Part shown: positions 1 to 64,000 of the stretch, piece after piece
Layout: each line of letters opens with the position of its first letter
How positions within the stretch are numbered: position 1 is the stretch's first letter
Assembly (NCBI GenBank): GCA_964392865.1
Contig: CAYMRJ010000001.1
Span: 71,263-135,262 of the forward strand
Origin: an uncultured Staphylococcaceae bacterium
GTDB taxonomy: Bacteria > Bacillota_I > Bacilli_A > RFN20 > CAG-826
Direction of reading: 5' to 3'
Length of the DNA: 64,000 nucleotides
Notes under the pieces: generated by a model
What the model was told of the DNA's origin: nothing
The model's input: the letters and a program-made list of their open reading frames with translations, nothing else
Database searches by the model: none
Made by a program: the position numbers and the translations under genes

Positions 1-528
1 GCGCCCATAAGATTCTTCCCCGTCTTCGATCTCGCGGTAGGCGATCTGCCAATAATCGATCGTGTCTTCGTAATAGCCGTATTCATCTTCGCCTTCGACC
101 GTTTCGGTGAATTCTTCCAGGAAATAGGTCGTGGTCGTCGAGTAGCCATAGGAGTAGACGCTATTGATGCGAGATTCGTATTGCGCCTCTTCGACGACTT
201 CGAAGACGTTGTCTTCGTAGCGCTGGATGGCGACGTAGCCGGTGGCTTCGGCATCGGTGGCCTCGACGGCAAGGCCCCCGGTATAGAGGCTGGTCGTATC
301 GACTATTTCGGTCGCCATCGTTTCCACCCCGATGAGGTATTGGAGGTTCCTTTGGGCCTCATCTAAGATGACGCCGGCTTCGTAGCGGTCGAGGATCTCC
401 CCGGTCGGCGAGGTAAGGAGGGCTCCTCCTTCGTTCGTAGTGCTTTCTTCGCTCTCCGAGGCCAGGTTGCAGGCTCCTAATAGGAGCGCGGCCGCGGCGA
501 GAGAGAATGCGGAAACTTTCTTGTTCAT
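1..528 (-). CDS. Lipoprotein, 3' end truncated by window edge (N-term MNKKVSAFSLAAAALLLGAC lipobox; Y/E/D-rich body)
   Basis: Minus-strand ATG at 526-528 preceded by GGAAGGGG RBS; signal peptide plus LLGAC lipobox; low-complexity acidic/Tyr-rich composition resembling the 3392-4726 protein. Confidence 0.5.
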   Translation of the reverse strand, partial: MNKKVSAFSLAAAALLLGACNLASESEESTTNEGGALLTSPTGEILDRYEAGVILDEAQRNLQYLIGVETMATEIVDTTSLYTGGLAVEATDAEATGYVAIQRYEDNVFEVVEEAQYESRINSVYSYGYSTTTTYFLEEFTETVEGEDEYGYYEDTIDYWQIAYREIEDGEESYGR

Positions 529-637
529 GAATTTTCCCCTTCCATTGTTTCTAAATTAAAGCACGGAAGGGGGATGTAGTCGACATGGCAAAATAGGCTT
601 GTTGCCTTGCTTTTTTATATTCGAAACGATTTAGGAA

Positions 638-1366
638 TCAATGTTCCAAGGCAAGGAATTCGCCAAGGCGTTTGTCGGAGGTATTCCCGAACACTTCCTT
701 GGGGGTCCCTTCGACCCTGATCTCCCCTTGGTCCATGAAGATGACGCGGTCGGCGACTTGCTCCGCGAAGGACATCTCGTGGGTCACGACGACCATCGTG
801 ACGCCCTTAAGGGCGAGGTTCCGCATAGTCGAGAGGACTTCGTGCGTCATCTCGGGATCGAGGGCGCTCGTCGGCTCGTCGAAAAGGATGACGGACGGGT
901 CCATCGAAAGGGCCCTGGCGATGGCGACCCTTTGGCGCTGCCCGCCAGAGAGTTCGCTGACTCTGGCATGGAGGCGTTCGCCGAGGCCGACTTCCTGCAG
1001 ATGCTTGATGGCGATGGCCTCGGCCTCGGCCTTGCTTCTTTTCAGGATCTTGGTTTGGCCGATCACGCAGTTCTTCAGCACGTCCATGTTGTTGAAGAGG
1101 TTGAAGAGCTGGAAGACCATCTGGATCTTCGTGCGGACAGCGTTGATGTTCGTCTTCTTATCGAGGATGTCCTGCCCCTCGAAGCGGATGCTGCCTCCTC
1201 CCGGGACTTCGAGGAGATTGAGGAATCTTAGCAATGTCGTCTTCCCGGAGCCGCTAGGGCCGATGATGGTGAGGCATTCGCCTTCGTTCACGTCGAAAGA
1301 GACGTCCTTGATGATTTCCCCTTCCCCGAAATCCTTCCTGAGGTTCCTGACTTCTATAAGTGCCAT
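638..1366 (-). CDS. Polar amino-acid ABC transporter ATP-binding protein (GlnQ/ArtP family)
   Basis: Walker [10 protein letters not shown], signature [15 protein letters not shown], Walker [13 protein letters not shown]-loop; 242 aa. Confidence 0.9.
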
Positions 1367-1376
1367 GATGGTCTCC

Positions 1377-2123
1377 TTAGGCTCCGGCCGCCTTGTAGTG
1401 GAAGAGGCTCACCTTGATCTTCTTCCCGTCGGCCTTCATCTCGATGAGCTTCAAAAGGCCGGTGGCTAGAAGGGTCAAAACCAGATAGATGACGGCGGTA
1501 ATCAGATACGTAGCCATGAACATGTAGTTCTTGTTGGCGGCCGACTGGGCTTCGTAATAAAGCTCGGTGACGCCGATGACGTTGAGGACGCTAGAGTCCT
1601 TGATATTGACGATGAACTCGTTTCCGATCGTCGGGATGGCGTTTCTTAGCGCCTGCGGCAAGGTCACGTAATAAAGGGCCTTGACGGAGGAAAAGCCAAG
1701 GGACCTCGCCCCTTCGTACTGGCCTTTGTCGACGCCGTTTAGGCCGGCGCGGACGATCTCGCACATATAGGCGGCCGTATTCAAGGTGATGACGATGAGG
1801 CCGGCCCAAAGCCACCCGTTGAAGACATCGACGCCGGGGAGAATCGAATTCCAATTGAGGCCCATGGCCTGGCAGCCGTACTTGAAGAGCATCGCCTGGA
1901 CCATCATCGGGGTGCCCCTGATGACGGTCGAGTAGGCCGTGCAAAGCCAGACGATCGGCCGCTTGTACCAGCGGTCCTTCTTCATGTTCTTCCCAAGGCC
2001 CAGGAAGATCCCGATCAGCAGGCCCCCGAAGGTCCCGATGACGGCCAAGACGATGGTCGAAGCGGTGCCTCTAAGGTAAAAAAGCCAGTAATTGGAAAGG
2101 AGATAGCCTATGTCGCTAGCCAT
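1377..2123 (-). CDS. Polar amino-acid ABC transporter permease (His/Glu/Gln/Arg/opine family)
   Basis: Multi-TM protein with conserved EAA-like loop ([22 protein letters not shown]); operonic with ATPase. Confidence 0.85.
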
Positions 2124-2124
2124 A

Positions 2125-2979
2125 TCAGCTGGCCGAGGCCGAACGGATGACGGCGGCTTCCATCAGCTCGGTCCTTTCGTCCTCATCGATGAGGCCCAAG
2201 GCGTAATTGACGTCCTCGAGCAATTCGTCGTTCCCCTGCTGGATAGCAATCGAGACCCCGAGCTCGGACCTCGCTTCGCCGAGGATCTCCTGATCCATAT
2301 GGACGATGCCGAGGTTGTCGAAGCTGGAGACGATCGAATTGGCGACCGGGAGTTCGGCCGTCATGGCGAAGGCACTCCCGTTGCTTACGTCGGTAGCCGC
2401 CAAGGCAAAGGAATCGACAGGATTGGCGTGGATGGCCCCGTATTCGCTAGCGAAGGTATCGATGACGTCATCGGTCACCGTATTGCTTTGGCTCACGATT
2501 ATTTGGTTACTCACGAAGGAGGCGAAGGTCTCTTCGTCCAAGGTCGTCCCTTCGTAGGGATCGCTATATTGGCTTTGGGTGACGAGGACCAATTCGCTTC
2601 TATAGTATTCGTCGCTGAAATCGACGGAGAGGCGGCGCTCCTCCGTATCAGTCATCCCGGCGATGACGAGGTTGATGGTCCCGTATTGGAGGTCGGGGAT
2701 GAGGCTTTCCCAGGCGGTCCTGACGATCTGGACGTCCCTATCCAAGATCTCGCCTAGCCTTTTGGCAATCTGGACGTCGTAGCCGTCGGCATAGACCCCG
2801 GCGGCGTTCTGGACCGGGAGGGTATATTCGTTTTCTTCCGACTCCGCCCAGTTGAAGGGGGCGTAGTTCACTTCCATCCCGACGACGAGGACGTCATTGG
2901 TTACCTCGGTCGACGAGCAGCCCGAAAGCAGGGCGAGGACGGGGAGGGCCGCCAAAAAGGCGACGGTTTTCTTCTGCAT
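2125..2979 (-). CDS. Amino-acid ABC transporter substrate-binding lipoprotein
   Basis: Signal peptide + LLSGCSS lipobox; SBP family 3-like length (284 aa); first gene of the ABC operon. Confidence 0.75.
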   Translation of the reverse strand: MQKKTVAFLAALPVLALLSGCSSTEVTNDVLVVGMEVNYAPFNWAESEENEYTLPVQNAAGVYADGYDVQIAKRLGEILDRDVQIVRTAWESLIPDLQYGTINLVIAGMTDTEERRLSVDFSDEYYRSELVLVTQSQYSDPYEGTTLDEETFASFVSNQIIVSQSNTVTDDVIDTFASEYGAIHANPVDSFALAATDVSNGSAFAMTAELPVANSIVSSFDNLGIVHMDQEILGEARSELGVSIAIQQGNDELLEDVNYALGLIDEDERTELMEAAVIRSASAS

Positions 2980-3391
2980 TTAGATGCTCCTTTCAAGACC
3001 GTTATCACTTTGGCGATCTCGAATGGACCATCCATAGCTCCTCCAAGGGGATCTTCCCTTGGGAGTTTACGGGGTATTCCCCCGTAACCCAACTCGTCGG
3101 CGCTTAGGCAGTTGCCCCGGCGGTTTCGGCGTTCTTGCTTTTCATCTTCCCCCGTTCTGCCGGTGGGAGAAGGCTACTCGTCCGTAACGCTCCTCTATAC
3201 GATCTCGGGCGTATTTTCCAAACGCCGGGCTTAATGTCAATCCCAATTTTTCCAATGCCGGACTCTGGCATTCGAAAAAGACCCGAAACAATGAGGACTT
3301 CGGGGCAAAGACACTGAAAATATTTAGTGATTTGTAAATCTAGTCATTGAAATGCACCGCCAACCGATTTTAATAACGCGCATACCGGAAG

Positions 3392-4726
3392 ATGGTCCGG
3401 CTTGAAACCGAGGAACAATCAATGAGATTCAAGAAACTTCCGCTTCTATTGGCGATCGCCGGCTTGGGGCTCTCCTCCTGCGGCGAGTTCGCTCCCGAGG
3501 AATCCCTCGATTCTTCCGTCGATTTCGAAGAGACGGCGACATCGGAAATCTTTGATTCTTCTTCGGAAGAACCGATCGAATCCACCAGTAGCGAAGAGCC
3601 AATCGAAACGACGTCGAGCGACGAGGAACCGGAAGAAGACGATATCGATTGGCAGGAAGGCTGGCCGGAAGAGGAAATCGCCGCCTATCTCGCCGATTAC
3701 GTCGGCTATGCGGGCGAGTATTCGGTTCCGGTTCCTAGCGACTCCGATGGCAAGTTCACCATCGAAACGAAGAGGCTCATGTATAGTTCCTCCTACTCCA
3801 ACGTCATCGAGGTCCTCGCCAAGGGCGACTTCACCGATTACGCGGACGAAGTCGCGGTAGCCGCGGGCTGGAACGACGTCGAATGGTATAGCCTAAGGAA
3901 AGGCTATAGTCTCCTCCACACCTCTGACTTCGAACTCGAAATCCGCGTCTTGGCCTATGACGAAGAGGCCGATACGACGAAGGTCCATATCCTCCCTTCC
4001 CAGGGCGAATACGGCCTTTGGCCGGAAGAGCAGATCGCGGAAGAAATGACGAGAATCCTCGGAACGTCGACCTATATCCCTTTGCCTGCCTTCGATAACG
4101 GGACCATGTATCAGATGTATTACCAGGGCACCTACTTCTTCATCGATGTCTACGGCTTAGACAGCATCGAACAATACACGAGGCTCCTCGATGGCTTTAC
4201 CTACAACGAGTGGTGGAAGTACTACGGCTACCACGATCCCCTTTTGGAATATCTGGTCGCCATCGTCGACTACATCGAAATGGATACTTCCCTCCGCATC
4301 TTCATCTACGGGAACGACTATCTCGGCCTCTATAACTCGAACGAGTACTTCGCCTTCTCCGAACTCGTCACCACTTATTACGGCTACCTGACGCCCCTAT
4401 ATGACGTGGCCGCCTCGATGCACGTCCTTGGAAGCGGATGGACTCTGGCCACCGCGACCTACACCTACGACAGCACAACCTACACCTACAGCGACTTCAC
4501 GGTCCTTTATTGGGGCTGGGACAGGAAAACCGGAGTCGCGGAAGACTACGAGGAAGAATATAGATCCGGTCTTCTCTCCGATTCCGCTTGGCTATACGTC
4601 GAAAGCATCGATACCTTCGTCGATACCGGTAGCGGCCAGGTGGGCCTAACCGTCGGCACCGATCAAGGCGCGGACCTCAGCATCTACGTCTCCCAAGGCG
4701 ACTGGACGGAATACCTTCCGGAATAA
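3392..4726 (+). CDS. Lipoprotein of unknown function (acidic Ser/Glu-rich N-terminal linker, Tyr/Trp-rich C-terminal domain)
   Basis: MRFKKLPLLLAIAGLGLSSCGEF lipobox; GAGGAA RBS; imperfect SSEEPIE(S/T)T repeats; followed by intrinsic terminator. Confidence 0.6.
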   Translation: MVRLETEEQSMRFKKLPLLLAIAGLGLSSCGEFAPEESLDSSVDFEETATSEIFDSSSEEPIESTSSEEPIETTSSDEEPEEDDIDWQEGWPEEEIAAYLADYVGYAGEYSVPVPSDSDGKFTIETKRLMYSSSYSNVIEVLAKGDFTDYADEVAVAAGWNDVEWYSLRKGYSLLHTSDFELEIRVLAYDEEADTTKVHILPSQGEYGLWPEEQIAEEMTRILGTSTYIPLPAFDNGTMYQMYYQGTYFFIDVYGLDSIEQYTRLLDGFTYNEWWKYYGYHDPLLEYLVAIVDYIEMDTSLRIFIYGNDYLGLYNSNEYFAFSELVTTYYGYLTPLYDVAASMHVLGSGWTLATATYTYDSTTYTYSDFTVLYWGWDRKTGVAEDYEEEYRSGLLSDSAWLYVESIDTFVDTGSGQVGLTVGTDQGADLSIYVSQGDWTEYLPE

Positions 4727-4743
4727 GGCTTAAAGGAAGAAAG

Positions 4744-4773
4744 GCCCTTGGAAAACCCCCGAGGGCTTTTTTC
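4744..4773 (+). terminator. Rho-independent terminator after lipoprotein gene
   Basis: 8-bp stem GCCCTTGG/CCGAGGGC with 7-nt loop followed by TTTTTT. Confidence 0.6.
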
Positions 4774-4970
4774 TATGGCGATTCCAATAGGAAGATAAAG
4801 GGACGGATGAAGCGGATTTTGCGGAGTTTATGCCTTTTGAAGGGACCAGAAGACCATCTATCCGGAAGGAAAGAAGAAACGGGTCGTCTAATCCAGAAAC
4901 ATCTGAAACGGTTGGGCTGCCATAGACAAAAGAAAAGGCCCTAGAGAGCCTTTCTCTTGTGCTGTTTGCC

Positions 4971-5384
4971 TTATTCCTTGGCGGGTTCGGCCGGCGTCGC
5001 TTCGGCGACCGGAGTGGCCTTGGCTTCGATTGCTCCGGCGGTCAAAGTATCGCCTTGGGTTTCGGTGAGAATCTGCATCCTCTCGCGGCGGCGGGCGTTC
5101 CTCTCTTCGTCCCTATCTTCCTTCTTGGCGAAGGAACTTAGGGCGATGGCGGCAATGACGGCGGCCACGACAAGGATGATGGTGCCCCACCAGCGATACC
5201 CAAGTCCAGTCGCCCCGATGAGGACAGACTCGGTATAGGCGATGGAGTTATCGTCCATCGTGAGGTCGAGGTGGCTACCGACGATGCCGCAGATGATGAG
5301 GGCAAGGCCGGTAAGGGCCACGAGTATGAGGATGACGTAGAGGGCGATTTCGCCTCTTCTGAGCTTTAGGGATTTCTTATTCAT
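4971..5384 (-). CDS. Small membrane protein (two TM helices, charged C-terminal tail)
   Basis: 137 aa; hydrophobic segments ALYVILILVALTGLALIICGIV and WWGTIILVVAAVIAAIAL; abuts upstream gene (5387). Confidence 0.5.
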   Translation of the reverse strand: MNKKSLKLRRGEIALYVILILVALTGLALIICGIVGSHLDLTMDDNSIAYTESVLIGATGLGYRWWGTIILVVAAVIAAIALSSFAKKEDRDEERNARRRERMQILTETQGDTLTAGAIEAKATPVAEATPAEPAKE

Positions 5385-5386
5385 GC

Positions 5387-6310
5387 TTATGCCTTGGGAA
5401 GGCCGGTGACGGGATCGAGTTCGATGCCGTTAGAGGACTTCTTCTCCTCCTTCTTTTCTTCGCTTGCGGCCGGGCGGATCTGGCCTTGGTTGGCCTTGGC
5501 CTGGGCGATGAGTTCGTTGATGAGCGGGATGTAGATGGCCCGGAAGGCGGGTTCGACGTCGCGGACGTAGAGGGCGATGCTGTCCTGGGTATCCTTGATG
5601 ACGTCCCCGAAGTTCTTCCCGGCGGGGAGGTCCCTCCTCCCGGTCATCATTTCGCAGAGTTCGGTGACCTTGTCTTCGACGTTCTTGTAGGCCGAATCGG
5701 TCAGGTGGCTATTGGCGCGCACCCCGTTGATCAACGCGATGATCTTTCCGATGTCGCTGCCGATGAAGCGGCTGGAGGGCGATTCCTCGCCCTTGGCTTC
5801 GCGGCGGGCCTGGTTGTAATCGCCGAAGAGCTTGCAGAGATCGGCGACGGTCGTCATGAAGGCGACCCCGCAATAGAGACGGTTTTCGGCGATGTAGACC
5901 TTTTCGGCCTCGGTAACATCCATCTTCTTGTTCTTCGCGTCGCGGATGATCCCGGCGATCATGGCCGAGACGTTGTTATGGATGACAAGCGCCCCTTCGT
6001 AGATGGCCAGATGCTGGGCGTGGTCGACGCGGAGGCCGTCATCGGCGAGCTTCAGGATGGTGGATTCGTCCCCGTAGACGGTCTCGTAGAATTCGCGGAT
6101 CGTCTTTTCGAGCTTCTCGCCGTTTTCCCCGGAGTGGGAAAGGATCGACTTGAGCGGGGTATTCTGGTCGACTTCGACCAATATCGAGCGCTTCTTCTCG
6201 TTATAGGCCCTGGCGTCGTAGGTGTCCTTCTTCAGGCAGTACTCCAAAGTGTCGCGCAGGACGACGTTATAGTGGATCAGAGTGGTGATTACTTCGCTGA
6301 CGTTATTCAT
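5387..6310 (-). CDS. Hypothetical soluble protein (about 307 aa), no recognisable family
   Basis: Chosen start MNNVSEV (ATG at 6308-6310) overlaps stop of upstream HAD gene (ATGA); longer ORF-track start would overlap HAD gene extensively. Confidence 0.5.
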   Translation of the reverse strand: MNNVSEVITTLIHYNVVLRDTLEYCLKKDTYDARAYNEKKRSILVEVDQNTPLKSILSHSGENGEKLEKTIREFYETVYGDESTILKLADDGLRVDHAQHLAIYEGALVIHNNVSAMIAGIIRDAKNKKMDVTEAEKVYIAENRLYCGVAFMTTVADLCKLFGDYNQARREAKGEESPSSRFIGSDIGKIIALINGVRANSHLTDSAYKNVEDKVTELCEMMTGRRDLPAGKNFGDVIKDTQDSIALYVRDVEPAFRAIYIPLINELIAQAKANQGQIRPAASEEKKEEKKSSNGIELDPVTGLPKA

Positions 6311-7176
6311 TTTTCCTTCTTTCCTTCCTTCTCCTCCCTCGGGTAGACGAAGTCTTGAAGTTCGTGGAAGCGCCTGATGATGTGGCTCGCCCTTTTCTTG
6401 ACGGACTCGGGCCCGTGGCTCATGCAATAGGAATTGCCGGGAAAGGCCTGGAACATCGAAATGTCGTTCCCGGAGTCGCCGACAACCAGCACATTATCGC
6501 GATTGAAGCCCTTGTGTTCAAGATAGAAGGCAAGCCCTTCGGCCTTGCTGCACCCCATAGGGGTGATTTCGATGCTGGTCCCGATCCAGGAGAACTCGGC
6601 CCCCGGGAACTCTTCCCTCAGGAACCTATTGGCCTCCATCGCCTTCTTCTTCTGCTTCTTCGTGAAGCCGAAGTAGACCATGATCTTGTAGATCTTCCCC
6701 TTCCTTAGCTCTTCCCTGAAGATGTGGTCGCTTCTGACAAAGGGTTCCTTGTAGGTCCCCATGACCCACTGGTAGAGGAAGTAACCCAGATTGGTAATGT
6801 GGCTGACATCCGTCCGATTGAGGACGAGGTTCCGATCCTTCGTCATCAAGAGGAAGAGGGGCGGGTTGAACTTCTCCCGCATGAATTCGACGATGTGCTG
6901 GGCGAAGTCGGCCGGAAGGAATTCTTCCTTGATCAGTTCCCCGTCAGAAACGACAAAGGCCCCGTTGCAGCCGACGATCCCGACGTTTTGCCTTAGCTTC
7001 TTCCCGACTTTGTTGCTGACGTAGCGGTTCCTGCCGGAGCAGATGACCATCTCCCCTCCGTCATTAAGAAAGGCCTTAAGGAACTTCCGGCTCTTCCTGG
7101 GGATCAGGGAAATGGGGGCTCTAGGATAAAAGAGCGTCCCATCTAGATCCGTGGCGATCACTTTGTCGGTAGACAC
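6307..7176 (-). CDS. Cof-type HAD-IIB family hydrolase/phosphatase
   Basis: Motif I DLDGTL, motif IV GDSGNDISM; 289 aa. Confidence 0.8.
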   Translation of the reverse strand: MSTDKVIATDLDGTLFYPRAPISLIPRKSRKFLKAFLNDGGEMVICSGRNRYVSNKVGKKLRQNVGIVGCNGAFVVSDGELIKEEFLPADFAQHIVEFMREKFNPPLFLLMTKDRNLVLNRTDVSHITNLGYFLYQWVMGTYKEPFVRSDHIFREELRKGKIYKIMVYFGFTKKQKKKAMEANRFLREEFPGAEFSWIGTSIEITPMGCSKAEGLAFYLEHKGFNRDNVLVVGDSGNDISMFQAFPGNSYCMSHGPESVKKRASHIIRRFHELQDFVYPREEKEGKKEK

Positions 7177-7257
7177 GGAGCAATCATAGTAAAAACGCCG
7201 CCCTTTTGCTAGAAAGCAAAAAGCCGGGGCGAGGGCCCCGGCTATTCTAGCTATGCC

Positions 7258-7812
7258 TTAGGCGACTTTGTTTTCGGCCTGGATGACGCCGTAGCCCAAA
7301 TCCTCGCGGCGGTAGCAGACGCTGATCTGGTTGTCGTCTTCGTCGAGGTAGAGGAAGAAATTATGGCCGAGGGCCTCCATCCTCGTGATGGCCTCGTCGA
7401 GGTTCATGGGCTCGAGGTAGTAGCTCTTGGTGCGGACGACTTGCTCCGCCTCTTCGTTTTCTTCTTCTTGCTTGAAGTTTTCGAAGGCGATGGCCTTGCC
7501 TAGAGACGTGGCTTCGTCCTTCCTTCTTTCGACGCGGGTCTTCAGCTTCCTCATCTGCCCTTCGAGCTTATCGATGGCGAGGTCGAAGGCGGCGTAGAGA
7601 TCGTCGTTCCTGACTTCGGTGCGGAAAACCATCGGCTTGGTGAAAATGGTGATTTCGACTTTGGCGCCGACTTTGTAGCTTCTGACGACCGCGCGGCACA
7701 AAACTTCCTCGTTGCTAAGGAAATACTTGTCCATCCGCGCAAGCTTCTTCGTCACCGCTTCCTTGATGGCGTCGGTGACACTGATGTTCTTGCCGATGAT
7801 CTGGTACTTCAT
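7258..7812 (-). CDS. hpf: Ribosome hibernation-promoting factor (long form)
   Basis: 184 aa; N-terminal RaiA/YfiA domain plus C-terminal dimerisation domain typical of Firmicutes HPF. Confidence 0.85.
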   Translation of the reverse strand: MKYQIIGKNISVTDAIKEAVTKKLARMDKYFLSNEEVLCRAVVRSYKVGAKVEITIFTKPMVFRTEVRNDDLYAAFDLAIDKLEGQMRKLKTRVERRKDEATSLGKAIAFENFKQEEENEEAEQVVRTKSYYLEPMNLDEAITRMEALGHNFFLYLDEDDNQISVCYRREDLGYGVIQAENKVA

Positions 7813-7922
7813 CTATGTCCTCCTAGGGTTTCCCCTGCTGATTTCATTTTAAGGAAATGCCGAAACCTGACAATAGGCACGGCCCATTTATTTAGCGAAG
7901 TTTCGGCTTAAGGCCTAACAAG

Positions 7923-9107
7923 TTAGGCGATTTTGCTCTTCTTCGAAAGTAATTCTTTTATTTGCTCGACCTTGTCGAGGCGCTCCCAAGGTAGATCCAA
8001 GTCGGGACGCCCGAAGGCCCCGTAGACGGAGGTGTCCCGATACTTGAATGTCGGATGCCTCAAGGAGAAGGCTTCGATGATAGCCCCGGGCCGCGCATCG
8101 AAGACCTCGCCGACGATGTCCATGATGTCTTGGTCCGAGTAGTGCTTGCTATGGAAGGTGCTGACCGAAATGGAGAAAGGCTCGCTCATCCCGATGGCGT
8201 AGGCCAGCTGGATCTCGAGGCGGTCGGCCGCTCCGGCCGCCACCAGGTTCTTGGCCATGTACCTCGCATAATAGGCGGCCGACCTATCGACCTTTGTCGG
8301 GTCCTTGCCGGAGAAGCTTCCGCCTCCGTGGCGGCAGGCGCCCCCATAGGTATCGACGACGAGCTTCCTGCCGGTCAGGCCGGTATCCCCGAGGGGACCC
8401 CCGATGACGAATTGGCCGGTCGGATTGACGTAGACTTCGAAGTCGTCATTGAGGCCGAAGGATGTAGCGACCGGCACCATCACCTCTTCCCTGATGAATT
8501 TCTTGTAGGCCTCCATATCGATCCCGGGATTATGCTGGATCGACATGAGGATCTTGCTGATTCTGGGGTGGGCGGGATCGGCATAGTCGATGCTTACCTG
8601 GCTCTTCATGTCGGGACGGGCTTCGAGGAACTTGCCTTCTTTCCGTAGGCGTGTCGCCGTCCTAACGAGTTTGTGGGCAATCGAAATCGGCAAAGGCATA
8701 TAGCCTTCCGATTCCTTGGTGGCGTAGCCGAAGACGAAGCCCTGGTCGCCGGCGCCGTTGTCGAGGCTATCTTCCCTTTCGATCCCCATGGCGATGTCGG
8801 GGGACTGTTCCTTGACCCTGACGTCTATCTGGCACGTATCGGCCCCTAGTCCGATTTCCGGACTTGTATAGCCGATATCCCTGATGACCCCGCGGGCGAT
8901 CTTTTCGAAATCGACCTTGCCGCGGCAGGTGATTTCCCCGCCGATGAGGACGTATTCCTCGGTTGCGAAGACCTCGCAGGCCACGTGGCTCAAGGGATCG
9001 AGTCTCAGACATTCATCGAGGATGGCGTCCGCAATCTGGTCGCAGACCTTGTCGGGATGGCCTTCGGAAACCGATTCGGAAGTGAATATCGACGTCTTCT
9101 TCTGCAT
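7923..9107 (-). CDS. metK: S-adenosylmethionine synthetase
   Basis: GHPDK, GAGDQG, GGGSFSGKD motifs; 394 aa. Confidence 0.95.
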   Translation of the reverse strand: MQKKTSIFTSESVSEGHPDKVCDQIADAILDECLRLDPLSHVACEVFATEEYVLIGGEITCRGKVDFEKIARGVIRDIGYTSPEIGLGADTCQIDVRVKEQSPDIAMGIEREDSLDNGAGDQGFVFGYATKESEGYMPLPISIAHKLVRTATRLRKEGKFLEARPDMKSQVSIDYADPAHPRISKILMSIQHNPGIDMEAYKKFIREEVMVPVATSFGLNDDFEVYVNPTGQFVIGGPLGDTGLTGRKLVVDTYGGACRHGGGSFSGKDPTKVDRSAAYYARYMAKNLVAAGAADRLEIQLAYAIGMSEPFSISVSTFHSKHYSDQDIMDIVGEVFDARPGAIIEAFSLRHPTFKYRDTSVYGAFGRPDLDLPWERLDKVEQIKELLSKKSKIA

Positions 9108-9119
9108 GGGGATTCTCCT

Positions 9120-9265
9120 TTGCTGGCAAAAGCCTCCCCGACCTCGGGGGAGAGTCTCCCATCCTCCATCGTTCCGCGGCGGGGGCGGCTAGGGGAAGCA
9201 CTTACCGCTATCGCGGAGTTGCTAGCCGCCTGATCCCCTGGACGCGGCTTCTTGATGGAGGCCTT
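9120..9265 (-). ncRNA. SAM-I (S-box) riboswitch leader with terminator, upstream of metK
   Basis: Minus-strand reads CTCCATCAAGAAG...GGCGGCTAGCAAC...GGTAAGTGC...GAACGATGGAGG (P1 CTCCATC/GATGGAG) then hairpin CTCCCCCGAGGTCGGGGAG + CTTTTGCC before metK ATG. Confidence 0.55.
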
Positions 9266-9337
9266 TTGCCTTAGGGCAAGTTTATGGAAGATCCCCTTCC
9301 CAAACAAGGAAAAAGGATCCCGATGAAACTAAAAGTT

Positions 9338-10306
9338 TCAGTAAGCGCCGTCCCAGATGAGATGGGCGGCGTATTCGTAGTCGATGAAGGGGTTCCTGTT
9401 CCCCTGCTTGGCATAGACCTTTTCGTTCCTCTCCCTCTCCCAATCGTCGACGGGATCGAGGTCGTTCCACTCGAGGTAGAGATCGACCGCCCAGCTGGAT
9501 AAGGAGGGATAGGTGTTCTTGCTGAAGGTGGAGAAGGAGGCGAAGGACGAAACGTAGTTCTGGTAGCAGGTCACCGTATAGAAGTAGGAGCGGGCGATGT
9601 CTCCTTTCCACTGATCGGGAACTTCGAAGACGGAACCGGAGAGGCCGTCGACGTCGCTCGTCCCGAGCATGCAGCCGTTGCTGCTGGTGTAGGTCGCCGA
9701 TTTCACTTCGGCATGCGGATAGTTGTCCCTTCTGTTATTCACATACCCATCGGTCGGATAGACGTTGAAGAGATCGCTTTTGAGGTTCGAATTGGCGCCC
9801 GTCGACTTGAAGATGGATTGGGGCGTGACGTGTTCGCGGTTGATGCCGGCCCCTTCGTAGCTATAGCTATTCTGCCCTTTGCTCGGAGGCTCGTGCTGAT
9901 ATGAAGAATACATGTCGACGATGTAGCCATCCTCATCGACATCCGTCGTGGCATAAGCGCTCCAGAGGTTGTCGTAGCCGACGCTGCTGAAGTTCTTGGA
10001 GATGAGATTGTATAGAGCCGTCTTCAAGGTCGCCCCGGTAGCGGTCCAATCGATGCTGCTGTAATAGGAAATGTCCGGCGGTTCCGGAGTGGAATCGGCA
10101 GGCGTTTCTTCCGAAGATTCGTCGCTATCGATAGCCGAAGATTCGGTGCTTTCGATAGCCGACGACGATTCTTCGGCAATTGTCGAAGAAGTACCTTCTC
10201 CGGTCGATTCAATCGACGAAGTGTCATCTACCACGCAGCCGGACAAGGCAAAAGCCAAAGCCAAAGAGAGGCAGGCGAGGATTTTGAAACTAGGTTTCTT
10301 CTCCAT
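9338..10306 (-). CDS. Secreted lipoprotein nuclease, Endonuclease I (EndA/Vvn) family
   Basis: Lipobox LSGCVV; matches EndA blocks: NREHVTPQS (EHVVPAW), DLFNVYPTDGYVNNRRDNYP, GDIARSYFYT, WERERNEKVYAKQGNRNPFID. Confidence 0.75.
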   Translation of the reverse strand: MEKKPSFKILACLSLALAFALSGCVVDDTSSIESTGEGTSSTIAEESSSAIESTESSAIDSDESSEETPADSTPEPPDISYYSSIDWTATGATLKTALYNLISKNFSSVGYDNLWSAYATTDVDEDGYIVDMYSSYQHEPPSKGQNSYSYEGAGINREHVTPQSIFKSTGANSNLKSDLFNVYPTDGYVNNRRDNYPHAEVKSATYTSSNGCMLGTSDVDGLSGSVFEVPDQWKGDIARSYFYTVTCYQNYVSSFASFSTFSKNTYPSLSSWAVDLYLEWNDLDPVDDWERERNEKVYAKQGNRNPFIDYEYAAHLIWDGAY

Positions 10307-10361
10307 AAGGGCACCTAAACCTTAAGACACGTTGTTCGGAAAAGACAAGAGAACGAAGGAA

Positions 10362-11795
10362 TTATAAGTAAGCGCTGTCCCAGATCTGGTGGGCGGCATC
10401 TTTGTTATCGATGAAGGGGTTGCGATTTCCTTGAAGGGAATAGACCTTTTCGTTTCTCTCCCTTTCCCAATCGTCGACCGGGTCCTCATCATTCCATTTG
10501 AGGTAGAGATCGACCGCCCATTCGGAAAGCGAGGGATAGGTATTGCCGCTAAAGGTGGCAAAGCTTGAGTAAGAAGTCAAATCTCCTTGGTAGCAAGTGA
10601 CCGAGTAGAAGTAGGAACGGGCTACGTCCCCCTTCCACTGATCGGGCACTTCGAAGACGGTACCGCTTAGTCCAGTGGTAGCGCTGGTGCCGAGCATGCA
10701 GCCATTGCTGCTGGTGTACGTTGGTGTAGTCGATTGATCGACCTCGGCATGCGGAAAACTAGATCTTCTGCCGTTCACGTATCCGTCGGTCGGATAGACG
10801 TTGAAGAGATCGGAATAGATGTTTCCGCTCTCCGTATTGAAAACGGATTGGGGGACAATGTGCTCGCGATTGATGCAATCGCCCTCCTTCGAATAGTTCT
10901 GTCCACCGGTCGGGGGTTCGTGCTTATAGGAAGAGTACATGTCGACGATATAGCCATCGTCATCGACATCGGTCGTGGCGTAGGCGCTCCAAAGGTTGGT
11001 GTATCCTACGGATTTCACTGTGCTGTTCAACAACTCATACAAGTCGGTCTTCAATTCGGCTCCGGTTTTGGTCCAATCGATGCCGTCGTAATAACTGGGC
11101 AACGAGGAAGTGTCACTCGAAGACGAGCCGGTCGAACTCGACGAAGAGGAACTAGACGATGAGCTGGAAGAAGAACTAGACGACGAGCTGGAAGAAGAAC
11201 TGCCGGCATCGCCAATCGCACTGTCTTCGTTCAGCGTGAAGACGATTTTGTAGAGGTAAAAGCGCTGGGACTTGGCCGAATTTGAAATCGTTATCGACGA
11301 TGTCTCGCCATCGGGGAATCCGCTGAATATGTAATGGCCGTCACCAGAATAGGCGGTGAAATCCGGAGCGTCGGTATTGTCGACCGTAGTGGAATAAACG
11401 GTTGACGAATTCGACAGTTCAAGATTCAACGTGACATTGTCGCTGCCATATTGGCTTGCCAGAATTCTGATTTGGGTAATATCAAGGCTTTCTGCGAAGG
11501 TAATGGTAAGAGAACCAGTGTTATTGGAGCTTCCAAAGCGAAGGGCATTTCCCTCGTTTGGCTGGAAAACGCTAGAGACCGAGAATGAAGGAGTCGCGAG
11601 ATTGGTTACGGTGTAATACGGTTGGGCCGCTGTTCCGGTGTTATCGGTTGTTTCTCCGAAATAGATATCCGCACATAAATAAGAACCCTCCGTTTGCGCA
11701 ACGGAGGGGACGGCGGTTATAGAGGCAACGGCACCCAATATGACGGTGGAAACCGCAGCAATCGAGATGAGGAGATAACGCGGTTTGATTGCCAT
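10362..11795 (-). CDS. Secreted Endonuclease I family nuclease paralog with extra N-terminal beta-rich domain and poly-Ser linker
   Basis: Signal peptide; about 200-aa unknown N-domain; 23-residue Ser run; C-terminal domain near-identical motif set to 9338-10306 (NREHIVPQS, GNRNPFID). Confidence 0.75.
   Translation of the reverse strand: MAIKPRYLLISIAAVSTVILGAVASITAVPSVAQTEGSYLCADIYFGETTDNTGTAAQPYYTVTNLATPSFSVSSVFQPNEGNALRFGSSNNTGSLTITFAESLDITQIRILASQYGSDNVTLNLELSNSSTVYSTTVDNTDAPDFTAYSGDGHYIFSGFPDGETSSITISNSAKSQRFYLYKIVFTLNEDSAIGDAGSSSSSSSSSSSSSSSSSSSSSSSTGSSSSDTSSLPSYYDGIDWTKTGAELKTDLYELLNSTVKSVGYTNLWSAYATTDVDDDGYIVDMYSSYKHEPPTGGQNYSKEGDCINREHIVPQSVFNTESGNIYSDLFNVYPTDGYVNGRRSSFPHAEVDQSTTPTYTSSNGCMLGTSATTGLSGTVFEVPDQWKGDVARSYFYSVTCYQGDLTSYSSFATFSGNTYPSLSEWAVDLYLKWNDEDPVDDWERERNEKVYSLQGNRNPFIDNKDAAHQIWDSAYL
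11131..11201. repeat. Tandem 24-bp repeat (GAACTAGACGA[T/C]GAGCTGGAAGAA x2 plus partial copies) encoding the poly-Ser linker
   Basis: Two adjacent 24-nt units at 11149-11172 and 11173-11196 differing at one base, flanked by partial copies. Confidence 0.6.
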
Positions 11796-11796
11796 T

Positions 11797-12065
11797 TCAG
11801 TTCTCCTTATGTTCTTTCAGGGCTTTGAGGGCCTGGGCCAGTTGATCCGGACAGGAGGTCTCCCCCGTCCTTGACCCCCGGCACTTGACGCCTTCGAGCC
11901 TTCTTATAACCTCGTCGATCTTCATTCCTTCGACGAGGCGTCCCAGTCCTTGGAGGTTCCCGTTGCAGCCCCCGATAGAGGAGAAGCCGGTGACGGTATC
12001 CCCTTCATAGGCGATATGAAACTCGCGGGAGCAGACGGATTCGGGACGGTAGACGAATTCGGACA
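11797..12065 (-). CDS. TSCPD-domain four-cysteine protein (TIGR03905-like)
   Basis: Conserved TSCPDQL motif and four Cys; start MSEFVY chosen at 12063-12065 directly after upstream stop. Confidence 0.55.
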
Positions 12066-12680
12066 TTATTCGACGATGGTTCCGTAGACGGTGCCCGCGC
12101 AAAGGGCGGCATTGGCTTCGTCGGTGTCGATGTGCATGGCAAGGGCGAACTTATCGCTCACCCGGACGACGACGTCCCCGAAGACGAGGCTTCTTTCCTC
12201 GGTATCGATGGCAACTTTGACAATCTGGCCGTTGGTGACACCGAAGTTCTCGGCATCTTCCGGAGTCATATGGATGTGCCGCTTGGCAATGATGAGGCCT
12301 TCCTTCAGGTCGATGCTCTTCCCCGTTTCGGGATTGAGGATCGTGATGGGGGCCGATCCGGCGACGTTGCCCGATTCCCGGACCGGGGCCTTCTTGCCCA
12401 AGGTGCGGGCATCGGTGGCGCTAACTTCGACCTGGTCGTAGTTCCTAAGGGGTCCGAGGATCGAAACGCCTTTGATGACCCGGGGCTTCCCGGTCTTGGG
12501 ATTTGTTTCCCCGATGAGGTCGAGGCGGACGGTGCTCACGTACTGTCCAGGCTGGCTTAGGTCTCCCCTCCACGGGAGCTCGGGGTGTTCGCCTTCCTTG
12601 GCATCCATTAAATATTCGTATGTCTCCTGGGTCAGGTGGATGTGCCGGGCCGAGGTCTCGACGAGGATCTTCTTTTCCAT
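12066..12680 (-). CDS. pduL: PduL-type phosphate acyltransferase (phosphotransacetylase-like)
   Basis: Two PduL repeats with SARHIHL and AKRHIHM motifs; 204 aa. Confidence 0.7.
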   Translation of the reverse strand: MEKKILVETSARHIHLTQETYEYLMDAKEGEHPELPWRGDLSQPGQYVSTVRLDLIGETNPKTGKPRVIKGVSILGPLRNYDQVEVSATDARTLGKKAPVRESGNVAGSAPITILNPETGKSIDLKEGLIIAKRHIHMTPEDAENFGVTNGQIVKVAIDTEERSLVFGDVVVRVSDKFALAMHIDTDEANAALCAGTVYGTIVE

Positions 12681-12819
12681 GTTTGTAGGGTCTTTCTCTG
12701 CCTTCTGATTATAGACCCTCCGAGAGAAGTTTAACGGACGACTTTTCTTTTAAGAAAAAGAAGGGTGTGAGAACGCTTATAAGAGGTCTAAACTTTGCGG
12801 CGGAAAGGGGACTAGGAAC

Positions 12820-14277
12820 ATGGAAGAAATCAAAAACGCCCTCGATAGGGGCCAAGTGGCCACCGTCAGCAAGGAAGAGCTCCTTGCCGCTCTGAAGAAA
12901 CATAACAAAGCGGAACTAAAAACGATCATAGAAACGGTCCCCGACATCGATATCGCCGAGGCCTGCGTCGAACTCGAGAACGAGGACCTCGTCCGCCTTT
13001 TCAGGAGCCTGAATAGCAGCGATGCCGCGTCTCTTTACGACGCCCTCGATAGCGACGATAAATCCCGCCTGGTCAATGCCATGGCCGACAAGGAACTCAT
13101 CGAGCTCATCAACAACCAGTCGGCCGACGACGTGGCCGACGACGTGGCCGAGATGCCGGCCAACGTGGCCGTAAAAGTCTTGAAGGCCGCTTCCCCTTCG
13201 ATGAGGGAGGACGTGAACCGCCTTTTGGGCTACAAGCCCGATACGGCCGGGGCCGTCATGACGACCGAGTACCTCGAATTCCATGAGGAAGATAGCGTCA
13301 AATCGGCCATGGAAACGATCCGCAAAAGGGGCAAGCAGGCCGAAACGGTCTATACCCTTTTCGTCAAGGACAAGAAAAGGAAGTTCGTCGGAACCGTCGA
13401 CCTCGACGAGCTCATCTTCTCCGAACCGGAGGAAAAGCTCTCCGGCATCATGAACAAAGACGCCCCCTGGGTCAGCGTCAATACCGATAGGGAGGAAATG
13501 GCCAACGCCTTCCGCCGGTATGACCTCAATGCCATGGCGGTCCTCAATGCCGATGGCTGCCTTACCGGCATCGTCACCATCGACGACGCCGTCGACGTCA
13601 TGACCGAAGAGTCGACCGAAGACGTCGAGCATATGGCCGGCGTCTCTTCTTTGGACGACGCCTATCTAGAAACCCATCCTCTCTCCATGGCCAAGAAATG
13701 CGTCCCCTGGATCATCGTCCTACTGATCCTCGGGACCTTCTCTTCCATCGTTTTGTCTTCCTTCCAAGATGCCCTGGCCGTCGTTCCCGTCTTGGCCGCC
13801 TTCATCCCCGTCATCATGGATACGGGCGGCAATTCCGGCGGCCAGACCATCGCCCTCATCGTAAGAGGCTTGGGCTTAGGCGAATTCACGCCCAAAGAGA
13901 CCGGAATGCTCATCAAGAAAGAGGCCCTTTCATCCCTCCTCATCGGCATATGCGTCTCCGTCTTCGCCTTCGTTTGGTTCATGCTCGAGATGTATCTGGG
14001 ATTGGTGGATAACGGAGCCAACATCTGGGAAGGCAACTGCTGGACGATGGAGTATTTCTCCTCTTGCTCCTTGATCGCCGGGGTCGTGGCCCTGACCCTT
14101 TTGGTGGCCATCCTCGTGTCGAAATTGGTCGCCGTCTTGCTCCCGATGGGCGCCGTCCTCATCAAGAAGGATCCGGCTATCGTGAGCCAGCCGATGCTGA
14201 CGACCATCGTCGACGTCACGAGCCTCATCGTCTTCTTCATCATCGCCGAGGCCAGCATCATCCCGCTATTGGCCTAA
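12820..14277 (+). CDS. mgtE: Magnesium transporter MgtE
   Basis: N-domain, tandem CBS, C-terminal 5-TM MgtE domain (DTGGNSGGQ); 485 aa. Confidence 0.9.
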   Translation: MEEIKNALDRGQVATVSKEELLAALKKHNKAELKTIIETVPDIDIAEACVELENEDLVRLFRSLNSSDAASLYDALDSDDKSRLVNAMADKELIELINNQSADDVADDVAEMPANVAVKVLKAASPSMREDVNRLLGYKPDTAGAVMTTEYLEFHEEDSVKSAMETIRKRGKQAETVYTLFVKDKKRKFVGTVDLDELIFSEPEEKLSGIMNKDAPWVSVNTDREEMANAFRRYDLNAMAVLNADGCLTGIVTIDDAVDVMTEESTEDVEHMAGVSSLDDAYLETHPLSMAKKCVPWIIVLLILGTFSSIVLSSFQDALAVVPVLAAFIPVIMDTGGNSGGQTIALIVRGLGLGEFTPKETGMLIKKEALSSLLIGICVSVFAFVWFMLEMYLGLVDNGANIWEGNCWTMEYFSSCSLIAGVVALTLLVAILVSKLVAVLLPMGAVLIKKDPAIVSQPMLTTIVDVTSLIVFFIIAEASIIPLLA

Positions 14278-14284
14278 ATGGTGG

Positions 14285-14314
14285 TTGATTTGGAACGGTT
14301 TCCGTTCCTATAAT
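14285..14314 (+). promoter_or_regulatory. Candidate sigma-A promoter of tRNA-Leu (TTGATT-18-TATAAT); spacer is perfect hairpin GGAACGG-TTT-CCGTTCC
   Basis: -35 at 14285-14290, -10 TATAAT at 14309-14314, tRNA 5' end 10 nt downstream. Confidence 0.5.
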
Positions 14315-14323
14315 TAGCCCCGC

Positions 14324-14408
14324 GCGGGAATGGCGGAATAGGTAGACGCGTACGTTTGAGGGGCGTATGGAGCAATCCATGCCAGTTCGATTCTGGTTTC
14401 CCGCACCA
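14324..14408 (+). tRNA. tRNA-Leu (anticodon GAG), type II with long variable arm, CCA encoded
   Basis: Acceptor GCGGGAA/TTCCCGC, D-arm like the Leu(TAA) tRNA in this window, anticodon loop TTGAGGG, T-loop TTCGATT, ACCA 3' end. Confidence 0.8.
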
Positions 14409-14491
14409 GAGGATAATCGCCCGGGGCTTCCCCGGGTTTTTCTTTGCCTTGCATAGCAAAAGAGGGGACCATCCGATATATTTGCCTCGCT

Positions 14492-16024
14492 ATGGCGCTC
14501 ATCTTAGGAAAGGGCATCTGCTTCAACTACTCGGACAAAGAGCTCTATAAGAACATCGATATCAAAATCAACCAAGGAGAGCACTGCGTCTTGGTCGGTT
14601 CCAATGGCGCCGGCAAGTCGACCCTCCTCGAGATCCTTTCGGGCGAAAGGAAGCCCGATAAGGGAAGCGTTGCGGTCGAATCGCATGTCGAGATCGCCTA
14701 TCTCGACCAAAGGCTTTCCGTCAAAGACGACCAGACCTTGGAAAACTATCTATACGGGGTCTACGCCCCTTATTTCGAAAAGGAAAAGCAGATCAATGAC
14801 CTCTACCAAAGGGCAGCCTTGGATCCCGAGAATTTCGAAACCCTCCTCGAAAAGGCCGAGAAACTGAGGATTTCCTTGGAAAACGCCGGGTTCTATGCCC
14901 TCGAGGAAAAGGTCGGAAAGATCCTCAATGAGTTCGGACTTGAGCATCGGCGGAACGCGATGCTCGGAGAACTCTCAGGAGGCGAAAGGGCCAAGGCTTA
15001 TCTCGGGAAGATGCTCCTCGAGGAAAAAGACGTCCTCTTCATGGACGAGCCGACGAACTTCCTCGACGCCGCCCAGGTCGATAGCCTCGCCTCATTCCTC
15101 AACTCCTACAAGAAAGCCTTCCTCGTCGTAAGCCATGACGAATCGTTCCTCAGGAAGATCGCCAACGTCGTCTTCTCCCTCAAGGGAGGGAAGCTCACGA
15201 GGTACAAAGGCGATTACGAACATTACCTCGAGCAAAGCGCCCTCGACGAAGAACAATACGAAAAGGACTTCAAAGCACAGCAGAGATACATCAAGAAGGA
15301 AGAGGCCTTCATCGCCGCCCATATCGTCAGGGCCACGAGCGCCAAGGCCGCCAAGAGCCGTAGGGCCCGCCTCAATGCCTTGGACAAGATGGAAGCCCCC
15401 GAGAAACTCGATTCCAAGGTCTACTTCTCCTTCCCTTTCAGCCGCCATGTGGGGGATGAGCCTCTCATCGTCGATAGACTCGTCATCGGATATGACTCCC
15501 CTTTGCTGGATCCGATTTCCTTCACTCTAAAGAAAGGCGAAAAGATCGCCATCTTGGGCCATAACGGAGTCGGGAAATCGACCCTCGTCAAAACCCTCAT
15601 CGGGGAACTCCCCCAATTAGGAGGCGATTACGAATTCCTCCCCGGCATCGAAATCGGCTACTTCGCGCAGGACGTCCATCTGGATAGGAGCCTCTCCCCT
15701 TTCGATCTGATCCGCCATGAATACCCAAGGCTCACCAATACGGAAATAAGGAGCCTCTTAGGCCAAGCCGGCATCAAGAAGGAGCTGGCCCTCCGTCCAT
15801 TGAAGGAACTTTCGGGCGGCGAGGAATCGAAAGCCAGGCTTGCCCTTCTCATGCAAAGGAAGTGCAACTTCCTCATCATGGACGAGCCGACCAACCATCT
15901 GGATAAGAAAGCCAAGGACGCTCTCTACGAGGCCATCGGAAAGTTCGAAGGCTCGGTCATTTTGGTCAGCCACGAAAGGGACTTCTACGAAGGCCTCGTC
16001 GATTACGAGCTGACCTTCGCCTAG
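14492..16024 (+). CDS. ABC-F family ATPase (tandem ABC domains, no TM segments)
   Basis: Two Walker A (GSNGAGKST, GHNGVGKST) and two signature motifs (LSGGERAKAYL, LSGGEESKARL); start ATG 14492 downstream of tRNA. Confidence 0.85.
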   Translation: MALILGKGICFNYSDKELYKNIDIKINQGEHCVLVGSNGAGKSTLLEILSGERKPDKGSVAVESHVEIAYLDQRLSVKDDQTLENYLYGVYAPYFEKEKQINDLYQRAALDPENFETLLEKAEKLRISLENAGFYALEEKVGKILNEFGLEHRRNAMLGELSGGERAKAYLGKMLLEEKDVLFMDEPTNFLDAAQVDSLASFLNSYKKAFLVVSHDESFLRKIANVVFSLKGGKLTRYKGDYEHYLEQSALDEEQYEKDFKAQQRYIKKEEAFIAAHIVRATSAKAAKSRRARLNALDKMEAPEKLDSKVYFSFPFSRHVGDEPLIVDRLVIGYDSPLLDPISFTLKKGEKIAILGHNGVGKSTLVKTLIGELPQLGGDYEFLPGIEIGYFAQDVHLDRSLSPFDLIRHEYPRLTNTEIRSLLGQAGIKKELALRPLKELSGGEESKARLALLMQRKCNFLIMDEPTNHLDKKAKDALYEAIGKFEGSVILVSHERDFYEGLVDYELTFA

Positions 16025-16548
16025 GAAATCTGCTTCAGATAAGGCAGTCTTACGAGGAAATAGACGAAACGGCAGGCCCAAAGGCCCCGCCAGTAGTTGT
16101 AGCCGAGGACATCGCTGTTATAGCCCGCCGCGACCCGGCGGTAATTGAAATCGAGTTCGTTCAAGGTCCCTTTGAGGGTCAGGGCCTCTTCGTTTTCGGC
16201 GATGTTTTGATCGGTCGCCGCGATGTAGTTCAGCCTCTTCTCCAAAGTTTTGAGGATCTCGGCGCAGCCTTCGATCTCCCCCGCCGTCTGGACGTCGGCG
16301 ATGAGCCACTTGGCCCTATTGACCGCCCTTTGGTCTTCTTCCTTCAGGCTTGCCCCTAACTTTTCATAAAGGGAAGTAAGGGCCAGAAGGACTTCCTTCT
16401 TCTGCGAAAAGATGACGGCGAGGGCCTTGATCCTGCCCTTAAGGGCACTACGGAAATAGGCGATCTTCGAGGTGACGTAGAAAAAGAGGGCCAGATAGGC
16501 AATCAGCAATACGGTCGCGATGAGGATGAGGATCTGGCTAAGGCTCAC
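16021..16548 (-). CDS. lemA: LemA family membrane protein (start uncertain, GTG candidate)
   Basis: Single N-terminal TM then LemA-like helical domain ending ...YNSDVLGYNYWRG; ORF-track start would overlap divergent HAD gene. Confidence 0.55.
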   Translation of the reverse strand: MSLSQILILIATVLLIAYLALFFYVTSKIAYFRSALKGRIKALAVIFSQKKEVLLALTSLYEKLGASLKEEDQRAVNRAKWLIADVQTAGEIEGCAEILKTLEKRLNYIAATDQNIAENEEALTLKGTLNELDFNYRRVAAGYNSDVLGYNYWRGLWACRFVYFLVRLPYLKQIS

Positions 16549-16630
16549 GGGGCTATTTTCGTCTTGCCGTTTCCCCTTGAAAAGGGGGCGGATTTGACCC
16601 CCATCGAATGACAAGGGATAATCTAGCCAA

Positions 16631-17464
16631 ATGAGCAAAAGACCGATAGTCGCCCTCCTATACGACTTCGATTCGACCCTGGCCAAAGCCGACATGCAGA
16701 ATTTCGGCTTCATCCCGGCCGTCGGGATGACCCCGGCCGAATTCTGGGGCGAGACGACGAAGTTCTCCGAGAAGACCGGGGTCGAAAGGACCCTCAGCTA
16801 CCTTTGGATGATGGTCAAGACGGCCAAGGAAAAAGGCATCAAGATGAGCAGGGAGTGGCTAAGAAGCATGGGCAAGGACATCGAGTTCTTCCCCGGCGTC
16901 TTGGAGTGGTTCTCGAACATCAACGAATACGGGAAGGAGCATGGCCTGAAGATCGAGCACTACCTCATCTCCTCCGGGAACCTCGAGATCGTCGAAGGCT
17001 GCCCCATTTCCAAGGAATTCCGCGTCAAATACGCCTGCGAATTCCATTATGACGAAGAGGGCAATCCCGTCTGGCCGAAGCTGGCCATCAACTATACCCA
17101 GAAGACCCAGTACTTCTTCCGCATCTCCAAAGGCGTCTATGACGCCACCGACGACGTCGGCGTAAACGAAAAGGTCACCGAAAGAAGGATTCCCTATCGG
17201 AACATCATCTACATCGGGGACGGGATGACCGACATCCCGGCCATGATCATCGCCAAGAACAACGGCGGCAAATCGATCGCCGTCTATCCGAGGGGCAAGG
17301 AAGAGAAGGTCGAAGCCCTCTACCACGACGGGCGCGTGAACTACGTCTGCCCCGCCGATTACCGTCCCGGCAAGGAGCTGGACAAAGTCGTAAAGCTCAT
17401 CCTCCAGAGCATCGCCATCGCCGAATCGCTCGGCGCCAGGGAAAACAAAGAGCACGCCGAGTAA
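16631..17464 (+). CDS. HAD superfamily hydrolase
   Basis: Motif I YDFDSTL, motif IV GDGMTD; 277 aa. Confidence 0.7.
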   Translation: MSKRPIVALLYDFDSTLAKADMQNFGFIPAVGMTPAEFWGETTKFSEKTGVERTLSYLWMMVKTAKEKGIKMSREWLRSMGKDIEFFPGVLEWFSNINEYGKEHGLKIEHYLISSGNLEIVEGCPISKEFRVKYACEFHYDEEGNPVWPKLAINYTQKTQYFFRISKGVYDATDDVGVNEKVTERRIPYRNIIYIGDGMTDIPAMIIAKNNGGKSIAVYPRGKEEKVEALYHDGRVNYVCPADYRPGKELDKVVKLILQSIAIAESLGARENKEHAE

Positions 17465-17484
17465 GAAAGGAGTATCCTTTCTCT

Positions 17485-18216
17485 GTGGCGAAAAAACCTT
17501 TGGCCAAGAAGGCCGAACTATCTTCCGCGGCCATCCTCCTTTTGGGCGGGGACGGAATCCGCTACGGCTCTTCCATTCCCAAGCAATACGTCGATATGGG
17601 CGGTAAGCCCTTATTCCTTTACGCCTACGAAACCCTTTCTTCTTCCCCATATATCGGCGGAATCCTTTTGGTCGTCAAGAAAGGCTACGAAAAGAAAACC
17701 AAGGAACTGATTTCCGATAAATCGAAGCTCCTCGGCGTCATCAAAGGCGGCGAAACCAGAGAAGAATCTTCCTACCAAGGCTTAATCGCCCTGAATAAAC
17801 TCGGGGCCGGACCTTACACGATGGTCTATATCCACGATGCCGACCGTCCGCTTCTTAGCCTCGGCTTAATAGAAGCCCTCTACAAGAAAGCCGAAAAGGA
17901 TCTCTTCGCCCTCCCGGCCCTTCCGGTCAGCGATTCCTTGGCCTACGCCCCGAATGGCGAAAGGATCGAGCACTACGGCGACAGGCGCGGGAACTACACC
18001 GTCCAGACGCCCCAAGTCGCCGCCTATAGCCTCTACCTCAAATCCTTCATGGAAGAAAAGGAAAACCTCAAGTACTTCACCGACGATGCCTCGGTCATTC
18101 TGAAGGCCATGGGCATGCAGCCCTCCATCGTCAAAGGGGAATCGACCAACATCAAGGTCAACGATAGGGAAAGCGAAGCCCTATTCCTCACGCTTCTTAG
18201 GGGGATGAAGGGATGA
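17485..18216 (+). CDS. ispD: 2-C-methyl-D-erythritol 4-phosphate cytidylyltransferase (IspD-like; GTG start)
   Basis: N-terminal LLLGGDGIRYGSSIPKQYVDMGGKPL nucleotide-binding motif; AAGGAG RBS; ispF present elsewhere in window; could alternatively be TarI-like. Confidence 0.6.
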   Translation: MAKKPLAKKAELSSAAILLLGGDGIRYGSSIPKQYVDMGGKPLFLYAYETLSSSPYIGGILLVVKKGYEKKTKELISDKSKLLGVIKGGETREESSYQGLIALNKLGAGPYTMVYIHDADRPLLSLGLIEALYKKAEKDLFALPALPVSDSLAYAPNGERIEHYGDRRGNYTVQTPQVAAYSLYLKSFMEEKENLKYFTDDASVILKAMGMQPSIVKGESTNIKVNDRESEALFLTLLRGMKG

Positions 18217-18554
18217 GCGCCAAGGTCGGGGAGGTCTATTTCGCCTTGGCCGTGAAGGTCTATGAGCGCTACGCCATCATGCTCTTGCCCGATAACGAAA
18301 CCGGGCTCCTCCACATCAGCGAACTAAGCGATCGCTACGTCCGCAACTTTACCCAATACGTCCACGTTGGTAACATATACCGCGTCAAGGTCCTCGAAAA
18401 AGATGAAGCCAAAGGCTTCATCCGCCTCTCGGCCAAAGCCGTAAGCAAAAAAGAAAGGCACCTAGGCAAAACCGATAGGCCATGGCCGGAAGGGATCAGC
18501 GGAGAAGAACTCCTCCGCCATCTCCCGGAATGGATCGAAAGGGGAAACGAATGA
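18213..18554 (+). CDS. S1 RNA-binding domain protein (YugI/general stress protein 13-like)
   Basis: S1 fold signature [10 protein letters not shown]...VG..YRVKV; 113 aa; overlaps ispD stop and pgi start (ATGA). Confidence 0.7.
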
Positions 18555-19843
18555 AGAAATACGTCGAAACCGACCTCACGCATCTCGTCCATGAGATCGA
18601 ACTCGGATCCTATATAGAAAGAGTCGAAGAACTCGATAAGGCCATCAAGGAAAAGACCGGCAAAGGGAACGATTTCCTCGGCTGGGTCGATCTGCCGACC
18701 GATTACGATAAGGAAGAGTTGGCCACCATCAAAAGCGCCGCCCAGTACGTCCGCGACAATTACGACGTCCTTCTGGTCTGCGGCATCGGCGGGAGTTACC
18801 TCGGCGCCCGCGCGGCCATCGAGGCCCTGAACGGACTCCATAGCCAGAAGAAACCCGAGATCATCTTCGCCGGCCAGACTCTCGATCCCGATTACATCGC
18901 CCAACTGCTTTGTTATCTGAAAGATAAGAAGTTCGCCATCAACGTCATCAGCAAGTCGGGGACGACGACGGAAACGGCCGTCGCTTTCAGGCTCTTCCGC
19001 GAACTTTTAATCAAAAACGTCGGCGAGGAAATGGCACGTAAGTCCATCTTCGCCACGACCGACGCCAAGAAAGGGGCCCTCCGCAAGATGTGCCTAGACG
19101 AAGGCTATGCCTCCTTCGTTTTGCCCGGCGATATCGGCGGGCGCTATAGCGTCCTGACCGCCGTCGGCCTCTTCCCCATCGCCGTGGCCGGCATCGATCC
19201 CGAGGATCTTTTGGAAGGCGCCGCCAAGGCCAAGGAAGATACCTCAAACCCGAACATTCTGGAAAACGAGGCCTACAAGTACGCTGTGGCGAGATACACC
19301 CTCTATAAGGAATACGGTCTCGCTGCCGAGATGCTTATCTCCTATAGCCCGAACCTCGTGCAATTGCTCGAATGGTGGAAGCAGCTCTATGGCGAAAGCG
19401 AGGGCAAGGAAGGCCAGGGCATCTATCCGACCAGCGCCACCTTCACGACCGACCTCCATAGCCTCGGCCAGTTCATCCAGGAAGGAACGAAGTCCTTCTT
19501 CGAGACCATCATCCACCAGGAGGAACACGCCCTCGATAACGAGATCCCCTACGAAAAGGCCGATCTCGATGGACTCAATTACCTTTCCGGAAAGCGCCTT
19601 TCCTACATCAACGAAAAGGCTTATGAGGGCACCCTCAAGGCCCATACCGAGACCGGGGGCCGCGACAACATCGTCCTTAATATCCAAAAGCTCGATGCCT
19701 TTGGCCTAGGCTACCTCTTCTACTTCTTCGAAAGGGCCTGCGCCATGTCGGCGTATCTCCTCGGCGTCAATCCCTTCGACCAGCCGGGCGTCGAGGTCTA
19801 CAAGAAGAACATGTTCAAGCTTCTCGGCAAGCCCGGGTGCTAG
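18551..19843 (+). CDS. pgi: Glucose-6-phosphate isomerase
   Basis: Firmicutes-type PGI (about 430 aa) with SKSGTTTET and GGRYS motifs. Confidence 0.9.
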
Positions 19844-19865
19844 GAAATATCCCCATTTCCCAAAG

Positions 19866-19888
19866 AGTCCCCATTTGGGGACTTTTTG
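19866..19888 (+). terminator. Rho-independent terminator after pgi
   Basis: AGTCCCC-ATTT-GGGGACT followed by TTTTT. Confidence 0.6.
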
Positions 19889-19900
19889 CATCTTGCGCCG

Positions 19901-19929
19901 TTGACGCTCAATTTTCTTAGCGCTACCAT
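19901..19929 (+). promoter_or_regulatory. Candidate promoter of tRNA cluster (TTGACG-17-TACCAT)
   Basis: Hexamers and spacing read directly; about 26 nt upstream of tRNA-Val. Confidence 0.35.
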
Positions 19930-19955
19930 ATGCGGGCACGTTCGGGGCTCCTCGT

Positions 19956-20030
19956 GGATGCTTAGCTCAGCGGGAGAGCATCGCCCTTACAAGGCGGGGG
20001 TCAGAGGTTCGAACCCTCTAGCATCCACCA
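19956..20030 (+). tRNA. tRNA-Val (anticodon TAC)
   Basis: Acceptor GGATGCT/AGCATCC, anticodon loop CTTACAA, T-loop TTCGAAC, CCA encoded. Confidence 0.85.
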
Positions 20031-20060
20031 CCTTGATAGAAAACGTGCACGACATAGCGT

Positions 20061-20144
20061 GGGTGAATAGCGAAGTGGCCAAACGCGGCTGACTGTAAAT
20101 CAGCTCCTTCGGGTTCGGTGGTTCAAATCCATCTTCACCCACCA
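20061..20144 (+). tRNA. tRNA-Tyr (anticodon GTA), long variable arm
   Basis: Acceptor GGGTGAA/TTCACCC, anticodon loop CTGTAAA, variable arm TCCTTCGGGTTC, CCA encoded. Confidence 0.8.
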
Positions 20145-20151
20145 TTTTTAT

Positions 20152-20226
20152 TGGGGTGTAGCCAAGCGGTAAGGCAAGAGACTTTGACTCTCTCATGCGC
20201 TGGTCCGATTCCAGCCACCCCAGCCA
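20152..20226 (+). tRNA. tRNA-Gln (anticodon TTG)
   Basis: Acceptor TGGGGTG/CACCCCA, anticodon loop CTTTGAC, near-identical to Firmicutes tRNA-Gln, CCA encoded. Confidence 0.85.
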
Positions 20227-20232
20227 CGGGTA

Positions 20233-20308
20233 CCTCCGTTAGCTCAGCTGGTAGAGCACTTGACTTTTAATCAAGGGGTCGACGGTTCGAACCCGTCACG
20301 GGGGACCA
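20233..20308 (+). tRNA. tRNA-Lys (anticodon TTT)
   Basis: D-arm AGCTCAGCTGGTAGAGC, anticodon loop CTTTTAA, T-arm GACGGTTCGAACCCGTC, CCA encoded. Confidence 0.85.
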
Positions 20309-20315
20309 TTTAGGG

Positions 20316-20400
20316 GCCCTGGTGGCGGAATAGGTAGACGCAAGGGACTTAAAATCCCTCGGGGAAACCCGTATCGGTTCGAGTCCGATCCCGGGCACCA
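20316..20400 (+). tRNA. tRNA-Leu (anticodon TAA), type II
   Basis: Acceptor GCCCTGG/CCCGGGC (one mismatch), anticodon loop CTTAAAA, long variable arm, CCA encoded. Confidence 0.8.
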
Positions 20401-20413
20401 TAGATAAAATATC

Positions 20414-20445
20414 CGGCGCTAAAGAAAAGCGCCGGTTTTCTTTTG
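20414..20445 (+). terminator. Rho-independent terminator after tRNA cluster (possibly bidirectional)
   Basis: CCGGCGC-loop-GCGCCGG followed by TTTTCTTTT. Confidence 0.6.
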
Positions 20446-20473
20446 CCGGCGCTTCTTCTTCTATTAAGGAAGC

Positions 20474-23080
20474 TTATTCGCTCCTTAGGGCATCGACCGG
20501 ATCCTTCTTGGCGGCAAGAGAAGCGGGGATAAGGCCGCTGATCCAAGAGAGGAGGACGCTAAGGCCAATCATCAAGAGGGCTTGGTACCACTTGAGGGCG
20601 GCGATGCCGCTAAAGCCGATGACGGCGCCAAGCAAGGCGTTGAGGGCCACTTCGATGATTAAGGTTACGGCGATGCCGATTAGGCCGGCGAAGAGGCCGA
20701 TCATGATGGTCTCGGCGTTGAACAAACGCCTGACGTCTTTCTTGCGGCCGCCGAGCGAGCGGATGACGCCGATTTCCTTTACGCGTTCGATGACGGAGAC
20801 GTAGGTGATGACGGCGATCATGACGGTCGAAACGACCAAGGAGAGACCGGTGAATATCGTCAAGGCGGTGGTGACGATGTCGACCAAGGAATCGACGAGA
20901 GACAAAACCAAGCTAAGGGTATCGCTATAGGTGATCTCGGTCCTTTCGCTGGCCGTTAGGGTCTTATCGCCGATCACGATGTCGGCATCGCTATTCCAGA
21001 CGTCGAGGTAGGCCTTGATGGAGTCGCTTCCCGAAAGGGTGGAAGCGTAGATATCGATCGAGGTCGGATTGGCGGAGCCGCCGAGATCGCTTAGTTCCCA
21101 GACGACCGTATCTTCCGAGAAGGAAGTGAGGCCGGAGGAATAGACGACCGCAAGGTCGTAACTGGTCGCTCCTTCGAAGGTATAGGAATAGTTGTACCAA
21201 GGAGCCCCGGCGGCCGTGAAGCCTTCGAGTTCGTTTTCGTTGAGATATTGGGCGATTTCGCTATTCACACCGTCCTCAAGCATCCTTTCGGTCAGGGCTT
21301 CGGTGTAATAAAGGCCGCTATCGAGGCAGCCGAAGGAAATGTCCTCTTTCGGCGAAAGGATGGCCGTGATCTTGAGTTCGAGGCCGTCCGTATCGGAAGT
21401 CGTCTTCGTCGGGCTATAGGTAAAGCCGGTCAGTTCGTTATAGGAATAGATCGAATCGTTCGGGAAATAGTAGTAGGTCTGATCGAGGATTTCCTCGTAG
21501 GAGATGCGGCTCCTATAGAGGTCTTCGTCATACTCTTCCCCGACCGCGGCCTTGACGATGTTCATGAACTCGTCTTGGCCGAGGATACCTAGCTGTGCTA
21601 GGTAGACGTCGCCATAGGTCGAATTGTCAGCGACCAAGGCGATTTCGTTTTCCGCCGTCGGGAGATAGCCGCCTTCATTGAGGATGTCGTACTGCGAAAG
21701 GATCATCTCGTCCCCTTCCGGCAATTGCTGGAAGGGTGTCGAGACCATCGAAAGAAGGCTCGAGAACTGCGAGTAGGAAGTGGTCGAAAGGATGCTCGAA
21801 TAGACCGACTTGATGAGGGACAAAGAGGTCAAGGCGCCTTCTGCCTCGTATTCTTCCCCGTCCAAGGCCCCGGAGGTATAGATGGCCGGGGTCGGATCGA
21901 TGCCGTAATCGACCAAAAGCCCGGCGTAGATATCCTCCGGCATGGCCCTTATATAGGCCAGATAATCCTCGGTGATGGTATTTTCGAACATCAGGTTATC
22001 GATGCTCCCGTAGGAGCTGACCAAGGATTCGACGACCTTGTCGATATTGATGTAGCCGGTTCCGTCGTCCTCTTCCTCGACGGCCTCGACGACGGCCTCA
22101 AACGCCTCGCCGCTACTGACGCTATCGAGGATCGAAGTGAGATCGAAGCCGCTCGAATTGATGGAAATGGGGCTCCCGGAAAGCATGTCTTCCTGCATCG
22201 AATCGATGAAGTCGCTTACGCCGCTAGAGACGGCAAGGACGCTCGAAACGCCGATGATGCCGATGGAGGCGGCGATGGCGACCATCAAGGTCCTCTTCCT
22301 CTTGCTAAGGAGGTTCTTGAAGGAAAGCTGGATGGAACTAAATAGCGATAGTTTGGCCTTCCCGGTGAAGTCCGGGGTCGGTTCTTCTTCCTTTTCGGCA
22401 TGGAAGGGATTGCTATCCCCGACGACCAGACCATCGAGAAGCGAAACGGTCCTCGTGGCGTATTTCTTGGCCAAGTCGGGATTATGGGTGACCATGATGA
22501 CGATGCGGTCCTGGCTGACCTTCTTCAGAAGGTCCATGACCTGGATCGAAGTCTCGGTATCGAGGGCCCCGGTCGGCTCGTCGGCCAAGAGGATTTCAGG
22601 ATCGGTAACCAAGGCACGGGCGATGGCGACCCTTTGGCACTGGCCTCCGGAGAGCTGGTTCGGCTTCTTGTTGTATTGCCCTTCGAGCCCGACTTCGTCG
22701 AGGGCGGCCTTGGCCTTCTGCTCCCTTTCGGCTTTGGAGATGCCTCCGATATTCAGCGCCAATTCGACGTTTTGGAGGATGGTCTGGTGGGGGATGAGAT
22801 TGTAGGACTGGAAGACGAAGCCGATCCGGTGGTTCCTATAGTTATCCCAATCGCCGTCTTTGTAGTCCTTGGTCGATTTCCCGTCGATGAGCAGATCCCC
22901 GCCGGTCTGGTGGTCCAAGCCGCCGATGATGTTGAGAAGCGTCGTCTTGCCGCAGCCGCTAGGGCCCAAGACGGCGACGAATTCGCTTTGGCGGAATTCG
23001 AGGCTAACGCCCTTAAGGGCGCTGACCTTCGTGCCGCCGCCGACGGCATAGTCCTTTTTGATGTCAACGAGTTTCAGCAT
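20474..23080 (-). CDS. MacB-like fused ABC transporter (N-terminal ATPase + large extracytoplasmic domain + C-terminal FtsX-type permease)
   Basis: Walker [25 protein letters not shown], Walker B; one TM after ATPase, about 450-aa extracytoplasmic region, three C-terminal TMs; 868 aa. Confidence 0.85.
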   Translation of the reverse strand: MLKLVDIKKDYAVGGGTKVSALKGVSLEFRQSEFVAVLGPSGCGKTTLLNIIGGLDHQTGGDLLIDGKSTKDYKDGDWDNYRNHRIGFVFQSYNLIPHQTILQNVELALNIGGISKAEREQKAKAALDEVGLEGQYNKKPNQLSGGQCQRVAIARALVTDPEILLADEPTGALDTETSIQVMDLLKKVSQDRIVIMVTHNPDLAKKYATRTVSLLDGLVVGDSNPFHAEKEEEPTPDFTGKAKLSLFSSIQLSFKNLLSKRKRTLMVAIAASIGIIGVSSVLAVSSGVSDFIDSMQEDMLSGSPISINSSGFDLTSILDSVSSGEAFEAVVEAVEEEDDGTGYINIDKVVESLVSSYGSIDNLMFENTITEDYLAYIRAMPEDIYAGLLVDYGIDPTPAIYTSGALDGEEYEAEGALTSLSLIKSVYSSILSTTSYSQFSSLLSMVSTPFQQLPEGDEMILSQYDILNEGGYLPTAENEIALVADNSTYGDVYLAQLGILGQDEFMNIVKAAVGEEYDEDLYRSRISYEEILDQTYYYFPNDSIYSYNELTGFTYSPTKTTSDTDGLELKITAILSPKEDISFGCLDSGLYYTEALTERMLEDGVNSEIAQYLNENELEGFTAAGAPWYNYSYTFEGATSYDLAVVYSSGLTSFSEDTVVWELSDLGGSANPTSIDIYASTLSGSDSIKAYLDVWNSDADIVIGDKTLTASERTEITYSDTLSLVLSLVDSLVDIVTTALTIFTGLSLVVSTVMIAVITYVSVIERVKEIGVIRSLGGRKKDVRRLFNAETIMIGLFAGLIGIAVTLIIEVALNALLGAVIGFSGIAALKWYQALLMIGLSVLLSWISGLIPASLAAKKDPVDALRSE

Positions 23081-23510
23081 TTGCGTTTTCCTTTTTGTTG
23101 GTTTCGATGATTTTCCTGATTAGCCCTTGGAAGGTTTCTAGTTCCTCTTCCGATAAGGGCTCGCAGAACCGGCTTTCGGCCATTTCCAGTTCCTTGTACT
23201 TGGCGCTCAGGTTCCTCTTCCCTTTATCCGTAAGGACCAAGGGCTTCTTCTTTTCCGAGTTCCCCGAGGCCTTGATATAGCCTTTTAAGACCAATTTGGC
23301 CGCGAGGACGCTGACCCTGGCCCGGCTTAGGCTTAGCTGCCTAGCGATCTCGGCCTCCGGCAGGCCTTCGGGATTGTCTTCGAGTAGGAATAGGAGGGGC
23401 AGTTCCCCTTGCGAGATCGCCGCGAGGAAGCCATTCATCTCCTCTGGGATCCCCGAGTCCTTTAATTCTTTTATCCAGGCCTTGTATTCGGCCCTTTTCA
23501 AAGCGTCCAT
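23064..23510 (-). CDS. MarR family transcriptional regulator (overlaps start of ABC gene by 17 nt)
   Basis: Winged-HTH MarR signature (LSLSRARVSVLAAKLVLKGYI); 148 aa. Confidence 0.8.
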   Translation of the reverse strand: MDALKRAEYKAWIKELKDSGIPEEMNGFLAAISQGELPLLFLLEDNPEGLPEAEIARQLSLSRARVSVLAAKLVLKGYIKASGNSEKKKPLVLTDKGKRNLSAKYKELEMAESRFCEPLSEEELETFQGLIRKIIETNKKENANAETR

Positions 23511-23517
23511 GGCGGAA

Positions 23518-23534
23518 TGTTAACCCTATTAACA
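23518..23534. promoter_or_regulatory. Candidate MarR operator: inverted repeat TGTTAA-N5-TTAACA just upstream of marR start
   Basis: 17-bp element TGTTAACCCTATTAACA with 6-bp perfect arms 8 nt upstream of the marR ATG. Confidence 0.35.
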
Positions 23535-23606
23535 AAAGCATTTCAATTAAAAGTTTTTTGCTATTCCGTATTGCCTTGCATGGGGCCCTTTCAATAACTT
23601 CTCTAT

Positions 23607-24020
23607 ATGGAAGGCAAAAACGAAAATTTACCCAGGGCCGGGCAAAGACAAACCGAAGACGGGGTGTTAAATTCTCGGCAGGTCATGGTCAACCGGGAGA
23701 AGCTTAGTTTCGTCGACGATCTGACGATCAAGGCCCTGCGCGAGGGCTTGGGCATGAGCCAAAGCCAGTTCGCGGAAGTCCTAAGCGTCACGAAGACGAC
23801 GGTCAAGAATTGGGAAAGCGGGATCTGCTATCCCACGAAGGAAAAGGCCATGCACCTATTATCAATCGCTGTCCAACTATTGACGGCGATGCAAGGCGAT
23901 CGGAAATCCTACGGTTTCCTCTATGTCGCGGATCTATGCCAGGATGCGCGGCAATTGATCCAGATGATCGCCGCTACCCACCGGAAGATCCTCCCGGGAG
24001 GGATCTTGGGAAGGCCGTGA
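23607..24020 (+). CDS. XRE-family HTH transcriptional regulator (true start possibly internal MVNREK at about 23685)
   Basis: HTH_XRE signature ...LREGLGMSQSQFAEVLSVTKTTVKNWESG. Confidence 0.55.
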   Translation: MEGKNENLPRAGQRQTEDGVLNSRQVMVNREKLSFVDDLTIKALREGLGMSQSQFAEVLSVTKTTVKNWESGICYPTKEKAMHLLSIAVQLLTAMQGDRKSYGFLYVADLCQDARQLIQMIAATHRKILPGGILGRP

Positions 24021-24104
24021 GGCGTGATGGGCGTACGTCACGGCCTTCTCTATCGCTAAACCTAATCCGTTGCGTTTCCCTTAAGGGCGGCTAAAATTGC
24101 CCCG

Positions 24105-24350
24105 ATGGCCGAAAGCACCGAACAGCAAATCGAAAGGGTCCTGGAGAAAGTCAGGCCCTTTTTGAACCGCGATGGCGGGGATGTGAAGCTCCTCGGCTTC
24201 AAGGACGGCACCGCCTATCTCAAGATGACCGGGGCCTGCGAAGGCTGCTTCTACGCCGAGGCCGATATTTCCTCGGGGATCGAAATCATCCTCCTAGACG
24301 AAGTCCCGGGCGTCGAAAGGGTCGACGCCAGCGGGACTTTCCCTGGCTAG
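24105..24350 (+). CDS. NifU-like (Nfu) Fe-S cluster scaffold domain protein
   Basis: 81 aa with LNRDGGDVKLLG...GACEGC motif characteristic of Nfu/NifU C-terminal domain. Confidence 0.8.
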   Translation: MAESTEQQIERVLEKVRPFLNRDGGDVKLLGFKDGTAYLKMTGACEGCFYAEADISSGIEIILLDEVPGVERVDASGTFPG

Positions 24351-24360
24351 AGCAAACAAA

Positions 24361-24390
24361 AAAAGAGCTAGGTAACCCTAGCTCTTTTCT
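24361..24390. terminator. Bidirectional intrinsic terminator between nfu (+) and small membrane protein gene (-)
   Basis: AGAGCTAGG-TAA-CCTAGCTCT flanked by A-run upstream and T-run downstream. Confidence 0.55.
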
Positions 24391-24395
24391 TTTGC

Positions 24396-24638
24396 TTACC
24401 TCTTCTTCTTGGGGCGTCCTTCGAGGGTGATCCGGCGGAAGAGGAAGACCCAGATGCAGTCGAGCCAGCCGATGGGAATCCCGGCCGGGAGGACGAGGAT
24501 GGCCATGCAGAGGCGGAGGAACCCTCCTTTGTGGACCAAGTTGCTCCAGCGGATGCAGATTTCGACGATCCAGTTGACGACGGGGATGAGAAGCAGGGCG
24601 ATTTGGACCCAGCGCTTCCGGCTATAGAACCATTTCAT
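24396..24638 (-). CDS. Small membrane protein (80 aa, 2 predicted TM)
   Basis: Hydrophobic segments IALLLIPVVNWIV and LCMAILVLPAGIPIGWL; basic C-terminus. Confidence 0.4.
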   Translation of the reverse strand: MKWFYSRKRWVQIALLLIPVVNWIVEICIRWSNLVHKGGFLRLCMAILVLPAGIPIGWLDCIWVFLFRRITLEGRPKKKR

Positions 24639-24940
24639 GGTGGTGCTCCTTTCCTAGTTGCCTAATCTTACGTCCCTCTCCCCTTTTCCAAAAGGCCCAG
24701 ACCGATTTCGCATTGAAGAAAGGAAAAAATCCAAAAAGGACATTTCAAAAAAATATCCTTCAAGGGTAATTTTGCACTTTCCTTTTTTGAGGTTTCCGAA
24801 ATGTCTTAAGGTTTTCCGAAGTAATCGGCAAAATTTCTTCCTAAAAATTTAGGCCCTTAGTTCGGAACGGAAATAAGGCTATTTGATTCAATCTGACCCA
24901 GTTACTTTATTTTTCTAATTTGGGGCCTTGTTTCCGCAAT

Positions 24941-24985
24941 GAAAAAGGCGGCCCCTGGAGGGAGCCGCCCATTCATTTTTTTAGG
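24941..24985. terminator. Bidirectional intrinsic terminator downstream of IMPase-family gene
   Basis: GGCGGCCCCTGGAGGGAGCCGCC stem-loop flanked by AAAAA and TTTTTTT. Confidence 0.6.
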
Positions 24986-24988
24986 CTA

Positions 24989-25768
24989 TCAGAGAAGGAT
25001 GTTTTCCGGCCTGTTGCAGAGGATGTAGCCCTTCCGGTTGTAGACGTCTTCCCTATTGTAGGTGAATGGCGTCATGTCGGTCTGGAGGACGACTCCGCCG
25101 GCCTCGCGGATGATGAGGTCGCCGGGGGCGACGTCCCATTCCTTGGTCCCTTGGCTTAAGCGGTAGCTAAGTTCGGCCTGCCCTTCGGCGATGGCGCAGA
25201 ACTTGGCACTGCTCCCCATGGAAGCCTGATAGGCGATTCTATCGCCGTGCTTCTGGATCATGGCCTTTTCCTGGACCGACATATGGGTCCTCGAGGTCAA
25301 GACGGTCAGCTTCTCGGTCTTGCCGTTTACGCGGATTAGCGAGATCTTCCCGTCTTTGTCCTTGCGGTAGGCCCCTTCGCCTTTGACGGCGTAATAGAGC
25401 AGTTCCAGGGTCGGGAGATAGATGACTCCCAAGACCAGGGAGTGCCTATAGCTAAGGGCGATGTTGATGGCGAACTCCCCGTCCCTATTGACGAAGTCGC
25501 TGGTCCCGTCCAAAGGATCGACGATCCAGACGTAGTCCTTCTTCAGGCGGCGCCTGTCATCATCGCTTTCTTCCGTAAGGAAGGCGTACTTCGGGGTGGC
25601 CTTGGAGAGGATCTCGCGGATTATCGCGTCGCTCCTCTTATCGGCCAAGGTGACGGGAGAATGATCGCTTTTCTCTTCGACCTGAAAGGGGGAGGAATAG
25701 ACCTCCATGATGGCCTTGGAAGCTTCCAAGGCCGCATTGATGGCGGCTTTCAGTTCCTTCTCGTACAC
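24989..25768 (-). CDS. Inositol monophosphatase / 3'(2'),5'-bisphosphate nucleotidase family protein
   Basis: IMPase motifs WIVDPLDGT and metal-binding EE..D; 259 aa. Confidence 0.8.
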   Translation of the reverse strand: MYEKELKAAINAALEASKAIMEVYSSPFQVEEKSDHSPVTLADKRSDAIIREILSKATPKYAFLTEESDDDRRRLKKDYVWIVDPLDGTSDFVNRDGEFAINIALSYRHSLVLGVIYLPTLELLYYAVKGEGAYRKDKDGKISLIRVNGKTEKLTVLTSRTHMSVQEKAMIQKHGDRIAYQASMGSSAKFCAIAEGQAELSYRLSQGTKEWDVAPGDLIIREAGGVVLQTDMTPFTYNREDVYNRKGYILCNRPENILL

Positions 25769-25776
25769 GGTTTACG

Positions 25777-26634
25777 TTATTCGGCCTTGCCGATGCAGCC
25801 GAAGACCTCGCAGTGCTCGCGCATGGTCTGCTTGATGCCTTCCTTGCCCGGCCCGATGATCTTGCGGGGGTCGTAGACCTTCTCGTCCTTGGCGATGACT
25901 TCGCGGACGATGCGGGCCCAGTACTGCTGGCATTCGGTGTTGACGTTGATCTTGCAGGTCCCGCGGTCGATGGCCTTGCGGATCTGCTCGTTCGGGATGC
26001 CGGAGCCGCCGTGCAAAACGAGGGGGATCTTCACGAGCTGGTGGATTTCTTCCATCTCGTCGAACCCGAGCTTCGGTTCGCCCTTGTAGGGCCCGTGGAC
26101 GGACCCGAGGGCCGGGGCGAGGCAATCGATCCCGGTTTCCTTGACCATCTGCACGCATTCCTGCGGATCGGCATACATCGATTCGGCGACGACGTCGTCT
26201 TCTTGCCCGCCGACCTTGCCGAGTTCGGCTTCGACGCTCACGCCGCGGGCGTGGGCATAGTCGACGACGGCCTTGGTCATGGCGATGTTCTCTTCGAGGG
26301 GATGGTGGCTCCCGTCGATCATGACGGAAGTGAAGCCGGCATCGATGGCGGCCTTGCAGTTCTCATAGGTCGAACCGTGGTCGAGGTGGAGGGCGACGGG
26401 GATATCGATGTTCTTGTCCTTCATGTAGCCCTTGACGATGCCGACGACGGTATTCCAGCCGCCCATGTAGCGCATGGCGCCTTCGCTGACCCCGAGAATC
26501 ACGGGGACTTTCAGGGCGACGGCCTCATCGAGGATGGCTCCGACCCATTCGACGTTGTTGATGTTGAATTGCCCGACGGCGTAATGCCCCTCCTGGGCCT
26601 TGAGGAGCATTTCCTTCATGCTGACTAATGGCAT
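25777..26634 (-). CDS. fba: Fructose-bisphosphate aldolase class II
   Basis: 285 aa; class II FBA signature ([14 protein letters not shown]). Confidence 0.9.
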
Positions 26635-26670
26635 GCTTTTTCTTCCTTTCCTTATAAAAAGGAAAACCCC

Positions 26671-27099
26671 TTAGTAGAGGTTCTCCTTGTTCATTCCTTC
26701 CTGTTCTTCTCCCAAGGGAGCGTCGGGATCTTCTTCCTCTTCCGCGAGGTTGGCTTCGGCCTGCTCTTTCTTATCGGCCTCTTCCTCTTCCTGGTCGTCG
26801 TCCTTGGTTTCGATGTCGCTATAGACGTCCTTGATGTCGATGTGGGTCGCGGAGTAGGTGTGGTTGCTCCTTAAGTCCCAGAGGTTGTTCTTGGCCAATT
26901 CCACGAAGCGGCCGTCGAAGGTCAGATCGCTATAGAAGATGCCGATCTTGTCGGAAATCTCTTCCTCGGTCATCTCGAGGATCCCGTTGACCTTGGCGTA
27001 GAGTTCCTTGAAGGCGATGGCCCTTTCCGTCACCGGAAGGGAGTCGCGTTCCTTCAGGACCTCGTAGGCGACTTCGATCATGCTTTTGTCTTTTTTCAT
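26671..27099 (-). CDS. rpoE: RNA polymerase delta subunit
   Basis: N-terminal HARE-HTH-like domain aligning with B. subtilis RpoE (IGIFYSDLTFDGRFVELAKNNLWDLRS) plus highly acidic C-terminal tail. Confidence 0.8.
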   Translation of the reverse strand: MKKDKSMIEVAYEVLKERDSLPVTERAIAFKELYAKVNGILEMTEEEISDKIGIFYSDLTFDGRFVELAKNNLWDLRSNHTYSATHIDIKDVYSDIETKDDDQEEEEADKKEQAEANLAEEEEDPDAPLGEEQEGMNKENLY

Positions 27100-27117
27100 A
27101 ATGGTTCTCCCAATTGC

Positions 27118-28743
27118 TTACATCTTCTTCGGGGCGCTTACGCCAAGTAGCCCGAGAGCGTCTTCGAGGACGACTCCGCAGGCCTTCATGAGGGCGAGGC
27201 GGCTACCGGAGAGGGTTAGATCTTCCCGGTTGATGATCCTCGTCGAGGCGTAATAGCCGTGGATCAAGGCAGCCAGGCGCTGGATGTAGGCGGCCGCCTT
27301 ATGGGGGGCGCGGCTTTTAGCCGCAGCCTCTATCATACTCGGATAGGTAGCCAAATGCTTGAGGATTGCTTTTTCCTCTTCGCTTTCGAGCCCCGGGGTT
27401 TCCGGCAATATTTCGATGTCCTTCCCGAGTTCCAAGAGAGAGCAGGTCCTGGCATAGGCATACTGGGCATAGTAGACGGGGTTGTCCTTGCTTTGGCTTT
27501 TGGCCAGGTCGTAATCGAAGTCGAGGTGGCTAGAGGCCGCCCTTTCGACGAAGAAGTAGCGGACGGCGTCGGTCCCGACTTCCTCGACCAACTCCCTATG
27601 GGCAATGGCCTTCCCGGTCCTCTTGCTCATCTTCACTTCCTCGCCGCCTTGGAAGGTTTTGACGATCTGGACGAGTTCGACTTCGAAGCAATGCTCGTCA
27701 TAGCCCTTCATCATCAGGGCGCTCTTCATGCGGTTGATGTAGCCGTGGTGGTCGGCCCCGAGGACATCGACCAGAAGGTCGAAGCCCCTTTCCATCTTGT
27801 CGTAGTGGTAGCAGATGTCGGGGAGGAAATAGGTATAGGAGCCATCGCTTTTGACGATCGGCCGATCCTTGTCGTCGAGGTAATCGCTCGTCTTGAGATA
27901 GGTGGCTCCGTCTAGCTGATAGGTATGCTCCTTCAATAGTCCGAGAACGTTTTCGATGGCGTTCCCTTTGCGGATATCGCTTTCGTAGGAGAAGACGTCG
28001 AACTTCACCCGGAAGTCGCTGAGGTCCTTCTTGATCTTGGCGAGTTCGCTATCGATGCCGTAGCGGATGAAGAAGGGCAAGGCCTCCTCTTCCGAGGCAT
28101 CGAGGTACTTGTCTCCGACTTCCTCTTTGACCTTCTCGGCGATATCGATGAGGTCGACGCCGTGGTAGTCGTCGTCACCCAAAACCAAGGGACGGCCGTA
28201 GAGTTCCTTGTAGCGGCCCCAGAGGCTAAGGCCCAGATGGCGGACCTGGTTTCCGCAGTCATTGACGTAATACTCGCGGGTCACGTCATAGCCGGCCTTC
28301 TCGTAGAGGTTGGCGATGGCGTCGCCCAAAGCGGCGCCCCTGGTATGTCCCAAATGGAGGTCGCCGGTCGGGTTGGCGCTCACGAATTCGAGGTTGACCT
28401 TGAAGTGCTTGTCTTCGCCTTTTCCGAAGTCATGGCCTTTGGTCAGAATCTCTTTGACGATGCTCGAAAGGTTCTCCGACTTCAGGAAGAAATTGATGAA
28501 GCCGGGGCCGGCGCATTCGGCTTTGCTGACGATCGGATCGTCGATGGCTTCGATTAGCGATTTCGCCAAATCGAAGGGCTTTTTGCCGAGTTTTTTGGCA
28601 TTCTTCATTGCGTAGTTGGTCGCGTAATCCCCGAATTTCGGATCGCGGGCATTCTCGATTTCGACCTCTTCGGGAGTCGCTTCGATCCCGAGTTTGCCTA
28701 GCCCGTTCAGGATGGCTTTTCTAAGCAGTTCGACATTGTCCAT
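27118..28743 (-). CDS. argS: Arginine--tRNA ligase
   Basis: HIGH-type motif PTGDLHLGH, KMSKR motif, DALR anticodon-binding C-terminus; 541 aa. Confidence 0.95.
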   Translation of the reverse strand: MDNVELLRKAILNGLGKLGIEATPEEVEIENARDPKFGDYATNYAMKNAKKLGKKPFDLAKSLIEAIDDPIVSKAECAGPGFINFFLKSENLSSIVKEILTKGHDFGKGEDKHFKVNLEFVSANPTGDLHLGHTRGAALGDAIANLYEKAGYDVTREYYVNDCGNQVRHLGLSLWGRYKELYGRPLVLGDDDYHGVDLIDIAEKVKEEVGDKYLDASEEEALPFFIRYGIDSELAKIKKDLSDFRVKFDVFSYESDIRKGNAIENVLGLLKEHTYQLDGATYLKTSDYLDDKDRPIVKSDGSYTYFLPDICYHYDKMERGFDLLVDVLGADHHGYINRMKSALMMKGYDEHCFEVELVQIVKTFQGGEEVKMSKRTGKAIAHRELVEEVGTDAVRYFFVERAASSHLDFDYDLAKSQSKDNPVYYAQYAYARTCSLLELGKDIEILPETPGLESEEEKAILKHLATYPSMIEAAAKSRAPHKAAAYIQRLAALIHGYYASTRIINREDLTLSGSRLALMKACGVVLEDALGLLGVSAPKKM

Positions 28744-29219
28744 TAGGCTACCTCCGCGAGAATGACGGCCACGGCCCTGATGGCCTTCCCTTCCCCGACG
28801 GCATCGAGGCCTTCGTTGGTCATGGCCTTGACCGAGACCTGTTCGATATCGATGCCGAGGATACCGGCGATCCTCTCTCTCATTTTGACGATATAGGGCG
28901 AAAGCTTCGGGGCTTCGCAGGCGATGCTGATATCGACGTTATGGATATTGGCGATGCCGGATATTTCGAGGCTCTTTTTGAGGATGATGGACGAATCCAT
29001 CCCGAGCGTTTCATCCGAAGTATCGGGAAAATGCTTTCCGATATCGCCTTTGGCGGTGGCCCCGAGCAAGGCATCGCTAAGGGCGTGGAGGACGACGTCG
29101 GCGTCGCTATGGCCGAGGAGTCCCTTCTCATAGGGAATCTCGACTCCGCCCAAAAAGAGCTTCCGCCCCTCGGCGAACTTATGGATGTCTTCCCCGTAGC
29201 CGATGACCAGTCTATTCAT
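28743..29219 (-). CDS. ispF: 2-C-methyl-D-erythritol 2,4-cyclodiphosphate synthase
   Basis: 158 aa with HSDADV and metal-binding D/H residues. Confidence 0.9.
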   Translation of the reverse strand: MNRLVIGYGEDIHKFAEGRKLFLGGVEIPYEKGLLGHSDADVVLHALSDALLGATAKGDIGKHFPDTSDETLGMDSSIILKKSLEISGIANIHNVDISIACEAPKLSPYIVKMRERIAGILGIDIEQVSVKAMTNEGLDAVGEGKAIRAVAVILAEVA

Positions 29220-30322
29220 GCTTTGAAACGGAAGAACACGATATCCCCGTCCTTCATCAGGTAATCCTTGCCTTCGATCCTAAGGCGCCCCTTCTCCTTG
29301 ATCTTCTCTTCGGAGAGCAGTTCCTTGATGTCATCGATCGAGAAGACCTCGGCCTTGATGAAGCCCTTTTGGAAATCGCTATGGATGATGCCGGCGCATT
29401 CGGGGGCCTTCATCCCTTTTTTGAAGGTCCAGGCCCGGCATTCGTCCTTCCCGGCCGTGAAGAAGGTCTCGAGGCCCAAAAGGTCGTAGGCGCTTCTCGT
29501 GAGCCTCTCGAGGCCGGAACGCTCAAGCCCAAGGGTCGCAAGGAATTCCTTCCTCTCCTCTTCCCCGAGTTCGCTGATTTCCCGTTCAATTTCGCAAGAA
29601 ACCGGAAGGCATTCGGCTCCCTGTTCCTGGGCGATTTGGAGAACCGTCTGATAGTGCTTGCAGTTATCGAGGTCGGCGTAATCTCCGTCTGCGATATTGG
29701 CAACATAGAGGATGGGCTTGAGGCTAAGCAGGAAGAAGTTCTTCTTGGCGTATTCCCTTTGCTCTTCGCTTAGGGGGCATAGCCTTGCCGGCTTCCCTTC
29801 CCCGAGGGTCTTCTCCAAGGCTTCGAGGATCGGCATCTCATACATTGCCACTTTGTCCTTGGTGATCCTCGCCTTGCTTTCCTGCTTCCCGATGCGGTTC
29901 TTGACCGATTCGTAGTCGGCGAGGGAAAGCTCGAGGTCGATGGTTTCTATGTCTCTTCTCGGATCCACTCCGCCTTCGACGTGGACGATGTCGGCAGACT
30001 CGAAGCAGCGCACGACTTCGACGATGGCGTCGCATTCCCTGATGGCGGCCAAAAACCTATTGCCGAGGCCTTCCCCATGGGAGGCGCCTTTGACAAGGCC
30101 CGCAATATCGTAGAACTCGAAGGTAGCGGGTACCTTCTTAAGAGGCTGGTAAAGGTCGGTCAAAAAATCGAGGCGTTCGTCCGGCACTTTGACGATGCCG
30201 GTATTGGGATCGATGGTCGCAAAGGGATAATTGGCGGCCTCGACGTGCGAATTGGTGATGGCATTGAAGAGGGTCGACTTCCCGACGTTCGGAAGCCCGA
30301 CGATGCCGGCTTTTAAAGACAT
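29216..30322 (-). CDS. ychF: Ribosome-binding ATPase YchF
   Basis: G1 [12 protein letters not shown] domain C-terminus; 368 aa. Confidence 0.9.
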
Positions 30323-30339
30323 GCACCGGGATTATACGT

Positions 30340-30372
30340 TTGGGGCAACAAACAAAAAAGCCCCCTAAGGGG
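30340..30372 (-). terminator. Intrinsic terminator after cold-shock gene
   Basis: Minus strand: AAGCCCCTTAGGGGGCTT followed by TTTTTTG. Confidence 0.6.
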
Positions 30373-30388
30373 CTTGGATAGACTATGG

Positions 30389-30589
30389 CTAGCCGATTTT
30401 GGTGATGTTCTCGGCTCTGGGACCCCTGGGGGTATCGTTCACGGTGAATTCGACGGCTTCGCCCGGCTCGGCGGTCTTGAACGAATCCATGTTGAGGGCC
30501 GAATAATGGAAGAAGACATCCTGGCCTTCCTCCGTCCGGATGAAGCCCCAGCCTTTTTCCCGGTTGAACATCTTGACTGTTCCCTTCAT
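30389..30589 (-). CDS. Cold-shock protein (CspA family)
   Basis: 66 aa; RNP1 KGWGFI and RNP2 VFFHY motifs. Confidence 0.9.
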   Translation of the reverse strand: MKGTVKMFNREKGWGFIRTEEGQDVFFHYSALNMDSFKTAEPGEAVEFTVNDTPRGPRAENITKIG

Positions 30590-30672
30590 TGGCTATTCCT
30601 TCCTGACTTTCCTTAGAAGGAAAGACCGCACAAGGATAGCATAGGCGCTAGGGCCTTGCATCGGTAAATTTG

Positions 30673-31050
30673 CTAAAGCAAAGGGGACGAGAGGAAGAGG
30701 TCGGCCCCGGCCCTCGTCGTAGCGATGGGAATGTCATATACCGCGGCGATTCTTAGGAGCGCCTTGACGTCCGGGTCATGGGGCTGGGCACTGAGGGGAT
30801 CCCAAAGGAAGATGACGGCGTCGATCTTCCCTTCGGCTATCTTGCTGCCGATCTGCTGGTCCCCGCCCAAGGGGCCGGAAAGAAGGCCTTCGACATGTAG
30901 CCCCGTCTTTTCTGCCACTAGGGCGGCTGTATGGCCGGTCCCGATGAGATCGAATTGGGAAAGCCTATCCTTGTTCTTGATAGCCCATTCGACCATCGTT
31001 TCCTTTTCGTGGTCATGGGCGATGAGGGCGAGGGTCTTCTTCTTTTCCAT
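30673..31050 (-). CDS. mgsA: Methylglyoxal synthase
   Basis: 125 aa; ALIAHD...LIGTGHTAAL...GGDQQ motifs. Confidence 0.9.
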   Translation of the reverse strand: MEKKKTLALIAHDHEKETMVEWAIKNKDRLSQFDLIGTGHTAALVAEKTGLHVEGLLSGPLGGDQQIGSKIAEGKIDAVIFLWDPLSAQPHDPDVKALLRIAAVYDIPIATTRAGADLFLSSPLL

Positions 31051-31054
31051 GAAG

Positions 31055-33835
31055 TCATTTTACGGGCTTCTTCCTTCTCCTTAGAAGGATGGAAAAGACT
31101 TCGTAGAGAATGGTGGCGGCCAGTCCTATCACCATGAACGGAACGACGCTTAGGAGAATCGAAGGGTCATACGTAAATGAAAGGCCTGTCTGGAATGAAT
31201 CGGCGATGATGTAGGAAACGAAGAACTCGATGAAGACCGACATGAAGGCGCTGATGGCGAAGGCCGAAAGAAGGACCAAGAGATTCACGAAGAAAGAGGA
31301 GGCCATGATGTCTTCCTTCCCGATCCCCAGCTCTTCCAGCAAACGCTTCTCCCTCTTCCCTTCTTGTGCGAAGAGGAAACAAGTGGAGAGCAAGAGCAAT
31401 ATCGCGAAGAAGTAGGCGACATAGGAAAGAAGGCCCAGGAAGTTCGAGAAGATGCTCGTGAGCGAGGAGATGCTTTCCTCCATCGCGATGTAGGGGCGGC
31501 TGAGCGTGTAGTTTGGAAATAGGCTAAGCAAAGAGGCGAAGGCCGCCTCTTCCTTCCCTTCCTCCAGATAGCAGATGAGCTTCGTGGGTCTTAGGTAAAA
31601 CGTCGACATCCCGATGACGTATGAGAAGAAATCCTCCGCATAACGGCCGTCATGTCCCAAGGAATCGAATTGGCTATCGAAGATTCCGCTCACCTTGAGG
31701 TTGGCCTTTCTGATATCGCGGATGCAGTAGCCGCTGACGATCTCTTCCCCGATCGTCGCCCCGATATTGATGTAGCTTGGGTAGCCGAGTTTCTCTGCAA
31801 GGCTCGTGCTTATGCCGATCTCGTCCAAAGAGGCCGGAGGGACTCCGCTTACGTATTCGCTCACCGTGGCCGGATATAAAGTCAAGGATGCCGAAGCCGG
31901 CAGCATGTAGGAACCCTTGATGACCCCATCGGGCAATTCGGCTTCGTAGTCCTTCTCGGCTTCCTTGACATAGCTGACCGCATCGATGACTTCGTCTATT
32001 TCCTCATCGGTCCTTGCGACATAGAAGGGATATAGGAAGCCCGTCATGTAGGCGCTTGGGAAGGTGACGTAGCTCCCGTCCGTGCAGGTCAAAACGGAAC
32101 TGACCCCGTCGACTTCCATCGCCGCTTCGATCTGTTCTTCTTCCATCTTCCTTTCGTCGGCCAGATAGACGTAGTAGCGGTTCAGATCGCATCTCTTTCC
32201 GACCTCGCAGTGGGTCTTCTCGTAGTCCGAACTGACGACATCGAAGACGTAGCCGGAGAACCTTCCCCGTCTAATCTCCGTCAGGAAATCCGTCTCGTTG
32301 GCCGGGACGACGTAGGGGATCTTCTGGATGAGCCAAGGCAAGGAACCGTCCGGCTCATCGGTGCTAGGAAGCCTCATCTTGAATTCGAAAAGGTAGGTCG
32401 ACCATTCGTTCGAGTAGTGGTAGATGGTCGGAACGTCGCTTCTGGTTACGGCGACGATATCCAAGACCTGTTCGTCTTCGTAGGCCCAGGAGTAATTGCC
32501 CATCCGAAATATAAGTTGGAGCCCGTTTTCCTCGATGTACTCCCCCAAGGTCTCGTAGCTTCTGAGAATCTGGAGCCCGTAGCAGACATTGGCCATCGAG
32601 GCATAAGGAAGGCCCAAGATGATCTGGTCGTCTTCCAAGAAAGACGGGAGTTCCGGCACCGCCCCGTAGATCGAATCGGGATAGAGGTAATCGTTCGCGG
32701 TCCTTAAAGAGAGGCCCGGAACCACGATCTTCGAACTCTTATGTGGGATGAAGGCTTCGTGGTAGTCGGGAAAGAAATTCTCGAAATCGGCGACATAGGT
32801 GATCCCGTAATCGGCGAAGACATCGGGATATTCCGATACCAAAGTCGTTACGTCATCCAAAGGTGCCGAGATGATGCGGGTGAAGGTCGGCTCATCAGGA
32901 TTGCTCTTTTCGATGACGACGCTCGGGTAGCCGACGATCGAAGTGAAGGCTTTGCTTACTTCTCCGGACAAACCATCGCTTAGGTAAGTCGAAAAAAGCA
33001 TCGTCACCATGGCGATGGTCAAAGCCGATATGGCGACGGCCGTCCTCTTGCTCTTCTCCTTCAAGGTCCTAGCGGCGTGCCCGAGCCAAAAGCCATAGGG
33101 AACATGAGGCTTTTCCTTGAAGTATTTCTTCCTTATGGGCCGCGGGGTTTCTCCACTTTTCCCTTCCCCTTTGACGGGCTTGCCGAGGCGCCCGTCCTTC
33201 AGCTCGTATATCCAATCGGCGTATTTCCTAAGCAATCCCTTGTCGTGGCTTACGACCACGACCAAGGCTTTGGCCGCATAGCTTTTGAGGACTTCGAAGA
33301 CCTTGGCGGCGCTTGCCTCGTCAAGAGCGCTGCTCGGCTCATCGCAAAGCAAAAGGGGAGGATCGTTGGCAAGGCTTCTTCCGAGAGCAACCCTCGCCTT
33401 TTCCCCGCCCGAAAGGCGATTGACGGCCGTCCTCTCTTTCTTCTCCAAACCGCCAAGAGCCAATAGGTCTTTGCCCTTCTTCCTACGGATGGCCCCCTTC
33501 TCCTTCTGAGCGGCGACATAGGGGAGAAGGCAATTGTCCCTGGCCGATTCAAGATCCAGCAAAGCGTGGTTCTGCCTAAAGAAGCCGACTTCCCTAAGGC
33601 GATGGGAAGATAGGGCCTCTTCCTTCATGGTGCGGTAATCGGCCCCGAAGACCTTCAGTTCCCCTTTGAAGTCGGTATCGAGTCCCCCGAGGATATTGAG
33701 AAGCGTCGATTTCCCCGATCCCGAAACGCCTTCGATCCCGATGAAGCCCCTATCGGGGAATTCAAAGGAAAGGTCAATCAAAACGTCCTGTGTCCCGAAG
33801 GATTTATAGAGGTGCTTGGCGAGGATTCCGCTCAT
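31055..33835 (-). CDS. MacB-like fused ABC transporter (ATPase + about 480-aa extracytoplasmic domain + FtsX permease), 926 aa
   Basis: Walker A GVSGSGKST, LSGGEKARVALGRSL, Walker B LLLCDEPSSALD; TM1 then large extracytoplasmic region then 3 C-terminal TMs. Confidence 0.8.
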   Translation of the reverse strand: MSGILAKHLYKSFGTQDVLIDLSFEFPDRGFIGIEGVSGSGKSTLLNILGGLDTDFKGELKVFGADYRTMKEEALSSHRLREVGFFRQNHALLDLESARDNCLLPYVAAQKEKGAIRRKKGKDLLALGGLEKKERTAVNRLSGGEKARVALGRSLANDPPLLLCDEPSSALDEASAAKVFEVLKSYAAKALVVVVSHDKGLLRKYADWIYELKDGRLGKPVKGEGKSGETPRPIRKKYFKEKPHVPYGFWLGHAARTLKEKSKRTAVAISALTIAMVTMLFSTYLSDGLSGEVSKAFTSIVGYPSVVIEKSNPDEPTFTRIISAPLDDVTTLVSEYPDVFADYGITYVADFENFFPDYHEAFIPHKSSKIVVPGLSLRTANDYLYPDSIYGAVPELPSFLEDDQIILGLPYASMANVCYGLQILRSYETLGEYIEENGLQLIFRMGNYSWAYEDEQVLDIVAVTRSDVPTIYHYSNEWSTYLFEFKMRLPSTDEPDGSLPWLIQKIPYVVPANETDFLTEIRRGRFSGYVFDVVSSDYEKTHCEVGKRCDLNRYYVYLADERKMEEEQIEAAMEVDGVSSVLTCTDGSYVTFPSAYMTGFLYPFYVARTDEEIDEVIDAVSYVKEAEKDYEAELPDGVIKGSYMLPASASLTLYPATVSEYVSGVPPASLDEIGISTSLAEKLGYPSYINIGATIGEEIVSGYCIRDIRKANLKVSGIFDSQFDSLGHDGRYAEDFFSYVIGMSTFYLRPTKLICYLEEGKEEAAFASLLSLFPNYTLSRPYIAMEESISSLTSIFSNFLGLLSYVAYFFAILLLLSTCFLFAQEGKREKRLLEELGIGKEDIMASSFFVNLLVLLSAFAISAFMSVFIEFFVSYIIADSFQTGLSFTYDPSILLSVVPFMVIGLAATILYEVFSILLRRRKKPVK

Positions 33836-35880
33836 TCGTCCCTAAGTTCCTCGTAGATCTTCCCTTTAATGAGGGCCCTGGCTCCGAAAATGACGGCAAA
33901 GAAGGAAACCAAGAGCGCCACTAAAAGCGCGAGAATCGGTAGCAAATACGGTATCCCGAGGAAGTTCTCGAAAGGCACCTGCATGAGGTTTTCCAAACCG
34001 AAGAGGCTAAGGAACATGGCGTTCAGCTTCTCCTGCAGGAAATAGACGCCCGCCATCGCCGAGACCGTCCCCAAAAGCACCGGGGCGCACCCCTCGTAGA
34101 GATAAGGCGAGACGATGGCTTCGTAATCCTCGCCAATAGAGGAAAGGATGGCCCCTTCCTTCTTCCGTTTGAGATACCGGGAATAGGCCAAAGCGAACGT
34201 CAGGAAAAGGCTGGCCAAGAACCCAACCCCGACGAAGAAAGGAAGCAAGGCCAGTAAGGCTCCGAAGATATCCGAATACGAAGTCACGGCGGTCAACGAA
34301 AACGAATCGCTGAAGAAAGCATCTTCTTCATCTATTTCTAGGATCCTTTCCCAAAAGGCGGGAAGGCTCGCTTTCTTATGGCAGAAGACGAGATACCGGT
34401 AAGAGGAATAGGCGCTTTCCCCATCGGCCTCCGCCACCAGATCCCCGATGGTCTCTCCCCCGAAGACATCGGGCAGCTCATAGGAATGCATGAGTTCGCG
34501 GAGTCCGCTATAGGAATAGAAAAGCTTCGGGGTCGTGAGATAGGAGAACTCTTTGATCTTCCCCGCGATCTCGAATTCGAATTCCATCTCGAAGTCATGG
34601 GTGGCTTCTCCTTCAGCCAAGCCAACCGATGAGGAAAAGGTGACGGTGGACCCAATATCGAGGGGAATGTCATCGAAGAAGGCTTCGTTTCCGAAGCACT
34701 TCGTGAAGTCGTTTCCCTTAGGCAAACTGCCTTCCAAAAGGAAATCGGTTCCGATATCGCTGAGCGATAAATCGAAAAGGGGGATCAGGCTTACCGGCCC
34801 GTAGGCTTCTTCGTCGGATGTGATGGTCGCCGCCGTCGGGAAGAAATAGGAATAATCGTCGGCGACCGATACGTTTTCGATATCGGAAAAGACGGCGTCG
34901 GCCAAATCCTTCTCGGGCCGGTAGGACCGCCTGAGATTGAGGGGCGAGCCCTCGATGACGATCGTTTCGCTCCCGCCGAAGGTGGCCTGGGCGCACTCGG
35001 CGTACTCGTATTTCTTGGCCTCGATCGATGCCTCGGCCCCCATCGCCGCCCCCAGGCCGATGAAGGCGACGGCGAATGATACGAAGGCCACTCCATAGGA
35101 GGCGAGATTGCTCCATGCGTCTTCCCTGAGATTCCTTTTGAGGATCGGCTGATCGATCGCCTTTTGGCGTAGGCTTCTTCTCTTCGGTTTCCTGAGTTTC
35201 TTCCTTTCGCCTTCGGCCAACGCCATAAGGTGCCCGTTTTCCAAGCGGAAAATCCTATCGGCGTACTCAGAAGCGAGTTCTTCGTTATGGGTAACCAGAA
35301 GGACCAGGCGCTTCCGGCTTTCCTCTTTGAGGACGTCCATCACGACCTTGGCCGAAGCGCTATCGAGGGCCCCGGTCGGCTCGTCGGCCAAGATAAGGGA
35401 GGGCTCGTTCATCAAGGCTCTCGCGAGAGCCGCCCTTTGCTTCTCGCCGCCGGATAAAGTAGCGGCCGATTGCTTCTGCTTCCCCTCGAGCCCGAGCTTT
35501 TTAAGAAGCTCATTGGCCCTTTGCTCGGCCTCGTTCCTCCTTTTCCCGGCTACCAAGGCCGGAAGGCAGACGTTATAGGAGACATCGAAATCCTCTAAGA
35601 GGTTGTAGTGCTGGAAAAGGAATCCTATTTCCTTGTTTCTTAAAGCGGCGGCCTGCTTGCCCGTCAGTCTCCGATAATCGATACCGCCTATTTCGATCGT
35701 TCCATCGCTCGGCTTCTCGATGCCGGCGATTAGCGAAAGAAGGGTCGATTTCCCGGCCCCGGAGCGCCCCATGATGGCGAAAAGCCCCCTGTCCGGGAGG
35801 GAGAGGCTGATCCCGCGCAAAACCTCGATCCTCCCTTCCGGACCCTTGAACGACTTTTTTAGTCCTTTACCTTCGAGCAC
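33832..35880 (-). CDS. MacB-like fused ABC transporter (ATPase + FtsX permease), 682 aa
   Basis: Walker A GRSGAGKST, LSGGEKQRAALARAL, Walker B ILADEPTGALD; MacB topology; overlaps downstream paralog by 4 nt. Confidence 0.8.
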   Translation of the reverse strand: MLEGKGLKKSFKGPEGRIEVLRGISLSLPDRGLFAIMGRSGAGKSTLLSLIAGIEKPSDGTIEIGGIDYRRLTGKQAAALRNKEIGFLFQHYNLLEDFDVSYNVCLPALVAGKRRNEAEQRANELLKKLGLEGKQKQSAATLSGGEKQRAALARALMNEPSLILADEPTGALDSASAKVVMDVLKEESRKRLVLLVTHNEELASEYADRIFRLENGHLMALAEGERKKLRKPKRRSLRQKAIDQPILKRNLREDAWSNLASYGVAFVSFAVAFIGLGAAMGAEASIEAKKYEYAECAQATFGGSETIVIEGSPLNLRRSYRPEKDLADAVFSDIENVSVADDYSYFFPTAATITSDEEAYGPVSLIPLFDLSLSDIGTDFLLEGSLPKGNDFTKCFGNEAFFDDIPLDIGSTVTFSSSVGLAEGEATHDFEMEFEFEIAGKIKEFSYLTTPKLFYSYSGLRELMHSYELPDVFGGETIGDLVAEADGESAYSSYRYLVFCHKKASLPAFWERILEIDEEDAFFSDSFSLTAVTSYSDIFGALLALLPFFVGVGFLASLFLTFALAYSRYLKRKKEGAILSSIGEDYEAIVSPYLYEGCAPVLLGTVSAMAGVYFLQEKLNAMFLSLFGLENLMQVPFENFLGIPYLLPILALLVALLVSFFAVIFGARALIKGKIYEELRDE

Positions 35881-35919
35881 CTAGACCAGCCTCCCTACTC
35901 TTATGTAGGGCGTTTTTGG

Positions 35920-36144
35920 CTAGTTGGTCCCTAATTCGATCAAATTTTCGTGATGGGAGACGATTTTCTTAAACTTCTGATTGAAGGCGTCCCTGGTCAT
36001 CATCATGACCCGCCCGCAGCCAAGGCACCTGATCTTTATGTCGGCGCCGACCCGGACGATTTGGAAAAGCTTGGTCCTTTTGTCGCAGGGATGCTCCTTC
36101 CGCATCTCCACGACGTCATAAAGGCGGATTTCCGGCATTACCAA
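35920..36144 (-). CDS. DUF951 family small protein (YyzM-like)
   Basis: 74 aa with D..EMRK.H.C......W.I.R.GADIKI.C..C...MMM.R motif. Confidence 0.55.
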   Translation of the reverse strand: MVMPEIRLYDVVEMRKEHPCDKRTKLFQIVRVGADIKIRCLGCGRVMMMTRDAFNQKFKKIVSHHENLIELGTN

Positions 36145-37739
36145 GGAACGTCCTCCATCTTGATGGCCGCCGGGACCTTGGGAAGGCCCGGCATCTTCAT
36201 GATGGCGCCCGTCAGAGGGACGACGAATCTGGCTCCGGCCGAAAGGGTTACTTCCCTGACGTTGATGGTGAAACCCTTGGGCACGCCCAAGAGCTTCGCA
36301 TTGTCACTTAGTGACTGCGGCGTCTTGGCCATGCAGACATAGGCGTCTTCGAAGCCGAGTTTTCCGTATTCTTCCAATTGCTTCTCGGCCAGGTCGCTAT
36401 AGGTGACCCCATCGGCCCGATAGATTTCCTTGGCGATGGTCTCGATCTTCTTCTTGAGGCTCCAAGTCGATTGGACAAGGGGATGGTAGTCGGCCTTATC
36501 CTCCTTAAGGATATCGAGGCATTTCCTAGCGAGGTCGGTCATCCCTTCCCCGCCTTTTAGGAAGCCTTCGCTATGGCTAAAAGCAAAACCGTTTTTCTTG
36601 CACCAGTCTTCGATGAATTTCAGTTCGGCCGGGGTATCGCTTGGGAACCTGTTGATGGCGACGATCACCGGAAGTCCGTACTTCATGACGTTTTCCAAAT
36701 GGACCCTGAGGTTCTCGATGCCGTGAGCCAAGGCTTCTACGTTTTCCTTTTCGAGTTCGGCGAAAGGAACGCCTCCATGGGATTTGAGGGCGCGGCAGCT
36801 GGCCACGACCACGGCCATCGAAGGCTTGAGTCCGCCGTAGGGGCAAAGGATATCGAGGAACTTCTCGGCTCCGAGGTCGGCGCCGAAGCCGGCTTCGGTG
36901 ATGACGATGGGAGCAAGCTTCATCGCCGCCTTCAGAGCGATAAGGGAATTGCAGCCGTGGGCGATGTTGGCGAAGGGGCCGCCGTGGATGAGGGCCGGAT
37001 TCCCTTCCCCGGTCTGGACGAGGTTGGGCTTCAGGGCCTCTTTCATCAGCTTCATGACGGCGTGCGTGCACCTAAGGTCCTTCACTTTGATCGGATGCCC
37101 GTCATAGGCATAGGCGACGATGATCTCTCCGAGGAGCCTTTGGAAATCCTCGGCATCCTTGGCCAGGCACATGATGGCCATCATTTCCGAGGCCACCGTG
37201 ATGACGAAGCCGTCTTTCCTGGGGGTCCCATTCTTCTCGCCCAATGCGATTTCGATTTCCCTAAGGGCCCGGTCGTTCATATCCATGGCCCGCTTCCAGA
37301 TGACACGCTCCGGATCGATGCCGAGTTCGTTCCCTTGGAATATGTGGTTATCGATGATGGCGGAAATCAGGTTCACGGAACTGGTGAGGGCATGCATGTC
37401 GCCGGTGAAATGGAGATTGATGTCTTCGCTCGGCTCGACGGTGGCCTTGCCGCCGCCGGTGGCCCCGCCCTTGATGCCGAACACCGGACCGAGGGCCGGC
37501 TCCCTTAGGGCCAGCATGGCCTTCTGGCCGATCTTCCCGAAGCCTTCGGCGAGGCCGATCGAAGTCGTCGTCTTGCCTTCCCCGGCCTTGGTCGGGGTGA
37601 TGGCAGTCACGAGAATGATCTTCCCCTCTTCTTTTCCATCGATATAGGAAACATCGACCTTGGCTTTGTATTTCCCGTAAGGTTCCAAAGCCTCGGCCGG
37701 TATCCCGGCCTTCTTGGCGATTTCTTCGATCCGTTCCAT
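36138..37739 (-). CDS. fhs: Formate--tetrahydrofolate ligase
   Basis: P-loop PTKAGEGKTTTSIGL near N-terminus; about 533 aa. Confidence 0.9.
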   Translation of the reverse strand: MERIEEIAKKAGIPAEALEPYGKYKAKVDVSYIDGKEEGKIILVTAITPTKAGEGKTTTSIGLAEGFGKIGQKAMLALREPALGPVFGIKGGATGGGKATVEPSEDINLHFTGDMHALTSSVNLISAIIDNHIFQGNELGIDPERVIWKRAMDMNDRALREIEIALGEKNGTPRKDGFVITVASEMMAIMCLAKDAEDFQRLLGEIIVAYAYDGHPIKVKDLRCTHAVMKLMKEALKPNLVQTGEGNPALIHGGPFANIAHGCNSLIALKAAMKLAPIVITEAGFGADLGAEKFLDILCPYGGLKPSMAVVVASCRALKSHGGVPFAELEKENVEALAHGIENLRVHLENVMKYGLPVIVAINRFPSDTPAELKFIEDWCKKNGFAFSHSEGFLKGGEGMTDLARKCLDILKEDKADYHPLVQSTWSLKKKIETIAKEIYRADGVTYSDLAEKQLEEYGKLGFEDAYVCMAKTPQSLSDNAKLLGVPKGFTINVREVTLSAGARFVVPLTGAIMKMPGLPKVPAAIKMEDVPW

Positions 37740-37811
37740 GAGATTGCCTCCCGAAAATATCTGCTTCTGAAATTATGCCTTAGGCAGCCCCCTAAATCGG
37801 CAAGAGATTGC

Positions 37812-38492
37812 TTAATCCTCGGACAAAATTTGAAGGGCTTTGGCGGCCAGTAGCATCCCGCCGGAAGTCGGGACCGGCATCGCCGAGGCGATGACGTCTT
37901 TTCCCTTGACGGGCTCTTCGGTCGAAATGACGCACTCGATTCCTTTCAGTTCTATCCCTTCTTTCCTAAGGGTTTGCCTGAGTCTCCTCGCCAAGGGATC
38001 GCCTTCGCTTTTGTGAAGCTGCACGTACTTTAGTTTGCTCGGGTCTTTCCTGTGCCCCATCCCCAAACTTACTAGAACGGGGATTCCTCTTTTCTTGGCT
38101 TCCTTGATGATGGCGACCTTGGCTTTCAGGTCATCCACGCAGTCGATGAAAAGATCGGAAGCAGGGACCTGAGCGACGGACTCCTCATCGATTTTCAAAG
38201 GTTCAGCAATGACTTCAGAAGACGGTCTAATAGACTTGGCCAAGGCCAGGGCAGCATCGGTTTTCTTTTTCCCAATCATTCCGATATCAGAAAGCCTTTG
38301 GCGGTTCAGATTGCTCTCTTCGAAGGTGTCGAAATCGTAGACGAAGAGATGGCCGATTCCGGCCCTTAGAAGCGCCTCGTAGCAGGCGCCGCCAACCCCG
38401 CCCAAACCGAATACGGAAACGCGGGATCCGATAAACTTCTGCACGGATTTTTCCCCGTAAAGGGCGCTTGTCCTTTCGAAAAACCCTTCCAT
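37812..38492 (-). CDS. tcdA: ThiF/MoeB-type E1-like enzyme, probable tRNA threonylcarbamoyladenosine dehydratase (TcdA-like); start chosen at MEGFFERT
   Basis: Rossmann GLGGVGG motif; about 226 aa; clustered with miaA/miaB. Confidence 0.65.
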   Translation of the reverse strand: MEGFFERTSALYGEKSVQKFIGSRVSVFGLGGVGGACYEALLRAGIGHLFVYDFDTFEESNLNRQRLSDIGMIGKKKTDAALALAKSIRPSSEVIAEPLKIDEESVAQVPASDLFIDCVDDLKAKVAIIKEAKKRGIPVLVSLGMGHRKDPSKLKYVQLHKSEGDPLARRLRQTLRKEGIELKGIECVISTEEPVKGKDVIASAMPVPTSGGMLLAAKALQILSED

Positions 38493-38496
38493 TTCC

Positions 38497-39327
38497 TTAT
38501 CCTTCCTTCGGGAATTGGTGGCGGAGGAAAGTGAGCTGCCGCTTGGCATAGTTCCTCGTCGCCTTCTTCATCATATCCTTGGCTTCGTCCAAAGTGCGGC
38601 TGCCATTAAGGTAACCGGCGATTTCCTTGATTCCGATGGCTCTGGCGGCCGGGACATCAAAGCCGTACTTGTCGATGAAGGCTTTGACTTCATCGACCGC
38701 CCCCTCTTCGAACATCCTATCCACCCTCTTATCGATGGCGGCATAGAGTTCTTCCCTATCGGGTTCCACCCGAATGAATTCTGTATTCGGGTAATAAGGC
38801 TTCGACATATCGGCCTTCTCGATCTTGCTCATCGGGTGGCCCGATAAAGCCAAGATCAAGGCTCTCGTGATCCTCACGCGGTTATGGGGATGGATGGCCG
38901 CCGCCGTTTCGGGGTCGAGTTCGTTCAAGAGGTCGTATAGGTTTTCGGTGCTCTCCGATTCGTCGATCGAAGCCTTTTCGAAATCCTCGAAGCGGTAATC
39001 ATAGAGGGCCGCTCTCACGTAAAGCAAAGTGCCACCGACGAGGATGGGGGTCTTGCCTTGGGCATGGACTTCATCGATGGCCTTGCGGCAGGCAGCCTGG
39101 TAATCGGCGACCGAGTAATAAACGTTCGGCTCCAGGAAACCATAAAGAAGGTGCGGGACTTCCTCTTTGTCTTTTGAACTTGGAGCGGCAGTTATGACCT
39201 CGAGTCCTTTATAGGCCTGGAAGGCATCGGCCCCGATGATGACGCCATCGATTTCTTTGGCCAGTTCGATGGCCTTCCGGCTTTTGCCAGAGGCCGTCGG
39301 GCCGATGATGGCGATGACCTTATCCAT
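38497..39327 (-). CDS. miaA: tRNA dimethylallyltransferase
   Basis: P-loop GPTASGKS; 276 aa. Confidence 0.9.
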   Translation of the reverse strand: MDKVIAIIGPTASGKSRKAIELAKEIDGVIIGADAFQAYKGLEVITAAPSSKDKEEVPHLLYGFLEPNVYYSVADYQAACRKAIDEVHAQGKTPILVGGTLLYVRAALYDYRFEDFEKASIDESESTENLYDLLNELDPETAAAIHPHNRVRITRALILALSGHPMSKIEKADMSKPYYPNTEFIRVEPDREELYAAIDKRVDRMFEEGAVDEVKAFIDKYGFDVPAARAIGIKEIAGYLNGSRTLDEAKDMMKKATRNYAKRQLTFLRHQFPKEG

Positions 39328-41056
39328 TGAGAATGGCCTCGGCTTCGCTAAGCAAACCCATCACCTCGTCCTTGTAGGCTTCCCTATTGGCGAAGCGCGG
39401 ATCTTCTTCTATCGCCTCTAGAAGCGAGAGGTATTCTTCCTTGGCTTTGGAGTGGGCATTATCAGACGTAGCCAAGGACATCGACTGCTTGAGGCTGGCC
39501 AGCTTAGCGACCTTCTTCCGGAAATCGAGATCGTCCCGGAGCATATCGTTGTAGCGGAGGAATTCTTCGGCGGCCGGATCCCTCTTGAGGAGGTCGGCGC
39601 AGTAGCGGGCCTTATAGAGGATCGGATCGCCGACCAATTCGCCGATTAACGAATAGGTATGCGATTCCTTGATATGGACTTTGACAAGGCAGCCCCTTAG
39701 GTAGGACGGCCCTTCGAAATGGATGAGCTTGTTTTCCCTCGTGTAGCCGGAAAGCATGCCGGAATCCTTCTTCGACTCCCCGTCGACCAAGACTTCGACT
39801 TCCTGTCCTACTAGTTTGGCCGAGCTAGCCTCGACAGATTTATCGACGACTTTGAGGAGGCGGAGGAAGCGCTCCTTCTTCATATCGTCGGGGATCTGTT
39901 CTTTCTTCGCAGCCGGTGTCCCTTCCCGCGGGGAATAGATGAAGGTGAAGGCTCCGTCGAAGCCGACTTCTTCGACGACCTCGAGAGTCTCTTGGAAATC
40001 TTCCTCTTCTTCTCCCGGGAAGCCGACGATGATGTCGGTGGTAATGTTAACGCCTGGAATCCTTTCCCTGATCTTCCCCGCCAAGGCCAGATACTCTTCC
40101 TTGGTGTAGCGGCGTCCCATATTGCGAAGGACTTTCGTCGACCCGCTTTGAAGGGGCAGATGGATGGACTTCATGATCGTCTCTTCTTCGGCGATCGCCT
40201 CGATCATCTCGTCGGTGAAGTTCCAAGGGTGGCTCGTCAGGAAACGGATACGGGGGATACCGATCTTGGCCGCTTCTTTAAGAAGCGTAGCGAAGTCCCC
40301 GGTCTCCAAGTCGTTGCCGTAGCTATTGACGTTTTGCCCTAGCAAGGTGATTTCCTGATAGCCGTCCAGATAGAGTTCCCGGCATTCCTTGAGGATATCC
40401 TCCATCTCGCGGCTTCTTTCCCTTCCCCGGGTATAGGGGACGATGCAGTAGGTGCAGAACTTGTCACACCCATAGGAAATGTCGACGAAGGCCTTGTAGG
40501 GGTCGCTTCTAGAAGCCGAAAGACCTTCTATTACATCTCCGGACGAAGAAACGACATCGAGGATCCTCGTCTTCTTTTCGAGGTGTTCGGACAAAAGGAG
40601 GGGGAGACTGGCGATATTGTGGGTCCCGAGGATGGCGCTTACTTGGCTGTACTTCCGGAGCAACGCTTCGCCCTTTTCCTCTTCCTGCATCATGCAGCCG
40701 GCCAAGATGAGGGCGAACTCGGGATTCTTCTTGGCGATGGCCTTGTACTTCCCTAATTCCCCGTAGACCTTGTCTTCGGCGTTTTCCCTGACGGCGCACG
40801 TATTGATGATGACGACGCTGGCCTCTTCGGGATTTTCTGTCGGGCGCATGCCCATGTCGGAAAGTAGGCCCGCCATCGTTTCGGAATCGCGGACATTCCC
40901 TTGGCAGCCGTAGGTCTTGATGTAGAAAAGCTTTCCTTCGTAGGCCTTGAGGTTTTCGGGATAGACGACCTGGCTATAATCGACCTTCCTTCCCTCGATC
41001 CTCTGCCGGGCTTTCTTGAAATCCGGCTTGCTTTTGATTTCAATCCGCCCCGACAT
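39320..41056 (-). CDS. miaB: tRNA-i6A37 methylthiotransferase MiaB fused to a C-terminal YmcA/RicA (UPF0342)-like domain
   Basis: TRAM/UPF0004 N-domain, radical-SAM CxxxCxxC (YGCDKFCTYCIVP), TRAM domain, then about 110-aa helical extension resembling YmcA/YlbF family; 578 aa versus about 450-510 for typical MiaB. Confidence 0.8.
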   Translation of the reverse strand: MSGRIEIKSKPDFKKARQRIEGRKVDYSQVVYPENLKAYEGKLFYIKTYGCQGNVRDSETMAGLLSDMGMRPTENPEEASVVIINTCAVRENAEDKVYGELGKYKAIAKKNPEFALILAGCMMQEEEKGEALLRKYSQVSAILGTHNIASLPLLLSEHLEKKTRILDVVSSSGDVIEGLSASRSDPYKAFVDISYGCDKFCTYCIVPYTRGRERSREMEDILKECRELYLDGYQEITLLGQNVNSYGNDLETGDFATLLKEAAKIGIPRIRFLTSHPWNFTDEMIEAIAEEETIMKSIHLPLQSGSTKVLRNMGRRYTKEEYLALAGKIRERIPGVNITTDIIVGFPGEEEEDFQETLEVVEEVGFDGAFTFIYSPREGTPAAKKEQIPDDMKKERFLRLLKVVDKSVEASSAKLVGQEVEVLVDGESKKDSGMLSGYTRENKLIHFEGPSYLRGCLVKVHIKESHTYSLIGELVGDPILYKARYCADLLKRDPAAEEFLRYNDMLRDDLDFRKKVAKLASLKQSMSLATSDNAHSKAKEEYLSLLEAIEEDPRFANREAYKDEVMGLLSEAEAILNG

Positions 41057-41822
41057 CGATTCGCTCCTTGAAGGTTTCTATGGAAACCGGGAAACGGCTT
41101 CCTTCCGCAAACTCAATTATCGCCCCGGTCGAGATGTATCGGCCACTTCCGGCAAGGGAAATGCGGCCTTCTTTATTGACGAAGCGCTCGACCGCCGATT
41201 TCGGATCGAAACCGATGACTCCGCCCTCGAAAGAAGTGGATCCGGCATCGGTCAAAAAAGCCGTCCCGTTTTCCAAAATGAGGGCATCGTCGGTCAGGAC
41301 GTGCGTATGAGTGCCGAGGACGGCGCTTACCCGCCCGTCGACATAATGGGCGAAGATGGCCTTCTCGGCCGTCGACTCGGCGTGGAAGTCGACGATATGG
41401 ATGTCCGAGGCATCTTCCTTAAGAAGATTGTCTATCGCCTCGAAAGGGCAGGCGGCCGCTTCCTTGATGAAGGCCCTACCCAAAACGGAAGTAACCCTAA
41501 TCTTCTTCCCTTGGACTTCGTAGACATTGCTGCCAAGCCCCGGATAGTCGACGTTCAAAGGACGGATGAGGCGATTGGCCGATTTGATGAAGTCCTTGGT
41601 CTGATGCTTCCCGGCGTAGTGGTTCCCAAGCGTCACGCAGTCGACGCCCAGATTCTTGAGCGACTTGAAGTCCTTCGGCAAAAGGCCTTTTCCCTTGGAG
41701 ATGTTTTCGCCGTTTGCGATGACGAAGTCGGCCTTCGTCTTTTCCCTTATAGACGGCAAAAGGAGAGACAGGGCCTTGAGCCCCATCTCCCCGACGACGT
41801 CTCCGAAGAAAAGTATCCGCAA
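41040..41822 (-). CDS. ymdB: YmdB-type metallophosphoesterase (2',3'-cyclic nucleotide phosphodiesterase, TIGR00282)
   Basis: MRILFFGDVVG...GNH motifs; 260 aa; directly downstream of rny as in B. subtilis. Confidence 0.85.
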   Translation of the reverse strand: MRILFFGDVVGEMGLKALSLLLPSIREKTKADFVIANGENISKGKGLLPKDFKSLKNLGVDCVTLGNHYAGKHQTKDFIKSANRLIRPLNVDYPGLGSNVYEVQGKKIRVTSVLGRAFIKEAAACPFEAIDNLLKEDASDIHIVDFHAESTAEKAIFAHYVDGRVSAVLGTHTHVLTDDALILENGTAFLTDAGSTSFEGGVIGFDPKSAVERFVNKEGRISLAGSGRYISTGAIIEFAEGSRFPVSIETFKERIDVGAD

Positions 41823-41826
41823 GGCT

Positions 41827-43437
41827 TTACTTGGCCGTATCGCTGGCCCGGTATTCGCGGATGACGTTGACCTTGATCTGGCCCGGGTACGTCATGGTCT
41901 GTTCGATCTGCTCGCGGATCTGCTGGGCCATCAAAGCGGCCTTGGCATCGTCGACCCGGTCGGGCATGACCATGACCCTGATCTCGCGGCCCGACTGCAT
42001 GGCATAGGCCTGGGCAACGCCATCGTAGTTCTTGGCCAGATTCTCGAGGGCCTCGATCCTCTTGATGTAGGTCTCGACCGTTTCGCTCCTGGCGCCCGGA
42101 CGGGCGGCGGAAAGGGTATCGGCGGCCGCGACCAAATTGGAAATGACGTAGCGCGCTTCCTTATCGCCGTGGTGGCTTTCGATGGCGTTGATGACGACTT
42201 CCGGCTCGCCGTACTTCTTGGCCAGTTCGGCCCCGAGCTCGACGTGGCTGCCTTCGCGTTCGAAGTCGACGGCCTTGCCGATGTCGTGGAGGAAGCCGGC
42301 CCGCTTCGCGAGGTTCTCGTCAAGGCCGAGTTCCCCGGCCATGATGCCAGCGAGGTAGGCGACTTCCATCGAATGGTCGAGGGCGTTTTGCCCATAGGAA
42401 GTGCGGTATTTCAGGCGCCCGGCATAGCCCAATAGCTCTTTGTTGATGTTCGGAAGACCGAGTTTGAAAGCGGCCGATTCGCCGGCTTTCTGCGTGGTTT
42501 CCGCCACCTCTTTCTTGCATTTTGCGGCGATTTCCTCGATACGTCCCGGCTGGATGCGGCCGTCCTTGATGAGATATTCGAGGGCACGCTTCGCCACTTC
42601 CCTCCTGATGGGATCGAAGCAGCTGACGGTGATGGCTTCGGGCGTATCGTCGATGATGAGATCGACGCCCAAGGAAGATTCGAGGGCCCTGATATTGCGG
42701 CCTTCGCGGCCGATGATGCGGCCCTTTAGTTCGTCGGTCGGAAGGGCAACGACAGAGACGTTCCTCTCAGTCGTGACGTCCTGGGCGTATTTCTGGCAAG
42801 CCAGGGAGAGGAGGTCGATGGCCTTGGCCTGGGCCGTTTCCCTAGCTTCGTCCTCGGCATTCTTGATGTAGGCCGCGATTTCGGTCGACATCTTGCTTTT
42901 GACCCTGTCCATGATTTCGTCATGGGCTTCCTTGACGGTCAGGCCGCTGACTTTTTCGAGTTCGACGATGATGGAATCGATCTTTTCTTCGAGTTCGGCG
43001 GACTTGCGGTCATTGGCCTCGATCTTGCGGTCGAGGAGTTCGTTCTTCTCGTGGAGGGCGTTTTCCTTGGCCCTGATGCTCGATTCCCTCTGGTCCAGGG
43101 ACTGCTCCCTGAGATGGACCTTATTGGCCTCGTTTTGGACCTCGGCCTTCATGCTCCGGATCTCGTTTTCGGCCTTTTGCTTCGCGTCGAACATCATCTG
43201 GCGGGCATCGATCTCGGCGTTCTTCTTCTTCTGTTCGGCCTTGATCTCGGCTTCGTGGATGATGGCGTCGGCGCTTTTGGAAGCCTTCCGCTTCTTGCTA
43301 TCGGGAAGGACGTAAAGAAGGATGAAAACGATGGTGGCGCCGATCAAAAGGGCAGCGATGCCGACGATCAAAGAGAGCCACCAAGGGGCCATCGTCACTC
43401 CGTTGGTCCCGGGTTCGAATATGGTACTCAAAATCAT
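41827..43437 (-). CDS. rny: Ribonuclease Y
   Basis: N-terminal TM, coiled-coil, KH domain, HD domain (HDIGK); 536 aa. Confidence 0.9.
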   Translation of the reverse strand: MILSTIFEPGTNGVTMAPWWLSLIVGIAALLIGATIVFILLYVLPDSKKRKASKSADAIIHEAEIKAEQKKKNAEIDARQMMFDAKQKAENEIRSMKAEVQNEANKVHLREQSLDQRESSIRAKENALHEKNELLDRKIEANDRKSAELEEKIDSIIVELEKVSGLTVKEAHDEIMDRVKSKMSTEIAAYIKNAEDEARETAQAKAIDLLSLACQKYAQDVTTERNVSVVALPTDELKGRIIGREGRNIRALESSLGVDLIIDDTPEAITVSCFDPIRREVAKRALEYLIKDGRIQPGRIEEIAAKCKKEVAETTQKAGESAAFKLGLPNINKELLGYAGRLKYRTSYGQNALDHSMEVAYLAGIMAGELGLDENLAKRAGFLHDIGKAVDFEREGSHVELGAELAKKYGEPEVVINAIESHHGDKEARYVISNLVAAADTLSAARPGARSETVETYIKRIEALENLAKNYDGVAQAYAMQSGREIRVMVMPDRVDDAKAALMAQQIREQIEQTMTYPGQIKVNVIREYRASDTAK

Positions 43438-43569
43438 AAAAGGACTCCTGCTTCCCCGAAAAAGGGTCCCCTTTCCGAATCTCTATCTGAAGCCCCTATT
43501 GGGGCGGTAGAACAATGTGACGAGGTTCCTTTTTCCGGAACGGCCATATTCTAACAGATATGCAAGAGG

Positions 43570-43600
43570 TTGTGGGAAAAGGAAAGCGGGCCTACTTGGC
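43570..43600 (-). terminator. Intrinsic terminator after recA
   Basis: Minus strand AAGCGGGCC-AAGTA-GGCCCGCTT then TCCTTTT. Confidence 0.55.
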
Positions 43601-43625
43601 CCGCTTCCCCACACAAAAGGAGACT

Positions 43626-44612
43626 TTACTCTTCGCTTAGCTTTTCTTTGACGGCAGCAGCGATTTCCTCGCGCTCCGCATCATGGCTTTCGAGATAGGT
43701 CTTGGCGGCTTCTTTACCGTTTCCGATCTTCTCGCCGTTATATTGGTACCAAGAGCCGGTCTTGGAGAGGATCCCGAATTGGACCCCGAGCTCCAAGAGT
43801 TCCCCGGTGGCCGAGATGCCTTTCCCGTAGATGATTTCGAGTTCGCAGCTTTTGAAAGGCGGGGCGACCTTGTTCTTCACCACCTTGACCCTCACGGTAT
43901 TGCCGATGATCTCGGAGCCGTTCTTGATGGCTTCGGCCCGCCTGATGTCGAGGCGGAGGGTGGCGTAAAACTTAAGGGCCCTTCCGCCGGTCGTCGTTTC
44001 GGGGTTCCCGTAGACGACGCCGACCTTTTCGCGGAGCTGGTTGATGAAGATGACGACGCAGTTGGTCTTGTCGAGGATGCCGGCGAGCTTGCGCATGGCT
44101 TTGCTCATAAGGCGGGCCTGGAGGCCGACTTGGTTGTCGGACATGACGCCGTCTAGTTCGGCTTGGGGCACGAGGGCGGCGACGGAGTCGACGACGATTA
44201 GATCGATGGCGCCGCTAGCGGCCAGCATCTGGACGATTTCGAGAGCCTGTTCCCCGCTATCTGGCTGGGCGAGCACGAGTTCGTCGGTATTGACGCCGAG
44301 ATTGGCGGCGTAGGCCGGATCGATGGAGTGCTCGGCATCGATGTAGGCGCTCCGGCCCCCTTTCTTCTGGCATTCGGCGACGGCGTGGAGGGCGAGCGTG
44401 GTCTTGCCGCTCGATTCCGGACCGTAGATTTCGATGATGCGGCCGCGGGGATACCCGGCGCAGCCGATGGCCTGGTCGAGGAGGAGGGAGCCAGTCGGGA
44501 TGGCATCGACGCTTACGTGGGGATGGTCGCCGAGCTTCATGACGGCGCCCTTGCCGTAGGCCTTCTCGATCGACTTGAGGGCTTCTTCCAATGCTCTTTC
44601 TTTGTCTTCCAT
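43626..44612 (-). CDS. recA: Recombinase RecA
   Basis: Walker [10 protein letters not shown]; L1/L2 loops; 328 aa. Confidence 0.95.
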
Positions 44613-44650
44613 GTTTTACCTCTCTGGGGTCTTCCCTTATTTATGTAGGG

Positions 44651-45136
44651 CTAAAACTGGCCGATGGTCCCTTTTTCGAGCATTTCGATGAGATATTCCG
44701 CTGCCATATTGGCGGCTTTTTCCCGGATGGCGTTCCTTTCCCCATCAAAGATGGGGTGGAGGACAATGTTCTGCTTGGCGGTCGCGATGCAGATGAAAGC
44801 CTCGCCGACCTTGGCATTTCCCTTGTCGGCGGTCGGCCCGGCATTCCCGGTGAAGGAAACGCAGACGTCGACCCCGAGGATCTTCTTCCCGTTCACGGCC
44901 ATCTCGATGGCGGTCTGCTGGCTGACCGGCCCGTAGGTGCGGAGGGTCAAGGGCTTGACGCCGAGGACGGCTTCCTTGACTTCGCCGCCATAGGAAACGA
45001 CGGAGCCTTTGAAGACGGCCGAGGCGCCCGGCACTTCGCCGATCTTGGAGGCGAAAAGGCCGCAGGTGAAGGATTCGGCGGCCCCGAGGGTGAGGCCCCG
45101 ATCCCTGAGTTCTGAAATGAGTTTGGCGAAATCCAT
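44651..45136 (-). CDS. cinA: CinA C-terminal domain protein (PncC-type NMN deamidase domain)
   Basis: 161 aa matching CinA_C (GAAESFTCGLFASKIGEVPGAS...); pgsA-cinA-recA order as in B. subtilis. Confidence 0.8.
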   Translation of the reverse strand: MDFAKLISELRDRGLTLGAAESFTCGLFASKIGEVPGASAVFKGSVVSYGGEVKEAVLGVKPLTLRTYGPVSQQTAIEMAVNGKKILGVDVCVSFTGNAGPTADKGNAKVGEAFICIATAKQNIVLHPIFDGERNAIREKAANMAAEYLIEMLEKGTIGQF

Positions 45137-45139
45137 AGG

Positions 45140-45778
45140 TTAATCTTCTTCCTTGAAGACGAAGCGGTTCTGGTACACGTAGATGATACCGCTAAGCAAA
45201 CTCGCGAGCGTAGCGAGATACACGAAGACGAGGGCGATCCTCCCATAGCCCCAGCCGGCATCGAAGTAGGTGAAGGGCCAGCCGTTAAGGAGCACTAAGG
45301 GGATGGCGACCATCTGGGCGACGGTCTTGACCTTGCCAAACATGTTGGCGGCGAGGATCTTCCCTTTCGAGGCAGCAAGCTGCCTAAGGCCATCGACCAC
45401 GAGGTCGCGGGCGATCATGATGACGACGCAGAAGGCGGGGATCGATAAAGAGCCTTCGCTATAGGACCATTCGAAGCAAAGGAAGATCAGGAGGCTATCG
45501 ACCAAAAGCTTATCGGCGATGGGGTCGAGGAACTTGCCCATCGTCGAGACTTCGTTGTTCTTCCTGGCCAAGTAGCCATCGAGGAAATCGGTGAAACTGG
45601 CGATGATGAAGAAAACGGCGACGGCAAGCCTGATGGCGGTGACGCCGCTATTGCCGATGGCGATATCGCTTACGAGGCCTTGGGCCCCGAGTATTTCCAA
45701 GACCGCCAGGACGACGATCAGCAAAACGACGCATATGATGCGGGCAATGGTGATTTTCGTCGGCGTGGTGATCTTCAT
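45140..45778 (-). CDS. pgsA: CDP-diacylglycerol--glycerol-3-phosphate 3-phosphatidyltransferase
   Basis: CDP-alcohol phosphotransferase motif D...DG..AR....S..G...D...D; start chosen at MKITTPTKITIARI (longer ORF-track start lies inside rnpB). Confidence 0.85.
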   Translation of the reverse strand: MKITTPTKITIARIICVVLLIVVLAVLEILGAQGLVSDIAIGNSGVTAIRLAVAVFFIIASFTDFLDGYLARKNNEVSTMGKFLDPIADKLLVDSLLIFLCFEWSYSEGSLSIPAFCVVIMIARDLVVDGLRQLAASKGKILAANMFGKVKTVAQMVAIPLVLLNGWPFTYFDAGWGYGRIALVFVYLATLASLLSGIIYVYQNRFVFKEED

Positions 45779-45789
45779 GTTCAGTGAGT

Positions 45790-46115
45790 ATCCGGCCCTG
45801 TAAGCCATGTTCTGTCGAGGACGTAGATTAATCTCGGACTAGCCGGGAAGTTCGGCTTCGTTTCGCCTCCCTTCCTTCCCCTACCAAATTTGGGTTTCTC
45901 GCTTGCGGGGTTTGCCTCGTTTCATCTTGGCGTCGCCGCCAAGCTCGTCTCTGTGGTACCTTAGCGGCCTTGCTCCACTTGGGAGATCGGCCGGCCGTTA
46001 CGCGCTCCCGCGTACCCAGGCTTATCGCTTCGCCTGGCGCAATCACTACGGCCATCGCAGGCCGTGCGAGCATGGACTTTCCTCTGGTTTCCCAGCCTCC
46101 GTCCGGGCCGGATGT
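45790..46115 (-). ncRNA. rnpB: RNase P RNA (type B)
   Basis: Minus strand contains AGAGGAAAGTCCATGCTCGCACGG (P4 5' strand) and ACAGAACATGGCTTACAGGGCCGG near 3' end; P1 pairing CCGGCCC/GGGCCGG; immediately downstream of gpsB as in B. subtilis. Confidence 0.75.
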
Positions 46116-46118
46116 CGG

Positions 46119-46538
46119 TTATTTTACGATGCCCGAAGCGATTTCGTTCGGGTTATAGCCATGGGAGTAAAGGAATTCCTCGAGACTCCTTAGCCTTTTC
46201 AGGAGCTTCAGGTTCTCGGCCGTCGGGGCATCGCTTTTGCGGATCCCGCCGATCCGGTTTTCGAGGGAGGCGATCTTAACTTCGAGCTCGCGCTTCTCTT
46301 CCCTGATCTTATCGATATTCCTTATCAGCGTTTCCTTTTCGGCATTGAAGTTCCCGCTTTCGCTACTGAGATTGGCGATTTGGGTTTCGAGCCCGGCGAT
46401 TGTCGCCTCATAGGTCTGATAATCGGCGATTACCTTGTCCAGGAAGGTATCGACTTCGAAGGGATCGTAGCCTTTGACGTTCCGCGGAAACTTTTTCCTT
46501 AGGATGTCGTCCGGTGTGAAATTGACTTTTTTCTCCAT
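46119..46538 (-). CDS. gpsB: Cell-cycle protein GpsB (DivIVA domain)
   Basis: MEKKVNFTPDDILRKKFPRNVKGYDPFEVDTFLDKVIADYQ... aligns with B. subtilis GpsB incl. C-terminal LKRLRSLEEFLY; start at internal ATG 46536-46538. Confidence 0.8.
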   Translation of the reverse strand: MEKKVNFTPDDILRKKFPRNVKGYDPFEVDTFLDKVIADYQTYEATIAGLETQIANLSSESGNFNAEKETLIRNIDKIREEKRELEVKIASLENRIGGIRKSDAPTAENLKLLKRLRSLEEFLYSHGYNPNEIASGIVK

Positions 46539-46616
46539 GGGCCGGCTTCGATTATATCGAAGAAAAAGGAAGCCCATCCATAGGAAAGTGGATGGCGTTG
46601 CGCTAAACTTGCGGGG

Positions 46617-47342
46617 ATGAGAGCACTGGTCAAAGCGACGCGTGGATTCCGTCACGCGGTTTTCATCGATCTCGAAGCGACGCAGAGGGAAGCCGACATC
46701 ATCCAGATCGGTGCCATCAAAGCAGATTTGGACAAACAGGGTCTCATTTCCTCCATCAAAGAAGGCTTCGAAATCAACATCCGCCCGTCCCACAAGGTCG
46801 GAGGATACGTCCGGAATCTCACCGGAATCACCGATGAAATGCTGGCCAAATGCGGGGTTCCGTTCGCCGAAGCCTTGGAAAAATTAAAGTCCTATATCGG
46901 AGGCGATGCCGGAAAGTCCGTCTTCATCGCCTTCGGCAATAACGATGCGAGGATCCTGGACCAAAGCTTGACGTTCCATCCGGACGCCGATGCCCATTAC
47001 GTCCATTTGATGAAGAAGAACTATTTGGACTTCTCTGCTTTCCTCGGACGCTACATCCATGACGAGCGCGGGAACCCTTATAGCCTTTCCAATGCTTTGA
47101 AGATCTTCAATGTCCCTTTCCCGGGGAACGCCCATGACGGGCTGAACGACGCCAAAGCCTTGGTCGCCCTCTATGACGCCTTTTCCAAGAACCCGCCCGT
47201 CCTTCTGACTGAGTACCGGAAATCGATCTCCAAGTCCCACCATCTTCCCGAAGCCATCCGCCGCCTCCTTTCGAAACTCGAGGAAAACGGAAGCGTCGAC
47301 CTCGATGATTACATTGAGGCTCTGAAGGAAAGCCTTGAATGA
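46617..47342 (+). CDS. DEDDh-family 3'-5' exonuclease domain protein
   Basis: Exo I FIDLEAT, Exo III HDGLNDAKA motifs; 241 aa. Confidence 0.65.
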   Translation: MRALVKATRGFRHAVFIDLEATQREADIIQIGAIKADLDKQGLISSIKEGFEINIRPSHKVGGYVRNLTGITDEMLAKCGVPFAEALEKLKSYIGGDAGKSVFIAFGNNDARILDQSLTFHPDADAHYVHLMKKNYLDFSAFLGRYIHDERGNPYSLSNALKIFNVPFPGNAHDGLNDAKALVALYDAFSKNPPVLLTEYRKSISKSHHLPEAIRRLLSKLEENGSVDLDDYIEALKESLE

Positions 47343-47944
47343 GAATAAAGTATCCTAACGGCGTTAAGTCCGATTATGACGAAACGCTAAATACAACAAC
47401 TAAGAAGAAGGCTTCCCCAAACATCATTGCGACCGCCGCCAATAGGGGGATGTCCTTCGAAGCGGACATCAACCAATCCTGCGAATACTATCTGGAAAAG
47501 GACATCGCCTTGATCACCAAGAGGCCGACCCCGATCAATGTCGTGAAGGTCGACTACTCGAAGAAGGCCAAGATCACCCACGCCTATTTCGAGAAGCAAT
47601 CGACGACCGACTATAACGGGGTCTACCAGGGACGCTACTTGGACTTCGAAGCCAAGGAGACGAAAAACAATACATCCTTCCCTTTAGGAAACATCGCCCC
47701 GCAGCAGGTAAAACACTTGCAAAACGTGATTAAAAACGGCGGTTTTGCGTTTTTTCTAATCCGTTTAGCCGTTCAAAATGAGACTTATCTCCTAAAAGCC
47801 AGCTACGTCTGCGACTTCTATGAAAAAGCGCCTAGAAAGTCGATTCCAGTAGCGGATATCAAAGAAAAAGGATATCTGGTTAAGGAAGGCTATAGCCCGC
47901 GCTACGATTTCTTGGCCGCTTTCGATGAAGCCTTCTTGAAGTAA
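47339..47944 (+). CDS. recU: Holliday junction resolvase RecU
   Basis: Strong alignment to B. subtilis RecU: RGMSFEADIN, TDYNGVYQGRYLDFEAKETKNNTSFPL; 201 aa. Confidence 0.9.
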   Translation: MRIKYPNGVKSDYDETLNTTTKKKASPNIIATAANRGMSFEADINQSCEYYLEKDIALITKRPTPINVVKVDYSKKAKITHAYFEKQSTTDYNGVYQGRYLDFEAKETKNNTSFPLGNIAPQQVKHLQNVIKNGGFAFFLIRLAVQNETYLLKASYVCDFYEKAPRKSIPVADIKEKGYLVKEGYSPRYDFLAAFDEAFLK

Positions 47945-48585
47945 AGGCAATCGTCCCTAAAGGGACATTCTTCGCAATTCGGGTTCTTGGCGTGGCATAT
48001 TTCCCGCCCGAAAGCTATGAAGCGGTGGTGGAAACTGATCCATTCTTTTTCCTCGATGGCCGCTTCCAGTTTCTGTTCGACTGAATAGGCATCGTCTTCT
48101 TCCTTTGCGATGCCGAGTCTCTTGCTGACTCTTTGAATATGGGTGTCGACGGGGATCGCCGGCCGCCCGGCAGTCTCTGCCAGCACAACCCCGGCCGTCT
48201 TTCTACCGACGCCAGGTAGTTTGACCAAATCATCATAGCCAGGTACTTCTCCCCCATGTTCTTCGACAAGGGCCCGGGAGGTAAGGATTATGTTCCTGGC
48301 CTTGTTCTTGTATAGGCCTAAAGGACGGATTATCTCCTCAACATACTGTTGAGAGGCTTTTGCTAAATTATTCGCAGTTGGATACTTTTTGAATAAAGTA
48401 GGCGTTACAAGATTCACTTTGCGGTCCGTGCACTGGGCCGAAAGCATGGTTGCGATAAGGCATTGGAACGGGGTTTCGAAGTCCAAAGTACATGCGGCGT
48501 TAGGAAAAAGGGAGGCCAAGCTCCTTACCAAATATTCGGGATCAACGGTCGCCGAAGAGCTTCTTGGCCAAGGCGAACGTTTCAT
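47902..48585 (-). CDS. nth: Endonuclease III (start uncertain; ATG 48583 or TTG 48531)
   Basis: HhH-GPD motif, LPGVGRKTA, C-terminal [4Fe-4S] CHAKNPNCEECPFRDDC; convergent overlap with recU 3' end. Confidence 0.85.
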   Translation of the reverse strand: MKRSPWPRSSSATVDPEYLVRSLASLFPNAACTLDFETPFQCLIATMLSAQCTDRKVNLVTPTLFKKYPTANNLAKASQQYVEEIIRPLGLYKNKARNIILTSRALVEEHGGEVPGYDDLVKLPGVGRKTAGVVLAETAGRPAIPVDTHIQRVSKRLGIAKEEDDAYSVEQKLEAAIEEKEWISFHHRFIAFGREICHAKNPNCEECPFRDDCLYFKKASSKAAKKS

Positions 48586-49195
48586 CGATGTCGGCGTCAT
48601 AGGCTTCGCTTACGGCGCTATGACCTTCTTTTTCGATATCGCGGCGTTTTCTTAGTTGCTTCAATGCCCTTTCGACGGCCTTGAAGTTCTTGTTGCCGGC
48701 GGAGAGGCAATCGAGGAAGGCGTCTTTGATATCTTCCTTCGAATAACCGAGAACGAACCATTCCTGAAGGGTCGTTTGTTCCAAAGGACTTAGTGAGCGT
48801 CCCAATTTTTGTTCGATGAATCCTGCGATCTCGCTGATTTCTTGGGCTTTTTCGGCATTGGCGATGGTTTCTTCTTCCCTCTCCAAGCGCTTGGCAAAAT
48901 CCGTATAGACCCTCTCCTGGATAGGTTCGAGGGATGTTTTCATGCCCTTCTTTTCCGGAACGTAGTCGATAAGGTTCCTCTTGAGCAAAGCAGAAAGGAT
49001 CTTCTCTATCTCGCTCGGGCGAAGAGACATCTTGAGAGCAAGGGCATCGGCAGTGATCATCCGATTTCCCTGCTTCTGGAGGTGGGCAATCATGAGGATT
49101 ACGGCCAGTTCGTTTTCGGTAAGGGCCAGGGACTTATATTGCTCAAGCAAAACGTATTCGAAGTCCAATGCACCATAGAGCCTATTCTTCTGCAT
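48542..49195 (-). CDS. dnaD: DnaD-domain replication initiation/membrane attachment protein
   Basis: Start MQKNRLYGALDFEYV; winged-helix N-domain + DnaD C-domain composition; dnaD-nth adjacency as in B. subtilis. Confidence 0.7.
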   Translation of the reverse strand: MQKNRLYGALDFEYVLLEQYKSLALTENELAVILMIAHLQKQGNRMITADALALKMSLRPSEIEKILSALLKRNLIDYVPEKKGMKTSLEPIQERVYTDFAKRLEREEETIANAEKAQEISEIAGFIEQKLGRSLSPLEQTTLQEWFVLGYSKEDIKDAFLDCLSAGNKNFKAVERALKQLRKRRDIEKEGHSAVSEAYDADIDETFALAKKLFGDR

Positions 49196-49796
49196 GGTAT
49201 CCCTTCCTTTCTTCCTCTTTGACCTTCGCGGCCGGAACATTATCCAAAAGAGGCCTCAATCTGTCGATGGCCTTGCCTGTTGCCGTATCAAAATTAAAGT
49301 TAAGTTTTTCCCTTAGTCTCAGCGCCCGGATTATCCTTAGGGGATCTTCCCTGATCCTCTTTTCTGGATCTCCAATGAAACGGATGGTCTTCGATTTGAG
49401 ATCGGCAAAGCCTCCAGCGTAATCGATCAAGCGGTAATCTTCATCCAAGTACATGGCGTTGATCGTGAAGTCGCGCCTCTTGTAATCCTGGATCGGATCC
49501 TTGACGAAGTTGACGAATCGGGGGTGCCTCATATCGTCATAAGGTCCTTCTTCTCGCAGGGTCGTAATCTCGATCGGTTTCTTCTTTATCCTTATGGAAC
49601 CGTACTTCGAAAATGAAAATTCCGCGTCCTTTAAAAATTCTTCTTCATCCGCCGGTGTGGCATCGGTTGCCATATCGAAATCGGTGAACGGAATGCCTAA
49701 GAGGTAGTCCCTTACGGAACCCCCTACAAGGTACAAACGAAAGCCCCTAGCCTTAAAGGCTTGGACATATTCATCGAATACGGTCAGGCGATCCAT
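49182..49796 (-). CDS. PolyA polymerase/CCA-adding-enzyme head-domain nucleotidyltransferase, short (204 aa)
   Basis: GGSVRD...DFD nucleotidyltransferase motif and RRDFTINA motif; lacks the usual C-terminal body/tail domains. Confidence 0.6.
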   Translation of the reverse strand: MDRLTVFDEYVQAFKARGFRLYLVGGSVRDYLLGIPFTDFDMATDATPADEEEFLKDAEFSFSKYGSIRIKKKPIEITTLREEGPYDDMRHPRFVNFVKDPIQDYKRRDFTINAMYLDEDYRLIDYAGGFADLKSKTIRFIGDPEKRIREDPLRIIRALRLREKLNFNFDTATGKAIDRLRPLLDNVPAAKVKEEERKGYHAEE

Positions 49797-49857
49797 CGGT
49801 TCATATTACTACAAGAAAAGGGCCCTTGCGGGCCCTCGGAGATCTTTTGGGTTTCGC

Positions 49858-50130
49858 TTAGTTCAGGCGATCCTTGAGGGTCTTGCTGACCTTGAAGGCG
49901 ACGGTGCTGCTGGCAGCGATGGTGATCTTTTCCTGGGTGGCGGGGTTGGTGCCTTCGCGAGCGGCACGTTCCTTCTTGGCAAAGATGCCGAAGCCAGAGA
50001 TCTTGACCTCTTCGCCGGCGATGAGGGCATCGGCGATGATTTCGACAGCAGCGTCGACGGCGGCTTCCGCGTCGCGGCCAGTGAGTTCGGCCTTCTCGGC
50101 AACCTTCTTGATGAGTTCAGCTTTGTTCAT
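49858..50130 (-). CDS. hup: DNA-binding protein HU
   Basis: MNKAELIKKVAEKAELT...GFGIFAKKERAAREGTNPATQEKI; 90 aa; start at internal ATG 50128-50130. Confidence 0.9.
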   Translation of the reverse strand: MNKAELIKKVAEKAELTGRDAEAAVDAAVEIIADALIAGEEVKISGFGIFAKKERAAREGTNPATQEKITIAASSTVAFKVSKTLKDRLN

Positions 50131-50313
50131 GGTTGTCTCCTTATAAGCTTTGAGCAAAAGGTATAACCCCCAACGGGGTTTTGCAAGAATTTTTGCTGAA
50201 AAATTGCGCAAAATTCATTCGGACGGAGTTTTGCAAGGATACGGTTTTGCGGGGTTATTTGATTCGGTTTTGACCCTTTCTTCCAAAGGAAGAAAAGGAG
50301 ACTTTAAATCTCT

Positions 50314-51618
50314 CTATTTCCGCAATCTGTAGATGATTTTGATGGGACTTCCCGAGAAATCGAAAGCTTCCCGAAGCTGATTTTCCAGATAGCGGGTGTA
50401 ACTAAAATGGGCGTGCTCGGGGTTGTTGCAGAACATGACGAAAGTCGGGGGTTCGACTGCCACCTGTGAGGCGTAGTAGATCTTGAGGCGCCCGTGGTTG
50501 AAATCGGGGGTCGGGTTATAGGCTTGAGCGTCCCGGATGAGATTGTTCAACAGGCCCGTAGGCACACGCCTATTATAACTCTCGTGTGCCTTACACACGT
50601 ACGTAAGAAGGTTGTCGATGCCCCTTCCGGTCTTCGCGGAAATGAAGGCAATGGAAGCGTAATCGAGGAATTTCATCCCCGAAGCGATCTTTTCCCGGAA
50701 CTCTTTTTCGTCGGTCACAGCGTGCTTTTCGGCATCCCATTTGTTGATGGCTAGGACGATGGCCTTGTTTTGCTCGACGGCATAGCCGACCACGTGCTTG
50801 TCCTGTTCAACAAGGCCTTTGGTGGCATCGATCAAGAGGACCGCAACATCGGATCTATCGATGGCTCTTAGGGCTCTAAGGGCGGAATATTTATCTACCG
50901 CCTCATAGATCTTTCCTCTTTTATTTAGTCCGGCGGTATCAATAACCACATAGTCATGCCCATTGCGGGTAAAGGGGCTATCCAGACTATCCCTGGTAGT
51001 GCCGGAGATATTGGAAACGATGGATCTGGGGTCTCCGAGGAGCGTATTGGCCAAAGAAGACTTCCCGACATTCGGGACGCCGATGAGGCAGAAGGTAATG
51101 GCGTCGCCGTAAGGCTTTTCTTTCACTTCGGGCAATAGCTCGACGGCCTTATCGAGAAGGTCGCCGATGCCGATGCCGTGGGCAGCCGAAATGGCGATAG
51201 GCTCGCCCAAACCCAAGGAATAGAAATCGCCGGTGTCGCCGATTTCGTTCAGCGAATCGATCTTGTTGACGGCGAGGATGATGGGCTTCCCGCAGTCATA
51301 GAGCATCTTGGCCACGGCTCTATCGTCGGCCGAAAGACCCTTTTTCCCGTCGGCCACGAAGACGATGACATCGGCTTCCTTGATGGCGATTTCGGCCTGG
51401 GCCCTGATTTCGGCTTGGAAGGGGGCGTTCTTCACTTCGACACCGCCGGTATCGATGAGGGTGAATTCCTTGGTCAACCAAGTTGCCTTGGTATAGAGGC
51501 GGTCCCTCGTGACCCCCGGGGTATCCAAAACGATGGCCTTCCTTTCGCCGGCGATGCGGTTGAAAAGGGTCGACTTCCCCGAGTTCGGGGATCCGACCAA
51601 AGCCAATGTGCCTAGCAT
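50314..51618 (-). CDS. der: GTPase Der (EngA)
   Basis: Two tandem GTPase domains (GSPNSGKST; GVPNVGKSS) + KH-like C-terminus; 434 aa. Confidence 0.9.
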   Translation of the reverse strand: MLGTLALVGSPNSGKSTLFNRIAGERKAIVLDTPGVTRDRLYTKATWLTKEFTLIDTGGVEVKNAPFQAEIRAQAEIAIKEADVIVFVADGKKGLSADDRAVAKMLYDCGKPIILAVNKIDSLNEIGDTGDFYSLGLGEPIAISAAHGIGIGDLLDKAVELLPEVKEKPYGDAITFCLIGVPNVGKSSLANTLLGDPRSIVSNISGTTRDSLDSPFTRNGHDYVVIDTAGLNKRGKIYEAVDKYSALRALRAIDRSDVAVLLIDATKGLVEQDKHVVGYAVEQNKAIVLAINKWDAEKHAVTDEKEFREKIASGMKFLDYASIAFISAKTGRGIDNLLTYVCKAHESYNRRVPTGLLNNLIRDAQAYNPTPDFNHGRLKIYYASQVAVEPPTFVMFCNNPEHAHFSYTRYLENQLREAFDFSGSPIKIIYRLRK

Positions 51619-52307
51619 GAAGGAGTAACTCCCGTCTTCTCCTTGACGACGGCGAGGACGGCTTCGACCGCTTCATCGACGGTCATGAAGGAGGTATCGA
51701 TCAAAACGGAATCGGGGGCCGGCTTAAGGGGAGCGAAGGCGCGGTGGCTATCGATGTAGTCGCGCTTGCGGACGTCTTCTTCGACCTCGGCATAGGAGGT
51801 CGGAATCCCTTTGGCCATATTTTCTTCGTAGCGCCTGACGGCCCGGGTTTCGACCGAAGCGATCTGGTAGATCTTGACCTGGGCATTGGGCAAAACGTAG
51901 GTGCCGATGTCGCGTCCGTCCATTACGACGCTTTTGGATTCGGCCATGGCCCGCTGCATATCGACGAGGGCGAGGCGGACGTTCTTATAGGAAGCGATAT
52001 AGGAAACGTTGCCCGACACCAAGGGCTCGCGGATGACTTTGGTGACGTCTTCCCCGTTGCAAAGAACAGTCCCATCCGGCAGCAGATCGATGGTCAGACC
52101 TTCGAGCAGGGTTTCGCTTTGCCTTTCGTCTTTCGGATCGAGGCCCTTCTTGATGACGGCATAGGTCACCGCCCGATACATGGCCCCAGTATCGATGTAG
52201 GTAAAGCCCAGAAGGCGGGCAACCTTCTTGGCGACGGTAGATTTGCCGGCGGCGGCCGGCCCGTCGATGGCGACGCTGATGGCAGTTTCTTTCTCGGACA
52301 TAATCAC
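51612..52307 (-). CDS. cmk: Cytidylate kinase
   Basis: P-loop DGPAAAGKSTV; 231 aa. Confidence 0.9.
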   Translation of the reverse strand: MIMSEKETAISVAIDGPAAAGKSTVAKKVARLLGFTYIDTGAMYRAVTYAVIKKGLDPKDERQSETLLEGLTIDLLPDGTVLCNGEDVTKVIREPLVSGNVSYIASYKNVRLALVDMQRAMAESKSVVMDGRDIGTYVLPNAQVKIYQIASVETRAVRRYEENMAKGIPTSYAEVEEDVRKRDYIDSHRAFAPLKPAPDSVLIDTSFMTVDEAVEAVLAVVKEKTGVTPSC

Positions 52308-52594
52308 TTCACCCAGAAGAAATAGAGAAGGGCCATCAAGACGATGGCCAGGACCAAAACGGCGATCTTGATGATGAGATGGATCCGCTTGTTCTTGACG
52401 TAGCGGTCATAGGGCGTCAGTTCCTTTTCCTTGTCGCCGGCCATGGCGATGGCTTCGCTGGAGCGTGCCAATTTCGACATCTCGTCGATGTCGCCTTGTT
52501 CCATCTCTTCGATGTGGGTCGTTCCGGAGTCCTTGAAATTGGAACTGGCGATCTTGTCGCGGTAACGCTTCCAGATGCGGACCCGGGTTTTCAT
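52304..52594 (-). CDS. Small single-TM membrane protein of unknown function
   Basis: 96 aa; C-terminal TM LIIKIAVLVLAIVLMALLYFFWV; overlaps cmk start by 4 nt. Confidence 0.4.
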   Translation of the reverse strand: MKTRVRIWKRYRDKIASSNFKDSGTTHIEEMEQGDIDEMSKLARSSEAIAMAGDKEKELTPYDRYVKNKRIHLIIKIAVLVLAIVLMALLYFFWVK

Positions 52595-52654
52595 CCTCGA
52601 TATCTTACCCGCTGCGCCTGCTTAGATAAAGGGCGAGCCCTTAAGGGCTGATTA

Positions 52655-52683
52655 TTGAAAGCAGGGAGCCCCAAACCTATAAT
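52655..52683 (+). promoter_or_regulatory. Near-consensus sigma-A promoter for ferredoxin gene (TTGAAA-17-TATAAT)
   Basis: -35 TTGAAA 52655-52660, 17-nt spacer, -10 TATAAT 52678-52683; AAGGAG RBS at 52696-52701. Confidence 0.55.
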
Positions 52684-52709
52684 GGCGCCGGTGTTAAGGA
52701 GATTTATCA

Positions 52710-52901
52710 ATGGCAAACAAAGTCAAGGTTACCGACGCCTGCCAAGGCTGCACCCTCTGCACGCTGACTTGCCCGGAAGTCTTCCAGATGAATGATAGCG
52801 GCCTCGCCGAAGCGATCGTCGATACCATTCCGGAAGGCCAGGAAGCCGCTGCCAAGGAAGCTGCCGACGGATGCCCGGTCGCGGCCATCGTCATCGAATA
52901 A
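52710..52901 (+). CDS. 4Fe-4S ferredoxin (single-cluster type)
   Basis: 63 aa with CxxCxxC...CP cysteine pattern (CQGCTLCTLTCP ... CPV). Confidence 0.8.
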   Translation: MANKVKVTDACQGCTLCTLTCPEVFQMNDSGLAEAIVDTIPEGQEAAAKEAADGCPVAAIVIE

Positions 52902-52915
52902 CCTAAAGGCAAAGA

Positions 52916-52945
52916 AGAGACCGTCCCCTGAGGACGGTTTTTTCA
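52916..52945. terminator. Bidirectional terminator between fer (+) and ribU (-)
   Basis: GACCGTCC-CCTGAG-GACGGTT followed by TTTTT. Confidence 0.55.
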
Positions 52946-53653
52946 TGCCTTGGCGGCTTTGATGAAGCGGTGGGTATAGCGATAGACGATGAAAGTCAGA
53001 AGGATGACGATGGCGTCCTTCAAGAGATTGAACGGCAAAACGGCATAAAGCCCATAGCTCCAGCCGATGTCGGTGATCCAAGGCATGGCCAATTGGCAGA
53101 CGGCCAAAAGGCTTTCTTCGTCCATGCCGGCCATGACGTTGGCATAGAAAGGCATGAGGACATAGACATTCATGATCAGGGCGACCAGAAGCTGAAGCAA
53201 AGTCCCGACGCCAAAGCCGATGGCCACCCCCTTTAGGTCCCTCTTCTTCCTATAGATATAGGAACAAGGGACGACGAAGAAGATCGAGATGACGAGGTCT
53301 CCGAGTTCCCCGACTCCCATGCTGGTCGTCATCGGAAGCTTCACGAAGGTCTTTACCAAGATGGCCCCGATGGCGGCATAAGGCCCATAGGCGAAGCCGG
53401 CGATGAAGCAAGGAACCTCGTCGATATGGATGGCGAGGAAACTCGGGAATATCGGGATCGAGAAGTTGAAGATCGGCACGACGTAAAGGATGGCGGCCAG
53501 GGCGCCGAAGAGCGCCGTGGCGGCCACGGTCCTCGTGGTCGTTTTGTGCTTGATGGGATGGGCTTTGAAGTAAACGTAAGCGGTGCAAACAAGGAGGATT
53601 ATGAAGACGATAAGCGCGCAAATACCCCTTATATCCATAAAAAATACCCCCAT
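52943..53653 (-). CDS. ribU: ECF transporter S component, probable riboflavin transporter RibU
   Basis: 236-aa 6-TM S-component-like protein directly preceded by an FMN riboswitch. Confidence 0.7.
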   Translation of the reverse strand: MGVFFMDIRGICALIVFIILLVCTAYVYFKAHPIKHKTTTRTVAATALFGALAAILYVVPIFNFSIPIFPSFLAIHIDEVPCFIAGFAYGPYAAIGAILVKTFVKLPMTTSMGVGELGDLVISIFFVVPCSYIYRKKRDLKGVAIGFGVGTLLQLLVALIMNVYVLMPFYANVMAGMDEESLLAVCQLAMPWITDIGWSYGLYAVLPFNLLKDAIVILLTFIVYRYTHRFIKAAKA

Positions 53654-53656
53654 GCA

Positions 53657-53806
53657 CCGCGGGGGATGAGTTCACGGCGATCTTCAATCCGGACTTTACC
53701 GTTGGCTCCGGAGTCTCACCGGATCGTGCCTAGACTTAGGCTCGCGGGCTATACCGCCAGTTGACGAAACTCTCGTCACCCTGATGCGAGCCTAATTCTA
53801 GTGCAC
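53657..53806 (-). ncRNA. FMN riboswitch (RFN element) with terminator-type expression platform
   Basis: Minus strand: CAGGGTGACG...CTGGCGGTATAGCCCGCGAGCC...CCGGTGAGAC...CCAACGGTAAAGTCCGGATTGAAGAT then hairpin CCCCCGCGGTGCATGGGGG + TTTTTT before ribU ATG. Confidence 0.7.
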
Positions 53807-53829
53807 TTGTCCTTATTGTCAAATAAGGC

Positions 53830-56800
53830 CTAGGAAATGTAGATGAAGCCGTCTTCGTCCTTATGGAGGCCGTGGCGCTTGTCGATGGCCTCGCGGAGGG
53901 CGTTCTTGATGTGGGTCTTCCGCTTTTCGCTTACGACTTCGTAGCCGAAGAGAAGGGAGACCTGCTTTATGAGATCGCTTTCGCTCATCTTCCCTTGGGC
54001 GTAGATGATGTCGCTGCAGGCGTTGCTGATCTCGATGTAGGAAATATCCTGGATGTCGCGCTTGTTCTCGCTCTTGTCGATGCGGTAGTAAGGCCAGGCC
54101 TCGGGCACGAAACCGGAGGGATAGTAGAAGGGTTCGCTGGTGCATAGCTCCGTGACCTTCGGGGTATCGCCGATGGCCAATTCGATCGAGGAGCGGAGCT
54201 TAATGCCGAGCGTCTTCTTGTCGAGGGCCTTCTTGGTCTTCTCCATGATGAGCCGCCTGGAAATCGGGCCTTCGGCATCGATGAGGCGCTTCACGGCCTC
54301 GAAGATCCTGACATCCTCGATCGAGGAGCTCGGCATATCGAGGTCGGCGTATTCGTAGGGAATCTGGTTCGGATAGAGGTTGACCTGTTTCCGGTTGAAA
54401 GAGACAGGGCCAGAATCGATGGTCCCGACATCTTCTTCGCCGACGGGTTCATTTATTTTGGCCACGATCTGGCGCACCACTTGATCGGGATGATCGAAAT
54501 ATTCGATCGACCAGAAGCGCATGAGGCGCCACCGGAGGTTCTTGAGGATGCTGGGCTGGACCAGGTTCCTATCTCTCGAAGTCGGGGTATCGCAGTAGCT
54601 AGGACCATCGAGCAAGATGCCCAAGGTGAACTTATCGGGATCGGCGGGATCGACGATGGCCAGATCGAGCCTGAAGGTCGAAGTCCCGAGGTCGACGACG
54701 GACTTATAGCCGAGTTTCTTGAGGTCCTCGGCCAGATATTTGGCGACCGTTTCCTTCCTGTCGTAAACGACGTTGCCTTGAAGATTCGGAAGGTAGGAGG
54801 TGCCTTCGGAAGCGAAGGTCAGGAAGTCCCGGAGGTAGCGGGCCCCTTCGTTCTTGGCCCTTTCGGCCCTGATCATTTCGGGCTTGATCGAAGAGAAGAC
54901 GATCATCTCCTCCCTGGAACGGGTGATGGCGACGTTCAAACGGCGTTCGCCCTTTTCCCTCGAAAGGGGGCCAAAGTTAAGCGAGAGGACCCCGGTCTTG
55001 GGATCGGGACCGTAGGTTACCGAGAAAAGGATGACGTCCCTTTCGTCCCCTTGGACGTTTTCGAGGTTCTTGACGAAGATCGACTCGCCGCCCGGATTGC
55101 TGTCGAGGCGGTTCTTCCCTTCTTCTTTTTCCAGCATGTCCATGATGAGGTTCTGCTGGGCTTCGTTGAAGGTGATGACGCCGATGGATTTCTGGCTGAG
55201 CTCGGGATCCTTGAGGCGGCGCATGACCTCGGCGACGATGGCCTTGGCTTCGTCCTTGTTGATGCCCTTGCCGCGCTCGTACTTCCCCTTTATGTAGCGG
55301 TATGAAACCGACTGCTTCTCGCTTTCCGGAGAAGGGAACGTAAGCAGGGTGTTCCCATAGAACTGGTTGTTGCTATAGGCGATAAGGGATTCGTGGCGGC
55401 TGCGGTAATGCCAATTGAGGCGGTTCCGCTTAAGGCCCATGACGATGGCGTCGTCGAGCAAGGACTCGAGATCCTCGTCGAGGCTCTTGAAGTAGTCGCC
55501 GCCTTCGATGGAACCGGAGACGTTGACGGCGAAGTAGTTGCTCGGCGGCATCTGCTGCTGGTCGCCGGCAATGACAATCGACTTGGCCCTGGAGATGGCG
55601 CCGACGGCTTCGCTGGTCGGAATCTGGCTGGCTTCATCAAAGATGACGACGTCGAACTTATCGGTGGGCTGGAGGAATTGGGCCACCGAAAGCGGCGACA
55701 TCAGGAAGCAGGGGCATAGGGTATGGATGAGATCGGAGAAGGAAACGAAGATGTTCCTTAGCGAGATGGAACGGCCGCCGCTACGGGCGATCTTCCTCAG
55801 CTGATAGACCTCGGTAGTCGAAGCGAGGTTTTCGGTAACCAAGGGGTAGGACTTGGTGATGCGGCTCGCCGTTTCGACGACCGAAAGGCGCTCCAGTTCG
55901 TTTAGTTCCTTCCCGTAGTCTTCGATGGTCTTGAGGACTTCTTCGCCGGAAAGGTTTTCGAGCTTGGCGTCCTTGGCGGCGTAGGCCACGGTCTTGTAGC
56001 AAAGGGCATTGACGTAGGCGTCGCGGAGCTCGAGGTCGCCGATACGGCCTTCCTCGTAGCTTTCGACGAGGCCTTCCGGAGAAACGGCCCGGCATTCGTC
56101 CAAAACGGTCAGGAACTTCGTCCAGCCGCCGAGGAGCCCTTCGTTTGCGATGACGTTACTAACCTTCTGGGCTTCCTTCTTGAAGTATTCGCGGTCGTCC
56201 GGATAGCGTTCGGTATCGAAGTCGAACTTGTTCCTTAACTGATCGCAGACGAAGGAGCGTTCCGATAGATGGCGACGCAGTTTCCGGTCATTGTCTTCCC
56301 AGAGTTTCGTGTAATCCCCGCCGGCTTTTGCGAGGATATCGGCCAATTTTTCGAAGTTGGTATTGCGGGCGCAGTCCATCTCGCGAAGGAGTTTTCCGAT
56401 CTTGATCGAAGCCTCATAGCCCTTCTCGATAGCTTCGTACCTTTCCGGTTCCCCGGGAAGGCTCGGGAAGATGAATTTCGGATAAGAGCCGAGGTTCTCG
56501 ACCTGCTTATGGAGATTGTCCAAAGCCTTGAGGCTTTCGACGGTAACAAGAGAAAGTTTCTTGTTCGGCTTCCCGCCTTCGAGGTAGTAATCCTTGAGGA
56601 TCTTCTGGATTTCCTTAAGCGGTTTCTTCCGCTTGAAGAGAGAAGCCTGAGTGAACTCTTCCTTCAGGTCGCTGAGTTCCCCGACCTCGGCCGAAAGGAT
56701 CGTCCGGTCGAAGGATTTGGTGACCTTCTTGGAAATGGTGGCGATTTCCTTATTGAGGCTCAGATACTTCCTGAGGGTATCCTCGGCATCGAGGAAGATT

Positions 56801-59652
56801 TCGCTCCCCACCTTGTCGGCGAGGATTTCCTTTTCCCCTTGGAGAATTTGCGAAAGTTCGACGAAGAGGTAGGCGTTCTTCCTCGTGGTGCTAAGACCGG
56901 GGAGATTCCTAAGGCAGTTATGGAGATTGAGGGCGAGTTCCCTATCGATGTCGACGAGGGGCGCCAAAGCCTTGGGAAGGTTTTCCCTATCGAGGAGCGA
57001 GTAATCCCTCTTCTGGTAGGGAACGAAGGGATTCTCGCGGTAGCCGCGGTTCAGGCGTGAATAGGCCGTGACCCTTTCGATGCCTTCGATGGCGGCATCG
57101 TATCTTTCCTTGGTGAGGCCGCGGACATAGTCCTCGCTTACCTCATAGAGGCCTTTGGCCTTGATGCTATCGAGATAAAGCAAGATGGCATCGTAGATCG
57201 AAGCGAAGAAGTTCTCGGGAACGTGGAGTTTGGAGAGAAGCGTATTGAGCTTCGTCCTCTTCTCTTCGACTTCGGCGGCCTTCTCCTTGTAGTCGCCGGC
57301 CCCTTCCAAGGGTCCGAGTTCCAAAAGCTTATCGATGGCTTTTAGGACATCGGTCTTGTTGGTTTTGACGCTAGATAGCTGCAGGCAGAACTGGCCGAGG
57401 CCCAGTTCGTCCAAACGGTTCTTTACGACATCGAGGGCCACTTCCTTTTCGGCCACGAAGAGGACCGATTTCCCATGGTAGAGGAAGTTGACGATCATAT
57501 TGGCGATCGTCTGGCTCTTCCCGGTCCCGGGAGGCCCGTCCATGATGAAGGACTCGCCGGCCAAGGCATCGGTGATGGCCTTGATCTGGCTGGAGTCGGC
57601 GGGTAGAGGCAAAGCCAAATCGCCCGGGACGACCTTGTCATCGAGGTCCTTGATTTCGATGAGGTCGGTTTTGTCTTCCCACTTCTTCTCGCCCGAAACA
57701 AAGGAGGCGATGAAAGGATTCTGGAGAAGTTCTTCCTTCCTATTGCGGAGGTCGTTCCACATGACGAAATGGGCGAAGCCGAAGAGGCCGGCCGAGGCCG
57801 TATTCTCGTAGAGCATCCAGCCCTTCTTCTCCGAGATCTTCTCGCGGATGAAGTTGTAGATGAGGCGCAGATCGGGAAGCCCGTCCTTCATGCGGAGAGT
57901 TCCGGAAATGGGAGAGAAGTCCATATGGAAGACTTCTTCCAGATACTGGAACAAAGTCGTATTGAGTGAGAGCTCATCGAGGTCGAAGGAGAAGGAATGG
58001 TAGGTCCCTGACTTCCGGCGCGGCAGCGAAATCGGAAGCAGGAAGACCGGGGCATACATGGCTCCGCGGTTGACGCTCGCGGCTTTGTCGTTATCGAACC
58101 ACTTGAGCATCCCGATTGTCATGAACAAGGGGTTGCTGCCGGATTCTTCGAGTGCCGTATTGGCCTTTCTGGCCAAGGTCTTGAAATAGGTATCGACGTC
58201 GCCGGTTTTGGAAGTGGCGAGGATCTGCCCTTTCCTATAAGCCTCTTCCGAGAGCTTCCCGAAGGCCTTCGGCGAGAAGGAAAGGATCTTCTCCCCTTCT
58301 TCGATGGCGATGGCTCCGAATTGGAAGGGAACGACCGACATCTTGTTGCGGGTCGATAGTTCCTTCACGAGGTCTTCGGCGCTCGGGACGATGAACTGGG
58401 CGAGGCCTCCGCCGAAACGGAGGTTGATCAGCCTATTCCCGAGATTGAGGTCGAGGAGTTTCTCAAGCCAATGGTCGAAGCGGTTCTTGTCGCCCCTATC
58501 TCCGGCCGAGATATAGCGGCGGGCATCGGTATCGACCGTCGGGGTCGCCGAGTCTTCAACTTTGGTGAAATCGGGCAGGTCGACCTTGTATTCTTCGCCG
58601 ACCTTATGGGGCGTCGGAATCGGGAGGAGGTGTTCCTTCCGGCACATCGTAACGTCCAAGGCGTAGCGGAACCTAGCTTCGACGGAAAGGGTCTTGTACC
58701 CGTTCTCGACGGCTTGGTCGAACGGCGATAGCTGGGAGGAATGGCCCATCGTCACATCGATGACGGCGAGATGCTCGAAGCCTTTGCTCGCCGCGGTGAT
58801 CAAATAAGACCCGTTTTCCTCATAGGGAGAGCAACTCGAATCATCGTCGAGCCAGACGCCGACCATGGCGTGGCTGCGGAGCAAAATGAGGACCGGTTTA
58901 AGGCCGATCGATTCGGCCAAGGATGCATAAAGCAGCGCAAAATCCAAGCAAGTCGCCACTTTTTCCTGCAAAACCTGATAGGGCAGGCGGACGCGCTGGA
59001 AGGTCTTTTCGAAGTTGGTCGGAGGGTTGCTGTAGCGGATGTCGCGCTTGGACATCGCCTTATAGAGAGCCTCCAGTTCCTCATAGACCTTGTTGGGGTC
59101 ATGGTACTGGTAGCCGGAGAAGCTGTTGCGCCCGGTCTTTTCCTTGAGTTCGCCGGCCGCTTCGGCAACGACCTTCTTCACTTCGTCGTCATTGGGAGTG
59201 ACGAAGCTGCTGAGGATCTCCGGAATACGGACATCGCTCGCGCTTTCTTCGATCGGAAGAAGTTTGAGGTTATGGACCTTCTGGGCCAGGCTTTGGCCTT
59301 CGCTATCGACGATCTCGAAAGAGAGGGCGCAAGGCACGCCTTCGTTCAGGTGATAGAGATCGACGGCGTTGACGAAGATCGAGAAGGAAGTCAGAAGGGT
59401 CTTCTTCCCGGCTTCGAGGACCGAAATATGAAGGGGCGCGACGGTAATTCCAGGGAAGTTGCTATTGATGAGGAGATCGACTTCCCTTAGGTCATGGGTT
59501 CCCCTGTTTTCGATGGTCACCGACCTGAGGAAAGAGAAGGCATTCTGCCTATTTTGTCCCGAGACTCTCTTGAGTTCGTTTTCGACCTGGTAATTTACAT
59601 AAGTAAATTCCTTAAGGCCTTCGATGGATATCAACAGCGTATTTTCTGACAT
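53830..59652 (-). CDS. Giant (1940 aa) multidomain protein: large N-terminal region + SF1B Upf1-like helicase + Vsr/DUF559-like nuclease-fold domain + DUF3320-like C-terminus
   Basis: Walker A GPPGTGKSQT (aa about 706-715), motifs VVIFDEASQ, RSRHESLI, GVITFNEAQ, VQGDERDVILFS, NVAITRSREE; later FRLDLAIVDP...LGILLDGPSY block; no TM segments. Confidence 0.7.
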   Translation of the reverse strand: MSENTLLISIEGLKEFTYVNYQVENELKRVSGQNRQNAFSFLRSVTIENRGTHDLREVDLLINSNFPGITVAPLHISVLEAGKKTLLTSFSIFVNAVDLYHLNEGVPCALSFEIVDSEGQSLAQKVHNLKLLPIEESASDVRIPEILSSFVTPNDDEVKKVVAEAAGELKEKTGRNSFSGYQYHDPNKVYEELEALYKAMSKRDIRYSNPPTNFEKTFQRVRLPYQVLQEKVATCLDFALLYASLAESIGLKPVLILLRSHAMVGVWLDDDSSCSPYEENGSYLITAASKGFEHLAVIDVTMGHSSQLSPFDQAVENGYKTLSVEARFRYALDVTMCRKEHLLPIPTPHKVGEEYKVDLPDFTKVEDSATPTVDTDARRYISAGDRGDKNRFDHWLEKLLDLNLGNRLINLRFGGGLAQFIVPSAEDLVKELSTRNKMSVVPFQFGAIAIEEGEKILSFSPKAFGKLSEEAYRKGQILATSKTGDVDTYFKTLARKANTALEESGSNPLFMTIGMLKWFDNDKAASVNRGAMYAPVFLLPISLPRRKSGTYHSFSFDLDELSLNTTLFQYLEEVFHMDFSPISGTLRMKDGLPDLRLIYNFIREKISEKKGWMLYENTASAGLFGFAHFVMWNDLRNRKEELLQNPFIASFVSGEKKWEDKTDLIEIKDLDDKVVPGDLALPLPADSSQIKAITDALAGESFIMDGPPGTGKSQTIANMIVNFLYHGKSVLFVAEKEVALDVVKNRLDELGLGQFCLQLSSVKTNKTDVLKAIDKLLELGPLEGAGDYKEKAAEVEEKRTKLNTLLSKLHVPENFFASIYDAILLYLDSIKAKGLYEVSEDYVRGLTKERYDAAIEGIERVTAYSRLNRGYRENPFVPYQKRDYSLLDRENLPKALAPLVDIDRELALNLHNCLRNLPGLSTTRKNAYLFVELSQILQGEKEILADKVGSEIFLDAEDTLRKYLSLNKEIATISKKVTKSFDRTILSAEVGELSDLKEEFTQASLFKRKKPLKEIQKILKDYYLEGGKPNKKLSLVTVESLKALDNLHKQVENLGSYPKFIFPSLPGEPERYEAIEKGYEASIKIGKLLREMDCARNTNFEKLADILAKAGGDYTKLWEDNDRKLRRHLSERSFVCDQLRNKFDFDTERYPDDREYFKKEAQKVSNVIANEGLLGGWTKFLTVLDECRAVSPEGLVESYEEGRIGDLELRDAYVNALCYKTVAYAAKDAKLENLSGEEVLKTIEDYGKELNELERLSVVETASRITKSYPLVTENLASTTEVYQLRKIARSGGRSISLRNIFVSFSDLIHTLCPCFLMSPLSVAQFLQPTDKFDVVIFDEASQIPTSEAVGAISRAKSIVIAGDQQQMPPSNYFAVNVSGSIEGGDYFKSLDEDLESLLDDAIVMGLKRNRLNWHYRSRHESLIAYSNNQFYGNTLLTFPSPESEKQSVSYRYIKGKYERGKGINKDEAKAIVAEVMRRLKDPELSQKSIGVITFNEAQQNLIMDMLEKEEGKNRLDSNPGGESIFVKNLENVQGDERDVILFSVTYGPDPKTGVLSLNFGPLSREKGERRLNVAITRSREEMIVFSSIKPEMIRAERAKNEGARYLRDFLTFASEGTSYLPNLQGNVVYDRKETVAKYLAEDLKKLGYKSVVDLGTSTFRLDLAIVDPADPDKFTLGILLDGPSYCDTPTSRDRNLVQPSILKNLRWRLMRFWSIEYFDHPDQVVRQIVAKINEPVGEEDVGTIDSGPVSFNRKQVNLYPNQIPYEYADLDMPSSSIEDVRIFEAVKRLIDAEGPISRRLIMEKTKKALDKKTLGIKLRSSIELAIGDTPKVTELCTSEPFYYPSGFVPEAWPYYRIDKSENKRDIQDISYIEISNACSDIIYAQGKMSESDLIKQVSLLFGYEVVSEKRKTHIKNALREAIDKRHGLHKDEDGFIYIS

Positions 59653-59705
59653 TGAAAGGATTATACCCTAAGGGGCTATAACCCTTTAAGAAGGGTTTTG
59701 GAAAT

Positions 59706-60539
59706 TTAGCGATCCTCTTTCCCGAGTTTCTTGAGGAAAGCCTTCTTTTTGGCTTCGCTGGCAAAGTCGAAGACGAGGTGGTTCTCCCCTTCTTCGATGT
59801 AAAGGGCACCGGATGCTTTGATGGCCCTATCGAGGGCTTCGTCAATGGTTCCGGGATGGAGCTTTTCTCGGACCTCGAGTTCGACCTCGCGGACCGAAAG
59901 ATTCTTCTCGAGGATCTCATCGGCCAACTCGAGGCAATCTTCGTAAGGCAAGGGGATCAAAGCCTTGGCATGGCCGTAGGAAATGTTCCCCTTGGCGACC
60001 ATATCAAACACCGGTTCAGGAAGCCTGAGGAGCCGGAGGATATTGGTGACCTGGGGCCTCGAAACGTGGGCGATGTCGGCCAGATTGGCCTGAGAATAGG
60101 AAAAGTTCTTGATCAGGAAATCGAAGACGAGGGCCATCTCGACCACATTGGTATCGCGCTGGTCGCGAAGGTCAGCCAAAAGCATCAGGGCCATCTCTTC
60201 GTCATCCTTGTCTTGGACGATGCAGGGGACTTCTTCCAGCTTTGCAAGCCTCGAGCCGTAGTACCTTTTGCGGCCGAGGATAAGTTCGTAGCGATCGCCG
60301 GAAGGACGGACCAAAAGAGGGTTCCAAAGCCCGCGGGCAACGATGCCCGAGGCCATCCGTTCGCAGGAATCCTTCTTCGGACGGATCTTCCTGACGAGTT
60401 TGTTGTCATCGATGAGGGATAGCGAAATCTTGAGGCCCCCCGCGGACTGGTATTCCTTTTCTAGTTCGGCGATGACGTCGTTTTGGGCAAACCTCTCCAT
60501 CAAAGAGGAAAGGCTCGGGTTCTTCTTCTCACTTTTCAT
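59706..60539 (-). CDS. parB: Chromosome partitioning protein ParB/Spo0J
   Basis: ParB box (LIDDNKLVRKIRPKK), HTH; start MKSEKKNPS overlapping parA end. Confidence 0.85.
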   Translation of the reverse strand: MKSEKKNPSLSSLMERFAQNDVIAELEKEYQSAGGLKISLSLIDDNKLVRKIRPKKDSCERMASGIVARGLWNPLLVRPSGDRYELILGRKRYYGSRLAKLEEVPCIVQDKDDEEMALMLLADLRDQRDTNVVEMALVFDFLIKNFSYSQANLADIAHVSRPQVTNILRLLRLPEPVFDMVAKGNISYGHAKALIPLPYEDCLELADEILEKNLSVREVELEVREKLHPGTIDEALDRAIKASGALYIEEGENHLVFDFASEAKKKAFLKKLGKEDR

Positions 60540-61293
60540 GTTCGAGAACCTCCCTGGCCAACGCGAAATACGCCAAAGAGCCCATGGCATTGGGGCGCCA
60601 GCTGGTGACGGGTTCGCCGCGTTGGACGGCCTTGGCGACTGAGACGTTCCTAGGAACGATGGAGGCGAATGTCGTCTCCTTGAAGAAGGATTTGACTTCC
60701 TGCATTACATCGATTGCCAACTTGGTCCGATTGTCGAACATCGTCAGCAAAAGCCCTTCGATCCTGAGGTTCGGGTTATAACTTCTTTGGATTTGGGTAA
60801 TTGAGGAAAGGATGGCGGCCACGGCTTCCATCGCGAAATATTCGCATTGGACGGGAATGATGACCGAATCGGCCGCCACCAAAGCATTGATATTTAGCAA
60901 ACCCAACGAAGGAGGGCAGTCCAAAATAAAATAATCGTATTGGGATAAGTAGGGCTCGATATGCTTCTTCAGGGCCATAAAAGGTTCATCGATCCCATCG
61001 GCCCTGGGATCGAAGCCGGCAAGCCTCAGATTGCTAGGAATTATCGAGACTCCGCTATTGGCATCGATGATGCGGACCTCTTCAAGCGGAAGCTTGCCCA
61101 AGAGGAATTCGACGGTGGTGTTTTCGATTCCGGTCACATCCAAACCGAAGGAACGCCCGGCATTGCCCTGCGGATCCATATCGATGAGGCAAATGGTCTT
61201 CCCCATTTTGGCCAAAGCGGCAGAAAGATTGACGGCCGTCGTGGTTTTTCCGACGCCGCCTTTTTGGTTTGAAACCGCAATAACCCTAGCCAT
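60529..61293 (-). CDS. parA: Chromosome partitioning ATPase ParA/Soj
   Basis: Deviant Walker A KGGVGKTTT; 254 aa. Confidence 0.9.
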   Translation of the reverse strand: MARVIAVSNQKGGVGKTTTAVNLSAALAKMGKTICLIDMDPQGNAGRSFGLDVTGIENTTVEFLLGKLPLEEVRIIDANSGVSIIPSNLRLAGFDPRADGIDEPFMALKKHIEPYLSQYDYFILDCPPSLGLLNINALVAADSVIIPVQCEYFAMEAVAAILSSITQIQRSYNPNLRIEGLLLTMFDNRTKLAIDVMQEVKSFFKETTFASIVPRNVSVAKAVQRGEPVTSWRPNAMGSLAYFALAREVLEHEK

Positions 61294-61325
61294 CGGCCCT
61301 AATTATCCTTAAGCGAGGTCAAAAT

Positions 61326-62006
61326 CTAAAGTGGCGTAGCCGAAATCTCGCGATATGGTCTCGGATAGCCCCTAGGTGTTTTCTTGGTTTTCTGATAAAT
61401 CCCGAGATAGCGCTCCCCGTAGCCATCGGGCAACTGTTCGGTGAACTCTTCCTTCAACTCAAGGTGAAGGATCTTGGCCGCTTTGGCGGCTTCTTGGGTC
61501 TCTTCCTTCCACTTAGAACCCCTCAAAGCAAGGAAGGCTCCTTTGACTTTGATTAGCTGAGAGCAGATTTCCATGAGCTTTCTAAGGTCGCCGACGGCTC
61601 TGGCCGTCACGACATCGAAAGCCTCGATGTCCCTTAGTTCTTCTGCCCTTTTGGTAACTACCGTAGCGTTCTTAAGCCCGAGAGTTTCAATCACAGAGCG
61701 CAAGAAAGCCGACTTTTTGCCATTGGACTCGCACAAGACGAGGGTCGCGGTAGGTTCGGCAATTGCGAAAACGATCCCTGGGAATCCAGCCCCCGATCCG
61801 ATGTCCAAAACCTTCTTCCCTTTTATATCTATATGGTTAAGGGGGATAAGGCAGTCGTAGATATGTTTCACTATCGCCTCGTCCCTATCCTCGATGGCGG
61901 TAAGGTTTGTGACCTTGTTAGCCTCCATCACGAGGTCGAGATGGCGGAGCAAAAGATCGGTATCTATATCCGGCCTGATTTTCGACTTTAATTCTTCGAT
62001 TTTCAT
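61326..62006 (-). CDS. rsmG: 16S rRNA (guanine527-N7)-methyltransferase RsmG (GidB)
   Basis: SAM-binding LDIGSGAGFPG; 226 aa; overlaps mnmG stop. Confidence 0.9.
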   Translation of the reverse strand: MKIEELKSKIRPDIDTDLLLRHLDLVMEANKVTNLTAIEDRDEAIVKHIYDCLIPLNHIDIKGKKVLDIGSGAGFPGIVFAIAEPTATLVLCESNGKKSAFLRSVIETLGLKNATVVTKRAEELRDIEAFDVVTARAVGDLRKLMEICSQLIKVKGAFLALRGSKWKEETQEAAKAAKILHLELKEEFTEQLPDGYGERYLGIYQKTKKTPRGYPRPYREISATPL

Positions 62007-63871
62007 TTTCTCGTTTTCTTTAATGCCAATAAGAGGGCAGCACAGTCTGCGGGGGTGACACCGGAGATGCGGCTTGCCTGTCCTAGGGTCCTCGGACGAA
62101 TAGCGATCAGTTTCTCCCTGGCCTCTAGTCTAAGGCCTTGGAGAGACGAGTAGTCAATATCATCGGGCAAGAGGGTCTCCTCGGCCTTGATGACCCTATT
62201 GGCCTCTTCTTTGGCCATCGCGATGTAGCCTTCGTATTTGATCTCGGTCTCCAGCTCCTTGCTGGCGTCGGGATTGAGGCCTATTTCTGCAAGGTCAGGC
62301 AAGAGAGAATAAAGTTGGCCAAAAGATATACCAGGACGCTTAAGCAAGGCCTTGCCGCGGAAGCCGTCTTCCGAAGCTGGATATCCGGATTCAGAAAGGA
62401 CCTTGTTTAACTCTTCAGAGGGCGAGATTGTCACTTCCGAAAGGACCTTCTCGGCTTTTTCCTTTTTCTCCTTACTTTTTAGAAATACTTCTTTGCGCCC
62501 ATCCGATGCCAATCCGATTTCCATCGCTTTCGGGGTCAGTCGGGCGTCGGCATTGTCGTGCCTAAGAAGGAGGCGGTATTCGGCTCTGCTGGAAAGAAGC
62601 CTATACGGTTCTTCGGTACCCTTGGTAACGAGGTCATCGATCATGACCCCGATATAAGCCTCATCGCGGCGGAGGACAAATGGAGGTTTGCCATCTAGAT
62701 AACGGGCGGCATTGATGCCGGCCATGAGGCCCAAGCCCCCGGCTTCTTCATAGCCGCTTGTCCCCAAAATCTGCCCGGCAGCATATAACCCCTCAAACTC
62801 TTTTAATTTAAGAGATGAATCAAATTGAAATGGCTCTAAAGCGTCATATTCGATCTGGTATGCGTACTTAAGGATTTCCGCTTCTTCCAGTCCCGGAAGA
62901 GAGTGCACCAATTCCTCTTGGAGTTCCCTTCCGAAGCCTGTTGAGAAGCCTTGTAGATAGATCGATTCTCCGTCCCTGGTTTCAGGTTCCAAGAATAGCT
63001 GATGGCGCTCCTTGTCGCCGAAGCGGACGATTTTGGATTCGATGGAAGGGCAATACCTCGGGCCTTTGGATGTGATGGTTCCGTCAAAGAGGGCGGATTT
63101 ATCGAGGTTTTTGCGAATTATGTCTAAAGTTTGCGGGGATGTATAAATCAAATGGCAATCGATTTGACCCTCCAAAGGACGGTATTCTTGGCTTAGGTAA
63201 GAGAAGTTCAAATGGCCTTCATGGCCCTTCTCGATAGCTGCCTTGGAATAATCGATCGTGGACTTTTTAATACGGGGCGGAGTGCCGGTCTTTAAGCGGA
63301 ACGTCCTTATTCCGATCCTTCTAAGAGACTCGGATAAACCAAGCGATGCTTTGACACCATCAGGACCGGATTTTTCTATTTCTTGACCCTTGATGACCCT
63401 GGAATCCATGTAGGTTCCGGTCGTCAGTACAACAGCACGTGAATTTAATTTTGTGCCATCATTAAGAAGAATGCCTTTTATCCGGTTTCCGTCCCTGATG
63501 AAATCGATGGCTTCGCCCTCGACGATTTCGATGTTCTCCTCTTCTTTCAAAAGGCTTTGGACATAGGCGGGGTAACCGTATTTATCGACCTGGGCCCTAA
63601 GGCATCTGACGCCCGGGCCTTTGGCGGTATTGAGCATCTTGATCTGAAGAGGATCATGATCGGCCAAAACGCCCATCATTCCGCCTAGGGCATCGATTTC
63701 CCTAACGACTATCCCTTTGGCGCTTCCGCCGATATGGGGATTGCAGGGCGTATTGCCGATCATTTTTATATCAAGGGTCAGCAAAATAACCCTCTTCCCG
63801 AGGTGGGCGGCGGCAAAGGCCGCCTCTATTCCGGCGTGGCCTCCGCCGACGACGATGACATCGGCATCCAT
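62003..63871 (-). CDS. mnmG: tRNA uridine 5-carboxymethylaminomethyl modification enzyme MnmG (GidA)
   Basis: FAD-binding VVGGGHAGIEAA; 622 aa. Confidence 0.95.
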   Translation of the reverse strand: MDADVIVVGGGHAGIEAAFAAAHLGKRVILLTLDIKMIGNTPCNPHIGGSAKGIVVREIDALGGMMGVLADHDPLQIKMLNTAKGPGVRCLRAQVDKYGYPAYVQSLLKEEENIEIVEGEAIDFIRDGNRIKGILLNDGTKLNSRAVVLTTGTYMDSRVIKGQEIEKSGPDGVKASLGLSESLRRIGIRTFRLKTGTPPRIKKSTIDYSKAAIEKGHEGHLNFSYLSQEYRPLEGQIDCHLIYTSPQTLDIIRKNLDKSALFDGTITSKGPRYCPSIESKIVRFGDKERHQLFLEPETRDGESIYLQGFSTGFGRELQEELVHSLPGLEEAEILKYAYQIEYDALEPFQFDSSLKLKEFEGLYAAGQILGTSGYEEAGGLGLMAGINAARYLDGKPPFVLRRDEAYIGVMIDDLVTKGTEEPYRLLSSRAEYRLLLRHDNADARLTPKAMEIGLASDGRKEVFLKSKEKKEKAEKVLSEVTISPSEELNKVLSESGYPASEDGFRGKALLKRPGISFGQLYSLLPDLAEIGLNPDASKELETEIKYEGYIAMAKEEANRVIKAEETLLPDDIDYSSLQGLRLEAREKLIAIRPRTLGQASRISGVTPADCAALLLALKKTRK

Positions 63872-64000
63872 CAGCCGATAGATCCTGCCATATCGAGCTT
63901 GATTAGCTGATTGAGTTCGACGGCGTATTCCATCGGCAATTCCTTAGAAAAGGGCTCAATAAAGCCCATGACGATCATCTGGGTGGCCTCTTGTTCGCTT
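63871..64000 (-). CDS. 3' end of an upstream gene (5' part outside window); stop TGA overlaps mnmG ATG (TGATG); identity unclear
   Basis: In-frame translation ...[35 protein letters not shown]; expected MnmE C-terminal CIGK signature is absent. Confidence 0.3.

Follow-up and report, generated by a model that had tools for sequence, protein, structure and literature searches.

The Locus and Its Genes

We analysed a window of DNA (the whole stretch, 64 kb in length) in which a gene on the minus strand carries both a MiaB enzyme and a RicA (YmcA)-like domain. The features are listed in Table 1. Our domain searches and the uninterrupted ORF, which has zero internal stops in the ORF list of the window, agreed with the initial annotation, in which MiaB and a C-terminal helical extension were described as one protein of 578 aa. 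The extension is present; its length is 103 aa (residues 476–578), slightly below the value of about 110 aa that had been claimed.

Table 1. Positions of the miaB–ricA fusion gene, its parts and its neighbours in the window.
Feature	Position	Strand	Remarks
rny, RNase Y	41827..43437	(-)	RNase_Y_N, KH and HD domains; upstream of ymdB
ymdB, metallophosphoesterase	41040..41822	(-)	PF13277, 268 bits; directly upstream of the fusion gene
miaB::ricA fusion gene	39320..41056	(-)	578 aa plus stop; single ORF; ATG start
N-terminal extension, residues 1–43	40928..41056	(-)	before the MTTase domain; start codon overlaps the end of ymdB by 17 nt
UPF0004/MTTase N-terminal domain, residues 44–144	40625..40927	(-)	PF00919, 94.2 bits
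Radical-SAM core, residues 193–359	39980..40480	(-)	PF04055, 103.1 bits
TRAM domain, residues 414–475	39632..39817	(-)	PF01938, 39.9 bits
Fusion junction, G476-D477	39626..39631	(-)	two-residue turn, then P478; reading frame continuous
RicA (YmcA)-like five-helix module, residues 478–578	39323..39625	(-)	101 aa; ends directly after helix alpha5
miaA, tRNA isopentenyltransferase	38497..39327	(-)	PF01715, 238 bits; next gene after the fusion gene
ThiF-family E1-like gene	37812..38549	(-)	PF00899, 98.5 bits; next in the block

The packing of the block is operon-like: the genes overlap, and minus-strand terminators were not found above chance. The start of miaA overlaps the stop of the fusion gene by 8 nt (ATGGATAA). 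MiaA makes i6A37, which is the substrate of MiaB. In Bacillus, by contrast, miaA does not directly follow miaB-ricA, and in some Bacillales loci it is found about 7–9 kb downstream. The best NCBIfam match of the ThiF-family gene was TcdA (99.5 bits, far under the cutoff of 304 bits). The gene is possibly TcdA-like (ct6A37 synthase), and we regard this as a lead only.

The fusion gene had also been placed directly after rny-ymdB, and the domain searches found both genes upstream on the minus strand. This adjacency is true but not specific to the fusion, because the order recA-rny-ymdB-(x)-miaB-ricA is also seen in unfused genomes, and in genomes without ricA. The synteny of ymdB and rny is kept in fused and unfused relatives alike. 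The rny-ymdB neighbourhood is an ancient Firmicute synteny and is not particular to the fusion.

The MiaB Part

The window protein matched the NCBIfam equivalog of MiaB, the tRNA i6A37 methylthiotransferase (TIGR01574), with 510.2 bits (cutoff 355.3), with residues 44–475 covering positions 2–437 of the 437 in the model. Among 45 orthologs, the auxiliary-cluster cysteines C51, C87 and C121 in the UPF0004 domain are invariant, and the radical-SAM cysteines C197-x3-C201-x2-C204 (CxxxCxxC) lie within the invariant motif YGCDKFCTYCIVPYTRG (YGCDKFCTYC). The TRAM domain, the tRNA-binding module of MiaB, was modelled as beta strands (419–475). In the N-terminal extension of the orthologs, M1 and P11 are nearly invariant and A16 is invariant. 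Nothing is missing from the MiaB part: the motifs of both Fe-S clusters, with all six cysteines, and TRAM are present.

The same three-domain enzyme (UPF0004, radical-SAM and TRAM) is found in the MiaB of B. subtilis (YmcB) and of Bacteroides (PDB 7MJV–7MJZ). Foldseek aligned the core of the fusion with Bacteroides MiaB (7MJZ/7MJV) at a TM(target) of 0.88–0.90 and 38–39% identity. The miaB gene of B. subtilis likewise adjoins ricA in a recA-rny-ymdB neighbourhood. However, of these enzymes the fusion alone has a covalent 101-aa RicA-like module after TRAM.

Another structural neighbour of the MiaB core is MtaB-YvfG of B. subtilis (PDB 9A6D, integrative model), in which a MiaB-family paralog is modelled with a protein partner. 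It is a precedent for a partner protein in the MiaB enzyme family. However, the partner is a different one and is bound non-covalently, and MtaB makes another tRNA modification (ms2t6A). We take YvfG to be a small helical protein.

Continuity of the Fusion

The DNA over the junction is in frame (gaa ttg gtc ggc gat ccg atc ctc = E L V G D P I L, nt 39640–39617). The ortholog alignment showed that D477 is nearly invariant and P478 is invariant in the main fused clade. In unfused relatives, the stop of miaB and the start of ricA overlap at the site that is equivalent to the junction. The model of the whole fusion (pLDDT 89.4, pTM 0.88) has no disordered linker at the junction, which was modelled as rigid.

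A protein 100% identical to the window fusion (P0001) occurs in a public collection. The best 120 orthologs, which comprise P0001 and 119 further proteins, are all 569–587 aa long and have an identical architecture, and a precomputed PF06133 match is present in most of them. They come from NCBI, ENA, JGI and Logan and represent hundreds of member sequences on many contigs. The gene recurs on independent contigs of 87–654 kb from different samples. A stop or frameshift at the junction, which had been named as a point to check, was found neither in the window ORF nor in these 120 closest orthologs, all of which have the fused length. The MiaB-RicA fusion is genuine and evolutionarily retained, and it is conserved across the clade.

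Identity of the C-Terminal Module

RicA is a helical subunit, of the Com_YlbF family, of the RicAFT "Y-complex", and loads RicT onto RNase Y. Its molecular role is debated, since it has been linked to phosphorelay as well as to RicT loading.

The tail alone gave no useful match in a word-index search or with phmmer against the PDB, and B. subtilis RicA and RicF, as phmmer queries, matched none of the window ORFs. A profile was needed because the domain is too divergent for pairwise methods. We therefore built one from 45 orthologous tails and compared it with the PDB. It matched RicA (6PRH_A, E = 2.3e-8, profile positions 7–104 to residues 12–111), YmcA (2PIH, 3.9e-8) and RicF (5.3e-3), all over the full length. 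PF06133 (Com_YlbF) matches 40 of the 45 orthologous tails at E ≤ 0.01, the best at 5.5e-13. The window tail is among the most divergent of them (about 17 bits to Pfam): alone it scored 13.3–17.5 bits (E 0.006–0.12) over profile positions 3–100 of 105, and this is below the gathering cutoff of 23.9. PF06133 was the right Pfam family to propose, although the window tail by itself does not reach its cutoff and the label UPF0342, which had been used beside it, is loose.

The AF2 model of the tail has 5 helices with a pLDDT of 96.5. The comparison with RicA structures that had been suggested gave 6PRK_A, 2PIH_A, 6PRH and 6PRK_B as the top four Foldseek matches, i.e., RicA/RicF/YmcA, all with probability 1.00 and TM 0.61–0.68; the matches after these drop to TM 0.5 or lower. 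The five-helix fold by itself cannot tell RicA from RicF. The likeness to YmcA/YlbF that had been noticed in the tail is therefore borne out by profile and by structure, and a RicA/YmcA-type domain is supported by profile, fold and positional orthology.

Loss of the Fe-S Tail of RicA

The fused module shares the five-helix Com_YlbF fold with B. subtilis RicA/YmcA (PDB 2PIH, 6PRH, 6PRK), with a full-length profile match and a structural match, and the gene of the latter lies immediately 3' of miaB, a position equal to that of the fused tail. However, the identity is about 18–20%, and the B. subtilis protein is free rather than fused. In addition, a B. subtilis tail of about 34 residues (..VTDEII.STGGDLL.GETGS..C), which includes C141, is absent from the fused module. 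C141 has been reported to ligate [4Fe-4S] cluster 2 of RicAFT and to be functionally essential. The fusion protein ends about 1 residue past helix alpha5, without a tail that bears cysteine. The sole Cys of the fused module, C486 in helix alpha1, is not conserved. That the module is without the cluster-2 cysteine essential in B. subtilis RicA is a counterpoint to the mechanism proposed below.

The closest relatives of the fused tail are free short RicAs of about 103 aa from uncultured Bacilli and Erysipelotrichales (L003, L007, L028), which scored 67–69 bits against the tail profile. They lie in the same operon and are equally without the C-terminal tail bearing the cluster 2 ligand. They differ from the fused module in being separate genes, with an ATG that overlaps the stop codon of miaB. 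This free family is large (144 representatives at E ≤ 1e-10). The lineage has thus lost, from its fused and its free RicAs alike, the C-terminal tail in which Bacillus RicA has the cysteine ligand of Fe-S cluster 2. A RicA without this cysteine is used by a large lineage of Bacilli, and this challenges the view that ligation of cluster 2 by RicA is general.

Origin of the Fusion

We scanned genomes with a seed alignment of TRAM plus tail, as the tail alone has no conserved stretch of 7–10 residues; the loci obtained are a sampling of MiaB loci and do not give a full count of fusions. Of the 80 loci sampled, 41 have a free ricA directly 3' of miaB (39 with a detected miaB ORF). The statement that ymcA is a separate gene just downstream of miaB in Bacillus agrees with these loci and with the literature, in which miaB-ricA is described as a bicistronic, co-transcribed operon with conserved synteny (two papers). 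The adjacency extends across Bacillales, Erysipelotrichales-like MAGs and some Clostridia, which is far wider than the fusion.

Sister genomes share the order recA-rny-ymdB-miaB-ricA-miaA but have a free ricA of 91–116 aa, whose start overlaps the stop of miaB by 4 or 8 nt (ATGA or 8-nt overlaps). Four of the loci (L004, L005, L007 and L010) show recA-rny-ymdB-miaB-ricA-miaA(-thiF)-fhs with such an overlapping stop and start. Because the genes overlap in sister genomes, a small frame-shifting indel would weld miaB and ricA. When genes already overlap and are translated together, their fusion can be neutral to selection, which is another counterpoint to the mechanism.

The main fused clade was monophyletic in 90 of 100 bootstraps. 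Its sisters, among which it nests, are genomes in which the two overlapping genes are separate, and because the adjacency is also far more widespread, the fusion is derived and not ancestral. An ancestral fusion, as in the suggestion that the ymcB-ymcA adjacency goes back to the fusion, was accordingly rejected. One further fused genome (L002) nests among unfused genomes in 83 of 100 bootstraps; its linker is different, and it retains a relic ATG that is out of frame. At least two origins of the fusion are probable, the second in this low-GC relative. Being fused marks one large clade of uncultured Bacilli, most of them from gut or rumen.

Ric Partners and Interaction Data

The literature describes RicT as nearly universal in firmicutes, and the distributions of RicA and RicF as patchy and limited. 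RicA and RicF have been described as shuttles for RicT. RicA forms stable, antiparallel homodimers as well as RicAF heterodimers, in both cases through alpha1, alpha2 and alpha5. Motif and HMM scans found no RicF-like gene and no RicT (CX4CCX30CX4CC/PSP1) in the 64-kb window or in 87 related loci, and none was found in the neighbourhoods of four further fused genomes. This is a further counterpoint to the mechanism, although these scans span only about 20–64 kb per genome, in regions that are not where such genes lie in Bacillus.

A 2010 paper called the functional relationship of miaB and ricA unclear. In the part of the supplementary text available from a whole-cell crosslinking and co-fractionation study of B. 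subtilis, YLBF_YMCA is listed and a MIAB_YMCA pair is not; the same part places the intensity of YmcA in the last few fractions and that of MiaB across many. To this extent, the study gives no support for a stable MiaB-RicA complex in B. subtilis. Our literature search found statements on synteny and on the operon, but no description of a MiaB-Com_YlbF fusion.

Alternative Explanations

The long ORF could be an artefact, in which a sequencing or assembly frameshift in a MAG merged two truly separate genes. The window does come from a metagenome-type assembly, and its close outgroups have separate, overlapping miaB and ricA. However, the best 120 matches, drawn from four independent data sources, all have the fused length, and the architecture is identical on contigs from different samples with conserved junction residues; this reading is effectively refuted, and we give it a negligible chance. 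Scarcely more credible is a tail that has no relation to RicA and is just a coiled-coil or helical extension of a generic kind. The score of the window tail below the Pfam gathering threshold and the empty single-sequence searches would agree with such a tail. However, the profile match to RicA is full-length (E = 2e-8), Foldseek gave probability 1.00 only for RicA/RicF/YmcA, and free orthologs occupy the exact position of ricA, and on these grounds we rejected it.

The rivals that concern function carry more weight. The more serious one, which we would still bet against, is a neutral fusion, in which an indel at the overlapping junction joined two functionally unrelated co-translated proteins whose halves work independently, and which persists because it is harmless. 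The overlaps of 4 or 8 nt make a fusion a one-step accident, and the tail evolves faster than the core (mean column identity 46%, against 69% for the whole protein). The unclear relationship in the literature, and the missing MiaB-YmcA pair in the interaction lists seen for B. subtilis, fit it too. However, the fusion has been kept across a clade in which the MiaB cores have diverged to about 51% identity, and two independent origins are probable. At the junction there is a conserved, tight G/E-D-P turn in place of a floppy linker, and confidence in the model holds there. Moreover, RicA has to pair through alpha1, alpha2 and alpha5, so that a cost of carrying 475 aa on alpha1 would be expected if MiaB and RicA were needed in different places, and miaB and ricA are adjacent and translationally coupled across Bacilli. 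Somewhat less probable is that RicA has left the Ric/RNase Y system and now only homodimerises MiaB, e.g., for tRNA binding or cluster handling. RicA by itself forms a stable antiparallel homodimer, all short RicAs are without the Fe-S ligand, RicA and RicF are limited in distribution compared with RicT, and no RicF was seen in any region scanned (the window and related loci). However, the family of free short RicAs (about 103 aa) is large. Many genomes thus use a tail-less RicA that is not joined to MiaB, and this points to more than a role as an appendage of MiaB.

Proposed Function and Implications

The best explanation, which we hold to be quite probable, is a true and retained fusion of miaB with ricA/ymcA, with an attached pairing module as our best guess for the mechanism. 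The fusion enzyme is predicted still to methylthiolate the i6A37 that is made by the co-transcribed MiaA. The RicA part would be a rigidly attached helical pairing module that uses alpha1, alpha2 and alpha5 as in the RicA homodimer or the RicA-RicF heterodimer. It may either dimerise MiaB or dock MiaB, close to the RNase Y at the membrane, onto RicF or RicT as a partner. Through the fusion, MiaB and RicA, whose translation was coupled before and which were probably associated before, would be fixed at a 1:1 stoichiometry, and the Fe-S ligation known from Bacillus RicA would not be used. A Rosetta-stone link of MiaB to the RNase Y maturation machinery is a reasonable hypothesis, although the fused module is without the Cys tail that cluster 2 of RicAFT needs in B. 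subtilis.

A bolder reading is that, throughout Bacilli, MiaB truly is a physical partner, or a client, of the Ric/RNase Y system, and that the conserved, translationally coupled gene pair and the repeated fusion exist because RicA docks on MiaB. We consider this unlikely. If it were true, the docking might couple the ms2i6A37 status of tRNA to the maturation of mRNA that depends on RNase Y, or might let the Fe-S-carrying Ric complex service the sacrificial auxiliary cluster of MiaB. The fusion would then be the first evidence of a MiaB-Ric link, and would account for two paired genes whose association has been described as unexplained since 2010. Should the fusion be neutral and no more, it is a tidy example of fusion by a lost overlapping stop and start, of modest interest. 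A fusion that is stably inherited, and that has probably recurred, is Rosetta-stone evidence of the classic kind: MiaB and RicA are able to act together at 1:1, and perhaps have to.

The Fused Reading Frame and Its Operon

We found that the miaB::ricA fusion is one 578-aa open reading frame that begins with ATG and is free of internal stops, and that the junction DNA (nt 39640–39611) is in frame throughout (...E L V G D P I L Y K...). The initial annotation, which had proposed such a fusion with a complete MiaB immediately downstream of rny-ymdB, was confirmed on each of these points. The MiaB part contains the three expected Pfam domains and scored 510 bits against TIGR01574, the NCBIfam MiaB equivalog (cutoff 355), covering residues 44–475. 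Its six Fe-S cysteines (C51, C87, C121; C197, C201, C204) are present and invariant across 45 orthologs. Comparison with Bacteroides MiaB structures gave TM(target) values of 0.88–0.90, and at NCBI the fusion proteins are simply named MiaB.

Features of the fusion protein, its operon and other parts of the window
Feature	Position	Strand	Remark
UPF0004	residues 44–144		Pfam
Radical_SAM	residues 193–359		Pfam
TRAM	residues 414–475		Pfam
recA	43626–44612	-	upstream of fusion
rny	41827–43437	-	upstream of fusion
ymdB	41040–41822	-	upstream of fusion
miaB::ricA	39320–41056	-	fusion
miaA	38497–39327	-	downstream of fusion
ThiF-family E1-like gene	37812–38549	-	directly after miaA
fhs			downstream, beyond ThiF-family gene
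74-aa ORF	35920–36144	-	just after fhs
926- and 682-aa genes	31055–35880	-	tandem, overlapping
868-aa gene	20474–23080	-	apart from tandem pair
1940-aa ORF	53830–59652	-	
parB, parA, rsmG, mnmG	59706–63871	-	right end of window

The genes from rny through the ThiF-like gene overlap or abut; the ymdB/miaB overlap is 17 nt and the fusion/miaA overlap is 8 nt (AATGGATAA). The coding strand of this block has neither a terminator-like nor a promoter-like site above the chance level. The substrate of MiaB is the product of miaA. The position of the ThiF-family gene is conserved across the fused clade, and its best NCBIfam match was TcdA (ct6A37 synthase), at 99.5 bits, far under the 304-bit cutoff. 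If this gene were TcdA-like, the block would comprise three consecutive tRNA position-37 modification enzymes.

The fused architecture was found in clusters from NCBI, ENA, JGI and Logan assemblies, and the same fusion with the same neighbours occurs on independent contigs of 87–654 kb from different samples. The junction residues are also kept, D477 being nearly invariant and P478 invariant. On this evidence from related genomes, an artefact such as the frameshift or stop considered in the initial annotation was rejected.

Several other genes were observed in the window. The 74-aa ORF has a CxxC..CxxC-like pattern and no NCBIfam match; in relatives, the ORF at the corresponding position carries the annotation PF06107 (DUF951). 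The tandem pair just downstream of the operon keeps its position across the fused clade, and in relatives the 926-, 682- and 868-aa genes have orthologs with ABC_tran and FtsX domains (a fused ATPase-permease). The 1940-aa ORF is flanked by parB and a small ORF resembling a membrane protein. The genes at the right end were identified by N-terminal sequence only; they form an origin-proximal set about 20 kb away from the operon.

Identity of the C-Terminal Extension

The extension comprises 103 aa (residues 476–578). Pairwise searches with it gave no useful match, and its score against PF06133 (Com_YlbF) was weak (13–17.5 bits, cutoff 23.9), with nearly the whole profile spanned. The best 120 orthologs found with the full-length protein were all 569–587 aa, most with a precomputed PF06133 match. 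We built an alignment (A1) from 45 non-redundant tails, and its profile matched B. subtilis RicA (6PRH, E = 2.3e-8) and YmcA (2PIH, 3.9e-8) over their full length, with weaker matches to RicF (5.3e-3) and a YheA-type protein (0.4). Individually, 40 of the 45 tails matched PF06133 (best 5.5e-13). The profile check proposed in the initial annotation gave a match for most orthologous tails and a sub-threshold score for the window tail alone.

The AlphaFold2 model of the tail, based on A1, has five helices (pLDDT 96.5). Its top four PDB neighbours are RicA, RicF and YmcA chains (probability 1.00, TM 0.61–0.68), with no other near, in agreement with the expected resemblance to RicA structures. Because RicA and RicF structures are nearly identical, the two are not separable by fold alone; the sequence profile and gene position point to RicA rather than RicF. 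The YmcA/YlbF likeness noted earlier is thus supported by profile, fold and position.

In the full-length model, which is confident (pLDDT 89.4, pTM 0.88), the final TRAM strand (470–475) is predicted to turn straight into helix α1 (478–492), with no low-confidence linker. The structure search with the MiaB core also brought up PDB 9A6D, in which B. subtilis MtaB, a MiaB paralog, is modelled integratively together with YvfG. This complex is a loose precedent for a protein partner in this enzyme family; no discussion of the pair was found in the accompanying proteomics paper's main text.

Origin of the Fusion

We took a sample of 80 of the MiaB loci in species-representative genomes and classified them by the tail HMM and by BLAST against the window's neighbouring proteins. 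The fused loci (the window, L001 and L002) have the order recA-rny-ymdB-miaB::ricA-miaA-thiF-fhs. The same order is found in unfused L004, L005, L007 and L010, with a separate ricA of 91–103 aa from its ATG; L003 and L028 resemble them. The profile built from fused tails gives its highest scores, up to 69 bits, to these short free proteins. Where the two genes are not fused, the stop codon of miaB runs into the start of ricA, for example as GTT AAA TGA / ATG AAC in L007 and as 8-nt ATGnnnTAA/TGA overlaps in L003, L010 and L028, so a small frame-shifting indel would join both ORFs.

In a neighbour-joining (distance) tree of the MiaB core, the main fused clade was monophyletic in 90 of 100 bootstraps. 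The fused L002 was placed among the unfused genomes in 83; it has 29% GC, its linker differs (GELVDEDSLI), and an out-of-frame ATG persists as a relic. We regard at least two independent fusions as probable but unproven, since they are supported by one distance-based tree and one genome. From the separate overlapping genes of same-order relatives and the tree, it follows that the fusion is derived from miaB-ricA adjacency; the suggestion that it was instead the origin of the ymcB-ymcA adjacency was contradicted by the same observations.

The rny-ymdB neighbourhood is an old Firmicute synteny and no property of the fusion. In Bacillales a longer free RicA, mostly ~140–165 aa, lies just 3' of miaB, and recA-rny-ymdB-miaB without ricA occurs in some Erysipelotrichaceae and one Acholeplasmataceae MAG. 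Order recA-rny-miaB-miaA without ymdB or ricA was seen in L046, L053, L070 and L080 (Coriobacteriia, Actinomycetes and Atopobiaceae MAGs); the recA-rny-miaB linkage therefore reaches beyond Firmicutes.

Among 1.84 billion proteins, the tail profile matched 629 representatives at E ≤ 1e-3, of which 144 reached E ≤ 1e-10, and most of the best 150 listed are ~103 aa. Judged by these profile matches, free short RicA is a large family. On contig DASQNU010000114.1 (L031), labelled Candidatus Bathyarchaeia archaeon, a Bacillales-type miaB precedes a RicA of 147 aa whose tail contains CC, which suggests that bacterial sequence contaminated the archaeal MAG or was binned into it by mistake.

The Cluster 2 Cysteine

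In B. subtilis, the [4Fe-4S] cluster 2 ligands are RicA C141, RicT C167 and RicF C134/C146; C141 sits on the C-terminal tail, and C141S abolishes function. We tabulated the sequence after helix α5 for every RicA-like gene adjoining miaB. Bacillales RicA usually has a ~34-residue tail ending with Cys. Short RicAs, free or fused, all end 0–14 residues past α5 without Cys. The defining C-terminal cysteine of Bacillus RicA is absent from the RicA module of the window fusion, whose single Cys, C486 in α1, is not conserved. Long or intermediate RicAs without any tail Cys were found in L006 (Pallidibacillus), L013/L016 (Sporolactobacillus), L021 (Tepidibacillus), L023 and L032 (Sporosarcina); thus, the ligand is not universal even among cultured Bacillales. 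In L066, L068, L069 and L079 (Clostridia, Eubacteriales and Lachnospiraceae MAGs), a Com_YlbF gene directly 3' of miaB has a 22–25-aa four-Cys tail (e.g., ..PSCTHDCSACSGCH), which resembles the described Cys-rich C-terminus of RicF, unlike the single Cys of Bacillus RicA.

Possible Role of the Fused Module

RicA pairs through α1, α2 and α5, as a homodimer or with RicF; both proteins serve as shuttles that bring RicT to RNase Y. In firmicutes, RicT is nearly universal and RicA and RicF are patchy. We suggest that the fused module would still be a pairing surface, contributing no Fe-S ligand, and would either dimerise MiaB or dock it to RicF/RicT near RNase Y. Motif and HMM scans of the window and related loci, all partial genome regions, found no RicF or RicT gene. 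The B. subtilis interaction lists searched include YLBF_YMCA and no MIAB_YMCA pair, and YmcA and MiaB have differing co-fractionation profiles. These results weigh against any strong claim for the proposed role, as does the possibility, albeit a somewhat doubtful one, of a neutral fusion.

The fusion arose from overlapping genes and was retained across a deep clade, with the Cys tail lost. Sequence databases already hold domain matches for the fusion proteins. What is new is the variant: its parts are known, and it does not represent a novel type of system. The miaB-ricA operon and its conserved synteny have been described, one paper calling the relationship unclear, and the literature searched does not mention a MiaB-RicA fusion. 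As a Rosetta-stone lead the fusion is solid, and it turns this old question of the miaB-ricA relationship into a testable one.

Follow-up and report, generated by a model that had tools for sequence, protein, structure and literature searches.

A giant helicase protein of the ProA/PDC-S37 type located next to parB in an uncultured Staphylococcaceae bacterium

A single ORF located between parB and a ribU-like gene in the analyzed window (a 64,000-nucleotide stretch of DNA from an uncultured Staphylococcaceae bacterium) encodes a giant protein which is a member of a catalogued giant-helicase family linked to phage defence; it does not represent a new kind of system. Homology makes it likely that the protein acts in defence or surveillance. 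Our preferred reading, with a probability of roughly 0.55, is that the protein is a single-polypeptide surveillance enzyme of the ProA/PDC-S37 branch directed against mobile-element nucleic acids. The initial annotation of this DNA had proposed a candidate single-gene defence or nucleic-acid surveillance system with an uncharacterized domain layout. The first part agrees with the presence of this helicase/nuclease-fold family in anti-phage catalogues (PADLOC PDC-S37 and Hhe; NCBIfam ProA and Hhe), but the second does not hold: the view that databases know the layout only as domains of unknown function is outdated, as NCBIfam and PADLOC both catalogue it, and the MTES_1575-type layout had already been set out by Anantharaman et al. 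2013 (PMC3710099).

The product of the ORF (table 1) is identical to a 1940-aa ORF product already on record (P0001), and its N-terminal start (MSEN/MAEN...) is common to four orthologues. The length given in the initial annotation was correct, but its coordinates (53830-59705) included the 53-nt spacer to the parB stop codon. All of the motifs that it quoted were located in the protein. It had also described the ORF as more than five times longer than any neighbor, which is true in comparison with ParB (294 aa) and RibU (236 aa) but not with MnmG (622 aa) or Der (434 aa).

Table 1. Coordinates of the giant gene, its encoded domains and motifs, and adjacent features in the window
Feature	Residues	Position	Strand	Remarks
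parB, upstream neighbor		59706..60590	-	ParB_N + HTH_ParB
TATAAT box		59660..59665	-	7 nt upstream of giant-ORF ATG
Giant ORF		53830..59652	-	1940 aa + stop codon; ATG start; ProA/PDC-S37-type DUF4011 helicase protein
Ig-like beta-sandwich domain	1-135	59248..59652	-
Transglutaminase/papain-like domain	136-345	58618..59247	-
CLDFALLYASL	235-245
Cys235 codon	235	58948-58950		transglutaminase-like domain
HAMVGVWL	261-268
His261 codon	261	58870-58872		transglutaminase-like domain
DUF4011	398-571	57940..58461	-	Pfam PF13195, 86.5 bits, E 2.5e-24, profile positions 1-158 of 158
Helicase domain 1A, first part	686-760	57373..57597	-	AAA_11; motifs I + Ia
GPPGTGKS	706-713			motif I (Walker A)
Walker A Lys712 codon	712	57517-57519
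Insert of ~530 aa	761-1290	55783..57372	-	between helicase motifs Ia and II
Remaining helicase core	1291-1600	54853..55782	-	AAA_11 second stretch + AAA_12; motifs II to VI
DEASQ	1339-1343			motif II
RSRHESLI	1417-1424
GVITFNEAQ	1491-1499
QGDERDVILFS	1534-1544
NVAITRSR	1573-1580			motif VI
Vsr/DUF559-fold (MTES_1575) domain	1636-1735	54448..54747	-	depleted active site
FRLDLAIVDP	1660-1669
GILLDGPSY	1678-1686
Leu1680 codon	1680	54613-54615		in place of Glu
Linker + two winged-helix units	1736-1940	53833..54447	-	DUF3320-like tail
Promoter-like site		53795-53822		riboswitch/ribU unit; 11/12 promoter match
FMN riboswitch		53673..53791	-	of ribU-like gene; Rfam RF00050, 74 bits
Terminator-like hairpin		53647-53665		riboswitch/ribU unit
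ribU-like ECF S-component gene		52943-53653	-	ECF_trnsprt match

The minus-strand order is MnmG, RsmG, ParA, ParB, the giant ORF, the FMN riboswitch, the ECF S-component, Cmk and Der, which confirmed the context reported initially; in relatives, the suf operon is found upstream of mnmG. Only housekeeping genes surround the giant gene here, which does not lie in a defence island. The spacer upstream of the ORF lacks a Shine-Dalgarno sequence, and the four orthologous loci all keep a TATAAT or TATACT box in this position, the remainder of the spacer having diverged. The giant gene probably has its own promoter; since the -10 box is so near the ATG, the mRNA may be leaderless or near-leaderless.

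To the N-terminal Ig-like sandwich is joined a domain with the transglutaminase/papain-like cysteine peptidase fold and a conserved Cys and His, the two assigned residues of its catalytic-type triad, so the Cys/His block previously described as unassigned is part of a transglutaminase-like domain; the corresponding Pfam matches are both sub-threshold (Transglut_core, 20.3 bits vs. a cutoff of 23; DUF553, 16 vs. 20.5). Downstream of DUF4011 is an SF1 helicase, which matches AAA_11 (62.9 bits) and AAA_12 (residues 1396-1588, 74.6 bits) above the Pfam cutoffs of 27. Its motifs I-VI are intact, and the SF1 motif residues, including 706-716, are invariant across 44 aligned sequences. These results support the earlier Upf1-like assignment, the nearest solved relatives by sequence being IGHMBP2, Upf1 and Sen1, and the PDB sequence matches to IGHMBP2 and Upf1 map to the first part of domain 1A. 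The Upf1-like SF1 ATPase motor is intact. Housekeeping equivalogs of NCBIfam matched the Walker A region only and scored far below their cutoffs (RecD2, 26.1 bits vs. a cutoff of 500; RecD, 15.4 vs. 310). The insert that splits the helicase gave zero Pfam matches, even allowing E values up to 10. Its identity is 66%, 64% and 52% in three orthologues and 26% family-wide, and together with the C-terminal tail it is one of the two least conserved parts of the protein.

The Vsr/DUF559 fold reported in the C-terminal third was confirmed by a match to Pfam MTES_1575 (residues 1640-1733) at 66 bits, above the gathering cutoff of 38.2. In the tail, the proposed likeness to DUF3320 is sub-threshold in Pfam (PF11784, E 0.0098, 16.3 bits vs. 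a cutoff of 25, residues 1779-1806), but the tail does consist of two winged helices, the architecture described for DUF3320 (PMC3710099). No HEPN domain was detected in the giant protein by Pfam search.

To the NCBIfam equivalog model ProA (NF058533), residues 36-1905 align in one stretch, collinear with positions 6-1902 of the 1903-position profile. The score of 1481.9 bits misses the curated cutoff of 1500 by 18 bits, and thus the NCBI pipeline would withhold the ProA name. An orthologue (P0004) scores 1448.7 bits, and relatives at 36-46% identity clear the cutoff (P0007, 1526 bits; P0015, 1590 bits; P0041, 1524 bits). The PADLOC model PDC-S37 (PDLC05009), a candidate single-gene system for which no curated cutoff is given, matches residues 390-1926 over profile positions 8-1535 of 1550 (E 5.3e-286, 950.5 bits). 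Membership in Hhe is not reached: NF042953 gives 630 bits against a cutoff of 2000 and covers only residues 1038-1734, and PADLOC Hhe (PDLC02194) matches only residues 1240-1735 (E 1.4e-128). A search with an N-terminal profile revealed at least 1,442 clusters at 50% identity which carry the same N-terminal module. The anti-phage label of the ProA type comes from the NCBIfam name and the PADLOC candidate model; a literature search on ProA and PDC-S37 found no source paper or published experiment, and one on transglutaminase combined with SF1 helicase found nothing relevant.

The initial annotation had noticed that ILLDG replaces the acidic residue of E-x-D-G in the nuclease-like block, and alignment with Hhe of Klebsiella pneumoniae (GIECDGAAYH vs. 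GILLDGPSYC) bears this out. Compared with the full site D ... ExDG ... H ... DRD, the giant protein keeps Asp1663, Asp1682 and Asp1694, but has Leu1680 for Glu, Cys1687 for His and Asn1696 for the last Asp; in the alignment, Leu1680 faces Glu1727 of K. pneumoniae Hhe. Across the 44 aligned sequences (25-75% identical), Leu, Ile, Val or Met always occupies position 1680, His never occurs at position 1687, and Asp1663, Asp1682, Asp1694 and Arg1695 do not vary. Where Hhe has DRD as the third motif, DRN, DRH or DRE is found. Such ILLDG-type loss of Glu and His is the majority state in the ProA-like family. The Glu is absent in 65 of 73 proteins with the N-terminal module and kept in 27 of 30 without it, counts that come from phylogenetically dependent sequences, and eight proteins combine the module with a canonical Glu/His site. 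Hhe is reported to act against lambda, T3, T7 and PhiV-1, an activity that the E1731A mutation abolishes (bioRxiv 10.1101/2022.06.16.496414). As the sole E.DG in K. pneumoniae Hhe lies at 1727, close to the numbering of the Escherichia coli protein, E1731 is probably the Glu that is missing here. On the other hand, few parts of the protein are as well conserved as the Vsr-fold domain (86%, 82% and 73% identity in three orthologues), which ranks ahead of DUF4011 and the N-terminal domains. Given this strong conservation and the three invariant Asp residues, the domain may remain catalytic.

Homologues occur in at least Bacillota, Bacteroidota, Pseudomonadota, Actinomycetota, Planctomycetota and archaeal MAGs, and their names include uncultured Bacilli/Erysipelotrichaceae-like MAGs. 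Such a patchy spread across phyla is typical of defence genes. Distant members adjoin Wadjet (L017), DISARM (L029) or an AIPR/Abi-like gene (L093). In other Bacilli-like lineages, relatives adjoin the housekeeping gene proS, and the giant proteins at this site are 38-49% identical vs. 68% for ProRS.

Sister loci were retrieved by protein search with ParB and subsequent contig look-ups. Three sister genomes share the order suf-mnmG-rsmG-parA-parB-[slot]-ribU-fdx-cmk-der, with an unrelated ORF of 343-352 aa in the slot, in line with the initial proposal of an insertion into a conserved region. This ~345-aa ORF was considered as a remnant or precursor of the giant gene and rejected, the best similarity reaching only E 0.07. 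In all four sampled lineages of the window's clade, the giant gene is present at the same parB-ribU site. Its protein is 75%, 73% and 64% identical to three orthologues, compared with 73%, 73% and 67% for MnmG, 76%, 75% and 69% for ParA and 60%, 57% and 51% for ParB, and its tree is congruent with the marker tree. Fixed synteny across the clade, which the initial annotation had listed as evidence against its proposal, is thus found within the window's clade, together with MnmG-like divergence. The slot was entered once, in the ancestor of this clade, where the gene took the position that the unrelated ~345-aa gene has in sister lineages, and since then the gene has been inherited vertically in the four sampled lineages under purifying selection; selection was gauged by per-domain identity, synonymous sites being saturated at 64-75% protein identity. 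Fixation at a single site and divergence no faster than that of MnmG and ParA are unusual for a defence gene.

Under the preferred reading of a surveillance enzyme, the winged helices, the Vsr-fold domain and DUF4011 would grip DNA or RNA, along which the motor would translocate. The output might come from the Cys-His transglutaminase-like domain, with a protein as its target for proteolysis, deamidation or cross-linking; alternatively, the motor alone might clear or block foreign replication or transcription complexes. With the Glu and His of Hhe missing from the Vsr-fold domain, these outputs are favored, and Hhe-type DNA cleavage appears less likely than either. It is nevertheless possible, if somewhat unlikely, that the protein is an Hhe-like helicase-nuclease which destroys foreign DNA through a variant metal site formed by Asp1663, Asp1682 and Asp1694, with the transglutaminase-like domain as sensor or regulator. 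The invariance of these residues and of Arg1695 and the high conservation of the Vsr-fold domain would fit this idea. E. coli Vsr itself has FTHG where DUF559 has ExDG, and thus also lacks Glu at the equivalent position, and the eight proteins which join the N-terminal module to a canonical site imply that the two domains can work together. What speaks against an active nuclease is that Glu and His are both missing and the third motif deviates from DRD, that mutation of what is probably the same Glu (a correspondence deduced from numbering) abolishes Hhe function, and that residues 1685-1699, the segment of the would-be His and DRD, are modelled with pLDDT below 50. Moreover, Glu/His-less relatives with HEPN (P0071, P0072, P0074-P0076) have another effector at hand (PMC3710099).

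A different and rather unlikely explanation is that the defence role was lost after acquisition and the protein became a domesticated housekeeping enzyme, which might serve in DNA repair, remove roadblocks made of protein or R-loops, control RNA quality in the manner of Upf1/Sen1/IGHMBP2, or control chromosome and plasmid segregation next to parAB. The fixed position in the four lineages, divergence equal to that of MnmG and ParA and lower than that of ParB, the congruent tree, the host-like composition (G+C of 0.55-0.57, equal to the window average), the lack of remaining flanking repeats, the depleted nuclease site and the proS neighborhood of relatives are all compatible with such a change. 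There is also a precedent, a large DUF4011 gene being a core gene in every Pseudomonas aeruginosa isolate (PMC10250203). However, a sister clade with the same gene order lives without the giant gene, which is therefore not essential for their shared biology; the family is patchy across phyla, with some members linked to defence systems; divergence at the proS site resembles defence-type turnover; RecD2/RecD models score far under their cutoffs; and the four lineages are the whole sample. A more specific version, in which a defence-family giant helicase was captured once, evolved slowly with a depleted nuclease and entered host service with a Cys-His protein-directed effector and an Upf1-like motor, is doubtful; close to the partition locus, such an enzyme might for instance clear away roadblocks or replicons of foreign origin. 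That the gene is recent mobile-element cargo or a homing-type selfish gene, placed beside parB by chance, is highly improbable. One homologue (31% identity, 91% coverage) does come from an 11-kb contig that lacks annotation and was deposited as 'Bacteriophage sp.', but the neighboring ORFs scanned contain no integrase or transposase, the site has no tRNA, and flanking repeats or element boundaries at the parB-ribU slot gave chance-level matches only. Together with the shared site in four diverged lineages, the tree congruence and the host-like composition, the missing boundaries effectively refute a recent integration.

The giant gene is a well-delimited addition to a large family. For work on Hhe and ProA, it draws attention to a branch which carries the transglutaminase module and mostly lacks the Vsr-type Glu and His; the conserved Cys and His make the transglutaminase-like domain a candidate effector. 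In addition, in some uncultured Bacilli-like lineages the gene is core-like at a fixed site, parB here and proS elsewhere. None of these points amounts to a new kind of system.

Among known proteins, the eukaryotic Upf1-like SF1B helicases resemble the giant protein in the motor core only, the accessory domains, the 530-aa insert and the size being unrelated. By sequence, Upf1/Nam7, IGHMBP2 and Sen1 are its closest relatives of solved structure (E ~1e-7), with the Walker A region (~672-772) as the best stretches listed, and TIGR00376 (IGHMBP2 family) matches with E 4e-29. The parts described for the MTES_1575-type proteins are all found in the giant protein. MTES_1575 itself also has a HEPN (Swt1/Abi2) RNase domain (PMC3710099), which was not detected in the giant protein, and HEPN-bearing relatives are ~29-40% identical to it over a quarter to a third of its length. 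Hhe, also a single-gene system, likewise combines DUF4011 with an Upf1-like SF1 helicase that is split and has a long insert, the Vsr/MTES_1575 domain and a DUF3320-type tail, and the K. pneumoniae plasmid Hhe is 32% identical over residues 1174-1735 and 468-777. However, Hhe has only ~130 residues ahead of DUF4011 and no transglutaminase-like module, and keeps ECDG..YH..DRD where the giant protein has LLDG..YC..DRN. It is often plasmid-borne (565 plasmid records), amid restriction and DUF262 genes, whereas the giant gene is chromosomal and adjoins parB. The ProA model covers the N-terminal sandwich and transglutaminase-like module as found in the giant protein, the PDC-S37 model lacks its first ~390 residues, and the length class of ~1900-2000 aa is common to the giant protein and the related 1,442 clusters. 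The ProA/PDC-S37 branch is sister to the tested anti-phage Hhe within the DUF4011 helicase family.

The giant ORF proposed at 53830-59705 is real and its translation contains no internal stop codons, but it ends at 59652, and it is only 3.1 times as long as MnmG rather than more than five times longer than any neighbor. All motifs quoted in the initial annotation were found in the protein, and the parB, FMN riboswitch, and ribU neighborhood is as described. Of the proposed domain layout, DUF4011, AAA_11, AAA_12, and REase_MTES_1575 passed their Pfam cutoffs, whereas DUF3320 fell below threshold (E = 0.0098). Upf1-like helicase motif residues are invariant among the aligned relatives, and the nearest solved structures by sequence are IGHMBP2, Upf1/Nam7, and Sen1. 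An insert of ~530 aa, for which no Pfam match was obtained, splits the helicase.

Coordinates of the features discussed (window positions unless a locus or residues are named)
Feature	Location	Strand	Remarks
Giant ORF	53830-59652	minus	ATG start, 1940 aa; ORF listing
MnmG, RsmG, ParA, ParB	upstream of giant ORF	minus	
ECF S-component, Cmk, Der	downstream of giant ORF	minus	
FMN riboswitch (RF00050)	53673-53791	minus	downstream of giant ORF
ribU promoter	53795-53822		near-consensus TTGACA-16-TAGAAT
ribU terminator-like hairpin	53647-53665		with T-run
parB-giant ORF spacer	59653-59705		53 nt
Orthologous spacers	L002:9960-10000, L003:7955-8000, L004:5543-5588		
Slot ORF X, sister lineages	L097:9839-10870, L098:9840-10898, L099:9839-10873		conserved, 343-352 aa
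proS-adjacent loci	L006:4700-13877, L014:2788-11765, L007:6117-15754, L095:6704-15724		
Lysine riboswitch	3027-3205		Rfam
Lone tRNA	14324-14405		Rfam
Five-tRNA cluster	19956-20397		Rfam
RNase P RNA class B	45796-46110		Rfam; points to Bacillota
DUF4011	residues 398-571		Pfam, above gathering cutoff
AAA_11 (first of two stretches)	residues 686-749		Pfam, above gathering cutoff
AAA_12	residues 1396-1588		Pfam, above gathering cutoff
REase_MTES_1575	residues 1640-1733		Pfam, above gathering cutoff

Profile searches with PADLOC and NCBIfam upheld the assignment to a defense family, but both this family and its architecture are already known and named, rather than annotated only as domains of unknown function. 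PADLOC PDC-S37 matched residues 390-1926 (E = 5.3e-286), and PADLOC Hhe matched the C-terminal part only (residues 1240-1735, E = 1.4e-128). The NCBIfam equivalog "anti-phage protein ProA" (NF058533) matched end to end with 1481.9 bits against a cutoff of 1500, and NCBIfam Hhe gave 630 bits against a cutoff of 2000. Relatives at 36-46% identity pass the ProA cutoff (1524-1590 bits); the window protein, its ortholog P0004, and the homolog P0010 lie just below it. A profile built from residues 1-395 matched 1,442 clusters at E ≤ 1e-30 in a set of 1.84 billion representatives; almost all of these are proteins of 1900-2300 aa, indicating a large and uniform family, to which the giant gene adds a member. 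E. coli carrying Hhe is reportedly protected from lambda, T3, T7, and PhiV-1, and this protection is lost when the Vsr domain bears E1731A (bioRxiv 10.1101/2022.06.16.496414). A literature search for "ProA" or "PDC-S37" did not find a source paper; thus, the anti-phage label of the ProA branch rests on database curation.

To compare the nuclease sites, the window protein was aligned with an Hhe annotated on a plasmid of K. pneumoniae (L096, 1911 aa). The three motifs read FFIDLAV, GIECDGAAYH, and ARDRD in Hhe, and FRLDLAI, GILLDGPSYC, and SRDRN in the window protein. Considering that E.DG occurs only once in the K. pneumoniae protein, at residue 1727, its Glu is likely the counterpart of E1731 of E. 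coli Hhe. In 44 ProA-like sequences, position 1680 is always occupied by Leu, Ile, Val, or Met, His does not occur at position 1687 (0/44), and Asp1663, Asp1682, Asp1694, Arg1695, and Trp1708 are invariant. Across 103 homologs having the Vsr-fold domain, Glu is absent from 65 and present in 8 of the 73 with the N-terminal module, and absent from 3 and present in 27 of the 30 without it, counts that describe clades rather than independent events, as the sequences are kin. The altered acidic residue (ILLDG) had therefore been recognized correctly, and most of the branch shares it. However, few parts of the protein are as well conserved as this domain (86, 82, and 73% identity in the orthologs), and it keeps three acidic residues, so that it may still be catalytic.

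The N-terminal Cys/His block had been described as conserved, which it is, and as unassigned. Residues 1-395 were modeled with AlphaFold from 17 aligned sequences (pLDDT 86, pTM 0.82); the model contains a beta-sandwich (residues ~6-131) and, C-terminal to it, an alpha/beta domain (~144-340). Its fold relatives are of two kinds: a putative protease (3kd4), TglA (9crn), PNGase (2f4o), LapG (4fgo), Rad4/XPC (2qsh), 3isr, and 4xz7 on the one hand, and Ig-like sandwiches on the other. Two transglutaminase Pfam models match the Cys region just under their cutoffs. Among 44 aligned full-length relatives, Cys235 is found in 40, Asp237 in 43, and His261 in 41. The block thus forms the heart of a transglutaminase-like domain, and residue 299 (Asp, Asn, or Glu in all 44) may be the third triad member. 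A subgroup in alignment A1 (P0012, P0017, and P0020, including the proS-adjacent L095 protein) has Ser for Cys235 and Lys for His261, indicating that this catalytic pair is also not universal. Directly upstream of P0006 (45% identical; L092), which has its own N-terminal module, a separate 448-aa protein (L092:8596-9942) shows a full Transglut_core match.

The three closest homologs (75, 73, and 64% identical; loci L002, L003, and L004) show the same order of parB, giant gene, and ribU on long contigs. They have diverged about as much as MnmG (73/73/67%) and ParA (76/75/69%) have, and less than ParB (60/57/51%). Three sister genomes, reached through ParB homologs 48-50% identical, share the order suf-mnmG-rsmG-parA-parB-[X]-ribU-fdx-x-cmk-der-hup-cca-dnaD-nth-recU, in which X lacks a Pfam match and resembles neither the giant protein nor anything else in the window, bearing out the proposed insertion. 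The start of X overlaps or abuts the parB stop. Identity matrices of MnmG, ParA, Der, and RibU separate a clade with the giant gene, ((window,(L002,L003)),L004), from one without it, ((L097,L099),L098); ParB taken by itself gives an ambiguous result. On the simplest reading, the gene was acquired a single time by the ancestor of the window's clade and then inherited vertically, although loss in the sister clade may have occurred instead. The G+C content of the gene (0.55-0.57) equals the window average and no flanking repeats were found at it, implying that the insertion event is old. Plus-strand GC skew at 53500-59500 is ~0.09-0.14, compared with ~0.0-0.07 in most other 4-kb blocks, and is thus raised despite equal G+C; it may reflect amino-acid composition.

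In the spacer before the giant ORF, which has otherwise diverged, the sole element conserved in 4/4 loci is a TATAAT/TATACT box 7-9 nt 5' of the ATG, and a small hairpin lies upstream of it, 3' of parB. Considering the closeness of this box to the ATG and that no Shine-Dalgarno sequence was seen in the spacer, the giant gene probably has its own promoter and a leaderless mRNA for its 1940-aa protein. Right after its stop codon comes a full set of regulatory elements for the ribU-like gene (53647-53822); no terminator-like site was found between that stop codon and the ribU promoter.

Among the matches listed, family members occur in many phyla, and none of 80 reference-genome loci (≤47% identical) has parB or ribU near the homolog. 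A second, lineage-specific fixed site, with a 590-607-aa ORF, proS, and the giant gene in this order, was found at four loci in three lineages (L006/L014, L007, and L095); here, ProRS is 68% identical, but identity among the giant proteins drops to 38-49%, suggesting either faster divergence than at the parB site or in-place replacement. P0015 adjoins two genes, one of the AIPR (Abi-like) type and one with a Macro domain. When 124 flanking ORFs of 21 distant loci were scanned with PADLOC, Wadjet was detected beside the L017 homolog and DISARM beside the L029 homolog, with few other notable matches. Hhe itself is often plasmid-borne (565 plasmid records, of which 249 are Klebsiella), and in L096 it is flanked by DUF262 genes, a type I restriction gene, and IS elements. 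These data show a defense-type distribution at long range and fixed sites beside housekeeping genes in the Bacilli-like lineages described here. A "Bacteriophage sp." contig from human faeces (MT836269.1, 11.4 kb, unannotated) encodes a homolog at 6075-11393 (31% identity, 91% of query); either a phage carries it or the contig is misclassified.

We consider the best reading to be a ProA/PDC-S37-type protein for defense or surveillance that works approximately in the manner outlined below (probability about 0.55). Two alternatives overlap with it. That the Vsr-fold domain is a still-active variant nuclease is possible but rather doubtful: the retained acidic residues and strong conservation speak for it, and the replacement of both Glu and His of the Hhe site speaks against it. 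Slightly less probable is a domesticated housekeeping role, consistent with the MnmG/ParA-like divergence and with fixed parB-ribU synteny, which the initial annotation had named as evidence against its own proposal and which is present within the window's clade. That the gene came recently from a mobile element can practically be dismissed, given its G+C content and the lack of flanking repeats.

The protein comprises an intact SF1 motor, a Vsr fold and two winged helices, which are nucleic-acid-binding folds, a conserved Cys-His transglutaminase-like domain, and a depleted Vsr-type site. It might load on foreign DNA or RNA and translocate along the nucleic acid, and, instead of cleaving in the manner of Hhe, it would act either through a reaction of the Cys-His domain on a protein or by interfering mechanically. 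Its architecture is exactly that described by Anantharaman et al. (PMC3710099), except that the HEPN domain is absent here.
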